Assembly (NCBI GenBank): GCA_965199955.1
Contig: CBDATQ010000002.1
Coordinates: 517,694 to 581,693, forward strand
Length of the DNA stretch: 64,000 nucleotides
Source of the DNA: Spirochaetia bacterium
Lineage (GTDB): Bacteria; Spirochaetota; Spirochaetia; SZUA-6; Bin103
Reading direction: 5' to 3'
Every line of letters starts with the position of its first letter. The stretch's first letter is position 1. Position numbers and translations under genes: made by a program. The notes beneath the pieces are model-generated. The model did no database searches. It had not been told where the DNA came from and saw only the letters and a list, made by a program, of their open reading frames with translations. This document shows positions 1 through 64,000 of this stretch, one piece after another.

Positions 1-258
1 TGGTCCGACTTCGACGAGATGATCGAGGTCGCCAACGGCGTGATGTATGGCCTGACGGCGTCGCTGGTCACCAACGACTTCGGCGCCGCGATGCGCGCGG
101 CCGAGCGGTTGCAGGCGGGCTACGTGTGGATCAACTCCTCGGGCCGCTACCTCGGCGCGCCTTACGGCGGCTGGAAGCAGAGCGGGATCGGCAAGGAGGA
201 GTCGTTCGAGGAGTTGCTGAGCCACACGCGCGTCAAGAACATCAACATGCGCTGGTAG
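1..258 (+). CDS. aldehyde dehydrogenase family protein, C-terminal fragment (5' part outside window)
   Basis: Reading frame is open from base 1. Tail ...AGYVWINSSGRYLGAPYGGWKQSGIGKEES... matches the conserved ALDH C-terminus. Confidence 0.75.
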   Translation, partial: WSDFDEMIEVANGVMYGLTASLVTNDFGAAMRAAERLQAGYVWINSSGRYLGAPYGGWKQSGIGKEESFEELLSHTRVKNINMRW

Positions 259-288
259 CTGCGTGAGCCGCGCAATGGGAGCAAACTG

Positions 289-1479
289 ATGGGAATCAGC
301 GTCGCGATGGTCGGGACCGGGGCGTTCGCGCAGGGGTTCATCCCGCTGTTCAAGGCGCACCCGCTGGTCGAGCGGATCGCTCTCTGCGATCTGGACGCCG
401 AGAAGCTCGAGGACAACAAGGCCCGCCACGGGATCGCCGAGTCGTTCCCGTCTCTGGACGAGGTGTGTACCTCCGACTTCGATGCCGCCGTCATCATCAC
501 GCAGCCGTGGTTGCACGGCCCGCAGGCGGTGCAGGCGCTGCGGGCGGGCAAGCACGCCTGGTCGGCGGTGCCGGCGGGACGGACGCTCGACGAGTGCCGG
601 GCGCTGGTGCAGGCGGTGGAGGAGACCGGCCGCATCTACATGATGGCGGAGACCAGCTACTACTACCCGGCGGTCATCTACTGCCGCCGGCGCCATGCCG
701 AGGGGGCGTTCGGCAGCATCGTCTACTCCGAGTGCGAGTACTACCACGACTGGGACCACGGGCTGTACGAGGTGGCCCGCTGGCGGGGCGGGGAACGCTG
801 GCGCTGGAGCGCCGGCGCGCCGCCCATGTACTATCCGACCCACTCCACCAGCCAGATCATGTCGGTGACCGGGGCGCGCATGACGCGCGTCTCCTGCCAG
901 GGATTCGTCGACCACCACTCCGACGCCGTGTACGAGGCGGCCAACAACGAGTACGGCAACACCTTCAGCAACGAGGTCGCGCTGTTCGCGATGTCGGACG
1001 GCAGCGCCTGCCGGGTGAACGAGTTCCGGCGCATCGGCCACCCCGGAGCGGTACGGATGAGCCTGTTCGGGACCGAGGGCTCGTTCGAGGAGGCCGTGGG
1101 CTCGCAGCGGTTCCTGGCCAAGAGCATGGACGACGTGGTGGACGTCTCCGATCTGTTGACCTGCCGCACGGAGCCGGCCGATGCCGACCGCGGCGAGATG
1201 GGGGCCGTGACGTCGCGCGACGGGACGCACCTGGGCTCCGCGCGCATCCACCCGGTGGAGCGGCTGCCGCGCGAGTTCGCCGGGCTGCCCAACGGCCACG
1301 CCGGCGCCCACCAGTTCCTGGTCGACGACTTCGTCCGCTCCTGCCACGAAGGGACGCAGCCGCCCAACCACGTGTGGAACGCCGCCGCCTACACGGTGCC
1401 GGGCATCGTCGCCCACGAGTCGGCGCTCCGTGGCGGCGAGCTGCTCGACATCCCGGAGCTGGGGACGCCGCCCGAGTGA
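289..1479 (+). CDS. Gfo/Idh/MocA family oxidoreductase
   Basis: 396-aa ORF. N-terminal Rossmann-like segment (VAMVGTGAFAQ...) and a C-terminal alpha/beta domain typical of the family. Same family as three other ORFs in the window. Confidence 0.8.
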   Translation: MGISVAMVGTGAFAQGFIPLFKAHPLVERIALCDLDAEKLEDNKARHGIAESFPSLDEVCTSDFDAAVIITQPWLHGPQAVQALRAGKHAWSAVPAGRTLDECRALVQAVEETGRIYMMAETSYYYPAVIYCRRRHAEGAFGSIVYSECEYYHDWDHGLYEVARWRGGERWRWSAGAPPMYYPTHSTSQIMSVTGARMTRVSCQGFVDHHSDAVYEAANNEYGNTFSNEVALFAMSDGSACRVNEFRRIGHPGAVRMSLFGTEGSFEEAVGSQRFLAKSMDDVVDVSDLLTCRTEPADADRGEMGAVTSRDGTHLGSARIHPVERLPREFAGLPNGHAGAHQFLVDDFVRSCHEGTQPPNHVWNAAAYTVPGIVAHESALRGGELLDIPELGTPPE

Positions 1480-1527
1480 TGAAGGCAGTATCGGATATGG
1501 CTCTCGTTGGACGAGTTTCAGGAAGTC

Positions 1528-1671
1528 ATGACTGCACTCGTGCCCGAGTTGATTGCTGCCCATCACGGTGAGGAGGAACTGATGTACCACGAGACAGAGC
1601 GCGCATGGGAGTATGAAAAGAAGGCGGCGTATGGCGAACAACTACTACAGGAGAGTGGTCAGGTTGATTAG
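1528..1671 (+). CDS. hypothetical small protein (47 aa) in low-GC intergenic island
   Basis: ATG preceded by an AGGAAG Shine-Dalgarno-like motif. Glu/Lys-rich, non-Arg/Ala-biased composition (MTALVPELIAAHHGEEELMYHETERAWEYEKKAAYGEQLLQESGQVD). The segment is ~50% GC against a ~70% background. Too short for the ORF track. Confidence 0.2.
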   Translation: MTALVPELIAAHHGEEELMYHETERAWEYEKKAAYGEQLLQESGQVD

Positions 1672-1775
1672 AGGAAACTGGATTTGAACGTCTTCCGAAG
1701 AGCCAGCAACCCTCTGGAAGTCATGAAATATGGAAGAACTCTTTCGGAAGGATTTCCTCGTGCTGGTACACCTTC

Positions 1776-2015
1776 GTGATGGAGAACGTCGGCAGCAACG
1801 CGGAACCTCGGTTCGACCGCCCGCGGCCGATCCGGGACGAGCGGGGAACGCCGGTCAAGGTCTCCCAGCACGAGAGCCACGTGACCGCCTGCGACTGGGA
1901 CGGCGACGGCACCCCCGACCTGATCGTGGGCGGCGAATCGGGCGGGCTTTACGTCTTTCACCACGACTGGGTGAGCGGCATCTACCACCGGGCGGAGGTC
2001 GCGGGAAGCGCGTGA
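1776..2015 (+). CDS. small ORF with an FG-GAP/VCBS-like repeat motif (possible gene remnant)
   Basis: 79-aa ORF containing ...CDWDGDGTPDLIVGGESGGLYVFH... Its TGA stop overlaps the ATG of the downstream sialidase-like gene (ATGA). Confidence 0.3.
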   Translation: MMENVGSNAEPRFDRPRPIRDERGTPVKVSQHESHVTACDWDGDGTPDLIVGGESGGLYVFHHDWVSGIYHRAEVAGSA

Positions 2016-3154
2016 TGGGGCCGATCGAGGTCGTCGGCGAGGTTGCCGTAGCCGCCGGCCCCGTAGCCGCCGGCCCCGGCGCCGCCCACCGGGCGTGGCC
2101 GTCGCTGGAGCGCACGGAAGACGGCGGCCTGGTGGTCGCCTACAAGGTCGGCCCCGACCACCACAAGACCGACGACGGCGTCGTCTGGGTGGCTCGCTCG
2201 GAGGACGGCGGGCTGACGTGGCCGTTCCGCCGGCCGGTGGTCGCCGAGCCGGGGTGGGACGTGTTCACCCATCACGGCCTGACCCGCCTGCGCGACGGCA
2301 GCCTGCTGCTGCACTGCGTGCGTGCCCGCCACCTCGGCGCCGAGGAAGCCGGAGACGCCGGGGAGGGCGCCTTCTTTGCGCGCGGCGCCTTCATCCGCTC
2401 GGAAGACGGCGGCCGGACGTGGCTGCCGCACGGGCCGCCGCTCGAAATGCCGTTCATCAGCGCCACCGGCCGGGGGTTCTGCTACGGGAAGATCCAGGAG
2501 CTGGCCGGCGGCGCGCTGATCGTCCCGTTCTACGGCACACCGGCCGACCGTACCGACGAGCTGCAGCGGGTCCTGGCGATCGTCCGCTCCGACGACGGCG
2601 GCCGCTCGTGGCGGGAGTACTCGTTTGTCTCCGCGGACCCGTCCTCGCCCCTGCGGCCGAGCGAGACCGATCTGCTGCGGCTGGCCGACGGCCGGCTGCT
2701 GGCGGTGGTGCGAGCAAACGCCAGGAAACGGCTGTATTGCGCCTGGTCCGAGGACGACGGGCTCTCCTGGAGCGAGCTCGAGCCCACGCCGATGCCGGGC
2801 CAGTCGCCGGCGCTGCTCGCGCTGGAGTCCGGCGCCATCCTGTGCGCCTACCGCGTACGAACCGCGGAGGCGTTCGGCTTGGGCTGCGCGGTGAGCCGGG
2901 ACGGCGGAGCGACCTGGCAGGTCCTGGGCAGCCTGTACGCCGGCGACAGTGGCGACTGCGCCTACCCGTCGATGGTGACGCTCCCCGACGGCACCGTCTA
3001 TTGCGCGTTCTACACCAGCCCGCGCCCGACCGCCGACGGCCCCGACTCAGAGATCCGCGGACTCATCATCACCGACCCCACGGCGACGGTTTTGGGCGCT
3101 AACCGAAGTTCGCCAGCAGGTACTCCGCGATCGCGTCCTCGACGCTGCGGGTGA
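2015..3154 (+). CDS. BNR/Asp-box repeat glycosyl hydrolase (sialidase-like)
   Basis: Repeated S-x-D-x-G-x-T-W Asp-box motifs (SEDGGLTW, SEDGGRTW, SDDGGRSW, SEDDGLSW, SRDGGATW). Start set at the internal ATG at 2015, coupled to the upstream ORF; the upstream part of the long ORF is Arg-rich junk. Confidence 0.75.
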   Translation: MGPIEVVGEVAVAAGPVAAGPGAAHRAWPSLERTEDGGLVVAYKVGPDHHKTDDGVVWVARSEDGGLTWPFRRPVVAEPGWDVFTHHGLTRLRDGSLLLHCVRARHLGAEEAGDAGEGAFFARGAFIRSEDGGRTWLPHGPPLEMPFISATGRGFCYGKIQELAGGALIVPFYGTPADRTDELQRVLAIVRSDDGGRSWREYSFVSADPSSPLRPSETDLLRLADGRLLAVVRANARKRLYCAWSEDDGLSWSELEPTPMPGQSPALLALESGAILCAYRVRTAEAFGLGCAVSRDGGATWQVLGSLYAGDSGDCAYPSMVTLPDGTVYCAFYTSPRPTADGPDSEIRGLIITDPTATVLGANRSSPAGTPRSRPRRCG

Positions 3155-3611
3155 CGCTCTGCAGGATGAACGTGCGGCCGCCGACTCCGTAGCGGCCGAA
3201 ATTCCAGTCGTACACCATCTCCGGCCGGTCGGTATCCCAGGGCGGACTGAAGTGTATCTCCTGACTGAAGACAAGCTCACCCTCGTCCGGCGCGAAGCAG
3301 GACACGACGATCCGCAGGTGCAGCTCCACGAGCCCGTACTGGGACGTCGCCAGTGCGCCGCGCGCCATCGCAGCGTCCAGAACCCGCTCGACGTCCTCCT
3401 GCCCGATCGGGCAGTCCAGGTCCACGAACACCCGGTACCCGAGCTCGTCGGGGTTCTCCTTGCGGATGGCCTCGTGCAGCCACGACGGTGCGTCGGCATG
3501 CACGCCGGCCGCCACGCAGAACAAGAGAGCCACGGGCGCGAGCCTGAGCGCAGTTGAGATCTTCACGGTCGAGAGCTTCTCCGTCTTCGGAAGACGAGGC
3601 AGCTTCAGCAT
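3099..3611 (-). CDS. hypothetical secreted protein
   Basis: 170-aa ORF with an N-terminal hydrophobic signal-like segment (ALRLAPVALLFCVAAGVHA). No family recognised. Overlaps the 3' end of the convergent sialidase-like gene. Confidence 0.45.
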   Translation of the reverse strand: MLKLPRLPKTEKLSTVKISTALRLAPVALLFCVAAGVHADAPSWLHEAIRKENPDELGYRVFVDLDCPIGQEDVERVLDAAMARGALATSQYGLVELHLRIVVSCFAPDEGELVFSQEIHFSPPWDTDRPEMVYDWNFGRYGVGGRTFILQSVTRSVEDAIAEYLLANFG

Positions 3612-4407
3612 ACCATCGATGTGGCCGCGCCGCGGTTGGCCGGCTTCTGGAACAGGATCTGCTGGCGCGGGGTGAGCGGAACCGAGTCAGGCGGCGGCAC
3701 GCGGCGCGCCGACCAGGCGATGTGGGACTGGCAGTACTTGTAGATGAGGGTGCGGCGCCGGTGGCTGCCCTTCCAGGGCGCGGTGCCGTGTGTCAGCGCC
3801 TCGGAGAACAGGACCACCGACCCCGCCGGCGCCTCGGGAATCACCACGCCGGGCGCCAGGTCGTCCCCGTCCATCATCTCCCAGTGTCCGTGCGTCAACG
3901 CGGAAACCGGGTTGGGGCGGACGAAGTTGCTCTTGTGGCTTCCCGGAACACAACAGAAGCCGCCGTACGCCGGCCCGTGTCCACCAGGTTCCACGACACG
4001 ACGGTGAAGTCGTTCTGAATCAAGCCGTCGCGCACGTGGTAGGACTCGCCCGGCGAGTACGGCGCGTTGCCGCCGTGGAGCTGGCCGAAGTCCATGCCGG
4101 CGTCCATGTTGATGCCGAACAGGCGGTCGATCCGGAACCAGTCGCCGAGCGTGGTCTGCAACAGCGGCATGATCCCGGAGTGGTCGAGCAGATCACAGAA
4201 CGGTGTGCCCCATTCGAGAAATCCCGCCAGCGGCGGCACTTTGCCCGGAGCTATCCCGAAGCGGATCTCCTCCCGTGGCGGCGGCAGGCGCTGGGCGTCG
4301 ATGAGCCGGTTCATTTCGTCGAGCTCGCCCTGGCCCAGGACGCCGGGAATCACCAGGAACCCCGCCAGGTCGAACAGGTAGCGCTGCATCTCCAGATCGC
4401 GGTCCAT
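3605..4407 (-). pseudogene. phytanoyl-CoA dioxygenase (PhyH) family Fe(II)/2OG oxygenase, frameshifted
   Basis: Two adjacent minus-strand ORFs (3895..4407 and 3605..3994) give the N- and C-terminal halves of one PhyH domain. The frame changes between ...VVSWNLVD and GGFCCVPGSHK... near 3950-3995. Either a genuine frameshift or an assembly error. Confidence 0.6.
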
Positions 4408-4447
4408 CGATCCCCTCCGCCCGCCGGCTACGCGGTCGCCGAGCCCG

Positions 4448-5539
4448 CTATCGTGAGTCGGATGCCGTTCCGGTGTCGCCTGCGTCGATTCCGAACCCGG
4501 CCGCCGCGGTGACGAAGCGGTCCCAGATGTCGCGCGCGATCGGGACGCCGTGCCGCTGGCGGTGGGCGCGGGCGCGCGCCTCGGCCAGCCCCGGGTAGAG
4601 CACCCGGTCGTTGCCGGCGGCGGGTGCGCTCTCGCGGATCGAGGCGAGCAGCGCGTCGTTGCCGTTCAGCACTCCCGAGAGCGGCTGGAACAGGTCGGCG
4701 CGCAGCAGCACAAAGGTCACCCCCTGGTGGCTCATGAGCGGCACGCCTTCATCCGGCACCGCGTACGCGTCGGCGCCGGTGAACGATCTGCCGAGCAGCT
4801 CCACCGCCAGCATGATCGCGAACCCCTTGTGACCGCCTGCCTCGCCGCCGAAGGGCAGGTACGCGCCGCCGGCGAAGAAGTCGTCGGGATCGGTGGTGGG
4901 GCGCCCGGCGGAGTCGACGATGCTGGCCGGCGGCAGCCGCTCGCCGCGCGCCTGCGCGTTGGCCACCTTGACCCCGGACAGGGCGGTGGTGGCGAAGTCG
5001 ATGACCACCGGCGCCTCGCGGCCGGCGGGGAAGCCCATGCAGAACGGATTGGTGTCCAGCAGCCGGTCGCGGCCTCCGAACGGTGCGGCGCGCGCGCCGG
5101 TGACCGCGAATCCTCCTGCGCAGATCAGCGAGATCAGTCCCTCCGCGGCGGCCAGCTCCGCGTAATGGCCCAGCCGGCCGATGTGGTTGGCGCGCACCAG
5201 AGCGCCGACGGCCACGCCAGCCTCGCGCGCCAGCGGGATCGCTTCGCGGGTCAGATACTCGGCGGCGACCTGGCCGAAGCAGATCTCCCCGGACACCAGC
5301 AGGCGGCCGGCCTCACGCTCCAGCACGCGCGGCTCGGCTCCGGGCACCAGCTCGCCCCGCTCGATCTCACCCAGGTACTTGGGGGTGTGGAAGATGCCAT
5401 GCGTGTGCACGCCGGCAAGCTCGGCGCCGACCAGGTGCGTCGCCAGCGTGTCGGCGGCCTGCGCGGGGGTGCCGACCGCGGAAGCGACGTGCGTCACCAG
5501 CCGGTGCAGTGCGTCGGGCTGAACGACGACGGTTTCCAT
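4448..5539 (-). CDS. Ldh_2 family (malate/L-lactate/sulfolactate dehydrogenase-like) oxidoreductase
   Basis: Start moved to the internal METVVVQPDALH... The upstream part of the ORF is an Arg-rich extension. Family motifs ...HTHGIFH... and GGEAGGHKGFAIM... are present. Confidence 0.7.
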   Translation of the reverse strand: METVVVQPDALHRLVTHVASAVGTPAQAADTLATHLVGAELAGVHTHGIFHTPKYLGEIERGELVPGAEPRVLEREAGRLLVSGEICFGQVAAEYLTREAIPLAREAGVAVGALVRANHIGRLGHYAELAAAEGLISLICAGGFAVTGARAAPFGGRDRLLDTNPFCMGFPAGREAPVVIDFATTALSGVKVANAQARGERLPPASIVDSAGRPTTDPDDFFAGGAYLPFGGEAGGHKGFAIMLAVELLGRSFTGADAYAVPDEGVPLMSHQGVTFVLLRADLFQPLSGVLNGNDALLASIRESAPAAGNDRVLYPGLAEARARAHRQRHGVPIARDIWDRFVTAAAGFGIDAGDTGTASDSR

Positions 5540-6260
5540 GTGGCTCGGCGGGTATCCTATCAGACCCCCCGGGTGCTGGGGTGGGGCACTACCCGGTCGA
5601 CGGACCGCGGCGGGGTTCCTGCACCCCTTGCACGATTTCGCCGTTCGGTGGCCTCCGGCGGCGAGTCGTCGGTGCCAGTTGCATCCACGGTCGCGGTAGG
5701 CGAGTTGGGTGTCGGCTGGGTCCGGTCCGTCGGTCCCGTGCGACAAGAACGTCGCGTGTTTGTTGTGCGTGTCCTGTTGCTTCGTTCAAGACAGAGCTCA
5801 CGCCGCTGGGCGCATGTCGTTGACCTCCACGTTGAAGCCGAGCCGCTGCAGCCGCATCACGTGATGGTGTTTTAGGTGGTCCACCCCGCTGACGATCGTA
5901 GAAGTCTTCGCCCAGGTCGTCGTAGGTGATCTGATGCTTGATTTAAACGGCTTGCACGGGAGCTGGCGGCGACGGAGGAGGCTGAGTAGGCACCTGCGAA
6001 GTTTGCCGTTCGTCCGAGGCGCGGGCCGGCGCCTCGGTGAGCGCAGGTAATTGATCGGCCGCGCCGGCAGCGCGGACCGCTGTCCAGCTTCATCCGCCCA
6101 GATCCGGGACTCGGTCACTTTCCGGCCGGAGTCGGGAAGCTCTGCGGGAAGCCTGAGAAGCCGGCCGGGGCGACTGCCGCCTCGGCCTGGGACCAGTGGG
6201 ATTGTTCCTGACGGACCGCCGGGAACAGTGTCAGGGTGCAGGCATCAGCCGGTGCGGCGC

Positions 6261-6282
6261 GCTTAGTCCGAAGTTCCAGAGC
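6261..6282. repeat. left terminal inverted repeat of the IS element
   Basis: Read from sequence; matches the reverse complement of 8244-8266 with 2-3 mismatches. Confidence 0.5.
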
Positions 6283-6450
6283 GTGAATCTCTCGTAACTT
6301 CATTGACAGAAATTAGTTGCAAGGTGATCTGCGTGCTGATTGGCGTCGTTTCGTGTCCATGTAGATGGTGGTGAATAGCGGCGAGATACATGCTATTTGA
6401 TCTTGACATATCGTGATTTGTGTGCATGCTGTTGCCACAGATCGGTAGTC

Positions 6451-8181
6451 ATGTACATCGAGTCTGTCCCCAACCGCTCCTCTCCCCCTGCCATCCTGCT
6501 CCGCGAGTCCTACCGCGAGCACGGCAAGGTCAAGAAGCGCACGCTCGCGAACCTCTCCAAATGGCCCCCTGATCTGGTCGACGGCTTGCGCACCCTGCTC
6601 AAGGGCGGCCACGCCTTCGCCTCGGTCTCGGATGCGTTGCTGCTCACGCGCTCGCTGCCCCACGGCCACGTCGCCGCCGTGCTGGGCATCCTCAAGCAGC
6701 TCGGACTCCATACCCTCATCGCCCGCAAGGCCAGCCGCTCGCGCGAGCTGATCATCGCCATGATCACCGCCCGCGTCATCGACGCGCAGTCCAAACTGGC
6801 CACCGCCCGCGCGCTCTCACCGCCCAGCGCCGTGTCCACCCTGGGCGAGTCGCTGCGGTTGGGGGAGGTCGATGAGAACGAGCTCTACGAGGCGATGGAC
6901 TGGTTGGTCGGGCGCCAGGCGGCGATCGAGGACCGCCTGGCCGAACAGCACCTCAGCGAGCACACGCTGGTGCTCTACGACGTGAGCTCGACCTACTTCG
7001 AGGGCAGCCACTGCGAGCTGGCGCAGTTGGGACACAGCCGTGACGGCAAGTCGGGCACGCTGCAGATCGTGTTCGGGCTGCTGTGCACCCAGGAAGGCTG
7101 TCCGGTGGCGGTGGAGGTATTCCCTGGCTCTACCGCCGACCCGAAGACGGTGAGCGCGCAGGTGGACAAGATCCGCACCCGCTTCGGGCTCACGCGGGTG
7201 GTGCTGGTCGGCGACCGCGGGATGCTGAGCGCGGCGAGGATCCGCGAGGACCTGCAAGAGGTGGAGGGGCTGCGCTGGATCACCACGCTGCGCGCGCCGA
7301 CGATCCGCAAGCTGGTGGCCGCCGGCGAGGTGGCGCCGTCGTTGTTCGACGAGCGCGACCTGGCCGAGATCACCAGCGAGGAGTTTCCGGGCGAGCGGCT
7401 GATCGTGTGCCGCAACCCGTTGCTGGCCGACGAACGGGAGCGCAAGCGCCAGGAGCTGCTACAGGCCACCGAGCAGAAGCTGGCCCCGATCGCTCAGGCC
7501 ACCCAGCGCGTCCATCAGCCGCTACGGGGCGAGGCCGAGATCGGCATGCGGGTCGGCAAGGTGATCAATCACTACAAGGTGGGCAAGCACTTCGTGACCG
7601 AGATCACCTCCGAGTCGTTCAGCTTTCGGCGCGATGAGGCCAAGATCGACGCCGAGCAGGCGCTGGACGGGCTGTACATCGTGCGCAGCAACGTGGAGCC
7701 GCAGGTGCTCGACGCGGCGCAGACGGTGCGCGCCTACAAGGGGCTGTCGAAGGTGGAGCGGGCGTTTCGGTGCATGAAGTCCGTGGACCTGAAGGTGCGC
7801 CCGATTCACCACCGGCGCGCGGATCGAGTGCGGGCGCACGTGCTGCTGTGCATGCTGGCCTACTACGTGGAGTGGCACATGCGGCGCTCGTTGGCGCCGT
7901 TGCTGTTCGACGATCACGATCGACAGGGCGCCGAGCGCAAGCGGGTCTCCGAAGTGGCTCCGGCGCAGCGATCGGCGGCCGCGGCGGCCAAGGCGTCGAG
8001 CAAGCGCACCGAGGACGGGTTGCCGGTGCACAGCTTTCGGACGCTGATCACTGAACTGGGCACGCTGACGGCGAACACGATGCAGGTTGCAGAGGGCGGC
8101 AGCACGTTCACGCTGCACACGCACCCGACGCCGGTTCAGCAGCGCTGTTTCGAGCTGCTTGGGGTCACGCCCCGCATGTAG
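6451..8181 (+). CDS. IS1634 family transposase
   Basis: N-terminus MYIESVPNRSSPPAILLRESYREHGKVKKRTLANLSKWP is the hallmark IS1634 transposase start. The long ORF begins at an upstream TTG, but the ATG at 6451 matches the family's N-terminus. Confidence 0.85.
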   Translation: MYIESVPNRSSPPAILLRESYREHGKVKKRTLANLSKWPPDLVDGLRTLLKGGHAFASVSDALLLTRSLPHGHVAAVLGILKQLGLHTLIARKASRSRELIIAMITARVIDAQSKLATARALSPPSAVSTLGESLRLGEVDENELYEAMDWLVGRQAAIEDRLAEQHLSEHTLVLYDVSSTYFEGSHCELAQLGHSRDGKSGTLQIVFGLLCTQEGCPVAVEVFPGSTADPKTVSAQVDKIRTRFGLTRVVLVGDRGMLSAARIREDLQEVEGLRWITTLRAPTIRKLVAAGEVAPSLFDERDLAEITSEEFPGERLIVCRNPLLADERERKRQELLQATEQKLAPIAQATQRVHQPLRGEAEIGMRVGKVINHYKVGKHFVTEITSESFSFRRDEAKIDAEQALDGLYIVRSNVEPQVLDAAQTVRAYKGLSKVERAFRCMKSVDLKVRPIHHRRADRVRAHVLLCMLAYYVEWHMRRSLAPLLFDDHDRQGAERKRVSEVAPAQRSAAAAAKASSKRTEDGLPVHSFRTLITELGTLTANTMQVAEGGSTFTLHTHPTPVQQRCFELLGVTPRM

Positions 8182-8243
8182 CCATGCACAGGAACCTGCA
8201 CCATTGAGAAACTACCCTGACCACAAGGACTTCAGGCAATTTC

Positions 8244-8266
8244 GCTCCTGGAACTTCGGCTTAGTC
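8244..8266. repeat. right terminal inverted repeat of the IS element
   Basis: Reverse complement of the left repeat (shared core ccgaagttccag). Confidence 0.5.
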
Positions 8267-8429
8267 GATGCAGCCCTGCCAGCCGGCGAACCCGGCGTCG
8301 TGCAGTCCGCACCCGGCGATCTGGACGATGGGGTGCAGGAATACCCCGACGGTCGGTTCGTGGGCGGCGATGCGCTAACCTATCACGGCGTTCGGGCCGG
8401 CACGGCGGCCCCGCGTCCTGGGAGGAGCG

Positions 8430-9908
8430 ATGTCTTTCGATCAGATCACGGCGGCCGAGCCGATCGTGACGGCCGAGCCGTTGCTGCTGGACGACCGGCA
8501 GATGCGGGAATTCGTCACGCGCGGCTACCTGACGTTTCGTCTCGACCTTCCGGAGGCCTTCCACCGCCGGGTCCGGGAGCGCGCCCTGGGGGACATCCGC
8601 CGCTGCGAGGAGGCCGGCATCCGTTCGCCGCTCAACAACGCGTTGCCGCGCATACCCGAGCTGCGGCGGGTGTTCGACCATCCCCGCGTCGCCGGGGCGC
8701 TCACCAGCATCCTCGGCGCCGGCTACTACCTGCACCTGCACCGCCACGTGCACGACAACCGGCCCGGCAGCGACGCGCAGACCATCCACCAGGACAGCCT
8801 GTACAACAGCCGTTTCGCCGTGGACGGCAACCGCCGCCACCACCACTGCCGCTGGGCGATGGCCTTCTACTACCCGCAGGACACGGCGCTCGACATGGGC
8901 CCGAGCGCGGTGGCGCCGTGCTCGCAGTACCTGACCGAGGGAGCGGGGCTGGACGCCGAGCAGGCGCTCGAGGGGCCGGCCGGGACGGTCACGATCGTCC
9001 ACTACGACCTGTTCCACCGCGGCCTGGCCAACCGGAGCGGCGACACGCGGCTGATGATCAAGTTCCTGTTCGCGCGCATGGAGGAGCCGGTGCGGCCGAG
9101 CTGGAACGCGGCGCAGGCGGCGTGGCCGGAGGAGCCGGGCTCAGATGCCCGCGACCGGCAGCGGGTGTGGCGCCATCATTGGCGGTGGTTCCGCGGCGAG
9201 TCCGCCGCCAACGGTGACGCGGCAACGACGGCGGACGTGCGTGCCCTGGAGCGTGACCTGGACCACGCGGACGAGTGGCGTGGCTTGGCCGCCGCCTACG
9301 GGCTGGGCGCCGCCGGCGCTGCCGGTGCTCCCGCCCTGCTGGCGGCGCTCACCGGAAGCGATCCGGTCGCGCGGCGGCGCGCCGCGTACGGGTTTGGGCC
9401 GCTCGGCGGGGCCGGCGTCGGCGGGCTGACGGAGGCCGCCGGGCATGACGACGCCGAGGTGCGCGCCCGTGCGGTGGATGTGCTGGGTGACGCGGGGCGA
9501 GCCGCCGGCGTCGCGGTGCCGGCGCTCGGCGCGCGCCTCCGCGACGAGTCGTCCGACGTGCGCGCGCTGGCCGCCGATGCGCTGGGAATCGCCGGACAGG
9601 GCAGCACCGCGGGTGGGGAGGCGGCCGCCGGCCGTGCCGCCGGGGAGCTCACCACGGCCATGGAGGATGCAGACGCGGTCGTGCGGCGCAACGCCGCGCT
9701 GTCGCTGGCCCGCCTGGGACCCGCGGCGGCGGGCGCGGTGCCGGCGCTCGAGCGGGCCCTGGACGAGGAGGACCACTACGTGCGCGGCTATGCCGTGCAG
9801 GCGCTGCGCCGCGTCGCAACGCCGGGCGCCACGGCCGCGCTGCTGCACCACCTGGAGACCGCCCGCTGGGACCCGCGACAGGACGCCCTGGGCGCCGGCG
9901 CCGCGTGA
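8430..9908 (+). CDS. PhyH-family Fe(II)/2OG dioxygenase fused to C-terminal PBS-lyase HEAT-like repeats
   Basis: Strong GGAGGAG Shine-Dalgarno upstream of the ATG. The N-terminal domain carries the H-x-D...H iron-binding pattern (IHQDSLY...VHYDLFHRG). The C-terminal half has repeated ...D.d..VRa.AadALG.aG... HEAT-like units. Confidence 0.7.
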   Translation: MSFDQITAAEPIVTAEPLLLDDRQMREFVTRGYLTFRLDLPEAFHRRVRERALGDIRRCEEAGIRSPLNNALPRIPELRRVFDHPRVAGALTSILGAGYYLHLHRHVHDNRPGSDAQTIHQDSLYNSRFAVDGNRRHHHCRWAMAFYYPQDTALDMGPSAVAPCSQYLTEGAGLDAEQALEGPAGTVTIVHYDLFHRGLANRSGDTRLMIKFLFARMEEPVRPSWNAAQAAWPEEPGSDARDRQRVWRHHWRWFRGESAANGDAATTADVRALERDLDHADEWRGLAAAYGLGAAGAAGAPALLAALTGSDPVARRRAAYGFGPLGGAGVGGLTEAAGHDDAEVRARAVDVLGDAGRAAGVAVPALGARLRDESSDVRALAADALGIAGQGSTAGGEAAAGRAAGELTTAMEDADAVVRRNAALSLARLGPAAAGAVPALERALDEEDHYVRGYAVQALRRVATPGATAALLHHLETARWDPRQDALGAGAA

Positions 9909-9993
9909 ACGCCGTCTGAGGAGCCGCGCGCCCGGGCGGCCGGATCTCTCGCACCACATCGTCACCAACCGGCGCGTTCGGCCGGACGGCAGA

Positions 9994-10860
9994 GTGGATG
10001 CGTGGCATCCGCGGCCGGACCCCGCGGGCGCGATCCGTCACGCAATGGTCCCGTTCGCGGCGCTGGGCCGCGGTGACCACCGGCCGGTGCCGCTGCAGGT
10101 CGACGTTCTGTGCGCGGCGGTCCGCGCGGATCTGCGGCGGCAGGGTGACGAGCACCGCGACGTGCTGTTCTTCATCCACGGACACCGGCTGTGGCTGCCG
10201 GGGCTGCGGCTGGGACTGCTGCGCGAGCTCCACGACCGCTACGTCGCCGGACCGCGGGGGCCGGTGGGGGTGGTCGTCTTCTTCTCCTGGCCGGACCGCG
10301 GCTGGCCGTGGTCGGAGGATGACGAGGCGTACGCGTACGGAGGCGCCTTCTTCGCGCGGGGGGCCGGCCTGCTGGCGGCGCTGAGCGATGCCGCCGGCGG
10401 CCGGATGCACCTGCTGGTGCAGTCGTTCGGCCATCACCTGCTGGCCGGCATGGTCGCCCGGGCGGTCGCGGAGGGGCACGATCGGCCTCCGTTCCGGAGC
10501 TGCCTGCTGGCCGGCGCCGAAGTCCCGCAGGCGTCGATCGGCTCCGGCGGTGTCACCCTGACCAGCCGCGGCGATGCCGGCCGGAGCTACCGGTTCGACC
10601 AGTTGCACCGTCTCGCGGAGCGGACGGTCGTCTACTACGACCCGCGCGACCGGATCCTTCCCGCCGCACGGACGCTGATGATGAACCGCTACCCGCGCCT
10701 GGGGCGGCTTGGCTGCGCCGGGCTGGAGGTTCCCGACCACATCACCTGTCAGGACGTGAGCGAGGCCGGCGACCTGCCGCGCTGGCCGCTGGCACGCCAC
10801 CGCGCCTTCATCACCTCGCAGTCGGTCGCGGAGATGATGGCGGCTCAGATCCGCGGCTGA
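9994..10860 (+). CDS. alpha/beta hydrolase (DUF900-like; QSFGH nucleophile motif)
   Basis: FFIHGHR...LLVQSFGHHLLAG resembles the DUF900 esterase family. Start uncertain: conserved-looking HIVTNRRV lies upstream in frame, but no ATG/GTG/TTG precedes it after the upstream stop. GTG at 9994 is the first canonical start; ATG at 10045 is an alternative. Confidence 0.5.
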   Translation: MDAWHPRPDPAGAIRHAMVPFAALGRGDHRPVPLQVDVLCAAVRADLRRQGDEHRDVLFFIHGHRLWLPGLRLGLLRELHDRYVAGPRGPVGVVVFFSWPDRGWPWSEDDEAYAYGGAFFARGAGLLAALSDAAGGRMHLLVQSFGHHLLAGMVARAVAEGHDRPPFRSCLLAGAEVPQASIGSGGVTLTSRGDAGRSYRFDQLHRLAERTVVYYDPRDRILPAARTLMMNRYPRLGRLGCAGLEVPDHITCQDVSEAGDLPRWPLARHRAFITSQSVAEMMAAQIRG

Positions 10861-11900
10861 GCGGCGCGCTCCTGCCACGCCCGGTGGCGGGCGTAGCTGT
10901 GCCGGAACTCGCGGGTGGCCGCGAACGCGGGTGGCAGAGGGCGGCCGCCCGGCAGGCTGAGCCACAGGCGCAGCATCAGCCGGCCGGCGCCGCCGCCGGC
11001 ATCCGCGAAGGCGGAGCGGGCGTGCAGGACGTCGTAATTGTTGGCGACGAGCACGTCGCCCGGATGCATCGCGAACTCGAGGGCCAGCTCGTCGCAGGCC
11101 GCGTCCAGCAGGTCGAGCGCCGCCCGCTGCTCGGAGGTGAGCGGCGGCACCTCCGCGAAGCGCTGCGCGGAGTCGATGTACTGCCGCTTGTAGAGCGTGC
11201 AGAGCCGTTCCCGGTGGAAGTTGAAGATGGGTACCGTCTGAACCCGTGGGGCGCCGGCGGCCTGCTGGCCGCGCAGGTCGAAGTGGAACGGCTGCTGCAG
11301 GACCACGGCCAGATCGGGAGCTTCGCGCACGATGCGGTTGAAGGCGGCGACGCTGGAGACGATGCGGCTGCGTCCGCCGCGCGCGGCCGTGCGCACGCAC
11401 AGCAGCATGAAGACGTCGGCGCCGTCGTTGTGGAAGGTCAGGTCGCGGCTGGTCTGGAAGTAGCGGACGTCGCCGTCGCCGATGTCGCGGCCGGTGTCCT
11501 GCACGCGGTGCAGGAGCAGCCCGTCGCGGTCCTGCGGCTCGGCGGCGCCGAGGTGCGTGCCCAGCCCCCAGAGCAGCAGCTCCAGCTCCCGGTCGGTGTG
11601 CTCCGCGACCGGGAAGCCGCGCAGCAGCACGACGCCCCGCCCCCCTTCCAGGCGTCCGGCGATGTCGTCGCAGAGCCCGGCCACGGTCGGCAGCGGGAAG
11701 TCGCGGCGCGTCACGGCGAACGGCATGTCTCCGTCCGTCGCCCGGCGCGCGGCGGCTCCGGCCGCGGCCAGCTCCGCTGCCTGCGCGGGCGACAACTCGA
11801 TCACCCAGTCGTCGCTCCCGGCCAGCGCGGCTCCGTCCCACGCCGCCGGCGCAGGCAGGGGCTCGCGCAGGAACTCCTCGCCCCGATCCGCTTCGCTCAT
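10845..11900 (-). CDS. TauD/TfdA family Fe(II)/2OG dioxygenase
   Basis: Start at internal MSEADRGEEF... Motifs ...FHNDGADVF... and ...NYDVLHAR... fit the TauD-like fold. The start codon overlaps the stop of the upstream GH140-like gene (TGATG). Confidence 0.75.
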   Translation of the reverse strand: MSEADRGEEFLREPLPAPAAWDGAALAGSDDWVIELSPAQAAELAAAGAAARRATDGDMPFAVTRRDFPLPTVAGLCDDIAGRLEGGRGVVLLRGFPVAEHTDRELELLLWGLGTHLGAAEPQDRDGLLLHRVQDTGRDIGDGDVRYFQTSRDLTFHNDGADVFMLLCVRTAARGGRSRIVSSVAAFNRIVREAPDLAVVLQQPFHFDLRGQQAAGAPRVQTVPIFNFHRERLCTLYKRQYIDSAQRFAEVPPLTSEQRAALDLLDAACDELALEFAMHPGDVLVANNYDVLHARSAFADAGGGAGRLMLRLWLSLPGGRPLPPAFAATREFRHSYARHRAWQERAAQPRI

Positions 11901-13594
11901 CACCTTCTCCTCGCCTTCGTCGTCTCCAGCACCAGCACCCAGTCCTGGATGATCGGCGGGCGCGGCGGCTGCCAGCGGCCTCCGCCATCCGGCGCGGCCG
12001 TCCCCGCGTCGTGATCGCTGCCGCGGCGCGGGTCGAACCACGACGCCCGGTAGCGGGCCCCTGGCTCGATCCCGCAGACCGTGACGATACAGCGGGTGGG
12101 GACGAAGATCACGCGCACCTCGCCCGGGATCCCGGCGGCCAGGGGCTTGAGGGTGGACGCGAGCGGGTCGTAGTAGTGCCCGCCGGCCCACGTGATCCAC
12201 TCGGCATGCGGCAGGAACCGCCACCAGCGATAGCGTTCCAGCAGCCGCTTGCCGAGCCCCACCTGGGCGGAGCCCGGGAACCCCATCGCTACGTCCCACG
12301 GATCGTCGTCGAACGCGTCGCCGAACACCCGCGGGTCGTGGCCGAACGGCTCCTCGCGGGTGTTCACCTGCCAGATGCCGCTGGCCCCGTAGGTGTGGCC
12401 GGCGGCGCCGCGGAGCATCGATCCCCAGAACAGCAGGCGCTGCACGTTCTCCCAGTTCCAGCCGCCTTCGCCTTCGTAGCAGCCTTCGCCGAGCAGCCGC
12501 GGCAGGCGGGGGCAGGCGTCCAGGCGGGCATCGAGCTCCTGCATGACCCGCGCTGCCGTGATCACGTCATGCAGGCCGCACTGCGCCATGTCCAGGTCGA
12601 GCAGCGACGCGTCCTCCACCAGGTCGAGCGACCAGCTTCCGGAGCTGGGATGGATGGAGACGGGGCGGCGGTACGGATCTGTGGAGCGAACGTAACGGGT
12701 GATGGACGTCCACTCGGCGCGCGCCGTGCGCTGGTGCTCGAGCAGCCGCTTCGAGGACGGTTCGGCGGGAGCCATCCGGGCGCGGTGCAGGTCGCCCCAC
12801 AGCTCCGAGGTGTAGAACGGCATGAGCGCCTCGCCAGCGATGCACCACACCACCGGCCAGGCGCCGTAGCGGGCGATTATGGTGCGCCAGTGCCGGCGCA
12901 GCACCTCGGCGCCGGCGAACTGCATGAAGTAGCCCCAGGAGCCGACGATGGCGGGCACCATGCCCAGCTCGACCACGTGCTCGATGCGCCGGTCGGCGGC
13001 GTCGAACCAGGCGGAATTGAGCGCCGCGAAGTCCTGGCTCCAGGGAAAGCCGGCCTCGTTGGCGCCGCGCGGGTCGAACGGCGGCATGTCCGGGTAGAGG
13101 CCGGCGACCAGCAGCGCGACGGAGAAGCCCTTGCCGGCGCGATCGGCGGCCAGCCGCTGGAAGTCCTCGGGCCAGCGCAGGCGCTGCACGAGCCCCATCC
13201 ACCAGGTGTCGGCCAGCCACAGGAACGGCGTCCCGTCGGCGTGCTGAAGGTGCCGGGCACCGGGCTCCGCGCGCCGCAGCGGCCCATGCCGGTAGAGCGG
13301 GTTGGCCTCATCGCGAGCCGGCTCGACCTCGATCACGCCGGTGCGGCCGTGCAGCGCCGGGTCGCCCGGGTCCGAGCAGCGGGTGACGAACCGGTGCCGG
13401 CCGACCGCCGGCGAGGCGTAGCGTACGCCCCAACGCCCCTCGCCGGCCTGGAACGCCGGTATGGTCAGCTCCCGGCCGTCGGGACCGGTGACCAGGACAT
13501 CCAGCTCGACATCGGACGCATCCGAGCCTGAATGGTCGGAGGTGTACTCCCAGGAGCACACCCGGTTCTGCGTGATATGGAGACGCTGGTTCAT
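11900..13594 (-). CDS. DUF4038/GH140-like glycoside hydrolase
   Basis: ...FLWLADTWWMGLVQRL...GFPWSQDFAALNSAWFDAADRRIEHV...GMVPAIVGSWGYF... resembles DUF4038 (GH140 apiosidase-like) proteins. Start set at MNQRLHITQN. Confidence 0.6.
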   Translation of the reverse strand: MNQRLHITQNRVCSWEYTSDHSGSDASDVELDVLVTGPDGRELTIPAFQAGEGRWGVRYASPAVGRHRFVTRCSDPGDPALHGRTGVIEVEPARDEANPLYRHGPLRRAEPGARHLQHADGTPFLWLADTWWMGLVQRLRWPEDFQRLAADRAGKGFSVALLVAGLYPDMPPFDPRGANEAGFPWSQDFAALNSAWFDAADRRIEHVVELGMVPAIVGSWGYFMQFAGAEVLRRHWRTIIARYGAWPVVWCIAGEALMPFYTSELWGDLHRARMAPAEPSSKRLLEHQRTARAEWTSITRYVRSTDPYRRPVSIHPSSGSWSLDLVEDASLLDLDMAQCGLHDVITAARVMQELDARLDACPRLPRLLGEGCYEGEGGWNWENVQRLLFWGSMLRGAAGHTYGASGIWQVNTREEPFGHDPRVFGDAFDDDPWDVAMGFPGSAQVGLGKRLLERYRWWRFLPHAEWITWAGGHYYDPLASTLKPLAAGIPGEVRVIFVPTRCIVTVCGIEPGARYRASWFDPRRGSDHDAGTAAPDGGGRWQPPRPPIIQDWVLVLETTKARRR

Positions 13595-13595
13595 G

Positions 13596-13937
13596 TCAGC
13601 GGCGCCCGCGACCGTCGTCCGGCCCATCGTCGGGGGGAAGGGTGACGAGCACGTCGACGCAATCTGGCTGGCGGCCGATCTCGACCACGCGGTTGACCCT
13701 GATCCCGCCGCAACGGCTGCAGCGGTGCACGAGCTGCGGCCGTCGGCCGCTGCGGCGCAGTCCGACCGGCCGCATCAGCCCGCCACAGCGGCTGCGGCGG
13801 TCACCGGGCTCCAGGTCGACGTGCAGGGAATACAGGCAGAACGGGCAGTGGTTGCGATAGCTGCCGTCGGTGGACGGCTGCACGTCGACGCCGCAGCGCA
13901 GGCATTGGAAGGGAGTGTTCTCCGTTCTGCGGCTCAT
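13596..13937 (-). CDS. RNHCP domain protein
   Basis: Contains ...CLRCG...YRNHCPFCLYSLH...CSRCGG..., the RNHCP zinc-binding signature. Start set at the internal M (MSRRTENTPF). Confidence 0.6.
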   Translation of the reverse strand: MSRRTENTPFQCLRCGVDVQPSTDGSYRNHCPFCLYSLHVDLEPGDRRSRCGGLMRPVGLRRSGRRPQLVHRCSRCGGIRVNRVVEIGRQPDCVDVLVTLPPDDGPDDGRGRR

Positions 13938-14045
13938 CGCAGCCGAAGCGCCCGAGCGGAATCGAACCGCCATCTCAAGCTTGGAAGGCTTGGGTATTGA
14001 CCGTTATACGACAGGCGCGACGCCAGCCCACGGTAGGGCCGCCCC

Positions 14046-14399
14046 GTGCTCCTGTCAACATCGTGCCCGGCGTGCTACGGTTGCCCCGTGGGTCAACGAG
14101 GCGAGCTGTTTTCGAGCCGAACGACGGTCGGCAATCGCACCTATTTCTTCAATGTGAAGGAAAACCGGGCGGGCGACATCTATCTCAACGTGGTGGAGAG
14201 CAAGAAGCGCGGGGACGATGCCAACTTCGAGCGCCACTCGATCATGATCTTCGAAGAGGACATGGGCGGATTCCTGGCCAGCTTCGACAAGGCGATCCGC
14301 TTCATCCGCGCCCGCGAGCAGACCCGCCGCGGCTGGCCAGGCACGTCCCGGACGTCCGACCCGGTCAACCCCGAAACCGAGCGTCGTAGGCGTCCCTGA
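14046..14399 (+). CDS. DUF3276 family protein (PurA-like nucleic-acid-binding small protein)
   Basis: ...NRTYFFNVKENRAGDIYLNVVESKKRGDD... matches the DUF3276 core. The real start may be the GTG at 14088. Confidence 0.55.
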   Translation: MLLSTSCPACYGCPVGQRGELFSSRTTVGNRTYFFNVKENRAGDIYLNVVESKKRGDDANFERHSIMIFEEDMGGFLASFDKAIRFIRAREQTRRGWPGTSRTSDPVNPETERRRRP

Positions 14400-14966
14400 T
14401 CCTGGCCAGCGTGTCGGCGGGCAGCGGGTTGCCGTCGGAGATCAGCGCGTTCGCGCGCAGGTGGCCGGGGTCGGTGGTGCCGACGATGGCGGTGCTGACG
14501 TCGGCCCGCGACAGGGTGTAACGCAGCGCGAACTCGACCAGGGGCATCTCTCCGGCAAGCTCGCGCAGCCCCAACCGTTGCGCCAAGTCCCAGCTTTCAC
14601 CGAAGCTGGTCGCCGGGCGCTCCGCTCTCAGGTAGGCGGCGTTGGCGATGGGCCGCTTGACGATCACGCCCATGCCGCGCTCGTGCAGGGCGGGCATCAA
14701 CTCCCGGTCGGCCTCCTGATAGAGGATGTTGTGTAGGTGAGCTCCTGCGCATCCAGCGGGCGCCGGCGTGCCTCCATGGCGGCAGCGGGACCGTCGCCGG
14801 AGACTCCGACGAAGCGCGCCCAGCCGCGCGACTTCGCCTTCAGAAACGCGTCGAAGGCCGCGTCGGCGTCGTAGTCGCCGCGGGGCAGCCGCGAGGACGG
14901 TCAGCGGCGCGGCGCGCCTGGCCGAGGGGAGCCGCCGCCCGAGCCGGTAGGACGGCACCGTGGACC
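14365..14966 (-). pseudogene. aldo/keto reductase remnant (frameshifted, internally deleted)
   Basis: The C-terminal AKR segment (...LMPALHERGMGVIVKRP...IVGTTDPGHLRANA...) is in the ORF frame. The upstream AKR segment (...AFDAFLKAKSRGWARFVGVSGDG...) is only readable in another frame, so the gene is frameshifted near 14745. The DYIDLY/HWPD block is missing. Confidence 0.5.
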
Positions 14967-15477
14967 AGTGGGTGCCCAACAGGGATGTCTCGGTGGACAC
15001 GGCATGGTCCGCCACCGTGGCGAGGGTCAACCGGTTGCGCGCCGTCTCGGACACCGCCCGGTTGCCCTCCATCCGTAGCGGTCCGAGCACGGTGAAGTTC
15101 AGCCACACCTCCTCGGGTCGCTCCGACTCCACGTCGTCGAGCAGCAACACCACGCAGGGCCTGAGGAACACGACGTGGCGGCGCACGCGGCGCGCGCGGT
15201 CGTACACGGCCGTCGCGTCGGCGGTGACCCAGTCGACGCCGGCGGGGTCGCCCGGACAGCGGTCGCCCGAGGTGCTCCGAAAATCGGTGATGGCGGTGTC
15301 GTAGGCGATCAGGCCGCCGTGCTGGTCGCGACCGCCGACGGTGATCGTGTTGTGGCACGCGGTGCCCTTGTAGAGGGCACCCGACGGGTCGGGCGAGCGG
15401 AGCGAGCCCCACTCGAAGAGTGGCCGGCCTCCAGGTGCAGCAGCAGCTTGCCGATCCAGGCACCAAAGGCGCGCCAC
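14967..15477 (-). pseudogene. heparinase II/III family C-terminal fragment fused in frame to the AKR remnant
   Basis: ...LFEWGSLRSPDPSGALYKGTACHNTITVGGRDQHGGL...VWLNFTV... is the Hepar_II_III C-terminal beta-sandwich signature. The N-terminal alpha-toroid domain is absent. Confidence 0.5.
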
Positions 15478-15490
15478 CGATTTCGGATCG

Positions 15491-16747
15491 TCACTGTACC
15501 CAGATTACGCGGTTCGTCAGGATGTCCATGAGGCTGTCGCCCGCGGGCCCCTCCTGGTAGAGGATGCCGGGGGAGGCGGGCGGCGGCACGATCCCCAGGG
15601 GGCGCTCCAGGTGGGGGAACCAGTGCGCCGTGTCCGGATCGGTCGTGCTCAACTGCTCCATGGCGAAGGTGGCGCCGCCGTCGGCGGACACGAAGCGCAC
15701 GACCTCACTGGCCGCATCGCCCCAGGGAGCCTTGTCGGCAACGTCCTCGGTGGTCGCGACTCCGACCAGCCGGCCCGCGGCGTCGGACACGACGCTCGGC
15801 GCCAGCCCGAAGCAGCGTCCCGGCTCCAGTTCCACCTGCTCGTTCAGGACGATGCGGCGCCAGCTCCCGTCGCCCGCGGGCGTGCACACGGTGTTGGTGC
15901 CCTCGCCGGCCGACCACGTGCTGTAGACCAGCCACGGCGTGCCGTCCGGGGCCACCGCCAGCGCCCCGGCCTGCAGGGCGCTCCCGTAGTCCAGGCCGCC
16001 GGCGGCGATCACGTCGACGGTCTCGGCCGTCACGGGCAAGGCCACCTGCGTCCCGTCCGAGCGCTGCCAGGTGCGCCCGGCGTCCGGGCTGAACAGGTAG
16101 CCGACGGTCTGAATGCGGCCGTAGGCCTCGGCGTCCGACTTCTCGTGGAATCGGATCGTCATGTGCAGGCCCACGCGGTCCGGGGCCCACGCGTAGGACT
16201 CGCCGAAGTGGGCGTAGTTGGGATGGCGCGAGCTCGCGAGGACCAGCGGCTCGCTCCAGGAGCCGCCGGGGCTCTTGCGCAGCAGGTGCAGATCCCAGGG
16301 CCGGTCATGTCCGAGCCTGCGCTCACGCGTCAGGAAGCTCTGCCGGCAGCTCAGCAGCAACTCGTCATCGGCGCCCACGGCGAGCTTCGGGTAGCTGTAG
16401 CCGTCGCCGATCAACTCCTCGTCCGTCCACTCCGAGGCGTCGTTGGGGCGCAGGGAGCGGCGGTAGCGGATCGCGTGGTGGTGCGGGTAATAGGCGACGT
16501 GCAGGTACCCCTGGCTGTCGTTCACCAGCGCCGGACCGCCGTGGTTGTCGTACGCCTCGCCGATGGTGTGCGTCTCGGACCAGGTGCCGCTGGCGCGATC
16601 GAGGGTGCGGATCCGCACCCGGAACCCGTCGGCGACCGAGTCGAGCCAGGTGACGTGCACGGCGTCGTCGAGGGTGACGATCTTGTTCTCCTGCGGGTAC
16701 GCAGTGGAGCGACCGCACCCATGCGCGGAGAGAAGCTGACCTGCCAT
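15491..16747 (-). CDS. BNR repeat-like (BNR_4 family) putative glycosidase
   Basis: 418-aa ORF with beta-propeller-like repeats (...SADGGATF..., ...SPDAGRTWQ...), resembling BNR_4 proteins of polysaccharide-utilisation loci. Confidence 0.6.
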   Translation of the reverse strand: MAGQLLSAHGCGRSTAYPQENKIVTLDDAVHVTWLDSVADGFRVRIRTLDRASGTWSETHTIGEAYDNHGGPALVNDSQGYLHVAYYPHHHAIRYRRSLRPNDASEWTDEELIGDGYSYPKLAVGADDELLLSCRQSFLTRERRLGHDRPWDLHLLRKSPGGSWSEPLVLASSRHPNYAHFGESYAWAPDRVGLHMTIRFHEKSDAEAYGRIQTVGYLFSPDAGRTWQRSDGTQVALPVTAETVDVIAAGGLDYGSALQAGALAVAPDGTPWLVYSTWSAGEGTNTVCTPAGDGSWRRIVLNEQVELEPGRCFGLAPSVVSDAAGRLVGVATTEDVADKAPWGDAASEVVRFVSADGGATFAMEQLSTTDPDTAHWFPHLERPLGIVPPPASPGILYQEGPAGDSLMDILTNRVIWVQ

Positions 16748-16801
16748 TCGAACCTCCTGTGCGCGATCGAATCACGCGCCCATTACGTTACCGCGGATGG
16801 A

Positions 16802-18055
16802 TCACAGCCACCCGGCGACCGTCCAGAACACGCCTTCGCGCCCGAACGAGCGGTCGAGCAGGCGCGCCGCGTCAGTCGTCGGGTCGGCCCCGTAGGTTTC
16901 CACGTACCGCTCGTGCAGCCGCCGTTCCAGCTCGGTCTGCTCCACCAGGGGCAGATCCAGCCAGCGTGACCCCTGCAGCGCGCTCTCGCGCGCGGCGATC
17001 CATACCTCCAGGTCCTTGCGCGCTTCCGCCGCCCCGTACTCCGGCGCGCCGTCCTCGGTCACCGCCCGGTGCAGGCTGGAGAGAATCGACGCCTTGGCGA
17101 CGTCGTCGTGCGCGGAGAGCCCGCTGCCGATCCCGTGGCCGGCGAAGGGGTTCTCCCAGACCACCGGCGGGTCGGTGTCCACGCGGACCGCCGTCAGGAC
17201 CTGCCCGTCTCCGGCCTGCTCGTGCACGTCGACGAACGGGTAGCGCTCCGCCTTGCCGTCGCGGTAGAGCACCAGCTCGTCGGACGTCATTCCGTTGCCG
17301 GCGAGGTAGCCGCCGGTGCCCTCGATGTCCCAGTGGCTGCCGCGCGCGCCCCCCGGCGGCATCTCGTAGAGGCAGGTCACGTCGCCTTCATGCTCGACGA
17401 CGCCGCTTTCCCACCAGCGCGTGGTCTGCCGTGCGCCACCGTAGGTGGCGAAGGGGGGGACCTGCAGCTCCTGGGCGTACCCGAGCACCCGCCTCGGATC
17501 GAGGCCCATCGCCTTGCGCACGCCGTTGAAGCCGTGATAGCTGCCGGACGCGTACCAGAGCCGGGCGTGGTTGAGCGTTCCCGGCAATCCCTGCTCGACG
17601 ATCAGGCGCTTCAGCCGCTCGCGCGGCCAGCGCCAGACGTTCTCGGCGATCTCCCAGCGCAGGTTGCGCTCCTCGCACGAGCGGCGGAGGTAGTCGCCGT
17701 GGGCGAGGGTGTCGCCGTAGGGGATCTCGGTGATGAGGTGACAGCCGTGCTCGACGGCGGCCAGCGCCACGACGATCTGGCCGTCGGTCGGCACCAGGAC
17801 GAAGACGACGTCGGGCGCCTCGGCCTCGAGCATCTCCGTCACGTTGTCGTAGAGCTTCTGCACGCCGAAGAGATCGCCGGCGGTGCGCAGCGCCTCGGCT
17901 CCGCTGTCGCACAGGGCGCACAGGTCGTAGCGGTCGGCGAGCTGCGTCAGGACCGCCAGGTAGCCGCGTGCCCGGGAGTGCTCGTAGGTGCCGACGCCGA
18001 CGACGGCGATGCGCAGCCGCTGCGCGCCGTTACCTGCGATCCGGCTACCCGCCAC
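16802..18055 (-). CDS. Gfo/Idh/MocA family oxidoreductase
   Basis: N-terminal LRIAVVGVGTYEH Rossmann segment and family C-terminal domain. Confidence 0.85.
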   Translation of the reverse strand: MAGSRIAGNGAQRLRIAVVGVGTYEHSRARGYLAVLTQLADRYDLCALCDSGAEALRTAGDLFGVQKLYDNVTEMLEAEAPDVVFVLVPTDGQIVVALAAVEHGCHLITEIPYGDTLAHGDYLRRSCEERNLRWEIAENVWRWPRERLKRLIVEQGLPGTLNHARLWYASGSYHGFNGVRKAMGLDPRRVLGYAQELQVPPFATYGGARQTTRWWESGVVEHEGDVTCLYEMPPGGARGSHWDIEGTGGYLAGNGMTSDELVLYRDGKAERYPFVDVHEQAGDGQVLTAVRVDTDPPVVWENPFAGHGIGSGLSAHDDVAKASILSSLHRAVTEDGAPEYGAAEARKDLEVWIAARESALQGSRWLDLPLVEQTELERRLHERYVETYGADPTTDAARLLDRSFGREGVFWTVAGWL

Positions 18056-18932
18056 CCGCGCACTCGGCCAGGAAGGCGTCGTGCAGGGGCACCAGCGGCG
18101 AGAGAGACGCGTCGGTCTCCGTGACCTGGAAGCGAGCCCGCACCGTGCGCCCGGAGCCGGGCACCAGGTCTTCGCCGAACAGCGACAAGTACAGCGGGTT
18201 CTGGTCCTTGAAGTGATCGGCCAGGTTGGGGGTGTCGTAGCCGGAGATCACCGCGTAGCAGTCCTCGGGGTTTGACATGAGCACCGCGGCCACGCGGTTG
18301 GCGGGATCGGTCTGGCACATCAGCGGCCGCGCATAGAACCGCTGGGGGTTCCACTGGTAGGTGCCTCAGATGCGGTCCCAGCGGCCGTCGGTCGAGCGGC
18401 GAGCCGCGTGCTGGTCGCGCGCGAACACCAGTCCGGTGCCCACGAACACGTCGCTCAGGACCGGGGCGATCCACTGGTCCTGGTCAGGCGGATCGGCGAA
18501 CTGGCTGCCCGCCACGAAGACGTGCGGCACTATCGACGTGACGAAGTAGCTCGACAGGAAGACCTCGTAGGCGGGATAGGGCCAGTGGGAGCGAACCGTG
18601 ACCTGAAGGTCGATGATGTTGGGCTCCTTGACGTGATAGGTCGCCGTCAGATCGGCCTTGTGCTCCTCGTTCGGCTCGAAGCGGACCTCCAGGGAATCGC
18701 CGTCGGCGCGGACCGACCGCTCCAGCAGGCGCGCCTGGCCCATCCAGTGGTTGGTCGAGAACAGCAGGAAGAGGTTGAAGACGTCGAACTTCGGGTGCAC
18801 GACCTGGATGCCGGTGGGCTTGTGCAGGACCTCCTTGACGCCGTGGCGCTCACCGTGGGGCTGGATGAACCCGCACAACTCCTCCGTCTCGAACTCCCAC
18901 ACGTCGTTGCCCGCAGCGTGGATGAGCGCCAT
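18045..18932 (-). pseudogene. conserved hypothetical protein interrupted by one in-frame TGA (nonsense, read-through or selenocysteine candidate)
   Basis: ORFs 18366..18932 and 18045..18320 are in the same frame, separated only by TGA at 18366-18368. The 45 nt between them read GTYQWNPQRFYARPL with no stop. Composition is protein-like throughout. Confidence 0.4.
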
Positions 18933-19063
18933 GGTGTTCCTCCAAGGGTGGCTTCGTGTCGTCGAAGACGGAAAGTATTCGAGCGCAAGCCGGTTGGAAT
19001 CAAGGGAGTGGTGCGCCCTGTCGGCTGCTTGAGCGCCGACGGCTCCGGGTCGAGAATAGGCCG

Positions 19064-20614
19064 ATGATCAGGCGCAGGCTGCCAATCGGCATGCAAACCT
19101 TCCGCACGCTGCGGGAGGCGAATGCCTACTACGTCGACAAGACGCCGTACATCCGCCGGCTGCTGGACGAGGGCACGCACTACTTCCTGTCGCGTCCGCG
19201 GCGGTTCGGCAAGAGCCTGTTCCTGGACACGCTGAAGGAGGTCTTCCAGGGCAACGAGGAGCTGTTCGAAGGGCTCTACATCCACGATCACCACGACTGG
19301 TCGAAGCGCCACCCGGTGGTTCGGCTGAGCTTCGGCGGCGGGAACTTCAAGGATCCCGACCTGCTGGAGGCCAACGTCATGGAGCAGCTCGCCGCCGCCG
19401 AACGGCGGATGGGGGTGGTCCCCGAGTACCTGACGGCGCCGGGCCGCTTCGCCTTTCTCCTGGAAGCCCTGCACGGGCAGGCGGGACGGCGGGTCGCGGT
19501 GCTGGTGGACGAGTACGACAAGCCGATCCTGGACGCGCTGGTGGACGCGCCGGACGTGGCTCGCGCCAACCGGGACTTCCTGCGCGGGCTGTACGGGGTG
19601 ATCAAGGACTGCGACGCGCACGTTCGGTTCACGTTTCTTACCGGGATCAGCAAGTTCTCGAAGGTGAACCTGTTCTCGCAACTGAACAACCTCACCGACC
19701 TCACGCTGGATCCGGTCTACTCGTCGATCTGCGGCTACACCGAAGCCGACCTGGACACGGTGTTGTCGCCGGAGCTCGAGGGGCTGGACCGCGAGCGGGT
19801 GCGCGAGTGGTACAACGGCTATAGCTGGCTGGGCGCCGAGAAGGTGTACAACCCGTACGACGTGCTGCTGTTGCTGCGCCGCCGCCGGTTCGCGGCCCAT
19901 TGGTTCGAGACCGGCACCCCGGCGTTTCTGGTGGATACTCTGTTCGAGCGCCAAGTGGCGTCGGTGTCTCTGGACCAGACCGTGAGCACTGAGGAACTGT
20001 TATCGACGTTCGATGTGGGAAAGATCGGCACGGAGGCGCTGCTGTTCCAGACCGGCTATCTGACGATCACCGGAGAAGAGGAGCTGGGAGGAGAACCGCT
20101 GTATCGGCTGGGCTACCCAAATCGGGAGGTGCGCCAGAGCCTGAACCGGGTACTGCTGAGTCAACTCGTGCAGGACGTGGAACAGCAGACGGCGAACAGC
20201 ATGCGGCTGCAACGCCTGCTTGCCGCGCACGACAGCGCGGGGCTGCAGGAGCTGTTCCACGCGTTCTTCGCGAGCATTCCCTACGAGTGGCACACGAGCA
20301 ACGACATCGCCAATTACGAGGGCTACTACGCGAGCGTGTTCTACTCGTATTTCGCGGCGCTGGGGTACGAGATCGTCGTGGAGGAGTCGAGCAGCCACGG
20401 CCGCCTGGACATGGCGGTGCGCACCGCCGGGCACGTGTACCTGTTCGAGTTCAAGGTGGTGGAGATGGCGCCGCGGGGGTCGGCGCTCGCCCAGTTGCAG
20501 GAGCGGGACTACGCGGCCAGGTACCGGGGTGCAGGCGAGCCGATCCACCTGATCGGGGTGGAGTTCAGCCGCGAGACGCGCAACGTCACGGCATTCCAGG
20601 TGGCCGACGGCTGA
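19064..20614 (+). CDS. AAA-ATPase-like / PD-(D/E)XK (DUF1703-type) family protein
   Basis: N-terminus MIRRRLPIGMQTFRTLREANAYYVDKTPYIRRLLDEGTHYFLSRPRRFGKSLFL is the hallmark of the AAA-ATPase_like + PDDEXK_9 family. Start set at the internal M. Confidence 0.75.
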   Translation: MIRRRLPIGMQTFRTLREANAYYVDKTPYIRRLLDEGTHYFLSRPRRFGKSLFLDTLKEVFQGNEELFEGLYIHDHHDWSKRHPVVRLSFGGGNFKDPDLLEANVMEQLAAAERRMGVVPEYLTAPGRFAFLLEALHGQAGRRVAVLVDEYDKPILDALVDAPDVARANRDFLRGLYGVIKDCDAHVRFTFLTGISKFSKVNLFSQLNNLTDLTLDPVYSSICGYTEADLDTVLSPELEGLDRERVREWYNGYSWLGAEKVYNPYDVLLLLRRRRFAAHWFETGTPAFLVDTLFERQVASVSLDQTVSTEELLSTFDVGKIGTEALLFQTGYLTITGEEELGGEPLYRLGYPNREVRQSLNRVLLSQLVQDVEQQTANSMRLQRLLAAHDSAGLQELFHAFFASIPYEWHTSNDIANYEGYYASVFYSYFAALGYEIVVEESSSHGRLDMAVRTAGHVYLFEFKVVEMAPRGSALAQLQERDYAARYRGAGEPIHLIGVEFSRETRNVTAFQVADG

Positions 20615-20646
20615 CCCATGACTGCGATGGGGGCTCGGTGGACAGG

Positions 20647-21216
20647 ATGAGCGGTGAGGATGTTTCCCCGGCGTGCCCGGTGCCGGAGTACGAGCCACAG
20701 CAGCTCAGCATGAGCATGGGCCGGGACCGGCTGCCCGGGCTCTGCGGGACGCGGGTGCCCGACGGGTATCTGCTGCGAGGGTGCCGGGCGAGCGACAGCG
20801 ATGGCATCGCGGGCGTGCTGGACGCCGGCGGCTTCCAGGGATGGACGACAGCGAGGGTCGCCGACTACCTGGCGGAGCCCGAGCGCCGTGATGGGACGCG
20901 CGTCGTCGCCTGCGGCACCCGGATCGTCGCCTCCACCTTTGCCTCCTGGCAGGAACTGGGCCACATCGGCGTGCTGGACTACGTGGCGTGTCACCCCGAC
21001 CACCGCGGGCGGGGGCTCGGCCGCGCGGTGTGCCTGGGCGTGCTCGGGTTCTTCGCGCGGCGCGGCTACGAGTCGGTGACACTTACGACCGACGACGTCA
21101 GGCTGCCGGCGATCGCCCTCTACCTGTCGCTGGGCTTCGCGCCGGACATGACGCGCGACGACATGCCGGGCCGCTGGGAGAAGATCATGCGCCAGCTCGA
21201 AGCGAAGGGCCGATGA
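20647..21216 (+). CDS. GNAT family N-acetyltransferase
   Basis: ...VLDYVACHPDHRGRGLGRAVCLGVLGFFARRGYESVTLTTD... is acetyl-CoA-binding motif A of GNATs. Confidence 0.65.
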   Translation: MSGEDVSPACPVPEYEPQQLSMSMGRDRLPGLCGTRVPDGYLLRGCRASDSDGIAGVLDAGGFQGWTTARVADYLAEPERRDGTRVVACGTRIVASTFASWQELGHIGVLDYVACHPDHRGRGLGRAVCLGVLGFFARRGYESVTLTTDDVRLPAIALYLSLGFAPDMTRDDMPGRWEKIMRQLEAKGR

Positions 21217-22328
21217 GCGCGCTGGAAGCCGTCAGCGTCGGGATCGTCGGCGCGGCCGGCCGGGGCGGCCGGCTCCGCCACGCGTTCGAGCTGCTGGACG
21301 CGGTGCGGATCACGGCGGTGTGCGATATCGACGCCGAGGGGCTGGAGCGCGCGCGGCACGAGCTCAGTGCGTCCGAGGCGTACCTGGACTACAGCGAGAT
21401 GATCGAGCGTTCGGAGCTGGACGCGGTCATCATAGGCACGCCGATGCCCCTGCACGCGTCGCAGGCGATCGCGGCGCTGGAGCGCGACGTGCACGTGCTG
21501 AGCGAGGTCCCCGCGGCGGTTTCGATCGACGAATGCCGGCGCCTGGTGCGCGCGTGCCGCACCAGCCGGGCGAGCTACATGCTCGGCGAGAACGTCACCT
21601 ACACGCGTCCCAACATGATCGTGCGGGAGATGGTGCGCAGGGGCGAGTTCGGCGCCCCGTACTATGCCGAGGGCGAGTACCTGCACGAGCTCAAGGGCCT
21701 GAACGAGGTCACCACGTGGCGGCGGCGGTGGCAGACCGGGATCAACGGGGTGACCTACGGGACCCACAGCCTGGGGCCGATCCTGCAGTGGATGCCCGGC
21801 GACCGGGTGATGAGCGTGTGCTGCGCGGGCAGCGGCCATCACTACCGCGACCCGCGCGGCGACGAGTACGAGAACGAGGATTCCTGCGTGATGTTGTGCC
21901 GCATGCGCTCGGGCGGGCTGGTGAAGATCCGGGTGGACATGCTCTCGGACCGGCCGCACTCCATGATGAACTTCCAGCTCCAGGGCACCGACGGCTGCTA
22001 CGAGTCCGCCCGCGCCCCCGGCGAACGGGACCGCGTCTGGCTGCGGTCGTGCTCACCGGACGCCAACACGTGGCTGGACCTGGATGAGATGGCCGGGGCG
22101 TTCCTGCCGGAGGCGTGGCGCGTCCACGGCGAGCTGGCGCGCACGGCCGGCCACGGCGGCGGCGACCTCCTGGAGATCCTGGACTGGGTGCATGCGATCC
22201 GCACCGGCACGCCGCCGCGGACCGGCATCGACGAGGCGATGGACATGACCATCCCCGGCCTGGTCAGCCAGCAGTCCATCGCCGAGGACGGACGCTGGCT
22301 TACGGTCCCCGATTCCCGGGAGTGGTGA
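21213..22328 (+). CDS. Gfo/Idh/MocA family oxidoreductase
   Basis: Starts MSALEAVSVGIVGAAGRGG, overlapping the GNAT stop (ATGA). Confidence 0.85.
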   Translation: MSALEAVSVGIVGAAGRGGRLRHAFELLDAVRITAVCDIDAEGLERARHELSASEAYLDYSEMIERSELDAVIIGTPMPLHASQAIAALERDVHVLSEVPAAVSIDECRRLVRACRTSRASYMLGENVTYTRPNMIVREMVRRGEFGAPYYAEGEYLHELKGLNEVTTWRRRWQTGINGVTYGTHSLGPILQWMPGDRVMSVCCAGSGHHYRDPRGDEYENEDSCVMLCRMRSGGLVKIRVDMLSDRPHSMMNFQLQGTDGCYESARAPGERDRVWLRSCSPDANTWLDLDEMAGAFLPEAWRVHGELARTAGHGGGDLLEILDWVHAIRTGTPPRTGIDEAMDMTIPGLVSQQSIAEDGRWLTVPDSREW

Positions 22329-22329
22329 G

Positions 22330-22800
22330 CGAGGGCTCGCGCAGCTCCTCCACCACGTCCGCAAGACGCCCGCGGAGAAAGCGCATCGTCCCCAGATCGT
22401 CTTCGGCACCGACGGCATCACCGTGCCGAACGACAGATCGATGTCCGTGCACGGCCAGTAGGACCAGCTGAGCGCGGTCGCGTGGGGTGAGCTGATCGCC
22501 ACGGTGCCGTGGTAGGGGCCCGCCGGCTCGATGTTCCCGGCCATCGCGTCCGTGTCGAAGGCGAAGGCGCCGGTCGCGCGATCCGGCTTCAGCTCGAACA
22601 TGGCTCCGTCTACCCCGGACCGATGCGCAGGCGGCTTCGCGTGAGTGGCGCATCGGCGCGCAGCGCGAATCCTCCCCACGCGATGCGGGTCGCCTCCACC
22701 GCGTACAGGTAGTCGAGCGTCCCTCCATTCCCTGTGCAGAGCACGGCGACCGCTCCGTCGGTCGCGAGTTCGCCGTACCGGGCTGGATGCTTACACGGTG
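22330..22800 (-). pseudogene. possible decayed gene (two protein-like frame segments, unidentified)
   Basis: Minus-strand ORFs 22610..22939 (...GELATDGAVAVLCTGNGGTLDYLYAVEATRIAWGGFALRADAP...) and 22330..22679 (...MFELKPDRATGAFAFDTDAMAGNIEPAGPYHGTVAISSPHATALSWSYWPCTDIDLSFGTV...) are protein-like but in different frames. Confidence 0.2.
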
Positions 22801-22899
22801 TCCGCCGGCCGGTAGAGTAGAGGCAGGGAGCGACGATCACCGTCGGAAACCAGGAACGAACAGAACCACGCGTAGAGTTGAGAGATACGGAGAACACCC

Positions 22900-23535
22900 G
22901 TGGCTGATGCGGATCGAGAGAGGGGACGAGGACCGGCAACCCCGCAGGAGATCTGGAACATCTTGCGCGCGGTGTCGGACAGCCAGAGAGAGACCGATCG
23001 GCGCATGCAGGAGACGGATCGGCGGATGCAGGAGACCGATCAACTGCTGAAGCGACAAGGACAGGAGACCGACCGGCGCCTGCGCAAGCTGGATGAGCTG
23101 TTCAACGGTCAGTGGGGAAAGCTGATGGAAGCCCTGGTCGAGGGCGATCTCATCGCACTGCTCAGACAGCGTGGAATCGAAGTCGAGCGTACGATGACCA
23201 ACCTGAAGAAGCGCGGCGGCGCGCGGGAGTGGGAACTGGACATCGTGGCGTTGAACGGTGCGGAGGTCGTGGCGGTGGAGATGAAGACCACCCTCAAGGT
23301 GCGCGACGTCGATCACCTGTTGGGGCTGTTGCGCGACTTCCAGGATCTGGCCCCGGAGTTTTCCGGCAAGCGGGTGTATGGGGCCGTCGCCTATCTGAAG
23401 GCCGATCAATCCTCGGACGTTCATGCGGAACGGCAGGGCCTGTACGTGATTCGAGCGACCGGCAGCAGCGCCAGCATCACCAATCGCGAGGACTTCCGGC
23501 CGCGCGTGTTCGGGCCGAGTGCGGGACCTCGTTGA
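22900..23535 (+). CDS. coiled-coil + PD-(D/E)XK nuclease-fold protein (DUF3782-like)
   Basis: The N-terminal part has tandem heptads ETDRRMQ/ETDRRMQ/ETDQLLK (21-bp tandem repeat at ~22996-23040). The C-terminal part has ...ELDIVALNGAEVVAVEMKTTLKV..., an E-x-D...E-x-K pattern typical of the restriction-endonuclease-like fold. Confidence 0.4.
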   Translation: MADADRERGRGPATPQEIWNILRAVSDSQRETDRRMQETDRRMQETDQLLKRQGQETDRRLRKLDELFNGQWGKLMEALVEGDLIALLRQRGIEVERTMTNLKKRGGAREWELDIVALNGAEVVAVEMKTTLKVRDVDHLLGLLRDFQDLAPEFSGKRVYGAVAYLKADQSSDVHAERQGLYVIRATGSSASITNREDFRPRVFGPSAGPR

Positions 23536-23616
23536 CGTGCGCACGCTGCCGGCCGGTGCGTCGGTCTGGTTCTGCGGAGACTTGACACCGGGTCCTGGTC
23601 TACGCTGGGGCGCGCC

Positions 23617-24627
23617 ATGATGAGGATCTCGAGCGGCGGCGGGGACCTCTCGGACAGCTCCCTGCGGCGCGCGATTCAGCTCGGTGTCGACTGCATCGAC
23701 CTGGGCTGTCCTCCCCTCGACCAACTGACCGCCGTCAAGAAGCGCATCCGGTCGTTCGGCCTGGACGTCAACCGCATCTCCCTGCCGGACATGAGCGCCG
23801 CCGTCATGCGCGGCGAGGACGGCTCCGGGAAGGAGCTGGACGCCGTCGAGCGCACCCTGCGCGCCTTCGGCGACGCGGGCTACCGGCTCACCTTTCAGCG
23901 CTTCGAGGGCAGCAACTTCAACCACCTGGTCACCTTCTACGAGTCCGAGCACCGCGGCGGCTACCGCGGAAGCGGCAAGAGCGTGTGGCTGACCGGCAGG
24001 CGTCCGCCCGAGCGGCCGGAGGAGGAGCTGCGCCAGGCGCGCATCGCCTACTGGCCTCACTTCGGCCACGACGAGCCGCCCCGCCGCGCCGAGCTCGACG
24101 CCTGGTGGGGGCAGTTCTGCCGCGCCTTCGAGCGGCTGGTGCCGATCGCCGAGGAGTACGAGATGCGAATCGGCGTCCATCCGGCCGACCTGCCCTTGGC
24201 AGACACTCCGTTCGGAACGCTGGGGTTCCACCGGGTGATCGACGCCTTCCCCAGCCGTAACGTCGGCTACCTCTACTGCTGCGGCACGCGCGCGGAGGCG
24301 GGCGGGTTGCCGCTGGTGCTGGAGGAGATCCACAACTACGGGCGGCAGGGACGCCTTTTCATGATCCATTTCCGCAACATCCGCGGCAGCCTGATGACCT
24401 CCAGCGCCTACGAGGAGGTGCTGCTGGATGACGGTGACATGAACATGTTCAAGATCCTGCTGGAGCTGCACCGGGCGGGATTCGACGGCTGCCTGAGTCC
24501 CGACCACATCTTCCGGCTGGAAGGCGATCCGGATGCCTCGACCGACCAGAATCGCGCGTACCAGGGGCTTGCCTTCTCGATCGGGTACCTGAAGGGGCTG
24601 CTCGCCGCGCTCGCGGTGGTGGGATAG
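23617..24627 (+). CDS. mannonate dehydratase (UxuA)-like TIM-barrel enzyme
   Basis: ...RIGVHPADLP..., ...LFMIHFRNIRG..., ...LLDDGDMNMFKILLELHRAGFDGCLSPDH... correspond to conserved UxuA blocks. Confidence 0.65.
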   Translation: MMRISSGGGDLSDSSLRRAIQLGVDCIDLGCPPLDQLTAVKKRIRSFGLDVNRISLPDMSAAVMRGEDGSGKELDAVERTLRAFGDAGYRLTFQRFEGSNFNHLVTFYESEHRGGYRGSGKSVWLTGRRPPERPEEELRQARIAYWPHFGHDEPPRRAELDAWWGQFCRAFERLVPIAEEYEMRIGVHPADLPLADTPFGTLGFHRVIDAFPSRNVGYLYCCGTRAEAGGLPLVLEEIHNYGRQGRLFMIHFRNIRGSLMTSSAYEEVLLDDGDMNMFKILLELHRAGFDGCLSPDHIFRLEGDPDASTDQNRAYQGLAFSIGYLKGLLAALAVVG

Positions 24628-24643
24628 GAGAGGGAGGAACCGC

Positions 24644-25813
24644 ATGAATGCCGATGAGATCTACCGGAAGCTGGGAGTGCCCGCGTCCGTCAATGCCGTG
24701 GGCACCGGCACGCTGGTCGGCGGCTCGGGCCCGCCCGACTTCGTGCGGGAGGCGATGGAGGCCGCGAGCGGGCGCTTCGTCAAGATGGACGATCTGCTGC
24801 GCGCCTGCGGTGACGCCATCGCCGCTCAGGTGGGCACCGAGGCCGCCTACATCTCCTGCGGCGGCGCCGCCGGCGTGACCCTGAGCGCCGCCGCCTGCAT
24901 TGCCGGCACCGACCCCGCGGCAATCCGCCGCCTGCCGGACGCCGAGGGACTGCGCAACGAGATCGTGGTGCAGAAGCGCCACTCCGACAGCTACGACCGC
25001 TGCCTGCGCGCCGCCGGGGCGCGGCTGGTCGAGGTGGGGCGTGAGGACGGCTGCGACGCCGCCGAGCTGGAGGCCGGCATCACCGGCGACACCGTGGCGA
25101 TCTGGTATCCCTGGCCGCCGCTGGGCGACCAGACCGGCCTCTACCCGGAGATGCCCGGCCCGGACGAGATCGTCCCGCTGGAGGAGGCGCACGCCATCGG
25201 CAGGCGCCGCGGCGTGCCCGTGATCGCCGACGCCGCCTCGGACATCTACCCGCTGGACTTCATGCGCCGGTGCGCGGCCGCCGGAGACCTGGTGGTGTTC
25301 GGCGGCAAGTACTTCGGCGGCCCCAACGCCAGCGGCTTCGTGTGCGGCGACCGCGGCCTGATCGAGGCGGTCGCCGCGCAGGGCTTCACCATGCCGGCCG
25401 GCACCATGGGCATCGGCCGCTCCATGAAGCTGGACCGCCAGCAGGTGATCGCCCTGACCGTCGCCGTCGAGCGCTGGTTCGCCACCGACCACGCCGCCCG
25501 CTTCGCCGCCATCGACCGCAGGCTCGTCGTGGTCGAGCAGGCGCTGCAAGGTCTCCCGCACGTCCGGCTGGAGCCGCACATGGTGACTCACGGATTCTAC
25601 GGCTCCTTCCTGGTCGTCGAGCTGGACACCGCGGCGCTCGGCAGGACGGCGCGGCAGATCGCCGAGGAGCTGTACGTCGGCGAGCCGTCGGTGCTGGTGC
25701 AGTCGCCCACCGAGTCCACGCTGTGGGTGTTCTTCTACACCGTCGAGGACGGCGAGGAGCGGATCATCGCCGACCGGATGCGTGCCGTGCTGGCCCAGGT
25801 GGTGAGCCGATGA
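24644..25813 (+). CDS. SelA-like/DgaE-like PLP-dependent enzyme
   Basis: 389-aa ORF with ...VVFGGKYFGGPNASGFVCG..., the lysine-containing block of SelA-like/D-glucosaminate-6-phosphate ammonia-lyase-like proteins. Confidence 0.6.
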   Translation: MNADEIYRKLGVPASVNAVGTGTLVGGSGPPDFVREAMEAASGRFVKMDDLLRACGDAIAAQVGTEAAYISCGGAAGVTLSAAACIAGTDPAAIRRLPDAEGLRNEIVVQKRHSDSYDRCLRAAGARLVEVGREDGCDAAELEAGITGDTVAIWYPWPPLGDQTGLYPEMPGPDEIVPLEEAHAIGRRRGVPVIADAASDIYPLDFMRRCAAAGDLVVFGGKYFGGPNASGFVCGDRGLIEAVAAQGFTMPAGTMGIGRSMKLDRQQVIALTVAVERWFATDHAARFAAIDRRLVVVEQALQGLPHVRLEPHMVTHGFYGSFLVVELDTAALGRTARQIAEELYVGEPSVLVQSPTESTLWVFFYTVEDGEERIIADRMRAVLAQVVSR

Positions 25814-26379
25814 TCCGACTCTCCATGGGGTCGGCGGACCTCTCCGACAGCTTCCTGCGCCGCATCGTCCAGCTCGGCGTCGACTGCGTCGACCTGGGCT
25901 GTCCGCCCCTCGACGGGCTGTCCGCTCTGAAGAAGCGCATCCGGTCGTTCGGGCTGGACGTCAACAGCGTGTTCCTGCCGGACATGAGCGCCGCCTTCAT
26001 GGGCGCTGAGGACGGCTCCGGGCAGGATCTGGAGGCCGTCGAGCGCACCCTGCGCGCCTACGGCGATGCCGGCCTGCGGCTCGTGTTCCAGCGTTACGAG
26101 GGCAACAACTTCAACCACCTGGTCACCTTCTACGAGTCGGTGCACCGCGGCGGCTACTGCGGAAGCGGCAAGATCGTGTGGCTGACCGGCCGGCGCCCGC
26201 CCGAGCGGCCTCAAGCGGAGCTGCGCCGGGTGGGCTTCGCCGGCTGCCTGAGCCCCGACCACGTCTTCCGGCTGGAAGGCGATCCGGATGCCTCGGCCGA
26301 CCAGACCCGCGCCTACCAGGGGCTGGCCTTCTCGATCGGCTACATGAAGGCGTTGCTCGCCGCGCTCGCTACGGTCTGA
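25810..26379 (+). pseudogene. truncated paralog of the upstream UxuA-like gene (in-frame internal deletion of ~150 aa)
   Basis: Start overlaps the upstream stop (ATGA). ~135 N-terminal aa and ~50 C-terminal aa are ~85% identical to 23617..24627 at nucleotide level. The central barrel segment is missing (...WLTGRRPPERPQAELRRVGFAGCLSPDH...). Confidence 0.55.
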
Positions 26380-26397
26380 CGGACGGTCCCGGCCGCC

Positions 26398-27105
26398 TCA
26401 GGCGGGGCCGAGATTGCGCCACCAGCGGACCTCGTTGCTGCCGCGCTCGGCGGCGGCGACGATATCCAGCCGGCCGTCCCGATCAAAGTCGACCAGGATC
26501 ACTTGGTCGGCCGCGGTCCACTCCTCCTTCAGGACCTGCATGCTCCATGGTCCGCGCGGGTCGCCGCCGTGCTTGAAGAGGGCCACTCGGCCGGCATCCT
26601 CCCATCCCGTGGCCACCACCTCGATCCGGCCGTCGCGGTCGAAGTCGACGGCCAGGATGGTGCGCGGCTCGCCGATGCCCTCCTCGATGGTGTGCTTGAC
26701 CCACCGGTCCCCTTGGTTCTCGAACCAGGCGACCTCGTTGCCGATGCGCCAGTTGGTCGCGGCGACGTCGAGGTCGCCGTCTCCGTCCAGGTCGGCGACG
26801 GCCAGGTCGTAGGCGCCGGGGAAGCCGCCCTCGGTAATGTAGTGGTGCGTCCACGAGCGGCGCTCGCGCGGATCGCCGTCGAAGGAGAACCACAGCAGGC
26901 TGCTGCCCTTGTTGTCCACGCTGACGATCTCCGGGCGCCCGTCGCCGTCGATGTCGGCGATCTCGTGGCGCTCCAGCCACTCGCCCGCGCGCTCGTGGAC
27001 GACGTGCCGGGTGAAGCGCCCGCTGCCGTCGTTCTCGAACCAGTAGAGGCCGACGTCGGTGTCCATCGCCACGACGTCGGGAAAGCCGTTGCCTGTGAGG
27101 TCCAC
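26398..27105 (-). CDS. FG-GAP/VCBS repeat protein
   Basis: Repeated ...D.DGDG..D... units (DIDGDGRPEIV, DLDGDGDLDVA, DFDRDGRIEVV, DFDRDGRLDIV). Start ambiguous. Either GTG at 27105, or ATG at 27176 (MAEHIRFEEGLIGD...) followed by a 1-nt frameshift in ggggacgg. Confidence 0.55.
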   Translation of the reverse strand: MDLTGNGFPDVVAMDTDVGLYWFENDGSGRFTRHVVHERAGEWLERHEIADIDGDGRPEIVSVDNKGSSLLWFSFDGDPRERRSWTHHYITEGGFPGAYDLAVADLDGDGDLDVAATNWRIGNEVAWFENQGDRWVKHTIEEGIGEPRTILAVDFDRDGRIEVVATGWEDAGRVALFKHGGDPRGPWSMQVLKEEWTAADQVILVDFDRDGRLDIVAAAERGSNEVRWWRNLGPA

Positions 27106-27247
27106 GGTCGATATCCCGAACGCGTAGGAGAACCGTCCCCGATCAGTCCCTCTTCGAACCGGATGTGCTCCGCCATGTGTCGCCCCCTCAGCCCGCGTGC
27201 CGGTGTTGCCCGGACGGGCTCGCTGCCGGCAGACTGGGCCGCCCATC

Positions 27248-29335
27248 ATGAAGCGAATCGACCCGTGGGACACGCGTTTCGCCTTCTTCTGGTACAACGA
27301 CCAGGAAATCTTTCGCGACACCGATGCCGACCTGGCGCGCAAGGCGGAGGCGTTCGCCGACGTCGGCATAAACCACGTCATCACCTTCAGCGCCACCCAC
27401 TTCCGCTGGTCCTTTCGCCGCCACTGGGACCTGCTGACCGAGACGCTGGCGCGCGTGGTGACCGCCTGCCACGCCGCCGGCATTCGCGTGACCGAGCACC
27501 ACTCCAGCCATCTCACCCACAACCCGATCGACGAAGCGGGCGAACGCCAAGTGGAGCAGCGGCTCCGCACGCGCGGGTCGAGCCTGGCGTCGTGGCCCCA
27601 CCTGCGCGAGGACTGCGACGCCGATCCGGTGATCGACGGCGTGCGGCTGTCGAGCTGGCGGCAGATCGACGGCCGCACCGGAACGTGGGCACGCTCGGCC
27701 TACGCGGGCCGCTACGACTACCAGGGCTGGACGTTCTGCTTCAACAATCCGCACTATCGGCGCGCCTACCTGGCCTACCTGGAGACGCTCTACGCGACCG
27801 GCATCGACGGCATCATGACCGACGACGTCGAGTGGTTCGGCGCCGGTCACGCCTGCGCCTGCCCCATCTGTCGGCGCCTGTTCCGGGAGCAGACCGGTCA
27901 CGATCTCCCGGAACCCGGGCCCGCCTGGGAGCGCTGGCACGGAGACCATGGCGATCCGTCCTACGTCGCCTGGCTGCGTTTCCGTACGTCCTCCACCACG
28001 GCCTTCCACCAGGCGGTTTCCGACCACTACCGCGGGCTCGGCATCCGCCCGCTGCGGCCCAACTACAGCGAGCGGGTTCTCCACCGGGACCCCCACGGAA
28101 TATCGCTGGAGGACCTGCCCGACCTCGACTGGATCTTCAAGGAGAACGACTACTCCACGATCGTGCGCTACTCATGGTGCTCCTGGGCGATCGAGGCGGC
28201 CCACCGCTTCGCCGTCGGCCGCTGGCGCGGCATCCCGCCGATGAGCATGTTCTACCCCGACCGGCCCGACACCGTGCGCTTCTGCTGGGCGCTGGCCATG
28301 AGCTGGGGCCACCTGTACCTGGCGACGCCGGAGGGCCGGTCCCTGGAGCGTGCCGAGAAGCGGCTGCGCCGCTTCGAGGTCGCCCATCCCGAGTTGCTGC
28401 GCCGGGTGCGGCGGGTGGCGTCGCTGAGCTTCTACGACTCGCGCGCCACGCGCGACCTGTACGAGCACGCCGAAGAGCGAAGTGTCGCCGGGCTGATCGC
28501 CTGGACGCAGGCGTGCTACCGGCGGAACGTGCCCTTCGACCTGTTCCAGCCGGAGGAGCTCGACCGCCTGCCGCTCTACCGCGTAGTGGTCCTCAACGAG
28601 GCTGCCTTCCTCGGCGACGCGGAGCTCGATGCGCTGCGCGGGTTCGTGCACGCCGGCGGCACGCTGGTATGGACCGGCGCCACCGGCAGCAGGGACGAGA
28701 GCGGCGCCGCTCGCGACGCCCGGGCGCTCGGCCGCTGCTGGGAGATCGCCTCGTTCGCGGCGGTGCCGGACGGTGCGCCGCCGGTCACCGCCCGCATCGG
28801 CGCCGGCCGGCTGGTGCTGGTGGCCGGCGACTACGCGCTGGAGCCGGTGGAGGGGATCGCCCGCCCGGAGGATGGCGGCCGCGAGGCACGGGTGCCGTGG
28901 CAGCCTGTATCGGCGGCCCAGGAGCGCCTGCGGGATGAGCTGGTCGCGTTCCTGTGCGGCCTGGCGGGCGGTGCCGATCTGGAGATCGAGGACCTGCCCG
29001 CCGGCGTGCTGGCGACCGTCTTCGTCACCGAGTGCGGGGACTCCCTGGTGGTCCACCTCGTGAACGCGGCGCAGACCCTGGTGGTGGCGGTGGGAGGGAG
29101 CATCGGCCACGACGACCCCATCCCGTTTCCGCGGTTCGCAGGCGGGCCGGCACGCATCACGCTCCGCACGCCGGGGGCTCTAGCGGGGCGTCCGGTGCGC
29201 CAGGCGCGCTATCACGATCCGGACGTGGCGGCGGCCCGCCCCGTGGCGGCAGAGGCCGCGGCCGGGCGGGTCACGGTCACTCTGGATCCGTCCTGGATCG
29301 GCGCCTACGGACTGGTGCAGATCGAGCTCGACTGA
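27248..29335 (+). CDS. putative glycoside hydrolase (GHL6-like TIM barrel plus beta-galactosidase-trimerisation-like domain)
   Basis: 696-aa ORF from MKRIDPWDTRFAFFWYN. A central segment ...LRGFVHAGGTLVWTG... resembles the GH42 middle (class-I glutamine-amidotransferase-like) domain. Assignment tentative. Confidence 0.4.
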   Translation: MKRIDPWDTRFAFFWYNDQEIFRDTDADLARKAEAFADVGINHVITFSATHFRWSFRRHWDLLTETLARVVTACHAAGIRVTEHHSSHLTHNPIDEAGERQVEQRLRTRGSSLASWPHLREDCDADPVIDGVRLSSWRQIDGRTGTWARSAYAGRYDYQGWTFCFNNPHYRRAYLAYLETLYATGIDGIMTDDVEWFGAGHACACPICRRLFREQTGHDLPEPGPAWERWHGDHGDPSYVAWLRFRTSSTTAFHQAVSDHYRGLGIRPLRPNYSERVLHRDPHGISLEDLPDLDWIFKENDYSTIVRYSWCSWAIEAAHRFAVGRWRGIPPMSMFYPDRPDTVRFCWALAMSWGHLYLATPEGRSLERAEKRLRRFEVAHPELLRRVRRVASLSFYDSRATRDLYEHAEERSVAGLIAWTQACYRRNVPFDLFQPEELDRLPLYRVVVLNEAAFLGDAELDALRGFVHAGGTLVWTGATGSRDESGAARDARALGRCWEIASFAAVPDGAPPVTARIGAGRLVLVAGDYALEPVEGIARPEDGGREARVPWQPVSAAQERLRDELVAFLCGLAGGADLEIEDLPAGVLATVFVTECGDSLVVHLVNAAQTLVVAVGGSIGHDDPIPFPRFAGGPARITLRTPGALAGRPVRQARYHDPDVAAARPVAAEAAAGRVTVTLDPSWIGAYGLVQIELD

Positions 29336-29958
29336 GCGAGCCTGAAGCTGCGTCGGTGGATCGTCGACGGTCCGTGCCGCCGCAGCCGCTCCCGGTGCGC
29401 GCGCGTGGCGTACCCGAAGTGCGACTCGAAGCCGTAGCGGCCGTCGATGCGGGCGTACCGGGCCATCCAGCGGTCGCGCGCGGTCTTGGCCAGGATCGAT
29501 GCCGCCATGATCTCCGGGATGCGAGCGTCGCCGTCGATCTCGGCCCGGCAGGAGGCTCCCAGGGCCGGCGTGAAGCGCCCGTCGACCAGCACCAGGTCCG
29601 GCGCGAGGTTCAGCCCGCGGCAGGCGCGCAGCATCGCCAGCAGCGTCGCGTGATGGATGTTGATGCGGTCGATCTCCTCCGGCCACGCCCAGCCGACGGC
29701 CCACGCACGGGCGCGTCCGCGGATCAGCGGCGCCAGCTCTTCGCGGACCCGCGGGTCCACGACCTTGGAGTCATCCAGGCGGTCGTCCGGAAACGGGTCC
29801 CCCAGGATCACCGCCGCGGCGGTGACCGGTCCCGCCAGCGGTCCCCGGCCTGCCTCGTCGATGCCGCAGACGATCGTTCCCCCTCCCGGTTTGACGCTGA
29901 TTCGACCGCGATGGTAGCGTCGGGCGAGGCAAGCCCACAACGCGTGCGCTGTGCTCAC
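29305..29958 (-). CDS. rnhB: ribonuclease HII
   Basis: ...IVCGIDEAGRGPLAGPVTAAAVIL...DDSKVV... is the canonical RNase HII active site. Start is GTG at 29958, or TTG 18 nt downstream. Confidence 0.85.
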   Translation of the reverse strand: MSTAHALWACLARRYHRGRISVKPGGGTIVCGIDEAGRGPLAGPVTAAAVILGDPFPDDRLDDSKVVDPRVREELAPLIRGRARAWAVGWAWPEEIDRINIHHATLLAMLRACRGLNLAPDLVLVDGRFTPALGASCRAEIDGDARIPEIMAASILAKTARDRWMARYARIDGRYGFESHFGYATRAHRERLRRHGPSTIHRRSFRLAQSSSICTSP

Positions 29959-29961
29959 ATC

Positions 29962-32733
29962 ATGAGCGGGCAGCTACTGAAGCGGGTCGAACTCCTCGGC
30001 TTCAAGTCCTTTGCCGACCGCACGGTACTGGAGTTCGGCCCCGAAGTGTCCGCGCTGGTCGGACCGAACGGCTGCGGCAAGAGCAACATCGTTGACGCCA
30101 TCCGCTGGGCGCTGGGCGAGCAGGCGCCCCGCTCTCTGCGCGCCGAGCGCATGGAGGACGTGATCTTCGACGGCGCCGGCAGCCGGCGGTCGATGAGCGT
30201 GGCCGAGGTCACGCTGGTGTTCTCCAACGAGAACGGACGGTTGCCGATCGACTCCGCGGAGGTTGGCGTCAAGCGCCGCCTGTACCGCTCCGGCGAGAGC
30301 CAGTACTTCGTCAACAACACGCAGAGCCGGCTGCGCGACGTGCGCGAGGTGCTTGCCGATACCGGTCTTGCCACCTCCGGTTACGCATCGCTGGAACAGG
30401 GAAGGATCGACCGGATCCTCTCGGACAAGCCCGAGGAGCGTCGCGAGGTCTTCGAGGAGGCGGCCGGCATCCTGTCCTACCGCACCCGCGCCGTCGAAGC
30501 CGAGCGCGAGCTGAAACAGGCGGCGGCCAACGTGGCGCAGGTGGAGAACGTCCGGCGCGAGGTGCAGCGCCGTTACGAGACCCTGCGCGTGCAGTCGCAG
30601 GCTGCCGAGCGCTACCGCTCCCTGCGCGCGCAGGCCTTCGACGTCGAGCGCGACCAGGAACTGCTGCGTCTGCGCGCCCTGCGGGATCGCCGCCAGCGGA
30701 TCGAGAAGCGCCTTTCGCGGGAGACGCAGAACCGAGACGAGGTCCAGAACGAGATCGACGCGGCCGCGACCAGCGCGCGCAATCATCGGGCCGCTGTGGA
30801 GCGCCTGGAGGACGAGCGCGCTGCGTCCCAGGAACGCCTGTACGAGATCGCCACCGCCATGAGCGGGGCCGGGAGCGAAATACGGCTCGGCCGCGAGCGC
30901 GTCGATGAGCTGGAAGCGAGCATGCACTCGTACCACAGCCGCGACCAGGCGCTCGCGAAGCGCATCCGCGCCCGGGGAACCGAGGTCGAAACCGCTCGTG
31001 CCGGGCTGACCGAAGCGGAACGGGATGCCGCGGACGCGGAGTCGAAGGCGGCTGCCGACCGTGGAGATGCCGCGGCGGTGGGCGCGCAGATCGCCGAAAC
31101 GGAGCGGCGCATCGCCGATGCAGCCGCGCGGGCAGCATCGCACGAACAGCGCCTGGACGGCCTGCGCGACCAGCTTCGCAAGGTCACCGACGAGATCGTC
31201 ACCGAGCTCGATCAGCGGCTGGGCCAGGGGATGGAGTCCACCCCGTCCGCAGCGCTCGGCAACGATGTTGCCGAGTCGCTTGCGCGGTTCCGTCATGACC
31301 TCGGCCGGCTCGCGGTCTCGGCAGCGCGGGTGGACACCGAGGAACTCGCGCGGCGGCTCGGGGATCTGGTGGAGGCGGCCGAGGGTTTGATGAAGGGGTT
31401 CGCCCGCTATCGCGAGACCACCGGATCGCTGCTCGACGATCTGATCTCTTCGGAAGGGATCGTCACCCACAAGCGGGCGATCGACCGTGACATGGGAGAG
31501 ACCTTCTGGGCGATCGCCGAGCTCCGCAAGCAGAGCGAGGAGTTGCGGCGGGCCAATCGCGAGCGCGCCGAACGGCAGGGCCGGTTGCGCGACGCGGTGC
31601 AGGAGAGCCAGGTGGCCGCCGCGCGGGCGCAGGAACAGGCTGCCGCGCTGCGCACGCAGCTCGCCGCCGCGCAGCGGCAGCTCGACGAGCAGCGCCAGAT
31701 CCGCGCGGATCTGGCCTCGGAGGAACACCAGACCGCGGAGGCGATCCGGGCGCTGGCGTCCAGCACCTCCGATCGCGAGCGGGAGAAGGCGTTCCTGGAC
31801 CGGGAGCATGATCGGCTGCAGAGGGAGCTGGGCCGCGCCTCGGCGCAGCTCGCCGCGCATCGCCGCGAGATGGACCGGATCGACCAGGCCGCGCAGCAGC
31901 GCTCGGCGCGGCTGCGGCAGGCGCAGGAGACGCTGGAGCGAGTTCGGGTGGAGCTCGCCGAGGTGGAGGCGGAAGACAAGGCCATCCGCCACACCTTCGC
32001 GCAGACCCACTCCCAGCGCCTGGAAGAGCACTCCGAGCGGCTCGAGCAGATCGAGGCCACGCCGCGGGAGTTGCGCGACCGACTGGGCCGGCTACGGGAA
32101 CGGATCCGCGGCCTCGGGCAGATCAACCTGCTCGCTCCGGAGGAGTTCAAGGAGGTGGCCGAGCGCTACCGGTTCCTGACCGGGCAGCTCGAGGACCTGA
32201 GCCAGGCGCGCGCCGACCTGGAACGGGTGACCGAAGAGATCCAGCGCGAATCCGCCGAGCGGTTCGGAGCCTCCTTCCAGGCCATCGCCGGTGCGTTCCG
32301 GGACATCTTCCGCCGGCTGTTCGGCGGCGGCCGCGCCGAGTTGAAGCTCCGGAGTCAGGACGTGCTTGAGGCCGGCGTCGACATCCTGGCGCAGCCGCCC
32401 GGCCGCAAGCTGGAGAACGTGGGACTGTTGTCCGGAGGGGAGCGGTCGCTGACCGCGGTGGCGCTGATGTTCGCCATGTACTCGGTCAAGCCGTCACCGT
32501 TCTGCGTGCTCGACGAGCTGGACGCCGCGCTGGACGACGAGAACATCGGCCGCTTCGTCGGGCTCCTGGAAGAGTTCGCGCACGACTCTCAGTTCCTGAT
32601 CGTCACCCACAACAAGCGCACCATCGCCGCCGCCGCGAACCTGTACGGGGTTACCATGGAGGAGCCGGGCGTCTCCAAGCTGGTGACCCTGCGCATGCCG
32701 GAGCGCGCCGAGCGCGAACCGGTTCCGGCGTAG
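29962..32733 (+). CDS. smc: chromosome segregation protein SMC (short, 923-aa form)
   Basis: N-terminal MSGQLLKRVELLGFKSFADRT...VGPNGCGKSNIVDAIRWALGEQ (Walker A). C-terminal LSGGERSLTAVALMFA...FCVLDELDAALDDENI...VTHNKRTI...LYGVTM (signature and Walker B). Long coiled-coil arms in between. Upstream part of the 1259-aa ORF is junk. Confidence 0.85.
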   Translation: MSGQLLKRVELLGFKSFADRTVLEFGPEVSALVGPNGCGKSNIVDAIRWALGEQAPRSLRAERMEDVIFDGAGSRRSMSVAEVTLVFSNENGRLPIDSAEVGVKRRLYRSGESQYFVNNTQSRLRDVREVLADTGLATSGYASLEQGRIDRILSDKPEERREVFEEAAGILSYRTRAVEAERELKQAAANVAQVENVRREVQRRYETLRVQSQAAERYRSLRAQAFDVERDQELLRLRALRDRRQRIEKRLSRETQNRDEVQNEIDAAATSARNHRAAVERLEDERAASQERLYEIATAMSGAGSEIRLGRERVDELEASMHSYHSRDQALAKRIRARGTEVETARAGLTEAERDAADAESKAAADRGDAAAVGAQIAETERRIADAAARAASHEQRLDGLRDQLRKVTDEIVTELDQRLGQGMESTPSAALGNDVAESLARFRHDLGRLAVSAARVDTEELARRLGDLVEAAEGLMKGFARYRETTGSLLDDLISSEGIVTHKRAIDRDMGETFWAIAELRKQSEELRRANRERAERQGRLRDAVQESQVAAARAQEQAAALRTQLAAAQRQLDEQRQIRADLASEEHQTAEAIRALASSTSDREREKAFLDREHDRLQRELGRASAQLAAHRREMDRIDQAAQQRSARLRQAQETLERVRVELAEVEAEDKAIRHTFAQTHSQRLEEHSERLEQIEATPRELRDRLGRLRERIRGLGQINLLAPEEFKEVAERYRFLTGQLEDLSQARADLERVTEEIQRESAERFGASFQAIAGAFRDIFRRLFGGGRAELKLRSQDVLEAGVDILAQPPGRKLENVGLLSGGERSLTAVALMFAMYSVKPSPFCVLDELDAALDDENIGRFVGLLEEFAHDSQFLIVTHNKRTIAAAANLYGVTMEEPGVSKLVTLRMPERAEREPVPA

Positions 32734-32847
32734 TGGTACGGACCGTGCGCGCCGCGTCGTCTGCAAGGGCAGGGGCTTCTGCCGGGCAGGCCGAATTGCC
32801 TGCGCCAGCGGACGGGCCTATCATCGGAGAGGCAGAAGACAAAGCAC

Positions 32848-34800
32848 ATGAGTGATCAGGAACGAAACGAACCGCAGGCGGAGGAATCGTCGGACTCGCA
32901 CGGACAGGAAGGGGCCGGACCGGAGCCCTCCCGGGAGAGGTTCTGGCAGGGCGTGAGCGTCCCTGACCTGGTCAAGCAGCGCATCGATGTCATCAAGGCG
33001 CAGCAGAGCCGCGGCCGCAAGCTGCTGATGGCGTTGCGCAAGTTCTACGCCATCCTGCCGATCGCGGCGTTCATCTATTTCTCCCTCACCAATCCGACAT
33101 TCCAGAACACGGTGCTCGCCATCCTGCAATTTGCGGTGCAGCTCCTGTTCGCGATCTTCTACGCGATTATCCAGTTCGTCGCCATTTTCTGGTTCATGGC
33201 CCGATCGAAGGTGGAGAAGGTCCGGCCCACCGACCCCAAGTCGATCACCTTCGACGACTACTGGGGGCAGCCCAACCTGAAGGCACTGGTCCGGCAATGG
33301 TTGGGCCTGCTGGCCGACCGCAGGGAGTTCGTGCAGATGGGCGGCCGCTACATCAACGGCCTGTTGCTGTACGGCCCACCGGGCACCGGCAAGACCATGC
33401 TCGCCAAGGCGATGGCGGGTGAGGCCGGGGTCGCGTTCATTTCCATAGAAGGCTCGGGATTCCGGGCGATGTTCGTGGGCGTGGACGTCCTGAAGATGAT
33501 CTGGTTTATCCGCAAGGCACGCAAGTACGCCCGCCGCTACGGCGCCTGCATCGCCTACATCGACGAGATCGACGCGGTCGGACAGTCGCGTGGCGGCGTC
33601 CAGGGAGACAACAGTACGTTCGCCGGCGGCGGGATGTTTGGTGGCGGAACCGGCGCCCTGACGCGGCTGCTCTACGAGATGGACGGCGTCGATCAGCGTT
33701 CCCTGAAGGAGCGAATGGTCGCCAAGCTCTACCAACTGCGCGGCAAGAAGCCGCCTGCGCGGAATTGGCACGTCCTGTTCATGGGCTCCACCAACCGCCC
33801 CGACGTGCTGGACCCGGCGCTGACGCGGCCGGGCCGCTTCGACCAGATGATCGAGGTGGGACTGCCGGACCGTTCCGGCCGTCGCGCCATCGTCGAGGGC
33901 TACCTGTCGACCATCCGCCACGACGACTCGGTCGACGTGGAGGCGATCGTGTCCAACACGCCCGGCGCCTCACCGGCGCAGATGATGGCGGCGCTGACCA
34001 AGGACACGGTACGCATCGCCCTGTTCGAGCACCGCAACGTGGTCACACAGCGCGACATCGACCGTGCGCTGATCCACCAGTTGGCGGGCATGGAGAACCC
34101 GATCGAGGAGATGGATCCGGAACAGCGCCGTTCCATCGCCGTGCACGAGGCCGGACACGCTGTGGTCGTGCACTACGTGCTCCCGGAGAAGCGGATCGGC
34201 CACCTGACGATCCTGGCGCGCGGCCAGACGCTCGGCTTCATGCTGCCGCTCGACGAGGTGGAGCAGTACTCGTATCCGCTGCGCCGGATCGTCGCCGACA
34301 TCATGGTCGCGTTGGGCGGACACGCGGCCGTGCGGATCGTGTACGGCGAGGAGTGGACCGGCGCCTACAGCGACTACCGTCAGGCGCGAGACCGTTTCCG
34401 ACATCTGTATTCACTCGGCTACTTCGGTCCTCCGACAGGATGGATTTCCAGCATGGCCGACGAGCTGGGCGCTCCGTCGGGCGCGCCGCCGCCGGAAGTC
34501 AACCGCCTCTGGCAGGATCTGGAGGATCGGACGGAGCGGTTGCTGCGCGATCATCGGGGCGAGTTGATGGCTCTTACCGACGCCCTGCTGGAGCGCAGCG
34601 AGCTCAATACTGGCGAAGTGCTGGAGCTCCTCGGGCCGAACGGTCACAACGGCACGAACGGCCACGGCCGGCCTCCGTCCGTGGCCGGCGGGCCGAGCGG
34701 GGCGCTGCCCGGCAACCTCTCCGCGCGTGACCTGATCGACGAGCCGTCGGACCCGCCGGATGACGGCGGCACCGAGCCGCCTGAGGAGCCCGCCCGGTAG
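32848..34800 (+). CDS. FtsH-like AAA+ zinc metalloprotease, divergent paralog
   Basis: Two N-terminal TM helices. Walker A GPPGTGKT, Walker B AYIDEIDAV, SRH TNRPDVLDPALTRPGRFD. M41 zinc motif HEAGHAVVV. Insert in the AAA lid and a Gly/Pro-rich acidic tail. Confidence 0.8.
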   Translation: MSDQERNEPQAEESSDSHGQEGAGPEPSRERFWQGVSVPDLVKQRIDVIKAQQSRGRKLLMALRKFYAILPIAAFIYFSLTNPTFQNTVLAILQFAVQLLFAIFYAIIQFVAIFWFMARSKVEKVRPTDPKSITFDDYWGQPNLKALVRQWLGLLADRREFVQMGGRYINGLLLYGPPGTGKTMLAKAMAGEAGVAFISIEGSGFRAMFVGVDVLKMIWFIRKARKYARRYGACIAYIDEIDAVGQSRGGVQGDNSTFAGGGMFGGGTGALTRLLYEMDGVDQRSLKERMVAKLYQLRGKKPPARNWHVLFMGSTNRPDVLDPALTRPGRFDQMIEVGLPDRSGRRAIVEGYLSTIRHDDSVDVEAIVSNTPGASPAQMMAALTKDTVRIALFEHRNVVTQRDIDRALIHQLAGMENPIEEMDPEQRRSIAVHEAGHAVVVHYVLPEKRIGHLTILARGQTLGFMLPLDEVEQYSYPLRRIVADIMVALGGHAAVRIVYGEEWTGAYSDYRQARDRFRHLYSLGYFGPPTGWISSMADELGAPSGAPPPEVNRLWQDLEDRTERLLRDHRGELMALTDALLERSELNTGEVLELLGPNGHNGTNGHGRPPSVAGGPSGALPGNLSARDLIDEPSDPPDDGGTEPPEEPAR

Positions 34801-34827
34801 GACCCGCGGCCGCGCGGACCGACGGCC

Positions 34828-36189
34828 CTATCGAATCGACCAGGACCCCAGGTCGCCGCGGGTGACGAAGCGCGGTTCGAGGTTGCCCGAAGCCGATCCC
34901 AGGAAGATGCCGGGGAAGCCGCCGCGCGCCACCGCGGAGAACACCAGCCAGTTGCCGTCCGGCGACCAGATGCTCCCGGAGCGCGTGTGCTGATCGAAGA
35001 ACTGCAGGGCGCCCAAGCTGCCGCGCGTGATCGGAAAGGTGGCGACCTTCCAGGATTCTCCCGAGCGGGCATCCATCACCCGCAGGTGCACGTAGATCTG
35101 CTCGGGGTCGGCGGCGAACACCGGCTCCACCACGAGCTGCTGGAGCTCCGCCGCGCTCACCGGTACCAGATAGGCGATCTGGCGGCTGTTGGGAGCCCAG
35201 AAGAAGGCGATGACCGTTGGCTCCTCCAGCTCCACCGAGCGCTCCAGCCGGCCCGGCACCAGCACGCGGAGCGTGCCGTCGGCCGAGAGCTGTGGCGTTG
35301 ACGACTCCATGATCGCGACGCGCCTCCCGTCGCGGGAGAAGCTGAAGAAGGCGCTGCCGGACACGGTCTTGAGCACGTCCAGGCCCGGACCCTCGATGTC
35401 CCGCAGCACAAGCTGGGCCGATCCCGACTCGCTGTCTACATACAGCATGCGTTCGCCGTCGGGAGACACCTGCGGCGACTGGAAGCGTGCTGGGCGCACG
35501 TTGAAGTTGCGCTTCCCGGTTGCGCCGCGGACGTCCAGCAGCGTGAGGCGACCGCCCGACGTCGTGCCGCCGCCGACGTGGGCCAGCATGAAACGGTTGC
35601 CGGGGTCCCACGCCCAGTACAGTGGCAGCCCCGTGTCGAGCGGCTTGTAGCTCAGCTTGCCGGAGGGATCCATCAGGCCGAGCTCCATGCCGTCCTCCGC
35701 GGTGCGCTGGGACAGCACGCTGATCCAGCGGCTGTCCGGGGACCAGTACAGGTAGACCGGTGCGAGCTCGGCGCTCTCCCAGACCGCCTGTGGATTGCGC
35801 GAGCCTGAGTCGCTGGTGAGGATCGCCGCGTCGAGGCTGCCGTCGGTCTGCTGGTCGAAGCGGACGAAGGCGAGGCGGCGGCCCCGTGCCGACCAGGTCG
35901 GAGACGAGTACCAGCGGCGCACGCCTTCGCGGCTGCCGGCGTCATCGGTGAGCTGCGTGAGGCGTCCGCCGGTCTGGTCCGCCGTCGCGATGTTGCCGTC
36001 CAGAGCGATGAACGCGATCAGCCCCGACTTGCGCTCGAAGCGCTCCAGCAGGGAGTTCTGCGACATCTGCGCGCCCCGCACCGAGCAGGACACCAGCAGG
36101 GCGGCGGCCAGGGGGAGCAGCAGGAGCGCCTGCAGCGTGCGGCGTCCCGGTGGATGCGGCACTGGCGGCTTCAGGTTCGTCACTGCCAT
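34828..36189 (-). CDS. TolB-like PD40 beta-propeller lipoprotein
   Basis: Start at the internal ATG (MAVTNLKPP...LLLPLAAALLVSC lipobox). Repeated ...SPDG...-type PD40 motifs (WSPDSRW, VSPDGERM, WSPDGNW). The upstream 247 codons of the ORF are junk. Confidence 0.65.
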   Translation of the reverse strand: MAVTNLKPPVPHPPGRRTLQALLLLPLAAALLVSCSVRGAQMSQNSLLERFERKSGLIAFIALDGNIATADQTGGRLTQLTDDAGSREGVRRWYSSPTWSARGRRLAFVRFDQQTDGSLDAAILTSDSGSRNPQAVWESAELAPVYLYWSPDSRWISVLSQRTAEDGMELGLMDPSGKLSYKPLDTGLPLYWAWDPGNRFMLAHVGGGTTSGGRLTLLDVRGATGKRNFNVRPARFQSPQVSPDGERMLYVDSESGSAQLVLRDIEGPGLDVLKTVSGSAFFSFSRDGRRVAIMESSTPQLSADGTLRVLVPGRLERSVELEEPTVIAFFWAPNSRQIAYLVPVSAAELQQLVVEPVFAADPEQIYVHLRVMDARSGESWKVATFPITRGSLGALQFFDQHTRSGSIWSPDGNWLVFSAVARGGFPGIFLGSASGNLEPRFVTRGDLGSWSIR

Positions 36190-37475
36190 GACCAGAACCC
36201 TATCAGCCCCGGCGCCATCTTGCGCGGCACCAGGTTGCCCTCGGCCCGCGCCACCATGATGGACGGACCCTCGTCGGTGAGCGCGGCGTACACGATGTTG
36301 CGGCTGTCCGGAGACCAGATCCGCGCGGCCTGACCGTACTGGTCGAACACGCGGATCACCGCCGCGAACTGCGGGGTGGGCACGAACGTATCGATGTCCA
36401 CCGACGATCGCCGCTCGCGGTCGTAGACGCGCAGTGCCAATACCAGGGTCTGGTCGCTGCCTTCGTTCAGCGACTGGATCGACGGGACGAAGTAGGCGAC
36501 GCGCCTGGAGTCCGGGGACCAGAAGAACGCGAACACGTCGTCCTCCTCGAGCATCGTCCCGGCACCGGTCGCGACGTCGCGCAAGTGCAGCCGGCTGACG
36601 ATCGATTCGACTTCCTGGCGGCGGGCGATGTAGCCGAGCGACGTGCCGTCGGGAGACCAGAGAAAGGTGACCGAGCCGCGGGCGGTGGCGATCAGCTCGC
36701 GACGATCCCGTTGCTCGGGGTGGGCGATGACCAGGTCGGTCTGGCCGCCGTCGGCGACAGTCGCCAGCACCACTCCCGAACCGTCGGGCGACCAGGCCGG
36801 GGTCTGGAACTCGGCGGGCTGAAGCGGAAGGCCGCTCTCGACCACGGCCGCGCCGACCTGCAGGAAGGACACCCGGCGGTCGGAGGTTCGGACCGACCCC
36901 GCGTGCACGGTCACGCCGGTGCTGTCGGGCGCCCATGCCCAGAACAGCGGCCGGCCGGCGTCCAGCGTCTGCACCGGAGCGGCGCTGCCCGGCTGCCAGC
37001 TCAGAAGCAGGAAGCCCCCGCCGCCCGATCCGGCCGTCAGGAAGCTGAGCTGGCGGCTGTCGGGCGACCAGTAGAGATTGGCCGGCAGCCGTCCGCCGGT
37101 GGAGACGGCCCGCGCGTCGCTGCCGTCGGCGCGGGCGGTGAGCACGCGGCCGGACGTGCGGCCCTGGAACGAGTCTATTCCCACGAACGCCACCCGCTTG
37201 CCGTCCGGCGACCAGATCGGGGTCTGGTAGATGCGCGCGGCGCTCTCCGACTGCCCGGCGTCGGTGGTGATCTCCTTCGTGGCGCCGCCGGCCTGATTGG
37301 CCACATAGATGTTGGCGTCGATGCCCATGTAGACGATCTTTCCGGACTTGCGCTCCAGGGCTCCCATCAGCGAGCTCTGCTCGCTGGTGTCGGGCAGCCG
37401 GCAGTCGACCAGCAGCGCGGCGCCGACCGCGGCGGCGATGAGGAGCGCGCCGCGAGCGACCGCCCTTCGTCTCAT
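36180..37475 (-). CDS. TolB-like PD40 beta-propeller lipoprotein (tandem paralog)
   Basis: Signal/lipobox RRRAVARGALLIAAAVGAALLVDC. PD40 motifs (WSPDGKR, WSPDSRQ, WSPDGSG, WSPDGTS, WSPDSRN). Same architecture as 34828..36189. Confidence 0.65.
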   Translation of the reverse strand: MRRRAVARGALLIAAAVGAALLVDCRLPDTSEQSSLMGALERKSGKIVYMGIDANIYVANQAGGATKEITTDAGQSESAARIYQTPIWSPDGKRVAFVGIDSFQGRTSGRVLTARADGSDARAVSTGGRLPANLYWSPDSRQLSFLTAGSGGGGFLLLSWQPGSAAPVQTLDAGRPLFWAWAPDSTGVTVHAGSVRTSDRRVSFLQVGAAVVESGLPLQPAEFQTPAWSPDGSGVVLATVADGGQTDLVIAHPEQRDRRELIATARGSVTFLWSPDGTSLGYIARRQEVESIVSRLHLRDVATGAGTMLEEDDVFAFFWSPDSRRVAYFVPSIQSLNEGSDQTLVLALRVYDRERRSSVDIDTFVPTPQFAAVIRVFDQYGQAARIWSPDSRNIVYAALTDEGPSIMVARAEGNLVPRKMAPGLIGFWSWQ

Positions 37476-37486
37476 CGGTACACCCC

Positions 37487-38812
37487 TCATCCGACGCCGC
37501 GCCGCAGCACGGTGAGCGCGGTGTTGCGGACCGGGTCGGTCTGCTCCGAGACCTCGTCCCAGTCCAGCGATGCCGGTACGTCCGGCCGCACTCCGTCGAT
37601 GCCGACCTCGCGGCCGGACGGTGACTGGTAGGCGCTGGTCATGACGGTCAGGCGGGAGCCGTCCGGGAGCACGAAGTCGACGAAGCTCTCCACGTTGCCG
37701 GGCGTCCGCAGGCCGACCACGGTGGCGCGGCGGCGCGCCTGCAGGGCGGCGGCCAGAACCTCGGGCAGCCCCTCGGTGTCCGGTCCGACCAGCACCACCA
37801 GCGGCACCGCCTGCGAACCGTTCAGGTCGTAGCCATCGACGGATATGAGCTGCGAGCCCTCGGCGGTGTAGATCTCACCATGGTCGCCGTCCGAGAACAG
37901 CGACAACAGCGGCACCAGCGGCCACCGCAGGCCGCTGGCGATGCGCAGGTCCAGGATAATGCCGCCGATGTCCCCGGCTTCCGCGAGCGCCTCGAGGATG
38001 CGGACCGTCTCCGTGACCAGGGAGTCGGAGGAAACGCGCGGGAACAGCAGGTAGCCGACGCGGCCCGGATCCAGGATGCCGTACTGGAGCGGATTCAGCA
38101 CCTCCGCGAGCTGCACGCGGCCGCGGATCACCTGCACGTCACGCGGCTCCCGGTCGACCGAGTTGACGCGCAGGATCACCGGCTGGTCGGCCGGTCCCCG
38201 GATGCGGGACACCGCATCCGGGCCCTCTTCCCGCCGCACCGGAATGCCGTTGACCGCCGTGACCGCCTCGTGGGGGCGCAGCCCGGATTGGTCGGCGGGA
38301 GATCCGGGCATCACCGACAGCAGGATGATGCGCGGCTCCGGGTTTTCGCGGTAGGCGACGTAGGCGCCGATCCCTTCATAGGCGGAAGGATCCTCCAGTT
38401 CTTGCTGGATGCGCTCCATGCGCGTCTCCCAGCGCGCGGCCAGCGGCGGCAGTTCGTCCAGCATCTGCCGGACCGTCGCCGGGAAGTCCTCGCGCGAAAG
38501 GAGGTTGACGATCACCGGCCGGTATCGCTCGCGCAACTCGTTCCAGGCGACTCCGTGCAGGTCGCCGTACACGTAGTGGTCACGCAGCAGGGTCCATATC
38601 TCGTCGAAGGTGCGGATCTGCAGGGAGGTGATCTGTTCCCGCTGCTCGGTGGGGTCCAGCACGGGCGCGAGATCCGTGTCGTCCGCGAATTCGCGGGTGC
38701 AGGCGGCGAGGATCGACAGCGCGGCGATCATCGCCAGGACAAACGTCGCCGTTGCCGGCGTCGCCATTTCCGGCCCGACGGGGGCCGGCGCGTTCCACAG
38801 CCGGGTTCGCAT
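37487..38812 (-). CDS. S41 (C-terminal processing peptidase)-like protein with PDZ domain; catalytic triad apparently substituted
   Basis: Lipoprotein-type signal (..FVLAMIAALSILAAC). PDZ segment ...LSVMPGSPADQSGLRPHEAVTAVNGIPV... S41 core ...IILDLRIASGLRWP...VVLVGPDTEGLPEVLAAALQARRRATVVGLRTPGNVESF... aligns to the ...[35 protein letters not shown]... block. The Ser, Asp and Lys positions read Gly, Ala and Asn. Confidence 0.65.
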   Translation of the reverse strand: MRTRLWNAPAPVGPEMATPATATFVLAMIAALSILAACTREFADDTDLAPVLDPTEQREQITSLQIRTFDEIWTLLRDHYVYGDLHGVAWNELRERYRPVIVNLLSREDFPATVRQMLDELPPLAARWETRMERIQQELEDPSAYEGIGAYVAYRENPEPRIILLSVMPGSPADQSGLRPHEAVTAVNGIPVRREEGPDAVSRIRGPADQPVILRVNSVDREPRDVQVIRGRVQLAEVLNPLQYGILDPGRVGYLLFPRVSSDSLVTETVRILEALAEAGDIGGIILDLRIASGLRWPLVPLLSLFSDGDHGEIYTAEGSQLISVDGYDLNGSQAVPLVVLVGPDTEGLPEVLAAALQARRRATVVGLRTPGNVESFVDFVLPDGSRLTVMTSAYQSPSGREVGIDGVRPDVPASLDWDEVSEQTDPVRNTALTVLRRGVG

Positions 38813-38862
38813 AGAGGAGCGCCACCTTAGCATGGCCGCCCTGGCCGCGGTGCCGAGTTTCA

Positions 38863-38891
38863 TTGACAGCTTAGAAAAGCGGTCGATATAT
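38863..38891 (+). promoter_or_regulatory. putative sigma70-type promoter for the ffh operon
   Basis: TTGACA (38863-38868), 17-nt spacer, ATATAT (38886-38891). ffh ATG at 38905 implies a leader of only ~6-8 nt. Confidence 0.35.
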
Positions 38892-38904
38892 TGCCTCCCT
38901 GCGC

Positions 38905-40272
38905 ATGCGCACCAGCCTGAGTTCCCGCCTGATCGACGTGTTGCGCAACGTCACCACGCGCAAGCAACTCACGGAACGCAACATTCGCGACGCCGTCAAC
39001 GAGATCAGGAACGCCTTGCTCGAAGCTGATGTGAATGTGCGCGTGGTCCGTCGCTTCGTCAACCGGACGGTTGAAGCGGCGATCGGCGATCAGCGCGTGT
39101 CGGGCGTATCGGCCGCCGACCAATTCACGCGTACGGTGCACCAGCGTCTTACCGACATGCTTGGCGGCGGCGACACCGGGCTCGAACTGCGCGACCTGAA
39201 GCCGCCCGCGAGGATTCTCATGGTGGGTCTGCAGGGTTCGGGGAAGACCACCACCGCCGCCAAGCTGGCTCGGCGTCTGGCCGCCGACGGCCGACGGCCG
39301 CTGTTGATCGCCGCCGATCGCGCGCGGCCGGCGGCTGTCGAGCAGTTGGAGCTCCTGGGGCGCACGATCGGTGTCGATGTCTACACTGCCGCCGGCCTCC
39401 GCGGGGCCGATGGCGCCGCCAAGGTGACCCGTGAGGGGCTCCGGCACGCTCAACAGGGCGGGCACGACACGGTGATCGTGGATACGTCGGGCCGCAGCCA
39501 GGCAGACGAAAACCTGATGCGGGAACTCGAGCAGGTGCGGTCGGTGCTGGAGCCCGACCGCACCCTGCTGGTCGCCGACGCCATGACCGGGCAGGCCGCG
39601 GCCACGGTGGCCGGCGGCTTCGAGGAACGCATCGGCATCACCGGCGTCATCCTGTCCAAGACCGACTCGGATGCGCGGGGCGGAGCGGCCCTGTCGATGA
39701 AGGGAGTCACCGGCAAGCCGGTGTGCTTTATCGGCACCGGGGAGAGGCTGGAGGATCTGGAGCCGTTTCACGCGGAACGGTTCGCGGGACAGATCCTGGG
39801 GATGGGTGACGTCGTCAGCCTGGTGGAGAAGGCCGAGCAGGTGATCGATCAGCAGCAGGCGGAACGGACGCTGCGGCGCGTACGTTCGAACACGCTGACG
39901 CTGGCCGACTACCTGGAGCAGATCCGCGGCTTGCGCAAGATGGGGAACCTGGATGCGCTGATCGACAAGATCCCCGGCGCGCGCGCGGCCATGGCGGAGG
40001 GCGCGATCGACGAGCAGGTGCTGCGCACGGAAGAGGCCATGATATTGTCGATGACCCCGGCCGAGCGCGATAATCACCGCATCTTGGGTCCGTCACGGCG
40101 GCGCAGGGTGGCGCGCGGAAGCGGCACGACCGTGCTGGCGGTCAGCCGCTTCCTGAAGAAATTCGACAAGATGTCAGCGGCCATGCGAAAGATGGCGCGC
40201 GGCGGCGGCGGCGCCGGTGGCGGGGTGAAGCCCGCCCGTGCCACCCGCGGCGGCAAGCGCTTCCGCCGCTGA
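38905..40272 (+). CDS. ffh: signal recognition particle protein Ffh
   Basis: N domain, G domain (GLQGSGKTTTAAKLA, DTSGR, SKTDSDARGG) and Met-rich M domain with a basic tail. Confidence 0.95.
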   Translation: MRTSLSSRLIDVLRNVTTRKQLTERNIRDAVNEIRNALLEADVNVRVVRRFVNRTVEAAIGDQRVSGVSAADQFTRTVHQRLTDMLGGGDTGLELRDLKPPARILMVGLQGSGKTTTAAKLARRLAADGRRPLLIAADRARPAAVEQLELLGRTIGVDVYTAAGLRGADGAAKVTREGLRHAQQGGHDTVIVDTSGRSQADENLMRELEQVRSVLEPDRTLLVADAMTGQAAATVAGGFEERIGITGVILSKTDSDARGGAALSMKGVTGKPVCFIGTGERLEDLEPFHAERFAGQILGMGDVVSLVEKAEQVIDQQQAERTLRRVRSNTLTLADYLEQIRGLRKMGNLDALIDKIPGARAAMAEGAIDEQVLRTEEAMILSMTPAERDNHRILGPSRRRRVARGSGTTVLAVSRFLKKFDKMSAAMRKMARGGGGAGGGVKPARATRGGKRFRR

Positions 40273-40298
40273 CGCGGACACCACACAGGAGCGAACAG

Positions 40299-40616
40299 AT
40301 GAGCGTAGCGATCCGGCTCAAGCGACACGGTACGAGAAACCGTCCGTTCTACCGAATCGTCGTGATGGACTCGCGGCGGCCGCGAGACGGCAGGGTGATC
40401 GAGGAGCTCGGTCGCTATCAGCCGACCGAGCCCGAAGGCACGCAGGCCAGCCTCGACGAGGCGCGCGTGCGGGAGTGGATGGGCAAGGGCGCCCGGACAT
40501 CGGCGACCGTCCGACGCATTCTCAACCGTCAGGCCCGCGGACAGTCCGCTGGCGCTGGCGGGGAGTCCGCTGGTGAGGAGATCGGAGACGGATCGGCCCC
40601 GGCATCCGCAGAGTGA
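40299..40616 (+). CDS. rpsP: 30S ribosomal protein S16
   Basis: MSVAIRLKRHGTRNRPFYRIVVMDSRRPRDGR... Preceded by an AGGAG RBS. Confidence 0.95.
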   Translation: MSVAIRLKRHGTRNRPFYRIVVMDSRRPRDGRVIEELGRYQPTEPEGTQASLDEARVREWMGKGARTSATVRRILNRQARGQSAGAGGESAGEEIGDGSAPASAE

Positions 40617-40663
40617 CATGCCGCACGTGTGACGGGCCACGGAGCGAACGGTGGAGGTGAACG

Positions 40664-40897
40664 ATGGAAAAGGAGTTGGTCGAGTTCGTCGCTCGCGCAC
40701 TGGTAGACGAGCCTGACGGCGTCGAGGTCACCGTGGTCGAAGGCGAGAAGTCGACCATTGTGGAGTTGAAGGTGGCCGATGGCGACTTGGGCAAGGTCAT
40801 CGGCAAGCAGGGCCGGATCGCCAAGGCGATCCGTACCATTCTAAGCGCCGCCGGCACCAAGACCGGCAAGCGGGTCGTGCTCGAAATCATAGACTGA
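40664..40897 (+). CDS. KH domain RNA-binding protein (UPF0109)
   Basis: ...[18 protein letters not shown]... GXXG KH motif. Conserved position between rpsP and rimM. Confidence 0.85.
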
Positions 40898-40901
40898 AGC
40901 C

Positions 40902-41456
40902 ATGGACGGGCAGGCCGCTCGGAGCGGTACGGCCGCTCGGAGCGCACCGCAGGACGGACGGATAGCGGTGGGCCGCATCCGGCGGGCGCACGGCGTGCAG
41001 GGATTCGTCCGTTTCGAGAGCCTCTCGGGCGAGATCGATCATTTCCCGGCGATGCACGAGGTGGAGCTGCGAGGCCGTGGACGGCTGCCGCGGCGCTACG
41101 ATGTGGAGTCGTTCCGTCTGTCCGGGCCGACGCTGCTGATGAAGCTGGAAGGGGTGGACGACCGGGACGCGGCCGCGAAGATCGCTGGGCGGGAAATCTG
41201 GGTGGAGCGCCGCCATGCGGCGCCGCTGGGTCCCGATGAGTTCTACCTGGCCGATCTGACCGGATGCGAGGTCCGCCAGGACGGCCGGCCGATCGGCACC
41301 GTGCGATCGGTGCTGGAGGCGGGTGCCGGCGATGTGCTGGAGGCGGTCCGTGACGACGGCCGCACCGTGCTGGTTCCCTTTCGGCGACAGTACGTGCGAT
41401 CAGCCGACACCGTCGCCGGCGTCATCGAGCTCGCCAGCGACGCGGTCATCGAATGA
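40902..41456 (+). CDS. rimM: 16S rRNA processing protein RimM
   Basis: ...GRIRRAHGVQGFVRFESLS... RimM N-terminal barrel plus PRC-like C-terminus. Correct synteny. Confidence 0.85.
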   Translation: MDGQAARSGTAARSAPQDGRIAVGRIRRAHGVQGFVRFESLSGEIDHFPAMHEVELRGRGRLPRRYDVESFRLSGPTLLMKLEGVDDRDAAAKIAGREIWVERRHAAPLGPDEFYLADLTGCEVRQDGRPIGTVRSVLEAGAGDVLEAVRDDGRTVLVPFRRQYVRSADTVAGVIELASDAVIE

Positions 41457-42151
41457 CGTTCACGGTCCTGACGCTTTTCCCGGAGCTGCTGACCCCGTTC
41501 GTGGCGACATCCATCGTCGGCCGCGCCGTCGAGCGCGGCCTTATCGATGTCCAGACCGTCGACATCCGCGACTACGCCCACGACCCGCACCGTACCTGCG
41601 ACGACAGTCCCTACGGTGGAGGCGCGGGGATGGTGTTGAAGCCGGAGCCGGTCAGCCGCGCGATAGAATCGGTGGTGAGACGGCGCACGGTAAGGCCACG
41701 TGCCGTTCACCTCACCGCCGCAGGCTTGCCGTTCGATCGCGATCTGGCGCGCCGTTGGGCGGCGGAGGGGCGGGAGTTGCTGCTCGTGGCCGGCCGCTAC
41801 GAGGGGATCGACCAGCGCGTGGTCGATCTGTTCGTCGAGGATGAGGTGTCGATCGGAGACTACGTGCTGATCGGCGGCGAGGTGGCGGCGATGGCGGTCA
41901 TCGAGGCCGTGGCGCGGCTGGTCCCCGGGGTGATCCAGGCGGACTCGCTCGCGGAAGAGAGCTTCGAGGGCGACGTTCTCGAATATCCTCAGTACACTAG
42001 ACCTCCGGTGTTCCGCGGCGTGCCGGTGCCGCCGGTACTGCTGTCCGGAGACCACGCACGGATCAGGGAGTGGCGCCGCCGGCAGGCGGCCCAGCGTACG
42101 GCCCGCCTGCGTCCGGACCTGCTACGAAGGAGCGAACGATGGAGCAACTGA
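41453..42151 (+). CDS. trmD: tRNA (guanine37-N1)-methyltransferase TrmD
   Basis: [12 protein letters not shown]...PYGGGAGMV...[10 protein letters not shown]... Overlaps the rimM stop. Confidence 0.95.
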
Positions 42152-42495
42152 TACGGGATGTCGAGACCGACCAGACGCGGTCTCATGCAACGGAATTCGG
42201 AGTCGGCGACTCGGTGCGGATCCATTTCAAGATCATCGAGGGCAAGACCGAACGGACCCAGGTGTTCGAAGGAACCTGCATCGCTCGCAAGGGCTCGGGC
42301 GTCAGTTCGACGTTCACCGTCCGCAAGATCTCCTACGGCGTCGGCGTGGAGCGGGTGTTCCCGCTGCACTCGCCCAAGATCGCCAGGATCGAGGTGTCGC
42401 GCCGGGGCCGCGTGCGCCGCGCGAAGCTCTTCTACCTGCGCGATCGGGTTGGCAAGGCAGCGAAGGTGCCGGAGCGCCGGATCCGCAAGCGCTAG
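42139..42495 (+). CDS. rplS: 50S ribosomal protein L19
   Basis: Starts at internal MEQLIRDVE...[33 protein letters not shown]... Confidence 0.9.
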
Positions 42496-42554
42496 GAGTC
42501 TGTCGATTTGCCGCGCAAGCGGGAAGGCCGCGCGGCGGGGAGCCGACAGACTCC
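42495..42554 (+). other. nested inverted repeats immediately downstream of rplS (possible RNA structure or terminator-like element, no U-tract)
   Basis: Outer arms ggagtctgtcg (42495-42505) and cgacagactcc (42544-42554). Inner arms gccgcgc (42510-42516) and gcgcggc (42530-42536). Confidence 0.3.
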
Positions 42555-42688
42555 GACGCGGAAGGTGGGGATGGGCCAGAAGCGGAGCCGAAGGCGACGG
42601 TTTTGAGGCGATAGGAGCCCCGTCGGACGCCTCGGGGTCGACTTGAAGCGATAGCGCGAAACCCGCGCTTCAATGTTGACGATACTGT

Positions 42689-43132
42689 ATGCAGACATCG
42701 GTAGTACCGATGGACGGCGCGGCTCGGAGGGCGTCCGAGCCGCGCCGATCACATCGACAGGACCGGGTGAGCAGTGTCCAGAAGGGTAGAATCGGTGAAC
42801 GTCAGGCCGCCGCATACCTCCGGGAGCGCGGCTACCGCATCGTTGAGCGCAATGTTCGCATGCGGGTGGGAGAGATCGACCTGGTCGCATGCCGCGGCGA
42901 CAGCGTCGTGTTCGTCGAAGTCAAGGCTTGGGGCAGCTTCGGCGCCGCCGATCTGGCGGCCGTGGTGAACGACCGCAAGCGGCTGCGCATCGTCCGCACG
43001 GCGGCGGCGCTTCTGGCCCGGAGCCCGAGCTTGCAGCGGTTCCGGCCGCGGTTCGACATCCTGCTCTTGCGCTCCGGACAGCCGCCGCTGCATATCGAGT
43101 CGGCATTCGGCGCCGACGGGGAACCCCTGTGA
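42689..43132 (+). CDS. yraN: YraN family (UPF0102) endonuclease
   Basis: ...GERQAAAYLRERGYRIVERNVRMRVGEIDLVACRGDSVVFVEVK... Real start may be the GTG at 42767. Confidence 0.7.
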   Translation: MQTSVVPMDGAARRASEPRRSHRQDRVSSVQKGRIGERQAAAYLRERGYRIVERNVRMRVGEIDLVACRGDSVVFVEVKAWGSFGAADLAAVVNDRKRLRIVRTAAALLARSPSLQRFRPRFDILLLRSGQPPLHIESAFGADGEPL

Positions 43133-43425
43133 CGCCGTCCGGCCGCAGGCGCCGCCGCGCCCTGCGCCGCGTGGTCAAGGCGTTCCCGATCGTGTGGTAC
43201 CGCTCGCGCCTGCGGCGGCGCCAGCCAAGATTCGGGCTGGACAGGAACGGGCTCCGGTACGTGCCCGCCGGGCTGCAGCCGTTGGCCCATCGCGGCGCGT
43301 CCCGCACGTTGGCCCGGCGCGTCGAGTTACGCAGCAAGATCAGGGACCGAAGGTACCTGGAGCGGGCCATCCGCTATCTGGCGCAGCTCCTGACCGAAGA
43401 CGCGCCGCGCAAGAATCGCCGGTGA
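43129..43425 (+). CDS. hypothetical small basic protein (GTG start, GTGA-coupled to yraN)
   Basis: 98-codon ORF in a frame with protein-like segments (AFPIVWYRSRL..., ...RYLERAIRYLAQLLTED...). Arg-rich, so could be a GC-frame artefact. Confidence 0.2.
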   Translation: MTPSGRRRRRALRRVVKAFPIVWYRSRLRRRQPRFGLDRNGLRYVPAGLQPLAHRGASRTLARRVELRSKIRDRRYLERAIRYLAQLLTEDAPRKNRR

Positions 43426-43724
43426 ATCCGCCTCCGCCGCGTTGTCCGCTCTGTTCGGAGCCGGTGGACGACCTGATGCTTGCGCTGGCGCATCCCGAAA
43501 CCGAGGCCCCGGCTCACTTCGAGTGCGTGTTGAGCGCGATCCGTGAGGGCGAACAGCTCGAGCCCGGCGAGCAAATCTGCTACGTCGGCGGCGGCGTGTT
43601 CGCCATCGTGCGGGCCGGACGCGGGCGGCGCAGCGCCAGGATCCGCAAGCGCATTCCGTACGAGTCGGAAACCACGCCTCCGCAGTGGCGCAGCGATCAG
43701 GTGCGCCGCATACCGAGTACCTGA
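43422..43724 (+). CDS. possible DUF177/YceD-like small protein upstream of rpmF
   Basis: GTG start overlapping the previous stop (GTGA). ...RCPLCSEPVDDLMLALAHPETEAPAHFEC... resembles the YceD C-x-x-C-x-EP and [DE]..LALP....H...C blocks. Position directly upstream of rpmF matches conserved yceD-rpmF synteny. Confidence 0.3.
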   Translation: MNPPPPRCPLCSEPVDDLMLALAHPETEAPAHFECVLSAIREGEQLEPGEQICYVGGGVFAIVRAGRGRRSARIRKRIPYESETTPPQWRSDQVRRIPST

Positions 43725-43794
43725 GCGAGCCTGGCCTTACTCCTTCGGGCGAGGGCCGATCACCCGTCTCCCGGCAGGGGGACGGAGCGCGGCG

Positions 43795-43823
43795 TTGACA
43801 ACCATGCCACGTTAGCAATAGCT
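43795..43823 (+). promoter_or_regulatory. putative promoter upstream of rpmF
   Basis: Perfect TTGACA (43795-43800), 17 nt, then atagct/tagcaa-like -10 region. rpmF ATG at 43842. Confidence 0.25.
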
Positions 43824-43841
43824 TCCCGGCACAGGACTGAG

Positions 43842-44030
43842 ATGGCTGTACCCGCACGCAAGACCTCCAAGGCCCGCAGCCGGCGCCGACGCGCCGTCAA
43901 CATGCGGATCAAGGCACCGTCTATCGTCGAGTGCGGCACGTGCGGCAATCGGGTCCTGCTGCACCGGGTGTGCTCCAAGTGCGGGCATTATCGCGGAAAG
44001 CCGGTGCTGGAAACGGCGGAAATCGCCTGA
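43842..44030 (+). CDS. rpmF: 50S ribosomal protein L32
   Basis: MAVPARKTSKARSRRRRA...CGTCGN...CSKCG zinc-ribbon L32. Confidence 0.9.
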   Translation: MAVPARKTSKARSRRRRAVNMRIKAPSIVECGTCGNRVLLHRVCSKCGHYRGKPVLETAEIA

Positions 44031-44059
44031 CCCCACCCTTCCCTGGAGGCGATGCGAAC

Positions 44060-44299
44060 ATGGACGCTGAACTCTTCGAAAAGATGAAAAAGCTGATCGC
44101 GGATCGGCTGGAGATCGAGGAGGACAAGATCACGCTCGAGTCCTCGTTTCGGCAGGATCTCGGTGCCGACAGTCTGGACACGTACGAGCTCGTCTATGCG
44201 ATAGAGGAAGAGCTCGGCATCACGATCCCCGACGAGAAGGCGAACGAGTTCGAGACCGTGAAGGACGCGCTGGCTTACATCGAGTCGCAGATCAAGTAG
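44060..44299 (+). CDS. acpP: acyl carrier protein
   Basis: ...LGADSLDTYELVYAIEEELGI... with the DSL phosphopantetheine-attachment motif. Internal ATG chosen. Confidence 0.9.
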   Translation: MDAELFEKMKKLIADRLEIEEDKITLESSFRQDLGADSLDTYELVYAIEEELGITIPDEKANEFETVKDALAYIESQIK

Positions 44300-44513
44300 C
44301 TTCTCGCGGCGGCGGAGTGCCCCTCGGTGGATTACGGTGGGTGCCTCGCTCACGGTCACGCCCCTCCGCCGGGTTGATGGCAGCGCCGGGCTGATGGCCC
44401 GCAAGCTCGTGCCGGCACTCGGAGGCGGCTTCAAGGTCCTGCGTGGTGAGTGGCACATTGCGCGCCGTGGTCGTAGGCCGGGGAGCGCTGGACCGGACGC
44501 CGATCTCAGATCG

Positions 44514-45260
44514 GTGTCTCCCGCCCGGCGGTTCGAGTTGCGTTCCCTGCAGCGTGGCATCGGCGTCCGTTTTCGTGACGAGCGCCTGTTGAATCTTGCG
44601 CTCTGCCACCGTTCGCATGCCGCCGAAGCGCGCGTGGCCAGCAACGAGAGGCTGGAGTTCCTGGGGGATGCCGTACTCGGCCTAGTGGTCAGCCAGTGGC
44701 TGTACCGCCGGCTGGAGGGGAAGCCCGAAGGGGACTTGGCACGTGTGAAGTCGGTCGTGGTGAGCGAGGAGAGCTTGGCTCAGATCGCCAGACAGCTCTC
44801 CCTGGACCGCTACCTGCTTCTGGGCCGTGGAGAGGAGCGGTCAGGCGGACGCGGCAAGAGCGCCCTGCTGGCGGACGCACTGGAAGCGCTGATCGGTGCA
44901 TGCTTCCTGGACTCCGGGCTGCACGCCGCCGAGCGGTTTGTCGAGCGTGTCTTCGCCGAAGAGATCGAGAACGTGATCGCCGGCCGCCACCGCCAGGACT
45001 ACAAGACGCTGCTCCAGGAGCTCTCCCAGAGGCGCTTTCGCGCCTTTCCCAAATATCGGGTCACCGAGCGGCGGGGCCCCGACCACGACCAGGTGTTCTC
45101 GATGGACGTGGTCGTCGCCGGGCGACCGTATGGCCCGGCGGAGGGCAAGAGCAAGAAGCAGGCCGAACAGCGAGTCGCCCGCATCGCCTACGCGCAGCTC
45201 GTCGCGGCGGAGGCTTCTTCCGACGAGTCAGGCGCTGGGGGATCTGCCGCCTCGTCCTGA
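44514..45260 (+). CDS. rnc: ribonuclease III
   Basis: ...NERLEFLGDAVLGLVVSQWLY... RNase III signature plus C-terminal dsRBD. GTG start chosen ~15 aa before the conserved block. The long ORF begins at 44337. Confidence 0.8.
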   Translation: MSPARRFELRSLQRGIGVRFRDERLLNLALCHRSHAAEARVASNERLEFLGDAVLGLVVSQWLYRRLEGKPEGDLARVKSVVVSEESLAQIARQLSLDRYLLLGRGEERSGGRGKSALLADALEALIGACFLDSGLHAAERFVERVFAEEIENVIAGRHRQDYKTLLQELSQRRFRAFPKYRVTERRGPDHDQVFSMDVVVAGRPYGPAEGKSKKQAEQRVARIAYAQLVAAEASSDESGAGGSAASS

Positions 45261-46516
45261 AGCGCCCGGGCGGCGTCCAGCAGCCGGGCGCGGTCGTTCA
45301 CGGCCGGGTCGGCAAGGACCGCTCGCAGCAGGGCGCGCAGCAGCCGTCCGATGTTCGGGCCGGGGCGAAGGCCGAGCTCACGCTGCAGCACGGCGCCGTC
45401 GACGGCGAGCTCGCCGATCGTCAGCGCCTGCGCCGCGGCCGCCTGGCGGTGCACCCGCCGGGCCAGCGGAGCGTCGATCTTCGCGATCGCCCGGCGGACG
45501 GCGATCGCGTCCGCGGCAGCAGCGCGGCCGACGGCGGCCAGCAGGCGGCGGATGGCGGCGTTCGAGCTGTCCGCGGTGAGCGGGATCGAAAGACTGCCGA
45601 TCGCGGTGACCACCCGCCGGGTCACCGCGTGGGGAAAGCGCAGGCGGGTCAGAGCCGCCTGCGCGCGGGCAGTGGCGGCCGGTACGTCGGCGGCGTCCTC
45701 GGGCGCCAGCAGCATCGCCAGCCGCTGCGGCACGTCGGTCGGCGCCGCATCGATGCGGGCGTAGCGGGCTCTCCGGCCGGCGGGGCTGGCCGCCGTGGCG
45801 CTTGCCGCCGGAAGACACAGCTCCATGAGTCCGGACCGTTCGAGCAGGCCCAGGCCCACGGACGGGGTCGGCGCAAGCAGCAGGCGGCGCAGCTCTTCGC
45901 AGACCCGCTCGACCGCAACCCTGCGAGCGGTCGGCAGCGCGTCGCGCATCGCCCGCACCGTCTGCCCGTCGACGGTCAGGTTCAACTCCGCGGCCAGCCG
46001 GCACCCGCGGAACGGACGCAGTCCGTCCTCCGCAAAGCGTTCGCGGGCGCTGCCGACGGTACGGAGGCGCCGCGCTGCCAGGTCGTCGCGCCCGCCATGC
46101 GGATCGTGCAGGACGCCGGTAGCGAGGTCGACGGCGATCGCGTTGATGGTGAAGTCGCGCCGCGCCAGATCTTCCTCGATCGTGCCGGCGAAGCGGACCG
46201 CATCGGGCCGCCGCCCGTCGGAGTAGCCGGACTCCGTGCGGAAGGTCGTGACCTCGAACCGGCGGCCGAGCAGGACCGTCACCGTGCCGTGGCGGATGCC
46301 CGTGGGGATGGTCCGGGGATAGAGGCCCTGCACGCGGCCGGGCGTCGCGTCGGTGGCGATGTCCCAGTCATGGGTCGGCCGGTCCTGCAGCAGGTTTCGG
46401 ACCGCGCCGCCGACCAGGTAGGCGGCGTGCCCGGCGTCGATCAGGACGCGGGCGAAGCGCTCCACCGCAGCGGGCAGCGAAATCCCGGGCGCCTCCCGTC
46501 GGTCTTCCGAACTCAT
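45188..46516 (-). CDS. CCA tRNA nucleotidyltransferase / poly(A) polymerase family protein
   Basis: ...AYLVGGAVRNLLQDRPTHDWDIATDATP...FRTESGYSDGRRP... Pol-beta-like head motif. C-terminal tail overlaps the rnc 3' end by ~70 nt. Confidence 0.75.
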   Translation of the reverse strand: MSSEDRREAPGISLPAAVERFARVLIDAGHAAYLVGGAVRNLLQDRPTHDWDIATDATPGRVQGLYPRTIPTGIRHGTVTVLLGRRFEVTTFRTESGYSDGRRPDAVRFAGTIEEDLARRDFTINAIAVDLATGVLHDPHGGRDDLAARRLRTVGSARERFAEDGLRPFRGCRLAAELNLTVDGQTVRAMRDALPTARRVAVERVCEELRRLLLAPTPSVGLGLLERSGLMELCLPAASATAASPAGRRARYARIDAAPTDVPQRLAMLLAPEDAADVPAATARAQAALTRLRFPHAVTRRVVTAIGSLSIPLTADSSNAAIRRLLAAVGRAAAADAIAVRRAIAKIDAPLARRVHRQAAAAQALTIGELAVDGAVLQRELGLRPGPNIGRLLRALLRAVLADPAVNDRARLLDAARALQDEAADPPAPDSSEEASAATSCA

Positions 46517-46623
46517 CCCCAGGCCGCGTGCAGGGTACCGGAAAGCGGCGGTGAGCGGAGCGCCGATGCTCCGGCCGGGCGTGGCGCCCGGTGCGCCGGT
46601 GGCGGTACGCTCGGGACGCTGGC

Positions 46624-47265
46624 ATGTCGCTGACGGGTCTGCTTCTCACCGGCGGGTACGGCCCCGCGCGCGTCGACCTGGAGCCCTTTCTGACGACGGT
46701 GGGGCCGATAGTCGCCGCCGACTCCGGTTACGATCTGGCGCTGTCGCTGGGAGTGGAGCCGGACCTGATCGTCGGCGACATGGACTCGGTGCGCGCGGAA
46801 CGGCTCCCCACCGGTCGCGTGCGCCGCTTCCCGCGGGACAAGGATAATACCGACACGGAGCTCGGGCTGCATGCGCTGCAGGAGCTCGGCTGCGACCGGG
46901 TGGTGATCGCCGGCGGCGGCGGCGGCCGACTGGATCACCTGTTGTTCATCGCCGGGCTGTTCGAGCGGGAGACGCTGCCTATCTGCTGGATCACCTCCCA
47001 TGAACACGTGGAGGCGATTCGCGGCACGGCCGCCTACTTCGGCTGGGTGGGCCAGACCGTGTCGTTCCTGCCGCTGTCGGGGGGCGCGGCGATCGAACGC
47101 TCGGCAGGTCTTCGCTGGCCGCTGGACGGGCTGCGGTGGCGTCCGGGTGAGGGCGGAGTCAGCAACGTCATCACCGCGTCGCCCATGCGCGTGACGATGG
47201 CGGAGGGAGCGTTGCTGATGATCCGGTCGTTCGCCGTGCACGAGATCGGCCTGCGGCCCGGGTAG
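46624..47265 (+). CDS. thiamine pyrophosphokinase
   Basis: ...DLIVGDMDSV...DKDNTDTELGL...VIAGGGGGRLDH... TPK catalytic and thiamine-binding blocks. Confidence 0.7.
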   Translation: MSLTGLLLTGGYGPARVDLEPFLTTVGPIVAADSGYDLALSLGVEPDLIVGDMDSVRAERLPTGRVRRFPRDKDNTDTELGLHALQELGCDRVVIAGGGGGRLDHLLFIAGLFERETLPICWITSHEHVEAIRGTAAYFGWVGQTVSFLPLSGGAAIERSAGLRWPLDGLRWRPGEGGVSNVITASPMRVTMAEGALLMIRSFAVHEIGLRPG

Positions 47266-47297
47266 GTTCCCGGTCCCGCGGCGGCGGCGGCCCCCGG

Positions 47298-48197
47298 CTA
47301 CGGTCCGGCCGGCTCTGCCATTCCCAGCACCTGCCCGAGCAGGTCGGCCGATGAGCGGCTCAACAGGTCCACCAGCTCCGGAAACTCGGCCAGCGTGCTG
47401 CCCAGCATGGCCAGCAGCTCGGCGTGCTGGGCAGCCTGCTCGCGCATGAATGCCAGATCGGCGACCACCGCCAGGCGCGCCCGTTGCTGCGTATCGACGC
47501 GCTCGTCGAACGCCGTCTTCGCGTGCCGGTACAGGTCCGGGTCCGGAACCGAGTGCGGGACCAGCTCGACGTCGATGATCTCCAGCTCGGGAAAGCGCGC
47601 GGCAAGCCGGCGCCGCACGCCTTCCTCCAGGCTTCCGGGGTTCGTCACCGCCGCGACTGCCTCGCCCGCCAGCAGCGCTTCGGTCGCAGCGGCGGCGGCG
47701 GCGGCGGCGGCCTGCTCGTACCAGGCCGGCAGGGTGTCGGGGCGCAACTCGGCCGTCGCCGCCAGCGGCGCCAGGTGCTCCGCGCGAAGCTGCAGCCGGA
47801 CGGTGACGCCGAGGTCATAGGAGAGCGCCGCCGGGTCGATGCCGATCTCCGCTGCGTACACTTCCGCCGATGGCAGGAGCGCAGCCACGCGGCGCTGCAC
47901 CTCCCGCGGAGTCAGGTCGAACCGGTGCAGGGTCATGTTGGTCGGAATCAACCGCTCCCACCGCCAAGTGATGCCGCCCGGTGCGATGGCCTCCTCGTCC
48001 CAACCTCCCGACTTCGTGAACGCGACGCCGTAGGTGCCAGGCAGCAGCGACAGCTCCACCCATCCGACGAAGAACGCGGCGACCGCCAGCGCGAGGATCG
48101 TCAGCAGGGTGATGGCGATCTTCACGCCAGACAGTATATCGTGGCCCTTGTACCGCGCGAGACGGTGATCGGCCGTGCGCCGACCATGTCCGTGCAT
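47298..48197 (-). CDS. hypothetical membrane-anchored protein
   Basis: Single N-terminal TM helix (IAITLLTILALAVAAFFVGW) then an Ala-rich soluble domain. No family recognised. Confidence 0.35.
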   Translation of the reverse strand: MHGHGRRTADHRLARYKGHDILSGVKIAITLLTILALAVAAFFVGWVELSLLPGTYGVAFTKSGGWDEEAIAPGGITWRWERLIPTNMTLHRFDLTPREVQRRVAALLPSAEVYAAEIGIDPAALSYDLGVTVRLQLRAEHLAPLAATAELRPDTLPAWYEQAAAAAAAAATEALLAGEAVAAVTNPGSLEEGVRRRLAARFPELEIIDVELVPHSVPDPDLYRHAKTAFDERVDTQQRARLAVVADLAFMREQAAQHAELLAMLGSTLAEFPELVDLLSRSSADLLGQVLGMAEPAGP

Positions 48198-48220
48198 GCG
48201 TGGCCCGAGGTTCTGGAGAG

Positions 48221-48586
48221 ATGATGGTAGCGGTGAGGGGCGCAATCCAGGTGAGCGCCAACGACGCCGAAGCGATTCGGTCGGCCGGCCTGCGGCTCCT
48301 TCGGTCCGTGCTCGACGGTAACGGGGTGGCGACCGAGGACATCGTCAGCATCATCTTCTCGCTGACACCCGATCTGACGCGTGCGAATCCGGCGACCGCG
48401 ACGCGCGAAGGCGGATTCGCGGAGGTGCCGCTGTTCTGCGTGCAGGAGGCCGTCGTGGAGGGTCAGCCGGGCCGCATCATCCGGCTGCTGATGACCTATC
48501 GCGGCGACAGAGACCGCAAGCCTGTGCCGGTGTTCCTGGATGGCGCGCAGGTGCTCCGCCCGGACCTGTCGCCGGGGCGCCCGTGA
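48221..48586 (+). CDS. chorismate mutase, AroH class (monofunctional)
   Basis: MMVAVRGAIQV...SIIFSLTPDLT...PLFCVQEAVVEG...IRLLMTY matches the trimeric AroH-type CM pattern. Confidence 0.7.
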   Translation: MMVAVRGAIQVSANDAEAIRSAGLRLLRSVLDGNGVATEDIVSIIFSLTPDLTRANPATATREGGFAEVPLFCVQEAVVEGQPGRIIRLLMTYRGDRDRKPVPVFLDGAQVLRPDLSPGRP

Positions 48587-48630
48587 CCCACGCCTCGGAC
48601 TCCGTTCTTGGCCCATCCCACGCTTCGCTC

Positions 48631-48662
48631 CATAGTGGGTACACCGCATAGTGGGTACACCG
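48631..48662. repeat. perfect 16-bp tandem duplication (catagtgggtacaccg x2) just upstream of tRNA-Thr
   Basis: Read directly at 48631-48646 and 48647-48662. Lower-GC segment. Each copy contains a CATAGT -10-like hexamer. Confidence 0.6.
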
Positions 48663-48683
48663 CGTTTGGGGGAGACGGGCAGC

Positions 48684-48756
48684 GCCACCTTAGCTCAATC
48701 GGTAGAGCACGAGATTTGTAATCTCGAGGTCGTCGGTTCGATCCCGACAGGTGGCT
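48684..48756 (+). tRNA. tRNA-Thr (anticodon TGT)
   Basis: Cloverleaf folded by hand. Acceptor gccacct/aggtggc, D-arm tagctcaatcggtagagc, anticodon stem-loop cgaga-tttgtaa-tctcg, T-arm gtcgg-ttcgatc-ccgac. CCA not encoded. Confidence 0.9.
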
Positions 48757-48830
48757 GACCGGGCGCCGGGCGAGCGCCGTGGCTATTGACAGCGGAGGCG
48801 GGCTGAGCGAACATGCGGCGCTCCGACAGC

Positions 48831-48912
48831 GGGGAGGTTCCCGAGTGGCCAAAGGGGGCAGACTGTAAATCTGTTGGCATTGCCTTCGAAGGTTCGAATC
48901 CTTCTCTCCCCA
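48831..48912 (+). tRNA. tRNA-Tyr (anticodon GTA), class II with long variable arm
   Basis: Near-identical architecture to E. coli tRNA-Tyr (GGGGAGGTTCCCGAGTGGCCAAAGGGGGCAGACTGTAAATCTG...GAAGGTTCGAATCCTTCTCTCCCCA). CCA not encoded. Confidence 0.9.
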
Positions 48913-48918
48913 TCTCCC

Positions 48919-49392
48919 GTGGCTGAGCCGTTCTACCGGACGTCCGCCGACGTCGGACTGCGCTTCGACTGCACCCGGTGCCAGCGCTGCTGCCGGCTCG
49001 AGCCGGGGTACGTCTTCCTCTCGGAGCGTGACCTGCAGGCGCTGGCTCGGGCGAAGGCCCTGAACGTTGCCGAGTTCACCGCCCGCTACTGCCGCACCGT
49101 GGACATCGGCGGATTCGAGCGGCTGAGCCTGACCGAGAAGGCCAATTTCGACTGCAGCCTCTGGCAAGATGGCGCCTGCACGGTGTACGAATCGCGACCT
49201 CTGCAGTGCCGGAGCTTCCCGTTCTGGGATGCAAACCTGGCATCCCCGGATGCGTGGTCGGAGGCTGCCGCATCGTGTCCCGGTATCGGCCAGGGTCCGG
49301 TACGGCATGCGGTCGAGATCGACTACTGGCTCTCGCGCCGTCACGAGGAACCGCTGATCCGCCCCGAGGTTGCGGCACCACGGGGGCCGTAA
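48919..49392 (+). CDS. YkgJ family (UPF0153) CxxCxxCC zinc/iron-sulfur domain protein
   Basis: ...FDCTRCQRCCRLEPGYVFL...CSLWQDGACTVYESRPLQCRSFPFW... GTG start chosen because the long ORF's ATG lies inside tRNA-Tyr. Confidence 0.6.
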   Translation: MAEPFYRTSADVGLRFDCTRCQRCCRLEPGYVFLSERDLQALARAKALNVAEFTARYCRTVDIGGFERLSLTEKANFDCSLWQDGACTVYESRPLQCRSFPFWDANLASPDAWSEAAASCPGIGQGPVRHAVEIDYWLSRRHEEPLIRPEVAAPRGP

Positions 49393-49561
49393 CCTCGGCC
49401 CAGCCCCTCCTTTGGCATGGACCGCGTCGGGTCCCGATGCGCTCCATGCCGGGAACGGGTAGTCCCGGCGCCTGCGGCGCCGTCATGGCTCTGACGGCCC
49501 ATCTTTCGCTTCTGCCGGTGAAGGGTATACATTCGCTCCTGCTGGGAGTGTTGGGTATCGC

Positions 49562-50587
49562 GTGAAGTGCATCGCGATCGGGCTGGGCCTCGCGTGTGGG
49601 GTGCTCGTCGCCGGTGCGGCGCTGGCCGCATCGTATCTGAGCGGGCCTCCCGAGGAGCCGGGAACGGGGTCTGCGGTCACCTTCACCGTGCACCCCGGCG
49701 AGCCGTTCGGTGACGTGGCCGCCCGGCTGGAGGAGCAGGGGCTGGTGCGTTCCGAGCTGGCGCTGCGGATTCTGGCGTACCTGCAGGGCGCCGACAGCCG
49801 GATACGCGCCGGCCACTACTCGCTGTTCCCGTCGTTGCGCGCCCGCGAGATCCTGGCGTTGCTGCTGGAGGGCCGTCAGGAGGAGGTCACCGTCACCGTT
49901 CCGGAGGGATGGACCGTGCGCCGCATCGCCGAACGGCTCGACGAACGGAGCGTGACCACCGCGTCCGCCTTCGCGGCTGCGGTTGCCGACCCGGCGCTGA
50001 TCGCGGAGTTCGGCATCCGCGCTGAAAGCATGGAGGGGTACCTGTTTCCGGACACCTACCGCTTTCCGCGCGACTACCCGGCCGACCGCGTGGTGCGCAG
50101 CATGGTCGGCAACTTCTTCCGTCGGCTCGCCGAGGTGCGGCCGGACTTCGAGAGCATCGACCCCGCCGAGCTGCACGACACGATCATCCTGGCGTCGATC
50201 GTGGAACGCGAGTACCAGCGTCCCGAGGAAGCGGGGCTGATCGCTTCCGTGTTCGTCAACCGCCTGGCCGCCAACGCACGGCTGCAGTCGTGCGCCACCG
50301 TCGCCTACGTGCTCACCGAGTTGGAGGGCCGGGAGCATCCCCGCGTGATCACGCACGAGGAGCTGGAGGTCGACTCCCCCTTCAACACCTACAAGCGGCG
50401 CCGGCTCCCGCCGGGGCCGATCTCGAATCCGGGGACGGTGGCCCTGCAGGCGGCGTTCTTCCCGACGGAGAGCGACTACTGGTACTTCGTGCTCAAGGAT
50501 CCGGACACCGGCGAGCACCACTTCTCCCGCGAGCTCGACGAGCACAACGACGCCAAGCACTTCTATCTGAAAGGCGTGGCTGGCTGA
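49562..50587 (+). CDS. mltG: endolytic murein transglycosylase MltG (YceG family)
   Basis: N-terminal TM anchor. YceG-like blocks ...IRAGHYSL..., ...EGYLFPDTYRF..., ...LASIVEREY... Confidence 0.85.
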   Translation: MKCIAIGLGLACGVLVAGAALAASYLSGPPEEPGTGSAVTFTVHPGEPFGDVAARLEEQGLVRSELALRILAYLQGADSRIRAGHYSLFPSLRAREILALLLEGRQEEVTVTVPEGWTVRRIAERLDERSVTTASAFAAAVADPALIAEFGIRAESMEGYLFPDTYRFPRDYPADRVVRSMVGNFFRRLAEVRPDFESIDPAELHDTIILASIVEREYQRPEEAGLIASVFVNRLAANARLQSCATVAYVLTELEGREHPRVITHEELEVDSPFNTYKRRRLPPGPISNPGTVALQAAFFPTESDYWYFVLKDPDTGEHHFSRELDEHNDAKHFYLKGVAG

Positions 50588-50621
50588 GGGGCACCCGCGT
50601 TGCAGCGACGCCCATGAGCCC

Positions 50622-52398
50622 GTGATTCCCTCCCACCAGATCGCGGAGCTGAACGATCGACTGAGGATCGACGCCGTCGCCGGCGACTACGTACGCCTGC
50701 AGCGCCGCGGCCGACGGTTCGTCGGGCTGTGTCCCTTTCATACCGAGAAAACCCCCTCCTTCACCGTCACCCCGGAGCGGAACCTGTTCTACTGCTTCGG
50801 CTGCCAGAAGGGCGGTTCGATGCTCGGCCTGGTCATGGAGTTGGAGAAGCTCAGTTTCCCGGAGGCATTCCGGCTGCTTGCCGAGCGTGCCGGCATGCAG
50901 ATGGAGGAGACCGCGGGCTCGGAGGGCAGCGAGCGGCAGAGCTACCTGGAGCTCTACCGGCGCCTGGCCGACAGTTTCCGCCACATCCTGACCCACACCG
51001 CCGCAGCCGAGCCGGCCCGCGAGCACCTGGCCAACCGCGGATTCTCGTCCGAGTCGCTCGAACGCTACCGCGTGGGCTATGCGCCGCGCGACCGCTACTG
51101 GCTGCTTCGCTTCCTGCGCTCCCACCACTACGGCGACGACTTCCTGGCCCGTTCCGGGCTGTTCACGAGCACTGCCGGGGAGATGCTGGCGCTGTTCCGC
51201 GACCGCATCGTGTTCCCGATCTCCACGCCGCGGGGCGAGGTGGTCGCCTTCGGCGGCCGCGCCATGGGGGACGGACCGAAGTACCTCAACACGCCGGAGA
51301 CCGCCTACTACCACAAGGGCGAGGTGCTCTACGGCGTGGCAGAGGCGCGGGAACGCATCAAGCACGCTGGCGCCGTGCACGTGGCGGAGGGCTACCTGGA
51401 CGTGATCGCCCTCGATGCGGCCGGGAGCGCGGCCGTGGCGCCGCTCGGCACCGCCCTGAGCGGAACTCACGCTCGGCTGCTGGCGCGGTACACCACGGAC
51501 GTGCGCCTGGTGATGGATTCGGATGCGGCCGGAGCGAACGCCACCCGGCGCGCCATCGCCACGCTGGAGGACGCGGAGCTCTCCACGTCCGTGGTTCCGC
51601 TCCAGGCCGGTCTGGACCCTGCCGATTATATCCAGCAGAATGCAGGCGACCGGTTGCAAACCGCCCTCGCATCCCCTATATTGCCGTTCCAGTATCTTCT
51701 TAAACTGGCTACATCTGCGCTTGATCTAAGACAGGCAGACGCGAAGGAACAGGTATTCCGGGAGGTGCTCCCTTATCTCACCCATGTGCGCTCGGAGTTG
51801 AAGCGGGAGGCGTTGCTGCACGACGTGGCGGACCTGCTGGAGGTCGGCAGCGACAGCATCGTGCGCGATTACCGCCGGCTTGCGTCGTCGGGAACGAGCT
51901 GGCACGACTTCCCGGCGGCGCGGACGGGCACACCGAGTGGCGGACGTGGCGTCGTCGGGCGCTCGCTGGAGATGACCTACATGCTGGCGGCCGCCGCCAA
52001 CCGGGACCGGTTCGACCGCGTGCAGCGGCGGCTGCGGTCCGACGACCTGCAGGATCCGATGGCGCACGAGCTGTTCGTCGCGCTTGCCGAGTGCGCCCGG
52101 CAGGGCGACGAGTCGCCGGACGGCCTGCTCGGCAGGCTGAAGACCGAGGAGCTGCGCTCGCTGGTCATACGCAATCTCTCGGAGGAGGAGTTCACGGTCA
52201 ACGCGGATGAAGTGCTGGACGACGGGGCGCGCACGTTGAAGGCTCGCGCACTGGAAGACCGGCGCCGTGACATCGAGGCGCGCATGCGCCGCGCCGAGCG
52301 CGGCGGTGACGAAACCCCCGGTGCGGCGGTCCGGGAGCTGCTCGAGGAGAAGATCTACCTCGATTCGGAGCTGGAGAAACTGAAGAAGGTGAGGGTGG

Positions 52399-52418
<20 letters not shown>
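50622..52418 (+). CDS. dnaG: DNA primase
   Basis: Zinc ribbon [13 protein letters not shown]...[15 protein letters not shown] ...[13 protein letters not shown]...MDSDAAG... Confidence 0.9.
51654..51682 (+). promoter_or_regulatory. strong sigma70-like promoter motif inside dnaG coding sequence (possible internal rpoD promoter)
   Basis: TTGCAA (51654-51659), 17 nt, TATATT (51677-51682). Embedded in a conspicuous ~60-nt AT-rich patch within an otherwise 70%-GC gene. Confidence 0.3.
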
Positions 52419-54138
<1,720 letters not shown>

Positions 54139-54217
54139 GGCGACAGGCGCTAATGACGGAGGCGAACATGACGGAGGCAGTACATGACCGGAGAGGGCCA
54201 TATGACCGGAGGACGGT

Positions 54218-55177
54218 GTGAGTAGCGAAGCCGTACCCATCGAGCGGACGAACCACGGGACGTCGGCGGTTCAGGACGCTCTGGACAAGCTGCGGGCGCT
54301 GCAGGACGTGCTGCACAAGAAGCACGAGATCGAGGCGCAGATCGAGGAACTGCCCAGGTCGCTCGCCACCAAGACCGAGCTGCTCAACCGGCTCAAGCGG
54401 ACCTACCTGGAGCGCAACGAGGAGCAGGAATCGACCAAGAAGCGGATCGGCGAGCTGCGCCTCGATGCGGTTGAATCGGAGCGCATCCGCGAGGAGTACG
54501 AGCGCCAGATGGACCAGATCCGCACGCAGCGCGAGTACGAAGCGCTGGACAAGCAGATCCGCGATGCCTCCGAGCGCGAGATGGACTACCGCCGGGCGCT
54601 GCAGGAAGAGGAAGAGCGGCTCGACCAGGTGTCCGAGGAGCTGGCCCGCGAAGCGGAGCTGATCGAGCAGCAGGAGGGCGTCGTCCAGGAAGAGGACTCG
54701 CGCATGAAGGTCGAGCTGGCCGACCGCGAGCAGCGTCTGGCCGCGCTGCAGGCGGAAGAGTCGGGGATCGCCGCCGGTCTGGATGCGGAGTTGCTGTTCA
54801 AGTTCGAACGGATCGTCCGAATGACCGACGGGTACGGGATCGTCCCGTTGCAGGCACAGGTCTGTACCGGGTGTTACATGACCCTGCCCGCTCACTTCGT
54901 CAACCGCGTGCGCCGCGCCGAGGACGTGCTGTTCTGCACGCATGGGCGCATCGTCTTCTACGAGGATGCGCCGGCCGAGGACGAGTCGGAGGTGCAGATC
55001 GACGTGTTCGATGGCGAGCCCGGCTTCTTCGCGGATGCGGAGGGAGACGAGGAGCTCGAGGACGAGGAGGAGCTGTTCCTGGACCTCGACGTGACCGACG
55101 ACGACAACGATGAAGACGGCGATGGTCACGATGCCACCGAAGAAGCCGAGGACGCCCACGCGTCCGACGACGCCTGA
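54218..55177 (+). CDS. zinc-ribbon domain protein (COG1579-like coiled-coil + C4 ribbon) with poly-acidic tail
   Basis: Long coiled coil, then ...CTGCYMTLPAHFVNRVRRAEDVLFCTHGRIVFY... C4 zinc ribbon, then a D/E-rich tail (...EELEDEEELFLDLDVTDDDNDEDGDGHD...). Confidence 0.55.
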   Translation: MSSEAVPIERTNHGTSAVQDALDKLRALQDVLHKKHEIEAQIEELPRSLATKTELLNRLKRTYLERNEEQESTKKRIGELRLDAVESERIREEYERQMDQIRTQREYEALDKQIRDASEREMDYRRALQEEEERLDQVSEELAREAELIEQQEGVVQEEDSRMKVELADREQRLAALQAEESGIAAGLDAELLFKFERIVRMTDGYGIVPLQAQVCTGCYMTLPAHFVNRVRRAEDVLFCTHGRIVFYEDAPAEDESEVQIDVFDGEPGFFADAEGDEELEDEEELFLDLDVTDDDNDEDGDGHDATEEAEDAHASDDA

Positions 55178-55265
55178 ACCCCTGCCGCGGGTCGCGTTCC
55201 TGCGCCCGCCCGCTGGCCACGCCCTGCCCGCTGACCACTCCTGGTATGATCGGCTACCGTGAAGG

Positions 55266-55738
55266 CGAAAGGAGGCGGGCCGGCCATCGCCGCGTCCGGT
55301 TCGGGCGTGGAGGAAAGTCCGGGCTCCGAAGAGCAGGGTGCCGGGTAATCCCCGGGCGTCCGCGCCAACGCGCGGGCGACAGACAGTGCAGCAGAGAACA
55401 GACCGCCGGGCAACCGTGCCGCAAGGGACGGCGCGTCCGGCAAGGGTGAAACGGTGGGGTAAGAGCCCACCACTCCGGCGGCGACGCCGGAGGTATGGCA
55501 AACCTCGCCCGGAGCAAAGCCAAGCAGCGGGTCGGGTTGCTCGCCGCATGAGGGTGGTCCCTCCGGGGATGCCGTCCTCGGGCCCGCGGGTAGGCTGCTC
55601 GAGTGCCGCGCCGGCGCCATCCGACGCCGCCGCGTGCGCCAGATGAATGATGGCCCGCCCCGGTGGCGGCCGGGACGCGCAGGCGACCCGGTACGCGTCG
55701 GAGTGAACAGAACCCGGCTTACGGGCCCGCCTCCTCTT
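55266..55738 (+). ncRNA. rnpB: RNase P RNA (bacterial type A)
   Basis: Universal motifs read directly: GGAGGAAAGTCCGGGCTCC (P4 5' strand), AGGGTGAAACGGTGGGGTAAGAGCCCACCA, GGTAGGCTGCTCGAG, AGATGAATGA, ACAGAACCCGGCTTA. The P1 helix pairs ggaggcgggcc (55271-55281) with gggcccgcctcc (55723-55734). ~470 nt. Confidence 0.85.
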
Positions 55739-55822
55739 ACTTCCTCCGGGGCGCCGAGATGGGGATACCAGCCGGCCGGGAGCCGCCGGCGGCGGACAGC
55801 GGGACGGCGTCGCGCACTGTTC

Positions 55823-56740
55823 GTGGTGCTACTCGTCGTCGGCGTCGTGGTCGCCGGTGTCCTGCTGCGGGCCGATCGCGCGGTCGCGGCCTGGCTCCGG
55901 CGTGACCGGGACGTCAACATGCGCGTGCTCGTCGGCGATGGGCGCTACGCAGAGGCGGTGGAGGCCGCGGAGTTGACGCTGGTCAGACGGCCGCTCGACG
56001 CGGAGGCGAACCTGATCCGCGGCGTTGCGTCCCTCTACGCGGCGATAGCCGACCTTGGATCAGCCGACCCGGGATCGGCCGACCCGAGGTCGGGCGGCGA
56101 CGGCGCACGCGGCGTGTCCGCCGCGGATCGCCTTTCGACGGCGATCGTGGCGCTGCGCCGGGCGCTGCTGAATTCGCGGATCGCCGTGGCGGAACCGGCC
56201 GCGCAATACGCGCTCGGCAAGGCCTATTTTCACCGCGGCTATTTCTACTACCGTCTTGCGGTGCACTACCTGGAGGGCTCGCTGGCGCTCGGCTACGATG
56301 GGGCAGACACCTACGAGTACCTGGGGCTGGCGTATACGGAGCTCGGCGACCCGCGCGGTCTGGAGTATTTCCGTCATGCGCTGACGCGGCGGCCGTCCGA
56401 CCTGCTGCATCTGAAGATGGCCACCATGCTGATGGATGAAGGCGACGTGCAGGGAGCGCGGCGAAACCTCATCCAGGCGATCGACCTCACCGACGACATC
56501 GCGATCGCGCAGCGGGCGCGGTACGAGCTGGGGGCTGTCCACCGTGCGCTTGGCGAACTGCCGCTGGCCGAAGAGCAGTACCGGGCGATCATCGCCGGCG
56601 ACGCGCGGGCCGCCGATGCCCACTTCTATCTGGGCGAGATCTACTCCCAGCAGGGCGACGCCGACCGGGCGCTCGCGGAGTGGCGCGCCGCGCGGGCGCT
56701 GGATCCGAACCACCGCCGCGCGATCGAACGCCTGCGATAG
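55823..56740 (+). CDS. TPR repeat protein with N-terminal transmembrane anchor
   Basis: Start set at a GTG after the rnpB 3' end. TM segment VVLLVVGVVVAGVLL. TPR-like repeats (...AQYALGKAYFHRGYFYY..., ...YEYLGLAYTELGDP..., ...AHFYLGEIYSQQGDADRALAEW...). Contains a 15-bp tandem repeat encoding GSADPGSADP. Confidence 0.5.
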   Translation: MVLLVVGVVVAGVLLRADRAVAAWLRRDRDVNMRVLVGDGRYAEAVEAAELTLVRRPLDAEANLIRGVASLYAAIADLGSADPGSADPRSGGDGARGVSAADRLSTAIVALRRALLNSRIAVAEPAAQYALGKAYFHRGYFYYRLAVHYLEGSLALGYDGADTYEYLGLAYTELGDPRGLEYFRHALTRRPSDLLHLKMATMLMDEGDVQGARRNLIQAIDLTDDIAIAQRARYELGAVHRALGELPLAEEQYRAIIAGDARAADAHFYLGEIYSQQGDADRALAEWRAARALDPNHRRAIERLR

Positions 56741-56773
56741 CGCCCACCGCGAAGCGGAAGTACACTCTACCTG

Positions 56774-57787
56774 ATGGCTTTGTTCAACAACTTCTCAGAC
56801 ATCGGCATCGACTTGGGCACCTGCAATACCCTCGTGCACGTCAAGGGGAAGGGCATCGTGCTGACCGAGCCGTCCGTGGTCGCCATCGACCACGAAAGCA
56901 AGCAGGTGGTCGCCGTCGGTACCGAGGCCAAGCGCATGCTGTGGAAGGCGCCGCACACGATCGAGGCGGTGCGCCCGCTGCGTGACGGCGTGATCGCCGA
57001 CTTCGAAATGACCGAGCAGATGATCCGCCACTTCATCATGCAGGTCGCCCCGCGGCGCTGGTTCGTCAAGCCGCGCATGGTGATCGGCATCCCCGCCGGC
57101 GCCACCGAGGTGGAGAAACGGGCGGTTCAGGAGAGCGCCGAGCGGGCAGGCGCGCGCGAAGTGTTCGTGATCGAGGAGTCGATCGCGGCTGCTGTCGGCG
57201 CCGATCTGCCGATCATGGAGCCGGCCGGCCACATGATCTGCGACATCGGCGGCGGCACCACGGAAGTTTCGGTCATTTCGCTCGGAGGCATGGTCGTGTC
57301 GAATGCCATCCGTATCGGCGGCGACGAGTTCGATGAAGCGATCATCAAGCACGTGCGCACCGTCCACAACCTGGTGATCGGCCTCGAAACGGCCGAGAAG
57401 ATCAAGATCAAGATCGGCAACGCGGACCCGGACCAGAAGATCGTGCGCATGGAGATCAAGGGCCGCGACGCCATCACCGGCCTCCCGCACCGGCTGGAGG
57501 TGGACTCGATCGAGGTGTGCGAAGCGCTGCAGGAACCCACGCGCCAGATCCTGGAGGAGATCAAGCGGGCGCTGGGGCGCACGCCGGCGGAGTTGGCCTC
57601 CGACATCGTGGAGCGCGGCATCGTCATGACCGGTGGCGGCTCGCTCCTGCGCGGGTTGCCGCGCCTGATCGGTCGGGAGACCGGCGTGCCGGTGATCGTC
57701 GCGGAGCAACCTCTGCTGTGCGTTGCGCTCGGGGCCGGCAAGTACTTCGAGACAACCGGGATGAGCCAACGCCGGCAATACCGGTAA
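56774..57787 (+). CDS. mreB: rod shape-determining protein MreB
   Basis: Actin-fold motifs [11 protein letters not shown], ...[15 protein letters not shown]..., ...[13 protein letters not shown]... Confidence 0.95.
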
Positions 57788-57828
57788 GGATCATGACGGT
57801 CCCGGGGAGTTGACCTGAGTACGCGTCC

Positions 57829-58662
57829 GTGACCGAGGTACGCCCCTTCGTCAGCCGCCGCCGTTCAGGCGTCACGTTCGCGGTTCTGCTGATCAGCTCG
57901 CTGCTGCTGGTGGGGTTGAGTCCCCAGCCCGGGCACGTGGGGCTGCTGTCACTGATGCAGGCGGGCATCAGTTCCGGCGTTCGTTGGGTCGCGGATTCGG
58001 TCGCCGCGATCGGGGAGCTCGGCCGAAGCAGGGCGGAGCTGCAGGAGCTGCGCGCCGAGCTGCTGAGGATGCAACAGAAGCAACGCGACAACGTACAGCT
58101 CAGGGTCGAGAACCGCAACCTGCGCGCCCTGCTCGACCTTCCCCGCGGCGCCGCTCCCACCGTGATTCCGGCGGAGGTGATCGGCCGCGACCCGGGGAGC
58201 CTGTTCAAGACGGTGACGATCAATCGTGGCCGCAGGCACGGCGTTCGTGTCGATGCCACGGTGGTCGCCGACGCCGGCGGCATCCAGGCACTGGTCGGGC
58301 GGGTGGCGTCGGTCTCATCCGTCACGGCGATGGTGAGGCCGATTCTGGATGCCCGCTCGTACGTCGCCGCGCGCCTGCAGCGCATCGAGCGCGACGGGCT
58401 GATCGAGGGTGACCCCGCCGGCAATCGGCTGGTCATGCGCTATGTGCCGCGCATCGCCGCGGAGGACCTGGCGGTCGACGACCTGGTGATCACCTCGGGC
58501 ATGCGCAGCCCCTATCCGCGTGGCATCTACATCGGCCGGGTCACCGAGCACCGTGACGGTGACGACCGGTCGACGATCGAGGTGATCGTGCAGCCACTGG
58601 TCGAGTTCGGCCGCCTGGACTACGTGCTGGTGCTGGATACCACGGATCCGGTCGATGGGTGA
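57829..58662 (+). CDS. mreC: rod shape-determining protein MreC
   Basis: N-terminal TM, coiled coil (...LRAELLRMQQKQRDNVQLRVENRNLRALL...), C-terminal beta domains. Conserved position after mreB. Confidence 0.85.
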   Translation: MTEVRPFVSRRRSGVTFAVLLISSLLLVGLSPQPGHVGLLSLMQAGISSGVRWVADSVAAIGELGRSRAELQELRAELLRMQQKQRDNVQLRVENRNLRALLDLPRGAAPTVIPAEVIGRDPGSLFKTVTINRGRRHGVRVDATVVADAGGIQALVGRVASVSSVTAMVRPILDARSYVAARLQRIERDGLIEGDPAGNRLVMRYVPRIAAEDLAVDDLVITSGMRSPYPRGIYIGRVTEHRDGDDRSTIEVIVQPLVEFGRLDYVLVLDTTDPVDG

Positions 58663-59197
58663 CGTCCGCGTCATCCTGGCGACCACGCTGCTCGCCGCCG
58701 CCGCCTCCCTGCTGAGCTCGACGCTGCTGTCGTGGGTGGCGGTGGCCGGCGTCAAGCCGGACCTTGCCCTGGTGATCGTCGCCCTGATGGCGATGCGCAG
58801 GGGCAGCATGCCCGGCCAGATCGCGGGGTTCGCCTCGGGCCTGATTGCGGACACGATCAGCGCGGCCCCGCTGGGGCTCACCGCCATGACCCGCACGGTG
58901 GTAGGGTACGTGGTAGGCCGTATGGAAGGCTTGATCAGCGTCGACTGGCTGCTGCTGCCGGCCGCGGTGTCGATCGCCGCCACGGTGCTCAAGGCCGTCA
59001 CGCTCGCGGCCGTGGAGCTGGCCGTACCCTGGATCTCCAGCCGCTACGGGATCGGACCGTCCGCGTTCCTGACCAGCTTCCTGATCGAAGCGGGACTGAA
59101 CGCCGTGGCCGCCCCCGCCATGTACGTGTTGCTCAGCGTGCTGCCGGGCATGCGCGAGCCCGCGTCGAACCAGGTGCGGCGCCGGGTGCGACGTTGA
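58655..59197 (+). CDS. mreD: rod shape-determining protein MreD
   Basis: Polytopic hydrophobic 180-aa protein overlapping mreC by 8 nt. ...GVKPDLALVIVALMAM...GFASGLIADTIS... fits the MreD pattern. Confidence 0.7.
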   Translation: MGDVRVILATTLLAAAASLLSSTLLSWVAVAGVKPDLALVIVALMAMRRGSMPGQIAGFASGLIADTISAAPLGLTAMTRTVVGYVVGRMEGLISVDWLLLPAAVSIAATVLKAVTLAAVELAVPWISSRYGIGPSAFLTSFLIEAGLNAVAAPAMYVLLSVLPGMREPASNQVRRRVRR

Positions 59198-59244
59198 ACG
59201 GCCCCCACGCCGACGATTCCGCCCCGGTCTCCCGCCTTGCGGCA

Positions 59245-61131
59245 ATGCGCATCGCGCTGCTGTGCGTGCTCGGCGGCCTGGCGCTCTACCTGTTCGTGCT
59301 GCAGGTGATCAAGGGCGTCGAGTTCGAAGAACTGGCGAAGCAGTTCGCCCAACGCAAGACCGTGGTGCCGGCGCAGCGCGGAGCGATCTACGACGGATCG
59401 TACACGCGGCCGCTGGTCGCCAATCGGCCCGCGTTCTCCATCGACGTCACTCCCGCGCTGGTGCCCGGCGACCGGGGTGACCTGGACGCCTTGCTCACCT
59501 CGCTCGCGGAGGCGCTCGACATCGACCCGGACTACATGGCCGGGCAGGTGCCCCTGAACGAGAGCCACCTGTTCCAACCGATCGAGGTCCTCTCGGGCGC
59601 CGACTTTCCGACCGTGGCCTACCTCGGCGAGCACATCCACCGGTTCCAGGGCGTGTCCTGGCGCAACGAGCCGGTGCGCGACTACAGCGACCTCGGCGCC
59701 CTGGCGCACGTGATCGGCTACGTGGGCGAGATCAATGTCGAGGAGCTCCAGGTCCTGTACAACGAGGGATACCGCAAGGGCGACACGATCGGCAAGAGCG
59801 GTCTGGAGCAGCGGTATGACGCGCGCCTGCGCGGGACGCCGGGGCTGAGCTACCGGACCGTGGACGCGCTCCAGCGGGACCTGGGCACCCGCGAGGGCCG
59901 CCCGCCCGTACCCGGCAACGACCTGGTGCTCACCATCGACGCGCGCATCCAGCGCCTGGCCGAGGGTGCTCTGGCCGGCCGCATCGGCTCGGTGGTCGTG
60001 CTGCGGCCGACCACCGGCGAGATTCTGGCCATGGTCTCCTATCCGTGGTTCGATCCCGGCGCGTTTCGCGGCGGCGGCGGGGCGCAGGCGCTGCGCGGAG
60101 CGCTGCAGGATCCGACCCATCCGTTCGTCAACCGGGCCGTGCACTCTGCGTACCCGCCGGCATCGGTGTTCAAGCTGATCATGAGCATCGCGGTGCTGGA
60201 GGAGCGGCTCATCGCGCCGGAGGAGCAGATCAACTGCAAGGGGAGATTCTTTCTGGGCAGGGGGGAATGGGACGACCACAAGCCGGAGGGGCACGGCTGG
60301 GTCGACCTGCGCAAAGGCTTGGCGGAGTCCTGCAACATCTACTACTACACGGTCGGCCATCGGCTGGGCGTGGAGCGCATCGTCCACTACGCGCGGGCGC
60401 TGGGCCTTGGCAGCCCCACCGGCATCGAGCTGCCGCGCGAGCAGGCCGGTTTCCTGCCCACTCCCGCCTGGAAGCAGCGCCAGCACAGCGAGCCGTGGGT
60501 GGGAGGCGACACCATCAACATGTCGATCGGCCAGGGGTTCGTCACCGCGACCCCGTTGCAGATCGCCAACGTGGTGGCGGCGATCGCCAATGACGGCGTC
60601 GTCTATCGTCCCTACCTGGTGAAGGAGGTGCGTGACGGCGGCGACGGATCGCTGATCAAGCGAGCGTCGCCGGTACCGCTGCTGGAGGTCGACGTGCAGC
60701 CGGAGACCTTCGCGTTCATGCGCGAGGCGATGCGACACACGGTGACCGACGGAACCCCGGCGGTGGCGATCACGACGCCGGCGGTGCAGGCGGCCGGCAA
60801 GACGGGCACGGCCCAGATTCGCTCCAAGGACTTCGACGGGCCGGAGCTCAAGCACTCGTGGTTCGCGGCCTACGCGCCCGCCGACGCTCTGCCGGAAGAT
60901 CAGGTGGTGGTGGTCGTCATGGCGGAAGCCACCGATTACTGGGAGTGGTGGTCGCCGAAGGCGGCCAACGTGCTGCTGCACGGGATGTTCACCGGACTGG
61001 ACTACAAGGACGTGATAAGCGACCTGCAGCCCCATACCCCCATGTACAACCTACTGGGTGAGCCCAGGCCGGAAGAAGAGACAGAGGAAGAAGCGGACGG
61101 AGGGGATGACGGCGATGCCGAAGCGGGCTGA
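59245..61131 (+). CDS. mrdA: penicillin-binding protein 2 (elongasome transpeptidase)
   Basis: TM anchor then the PBP dimerisation domain and transpeptidase motifs SVFK (...PPASVFKLI...), SCN (...ESCNIYYY...), KTG (...AAGKTGTAQ...). Possible upstream TTG start at 59194 overlapping the mreD stop. Confidence 0.85.
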   Translation: MRIALLCVLGGLALYLFVLQVIKGVEFEELAKQFAQRKTVVPAQRGAIYDGSYTRPLVANRPAFSIDVTPALVPGDRGDLDALLTSLAEALDIDPDYMAGQVPLNESHLFQPIEVLSGADFPTVAYLGEHIHRFQGVSWRNEPVRDYSDLGALAHVIGYVGEINVEELQVLYNEGYRKGDTIGKSGLEQRYDARLRGTPGLSYRTVDALQRDLGTREGRPPVPGNDLVLTIDARIQRLAEGALAGRIGSVVVLRPTTGEILAMVSYPWFDPGAFRGGGGAQALRGALQDPTHPFVNRAVHSAYPPASVFKLIMSIAVLEERLIAPEEQINCKGRFFLGRGEWDDHKPEGHGWVDLRKGLAESCNIYYYTVGHRLGVERIVHYARALGLGSPTGIELPREQAGFLPTPAWKQRQHSEPWVGGDTINMSIGQGFVTATPLQIANVVAAIANDGVVYRPYLVKEVRDGGDGSLIKRASPVPLLEVDVQPETFAFMREAMRHTVTDGTPAVAITTPAVQAAGKTGTAQIRSKDFDGPELKHSWFAAYAPADALPEDQVVVVVMAEATDYWEWWSPKAANVLLHGMFTGLDYKDVISDLQPHTPMYNLLGEPRPEEETEEEADGGDDGDAEAG

Positions 61132-61152
61132 CCGCCGGGGCGGTACGCGACG

Positions 61153-62562
61153 GTGACCGGCGGCGACGGGGCGCGGGCGGTGCCGCTGCTCGGCGCCACC
61201 GCGGCGCTAGTCGCGATCGGCGTCCTGTTCATCTACTCGAGCGGCGTCGACTCCACCGGCGAGTCGGTGTCCCGGGAGTGGATCAAGCAGATCGTCTGGG
61301 CGCTGACCGGGTTCGCGCTCCTGGCCGTGGTCGCCGCGGCGGGGCCGGGCTGGCTGCAGGCGGGGGCTTCCGCCTTGTACGCAGGTGGGCTGGTGCTGCT
61401 GGCGGCCACCGCCCTGTTCGGCAGGGAGGTGAACGGCGCCCGCGCCTGGATCGGCATCGGCGACTTCGGCGTGCAGCCGTCGGAGTTCGCGAAGCTCACC
61501 ACCATCCTGTTCCTGGCGTCCTACCTGGCCGGCATCGGCAACGGTATCAAGGAGCTGCCGCGCTTCGCGCTGGGCCTGGCGATCGTGCTGCTGCCGGTCG
61601 GGCTGGTCCTGCTGCAGCCCGACATGGGCACGGCGATGGTCTACGTGCCGATCTTCCTGGTGGCGTCGCTGGTTTCAGGAGCGGAGATTCGCCATCTGGC
61701 GTTCATCCTGGGCGCGACGGTCGTCACCTTCGCCATGGCGGTGCTGCCGGATCTGAACCCCGAGGGCATCCTGCGCACGATCGCCACGGCGTTGCTCGAC
61801 CCCGGTATCGTGCGGCTCGCCGCCATGGCGCTGCTGGCGATCGTCGGCCTGGCGGTCCTCGGCTACCGGCTCAGCCGCAGCCGCTGGCTGTACTGGGTCG
61901 GCTACCTCACGTCCATCGTACTGGGCGGGGTGACAGGGGCGGCGCTGGTGCGGTCCGTTCTGAAGCCATACCAGATCGTCCGCCTAGCGGCGTTCCTGGA
62001 GCCGTGGGCGGATCTGCGCGGCGCCGGCTGGAACATCATCCAGTCGAAGACGGCCGTGGGGTCGGGCGGGCTGGCCGGGAAAGGGTATCTGCAGGGCACG
62101 CAGAGCCACTATCAGTTCCTGCCCCAGCAGAGCACGGACTTCATCTTCTCCATCCTGGCCGAGGAGTGGGGATTCCGCGGCTCGCTGCTGGTGCTCGGGC
62201 TGTTCGCCGTCATCCTGCTGCGATCGATCGCCATATGCCGGCGTGCACGCGACGACTTCGGCGTGGCGATGGCCGCCGGCGTCATCGGCATGTTCGCCAC
62301 CCACGTGCTGGTCAACATCGGAGTGGCGAGCGGCATCATGCCGATCACCGGCATTCCGCTGACGTTCGTCTCCTACGGCGGTTCCGCTCTGTGGACGGGG
62401 CTGCTGGCGGTCGGCATGCTGCTGGCGTTGCTGCGTCCGGGTGCGGGCGGGGCGATGCGTTTCTCGTCACGCTTGACCGCATCCCAGTGGCGGTCGAGTT
62501 CCGCCAACGGCAGCTCGCCCAAGGTGGCGCCGGTTTCACGCACGCGCCGCTCCACTTCCTGA
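61153..62562 (+). CDS. rodA: peptidoglycan glycosyltransferase RodA (SEDS family)
   Basis: Ten-TM SEDS protein. ...GAGWNIIQSKTAVGSGGLAGKGYLQGTQSHYQFLPQQSTDFIFSILAEEWGF...PLTFVSYGGSAL... The C-terminal ~55 aa is a non-conserved run-on overlapping convergent mazG. Confidence 0.85.
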   Translation: MTGGDGARAVPLLGATAALVAIGVLFIYSSGVDSTGESVSREWIKQIVWALTGFALLAVVAAAGPGWLQAGASALYAGGLVLLAATALFGREVNGARAWIGIGDFGVQPSEFAKLTTILFLASYLAGIGNGIKELPRFALGLAIVLLPVGLVLLQPDMGTAMVYVPIFLVASLVSGAEIRHLAFILGATVVTFAMAVLPDLNPEGILRTIATALLDPGIVRLAAMALLAIVGLAVLGYRLSRSRWLYWVGYLTSIVLGGVTGAALVRSVLKPYQIVRLAAFLEPWADLRGAGWNIIQSKTAVGSGGLAGKGYLQGTQSHYQFLPQQSTDFIFSILAEEWGFRGSLLVLGLFAVILLRSIAICRRARDDFGVAMAAGVIGMFATHVLVNIGVASGIMPITGIPLTFVSYGGSALWTGLLAVGMLLALLRPGAGGAMRFSSRLTASQWRSSSANGSSPKVAPVSRTRRSTS

Positions 62563-63290
62563 AACCGGCATCGGAATCTCCGGTTTGCGCCGTTCAGCGC
62601 CAGCAGCGGATCGACCCGCAGGTGGCGGGACAGGTTGACCACCGCGAACAGAAGGTCGCCCAGCTCCTCTTCGGTGCGTTGCGGCTCGATCCCGGCCGCC
62701 TGGTCGACCTCGGCCAGTTCTTCGGCCACCTTCGCGAACACCGGACGAGCGTCGTCCCAGTCGAACCCGACGGTGGCGGCGGCGGACTGCAGGTCGACGG
62801 CATGGCGGAGTGGGCTGGGTGACGAGCCGACCGAGTCGAGCGCGGAGGAACGGGGCTCGGGTTCGCGCCTCTCGCTCTGCTTGATCCGCTCCCACTGGCG
62901 CAACACTCCGTCGGCATCGGTGGGATAGCCCCCGTCCGTCCGGCCGCCGGCGGGCGGGAATACGTGCGGGTGGCGGCGGCGGAGCTTGTCGACCACGCCG
63001 GTCAGCACGTCGGCCACTGCGAAGGAATCCTCCTGTTCCTTCATGCGGGCGATCATCGTCGCGATCAGCACCACGTCGCCCAGTTCCTCGTTCAGGTTGT
63101 CATCGTCGCCGGCATCGATCGCCGAGATGGCCTCGAACGCCTCCTCCAGGAGCATGGTCCGCATCGACTGGGGGGTCTGCTCGCGATCCCAGGGACAGCC
63201 GTCCGGCGCACGCAGTCGGCAGACGGTCCGGTACAGCTCGGCGAAGGCTGCGCCGGGGCGTTCGGCGTTCGGTGACGGTGTGGACTCCAT
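62373..63290 (-). CDS. mazG: nucleoside triphosphate pyrophosphohydrolase MazG
   Basis: Two MazG-type EExxE/D blocks (...LLEEAFEAISAIDAGD...LNEELGDVVL... and ...VAEELAEVDQA...EEELGDLLFAVVNL...). Confidence 0.85.
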   Translation of the reverse strand: MESTPSPNAERPGAAFAELYRTVCRLRAPDGCPWDREQTPQSMRTMLLEEAFEAISAIDAGDDDNLNEELGDVVLIATMIARMKEQEDSFAVADVLTGVVDKLRRRHPHVFPPAGGRTDGGYPTDADGVLRQWERIKQSERREPEPRSSALDSVGSSPSPLRHAVDLQSAAATVGFDWDDARPVFAKVAEELAEVDQAAGIEPQRTEEELGDLLFAVVNLSRHLRVDPLLALNGANRRFRCRFQEVERRVRETGATLGELPLAELDRHWDAVKRDEKRIAPPAPGRSNASSMPTASSPVHRAEPP

Positions 63291-63391
63291 GGAGTTCGCT
63301 CCGAGGGCCGCCGGGTGTTGCGACCCGCCCCGGCGTGGTAGGCTTCGGCCTTAACGGTAGCGCATCGCCGCTGCCGGTGCATCCGCTGTCC

Positions 63392-64000
63392 ATGCGCATT
63401 GCATCCGTCTCGCTCAAACACCCCTCCCGGCTGGTTACCAATGACGAGATCGTCACGTTGCTGCAGCAGTGCAGCAACGGCGTCGACCCGAAGGTGCTGC
63501 GCAAGTACCAGCGGCTGGTGCGCGGGTTGCTGAAGCGCACCGGATCGGTGACACGCTACGTCCGGGACGTACAGCGGGGCGAGCGGGCCAGCGACCTGGT
63601 CAGGGACGCGATACTGCAGGCTCTGGAGCAGGCGGCGATTGCGCCTGCCGACATCGATCTGTTGATCTATTGCGGGGTGGGCAAGGGGTTCCTGGAGCCC
63701 GCCAACGCCTATTTCTACGCGCAGGCCACGGGCCTCACCTGTTCGTGCTTCGACATCGCCGATGCCTGCATGAGCTGGATGCGCGCGCTGGAGATCTCGT
63801 ACCGGTTCCTGCGGTCCGGGACGCTCCGCACCGCGATGATCGTCAACGGAGAGTTCAACTACAAGGAGCACGGGTACCCTGAGAACTTCGAGGTGAAAGG
63901 TCTCGAGCAGCTCGAATACACGTTCCCGACCTACACCATCGGCGAGGCGGCGACCGCCACCATCGTCACCGCGTCGGACGCCGAGTGGCGCTTCGACTAC
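63392..64000 (+). CDS. 3-oxoacyl-ACP synthase III (FabH)-like thiolase-fold protein, N-terminal part (3' end outside window)
   Basis: Hand translation from the ATG at 63392: MRIASVSLKHPSRLVTNDEIV...GLTCSCFDIADACMSWMRALEI... with the KAS-III-type active-site Cys context. Open to the window end, so absent from the ORF track. Confidence 0.55.
   Translation, partial: MRIASVSLKHPSRLVTNDEIVTLLQQCSNGVDPKVLRKYQRLVRGLLKRTGSVTRYVRDVQRGERASDLVRDAILQALEQAAIAPADIDLLIYCGVGKGFLEPANAYFYAQATGLTCSCFDIADACMSWMRALEISYRFLRSGTLRTAMIVNGEFNYKEHGYPENFEVKGLEQLEYTFPTYTIGEAATATIVTASDAEWRFDY

Follow-up and report, generated by a model that had tools for sequence, protein, structure and literature searches.

A predicted S41/PDZ pseudoprotease lipoprotein encoded with PD40 propellers and linked to a divergent FtsH paralogue

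Introduction

C-terminal processing proteases such as D1 protease (D1P), CtpA, CtpB and Prc/Tsp combine an N-terminal helical domain, a PDZ domain and an S41 fold, and as envelope proteins they have lipoprotein partners (NlpI, LbcA). The catalytic triad of CtpB is Ser309-Lys334-Gln338 (PMC3808539). Tricorn, a cytosolic S41 peptidase of archaea and bacteria, adds propellers of six and seven blades to a C1 domain, a PDZ domain and an S41 core. An S41 fold without catalytic residues is found in the eukaryotic IRBP, which consists of tandem modules that lack a PDZ domain. Among envelope propellers of the PD40 type, TolB has six blades, an N-terminal alpha/beta domain and a tol-pal gene context. 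Proteins of protease families can also serve other proteases: the rhomboid YqgP acts non-catalytically as an adaptor of FtsH, a precedent for a pseudoprotease in that role (PMC7231995). In both the YqgP-FtsH and the HflK/C-FtsH systems, an accessory factor presents substrates or gates access, at or outside the membrane.

Here we analyse a three-gene cassette (genes A, B and C) in a 64,000-nucleotide stretch of a Spirochaetia genome (the window). Protein A shares the helical-PDZ-S41 plan of the C-terminal processing proteases, and the cassette recalls their envelope setting and lipoprotein partnerships. However, while those enzymes keep Ser, Lys, Gln and an NxGG loop, all of these are replaced in A, which is itself a lipoprotein and is partnered by PD40 propellers instead of TPR adaptors. 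The cassette has the same inventory as tricorn, but distributed over three polypeptides in a different order, with 7+7 blades or a single propeller, and its proteins would be lipid-anchored and extracytoplasmic, with a catalytically dead S41 module. Like IRBP, A has the S41 fold without the catalytic residues, although IRBP has neither a propeller nor an FtsH partner and lost catalysis independently. TolB ranks near the top in both the Foldseek and the sequence comparisons of the propellers, but B and C have seven blades and lack the N-terminal alpha/beta domain and a tol-pal neighbourhood. YqgP and HflK/C resemble the receptor that we propose in function but are unrelated in fold to S41/PDZ proteins and propellers, and our sole pointer to a coupling of A with FtsH is gene neighbourhood.

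Results

A sequence-only reading of the window had described a minus-strand operon encoding a PDZ/S41-fold protein and two paralogous PD40 propellers, and this description held throughout. The three ORFs were found where they had been placed, with a GC3 of 0.89-0.90 as coding evidence, and they overlap: the stop of A and the start of B share ATGA (37487-37490), and gene C, which starts at 36189, has its first 10 nt in common with the end of B. A, B and C are translationally coupled.

32848..34800, plus strand: divergent membrane FtsH paralogue, 650 aa, convergent with gene C (Pfam AAA and Peptidase_M41)
34801..34827, no strand: 27-bp spacer that parts the facing stop codons of the FtsH-like gene and gene C, with the GC-rich palindrome CCGCGGCCGCGCGG inside
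34828..36189, minus strand: gene C, seven-bladed PD40 propeller lipoprotein, 453 aa, paralogous to B (Pfam PD40)
36085-36096, minus strand: canonical lipobox LVSC of C (Cys35)
36180..37490, minus strand: gene B, seven-bladed PD40 propeller lipoprotein, 436 aa (Pfam PD40, AF2 model, seven WSPD repeats)
37401-37412, minus strand: lipobox-like LVDC of B (Cys30), with an atypical Asp at -1
37487..38812, minus strand: gene A, predicted C1-PDZ-S41 pseudoprotease lipoprotein, 441 aa (Pfam, D1P match, AF2 model, Foldseek)
38699..38710, minus strand: canonical lipobox LAAC of A (Cys38; sequence and conservation)
38813..38904, no strand: divergent intergenic region between gene A and ffh
38863-38892, plus strand: promoter-like site of ffh, TTGACA-18-TATATT, 11/12 matches

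An alternative upstream start of gene A exists at 38863. We prefer 38812, because PGAP gives close homologues the 441-aa form and because 38863 falls within the promoter-like site of ffh. In the spacer between the FtsH-like gene and gene C, no canonical intrinsic terminator was detected. Lipoboxes had been proposed for all three proteins; those of A and C are canonical, and that of B is atypical, with its Cys30 kept in at least 90% of homologues, most of which have canonical boxes. Cys38 of A never varies in alignment A1 and is kept by at least 90% of alignment A3, and a lipobox occurs in 65 of 77 homologues.

By both sequence and fold, the S41 module of A is nearest to D1P, CtpA and CtpB. Pfam recognizes Tricorn_C1 (7.6e-14), PDZ_6 (1.4e-9) and Peptidase_S41 (9.6e-16) in A; the best PDB match in phmmer is D1P (2.3e-25), and Pseudomonas aeruginosa CtpA matches at 2.4e-18. 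With the AF2 model (pLDDT 87.8), the best Foldseek match is 1fc7 (8.6e-27), and the Prc and CtpA structures 5wql and 8sxe also rank near the top. The NCBIfam scores of A lie far below the cutoffs (112 against 625). The sites of A that bear on catalysis and peptide binding are as follows.

38459..38608, minus strand: Tricorn_C1-type helical domain, residues 69-118 (Pfam PF14684)
38435..38446, minus strand: PLAA, residues 123-126, site of the D-x-H-S motif kept by Ser-bearing relatives and lost in A (alignment)
38363..38380, minus strand: PDZ carboxylate-binding loop YEGIGA, residues 145-150 (columns Y145-A150 invariant in alignment A1)
37916..37951, minus strand: DLRIASGLRWPL, residues 288-299, former DxRxNxGG oxyanion loop, now a family-specific ...WPL motif (alignment)
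37769..37771, minus strand: Gly348 codon, position of the nucleophilic Ser (GPDTE[G]LPE; alignments to D1P and CtpA)
37694..37696, minus strand: Asn373 codon (TPG[N]VES), position of the general-base Lys in Ser/Lys C-terminal processing proteases (phmmer alignments)
37592..37615, minus strand: GREVGIDG, residues 400-407, with Gly404 in place of a Glu kept by 89% of Ser-type relatives (alignment)

The sequence-only reading had aligned the catalytic block by hand, and phmmer alignments to D1P and CtpA reproduce that alignment, placing Gly348 at the Ser, Ala359 at the Asp (that of Tsp) and Asn373 at the Lys position. All three positions are indeed substituted, but the Lys-to-Asn change is not specific to the family: residue 373 varies within it (N, D, S, A, L, H, K or another residue), and Asn is invariant there in a large sister clade that bears the Ser. 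The Gln of a CtpB-type triad, at +4, corresponds to Phe377. The Ser-to-Gly replacement, on the other hand, is universal, with Gly in all homologues down to 38% identity, at 42/42 related genomic loci (L001-L042) and in 65/65 Gly-type representatives at 50% identity. In the oxyanion loop, conservation is 0.99 at N292 and 1.00 at G294 in the Ser-type clade versus 0.45 in the Gly-type clade. The D-x-H-S columns (H 0.97, S 0.94 in the Ser-type clade) are variable in the Gly-type clade, and P. aeruginosa CtpA has LDPHS where A has PLAA. The Glu lost at Gly404 may correspond to tricorn E1023, as judged by offset arithmetic. Because the nucleophile has become Gly and the NxGG loop, the LDPHS-type His and the conserved Glu are all gone, the gene A product is a true pseudoprotease that has lost its whole catalytic apparatus and retained the fold, as its earlier description as catalytically dead had it.

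B and C match Pfam PD40 at 1.6e-9 and 1.3e-11, are 33-35% identical and carry seven WSPD-type repeats each; Pfam finds no hydrolase domain in either. For B (AF2 pLDDT 86.6), the best Foldseek matches are S9-peptidase and TolB propellers. The two are generic propellers, which resemble those of S9 peptidases, TolB and WD40 proteins at least as closely as those of tricorn, and their earlier label 'TolB-like' applies in a generic sense only, given TIGR02800 scores of 61 and 45 bits where the cutoff is 343. An orthologue of C is maintained apart from B in L001-L018, and most Anaerolineae loci have a single propeller.

The conserved FtsH-like neighbour at 32848-34800 had been overlooked. Here the gene is convergent with the cassette and is not co-transcribed with it. 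Its product has intact Walker A/B motifs, an MFVG pore loop and HEAGH (present in 120/120 homologues), and scores 297 bits with TIGR01241 (cutoff 600); it is a divergent FtsH paralogue with ATPase, pore loop and zinc site intact. Canonical FtsH has a periplasmic domain, which faces HflK/C. In contrast, the two adjacent TM segments of this protein (approximately residues 59-120) are parted by a loop of only about 8 residues, so that it is essentially without an extracytoplasmic domain.

The YEGIGA loop served as the search pattern that retrieved 48 genomic loci, and the cassette with its substituted site is kept in related genomes. Gene A and the propeller gene(s) are under purifying selection, with dN/dS of 0.12-0.26 against orthologues for the cassette genes, about 0.2 for gene A, and similar values for the FtsH-like gene. 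A propeller is encoded at 27 of the 30 informative loci, and at 25 it is accompanied by an FtsH-like gene; the propeller is missing in 3, and the FtsH-like gene is missing within 6 kb in 5. S41-like, propeller and FtsH-like genes are the sole families common to 21 loci of different clades, and they stay together in four gene arrangements, one of which is FtsH>S41>B>C on a single strand with a gap of about 25 bp. In the reverse direction, the cassette lies beside 2/3 FtsH-like homologues looked up, and none was found near the third (65% identical). The Ser-bearing relatives have neither the propeller nor the FtsH-like partner in 3/3 cases. Within the cassette's own clade, adjacency could partly mirror the housekeeping synteny SMC...ffh-rpsP-trmD.

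Discussion

The near-constant adjacency of an FtsH-like gene suggests a substrate-capture module for envelope protein turnover. We tentatively favour, as plausible rather than probable, a non-catalytic extracytoplasmic receptor, formed by the dead S41/PDZ protein and its propeller(s), that is coupled to the FtsH paralogue, a reading prompted by genomic linkage. Such a receptor would sit on the cytoplasmic membrane, at its outer face. Protein A might use its PDZ domain and the cleft of its former active site to bind exported or membrane proteins by their exposed C-termini or by unfolded segments, and the propeller would serve as a gate or scaffold, a part that propellers play in tricorn and S9 peptidases. 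In the same membrane, the 'loop-less' FtsH paralogue would itself carry out unfolding and proteolysis of the substrates that the receptor selects, presents or regulates for it. FtsH usually takes its substrates from the cytoplasmic side, which counts against an external receptor handing over clients.

The sequence-only reading had likened the cassette to a split tricorn with an inactivated protease module. Spelled out, this view would have the three lipoproteins form a tricorn-like particle of C1-PDZ-C2 and two propellers, of tricorn-type ancestry, as a stand-alone non-enzymatic scaffold or peptide-binding cage with FtsH as an incidental neighbour. The domain inventory agrees, including the Tricorn_C1 match; precomputed Pfam annotation of orthologous propellers gives Tricorn_2nd (E<=1e-5) and weak Tricorn_N matches, and the Ser-type sister profile matches tricorn 1k32 at 5.9e-18, with offsets that put its conserved Glu on E1023. 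The likeness to tricorn is nevertheless one of domain content, with weak signals of homology, and we regard this explanation as unlikely. PDB searches gave no tricorn-specific similarity: tricorn is absent from the best 60 matches of profile A1 and likewise from the Foldseek matches, the propeller profile has no tricorn match at E<=1e-3, and the S41 module is far nearer to D1P, CtpA and CtpB. Blade numbers differ from the 6+7 of tricorn, a second propeller is missing at Anaerolineae loci, and no propeller-S41 fusion occurs among the 10 longest representatives scanned. Moreover, the conserved FtsH-like partner is left unaccounted for. A further suggestion was an anti-sigma or Tol-like module; no anti-sigma or Tol genes lie nearby.

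Alternatively, the dead S41/PDZ protein could act on peptidoglycan hydrolases, or on other substrates of C-terminal processing proteases, as a decoy, inhibitor or activator, inverting the adaptor logic of NlpI-Prc and LbcA-CtpA and resembling the dead LytM factors that activate amidases. The active relatives Prc and CtpA, whose structures rank so high among the fold matches, are lipoprotein-adaptor-dependent PDZ proteases; A retains its PDZ loop, and the lipoboxes place the cassette proteins in the envelope. However, the loci compared across clades show no peptidoglycan hydrolase, amidase or TPR adaptor as a conserved neighbour of the cassette, only the propeller and FtsH-like genes being common to them, and mreBCD-PBP2-rodA, about 18 kb from the cassette, shows no linkage across loci. 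This makes a cell-wall or envelope enzyme regulator decidedly unlikely.

Highly unlikely, in our judgement, is a carrier comparable to vertebrate IRBP, a non-peptidase S41 homologue, in which the S41 fold would bind small hydrophobic ligands or lipids and shuttle or sense them at the membrane surface together with the propeller. The family profile A1 does match IRBP modules strongly (9frx, 4.7e-29, four stretches), and the new conserved Trp-Pro motif occupies the former oxyanion loop. Yet the Ser-type active relatives match IRBP better still (4.4e-59), and the likeness therefore reflects a shared fold and not a shared function. In addition, the PDZ peptide-binding loop, invariant in the A family, has no counterpart in IRBP modules, and the loci compared across clades show no linkage of the cassette to lipid-metabolism genes.

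That A is still a hydrolase, using unconventional residues or active only in complex with the propellers, is hardly credible. Purifying selection is strong and the region of the former active site is well kept, with little or no variation at T346, E351, D288 and R290, but these residues also occur in active relatives and none is thus a new nucleophile. The nucleophile position is Gly in every member, the base position varies freely, the His and the Glu have gone together with the oxyanion loop, and the propellers bring no hydrolase domain.

We found no description in the literature of a module of S41 pseudoprotease, propeller and FtsH. If the receptor reading is true, the cassette would represent an undescribed substrate-capture module in envelope protein turnover.

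Gene layout and coding evidence

The cassette lies in a window of ~69% G+C and consists of three minus-strand ORFs, A (a C1-PDZ-S41 protein), B and C (two propellers), followed by a convergent FtsH-like gene, which had escaped the sequence-only reading. The surrounding housekeeping genes are SMC, ffh-rpsP-KH-rimM-trmD, dnaG, rpoD, mreBC, PBP2 and rodA.

Genes of the cassette and its downstream partner
37487-38812, or up to 38863 with a longer start, minus strand: ORF of A
36180-37490, minus strand: ORF of B
34828-36189, minus strand: ORF of C
32848-34800, plus strand: FtsH-like AAA + M41 gene with GPPGTGKT and DEID (Walker A/B), an MFVG pore loop and HEAGH

The stop codon of A and the start codon of B share an ATGA, and the first 10 nt of C are also the last 10 nt of B. 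Third-position G+C is ~0.9 in all three ORFs, and their dN/dS of 0.12-0.26, calculated against orthologues at 86-95% protein identity, falls in the same range as that of the FtsH-like neighbour, indicating that A, B and C are real genes under selection. For A, we prefer the start at 38812, both because PGAP gives 441-aa products in close homologues and because the upstream ATG at 38863 lies inside a strong promoter-like site facing the divergent ffh. Rfam and tRNA scans gave no match within the cassette region, and no intrinsic terminator was found there. The convergent stops of the FtsH-like gene and C are only 27 bp apart (34801-34827), and this spacer holds a GC-rich palindrome, CCGCGGCCGCGCGG, without a T tract.

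All three proteins are predicted to be placed outside the cytoplasm by lipoprotein signal peptides. The lipoboxes of A (LAAC) and C (LVSC) are canonical with respect to the pattern [LVI][ASTVI][GAS]C, while that of B (LVDC, window 37401-37412) has an atypical Asp at -1, unusual in a site that Lgt and Lsp recognize; in close relatives the box reads LLGC or similar, and the lipobox Cys is kept in each of the three families. We use the term extracytoplasmic rather than periplasmic, since the taxonomy of the host comes from record labels and its envelope type is therefore uncertain.

A pseudoprotease fold without its catalytic residues

A is matched by Pfam Tricorn_C1 (7.6e-14, ahead of the PDZ), PDZ_6 and Peptidase_S41 (9.6e-16), and its AF2 model matches 1fc7, 8sxe and 4c2c, with the PDZ inserted in the S41 fold. 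It shares this PDZ-in-S41 fold with the S41 C-terminal processing peptidases, whereas it lacks their nucleophilic Ser, their Lys and Gln and their oxyanion loop, and it scores below the curated NCBIfam cutoffs for CtpA/B/C and prc (112 bits versus 625) and for TIGR00225 (99.5 bits, cutoff 218.6). Indeed, all NCBIfam scores for A, B and C are far under the family cutoffs.

The substitutions first read from a hand alignment to the S41 catalytic block proved correct: phmmer alignment to D1 protease and P. aeruginosa CtpA places the nucleophilic Ser at Gly348 and the base Lys at Asn373 of A. The Ser belongs to a G-x-S-A-S-x-x-E block, and Gly replaces it in every homologue down to 38% identity and in all 42 related genomic loci, so that the predicted conservation of a cassette with a substituted site is borne out in relatives. 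In an exhaustive phmmer search clustered at 50% identity, this Gly is found in 65 of the 150 representatives. A also lacks the base Lys, 25 residues past the Ser, and the orienting Gln at +4, having Asn373 and Phe377 instead; in CtpB, the Gln orients the Lys of the catalytic triad (PMC3808539). Across the Gly-type family the site of the Lys varies without constraint (N, D, S, A, L, H, Y, rarely K). The DxRxNxGG oxyanion loop is lost as well, with DLRIASGLRWPL in A versus DLRNNPGG in the canonical relatives (L043-L048), and DLRIA...WPL stands in its place in the family. Altogether the Gly-type clade has lost the Ser, the NxGG loop, a His/Ser motif and a Glu at +56, sites at which A has Gly348, Ala292, Ala125/Ala126 and Gly404. 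The PDZ carboxylate-binding loop YEGIGA, by comparison, is invariant in the A family. Judged by these residues, the A family are pseudoproteases that have lost catalysis and kept selection.

Three loci (L024, L033 and L041) hold a divergent Gly-type S41 subgroup with GPETRGASE. The WPL motif is absent in L024 and L033, L041 has no DLR-motif match at all, and no propeller or FtsH-like gene lies inside 6 kb in any of the three. These S41 proteins may act alone, or their partners may be encoded elsewhere.

A Ser-bearing sister clade without the base lysine

The search also brought to light a large sister clade whose members share the C1-PDZ-S41 architecture, all lie outside the window (among P0276-P0386), bear the Ser and lack a Lys at the base position. 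It accounts for 70 of those 150 representatives. Its members have an invariant Ser, an NGGG loop, an Asn that takes the place of the "Lys" without exception, an invariant Glu 2 residues past this Asn, a conserved LGDxHS and a conserved Glu 56 residues past the Ser. Given that the Asn is invariant in proteins that still bear the Ser, the Lys-to-Asn change is older than the pseudoprotease and was not the cause of its death. Thus, of the triad loss originally claimed, the Ser-to-Gly change and the Asn at the Lys position stand, while Lys-to-Asn as an inactivating step does not.

The profile of the Ser-type clade matches tricorn at 5.9e-18. Tricorn reportedly uses Ser965, His746 and Glu1023 in its catalytic site, and an end-of-alignment offset of 596 puts the Glu at +56 of the Ser-type clade on Glu1023, which is a positional equivalence only. 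By the same offset arithmetic, the corresponding Ser/His/Glu columns in A are Gly348, Ala125 and Gly404. CPAF uses His105/Ser499/Glu558 (PMC8787135), and the equivalences of His and Glu to both tricorn and CPAF derive from motif position and offset arithmetic. We considered the conserved D-x-H-S as proof of a Ser/His/Glu triad in the sister clade and withdrew this, because the Ser/Lys peptidase CtpA also has LDPHS and the motif alone is no proof of a catalytic His. On these motifs, the Ser-type proteins are probably active proteases with a site other than Ser/Lys, possibly one like that of tricorn and CPAF, and a Ser/His/Glu ancestry of the family is plausible. Our literature searches found no characterization of this clade and no description of its catalytic mechanism.

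Linkage to propellers and a loop-less FtsH paralogue

Four gene arrangements occur among the 48 loci.

Gene arrangements
ffh< S41> B> C> FtsH<: the window's own
FtsH> S41> B> C>: single strand, gap ~25-90 bp
S41> prop> FtsH<
S41> FtsH> prop<

All-against-all ORF clustering of 21 loci of different clades left the S41-like, propeller and FtsH-like families as the only ones common across clades. Where the locus extends at least 4 kb on each side, a propeller is present in 27/30 and both partners are present in 25/30. In the reverse look-up, the cassette adjoins 2/3 FtsH-like homologues and is absent beside 1/3. Ser-bearing relatives have neither partner (3/3), so the linkage to propeller and FtsH-like genes is specific to the dead clade.

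The FtsH-like protein is divergent, scoring 297 bits against the TIGR01241 equivalog (cutoff 600), and HEAGH is present in 120/120 homologues. Its two hydrophobic segments are only ~8 residues apart, a spacing that holds across the 120 homologues and indicates that the protein has no extracytoplasmic domain. In canonical FtsH, by contrast, TM1 and TM2 enclose a periplasmic domain of ~70 residues.

Pfam finds PD40 repeats in B and C, which are 33-35% identical to each other and have seven WSPD-type repeats each; in its AF2 model (pLDDT 86.6), B forms a closed propeller of seven four-stranded sheets. Blade 3 of the propeller bears a D-G-P-x-x-W-x-W-x-P...H-x-G signature. The earlier description of these proteins as TolB-like holds in a generic sense only. 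Whereas TolB has a six-bladed propeller, an N-terminal alpha/beta domain and a tol-pal context, B and C score 61 and 45 bits against TIGR02800 (cutoff 343), have seven blades and only a short helix in the N-terminal part, and no tol or pal genes lie within the window. The propeller profile matches S9 peptidases and TolB, with no tricorn match at E<=1e-3.

No Rosetta-stone fusion of S41 and propeller was found in the 10 longest S41 representatives scanned, which either have S41 in tandem or are extended by CBM/CARDB. In one candidate, P0116 ("Geodia barretti hypothetical protein"), the final 21% of the S41-like protein, at 89% identity, is joined to 82% of propeller B, at 78% identity. We do not take it for a real fusion: because the frames of A and B differ where the two genes overlap, it looks like a chimera, a gene model of eukaryotic style placed over the contig of a bacterial symbiont within a sponge assembly.

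Carriers and other features of the window

By record labels, our only source for carrier taxonomy, the close carriers (L001-L018) are Spirochaetia or Spirochaetaceae MAGs of 4-7 Mb, and the loci at 37-47% identity (L019-L042) are Anaerolineae, Ardenticatenaceae or Chloroflexota. Unless some of these labels are unreliable, the cassette has moved between phyla.

The first part of the window (1-28000) is dense in genes for GFO/IDH/MocA oxidoreductases and BNR/sialidase-like, apiosidase-like, GH109-like, TauD, UxuA-like and heparinase-like proteins. Such a gene set is typical of glycan-degrading sponge symbionts, and this pattern fits the occurrence of the sponge-assembly match P0116 among the close relatives. 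A DDE_Tnp_1 transposase ORF (6397-8181, plus strand, 594 aa) lies amid these carbohydrate-active and oxidoreductase genes, and a related DDE transposase is found near the cassette in locus L053. A predicted protein of the AAA-ATPase_like and PDDEXK_9 nuclease families (18956-20614, plus strand, 552 aa) has an architecture often tied to mobile or defence contexts. The SMC ORF as listed (28954-32733, plus strand) has an N-terminal extension of ~340 aa that overlaps the preceding ORF (27197-29335); SMC_N begins at residue 342, and the real start is probably near 29975. A bacterial RNase P class A RNA (55271-55738, plus strand, 188 bits) spans 468 nt against the 367-position model and thus has ~100 nt of insertions. 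The crude call of a TPR protein ORF (55634-56740) overlaps its 3' end, so the true start of that ORF must be further downstream.

Discussion

We show here that a non-catalytic PDZ/S41 protein, predicted to be lipid-anchored, is coupled to one or more propeller lipoproteins, and that the genes of both are linked to that of a loop-less FtsH paralogue. The core of this description, namely that a pseudoprotease has a propeller as its obligate partner, is very probably right. As for function, A and its propeller(s) would form an external receptor for C-termini or unfolded segments, which would present or gate clients for the loop-less FtsH paralogue. We put this forward tentatively, at somewhat less than even confidence, and partly by analogy to YqgP, which has an activity-independent adaptor role for FtsH (PMC7231995). 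In a more specific version, which we regard as unlikely, A and the propellers would supply in trans the extracytoplasmic substrate-receptor domain that the FtsH paralogue is missing, as a bacterial, ERAD-like route in which damaged or orphan exported or membrane proteins would be recognized outside via their C-termini and then extracted and degraded inside in an ATP-dependent manner.

The main rival is a stand-alone tricorn-like scaffold, in line with the split tricorn that was initially proposed. What survives of that proposal is the inventory, as A, B and C together match the propellers, C1, PDZ and S41 core of tricorn, with a solid C1 match; orthologous propellers also have precomputed Pfam matches to Tricorn_2nd (E<=1e-5) and, weakly, Tricorn_N. 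Against it, the S41 module of A is nearest D1P, CtpA, CtpB and Prc by sequence and fold, with CPAF at rank 48 and tricorn absent from the top 50, and most Anaerolineae loci have one propeller only. Moreover, tricorn is a cytosolic hexameric particle in which C1-PDZ-C2 comes after two propellers, 6-bladed and 7-bladed, on a single polypeptide, whereas here three genes in the order S41, propeller, propeller encode proteins with lipoprotein signal peptides, and both propellers have seven blades. We therefore regard the split tricorn as an analogy that has some signal of homology behind it, and not as an established origin.

A regulator of cell-wall enzymes is a further alternative, but the only families that recur with A across clades are the propeller and the FtsH-like protein. 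An IRBP-like ligand binder would fit the match of the A family profile to IRBP (4.7e-29), a protein with the S41 fold and lost catalytic residues, but the PDZ domain and the bacterial lipoprotein context set A apart from it. Residual catalytic activity is the weakest rival: the former cleft is largely kept (T346, E351, D288, R290), but the nucleophile, base and oxyanion loop are gone.

Literature searches with inactive S41 homologues, tricorn, FtsH, PD40 and Chloroflexi as subjects gave no description of the A family or of the cassette, in agreement with the initial impression that the system had not been described. Each element on its own, be it a pseudoenzyme, a PDZ-protease adaptor or an FtsH accessory factor, has known examples; it is their combination that, to our knowledge, is undescribed, and bacterial pseudoproteases for which partners are defined are rare. 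In public annotation A is an "S41 family peptidase" and the propeller is "hypothetical", and the former label misleads metabolic and proteolytic inventories of Chloroflexota and sponge-symbiont genomes. It has long been asked how FtsH-type proteases choose their substrates in the membrane and envelope. The cassette offers a natural experiment, in which a PDZ-protease scaffold lost its catalysis, remained under selection, is paired with propellers and is tied through several rearrangements to an FtsH paralogue without an external domain.
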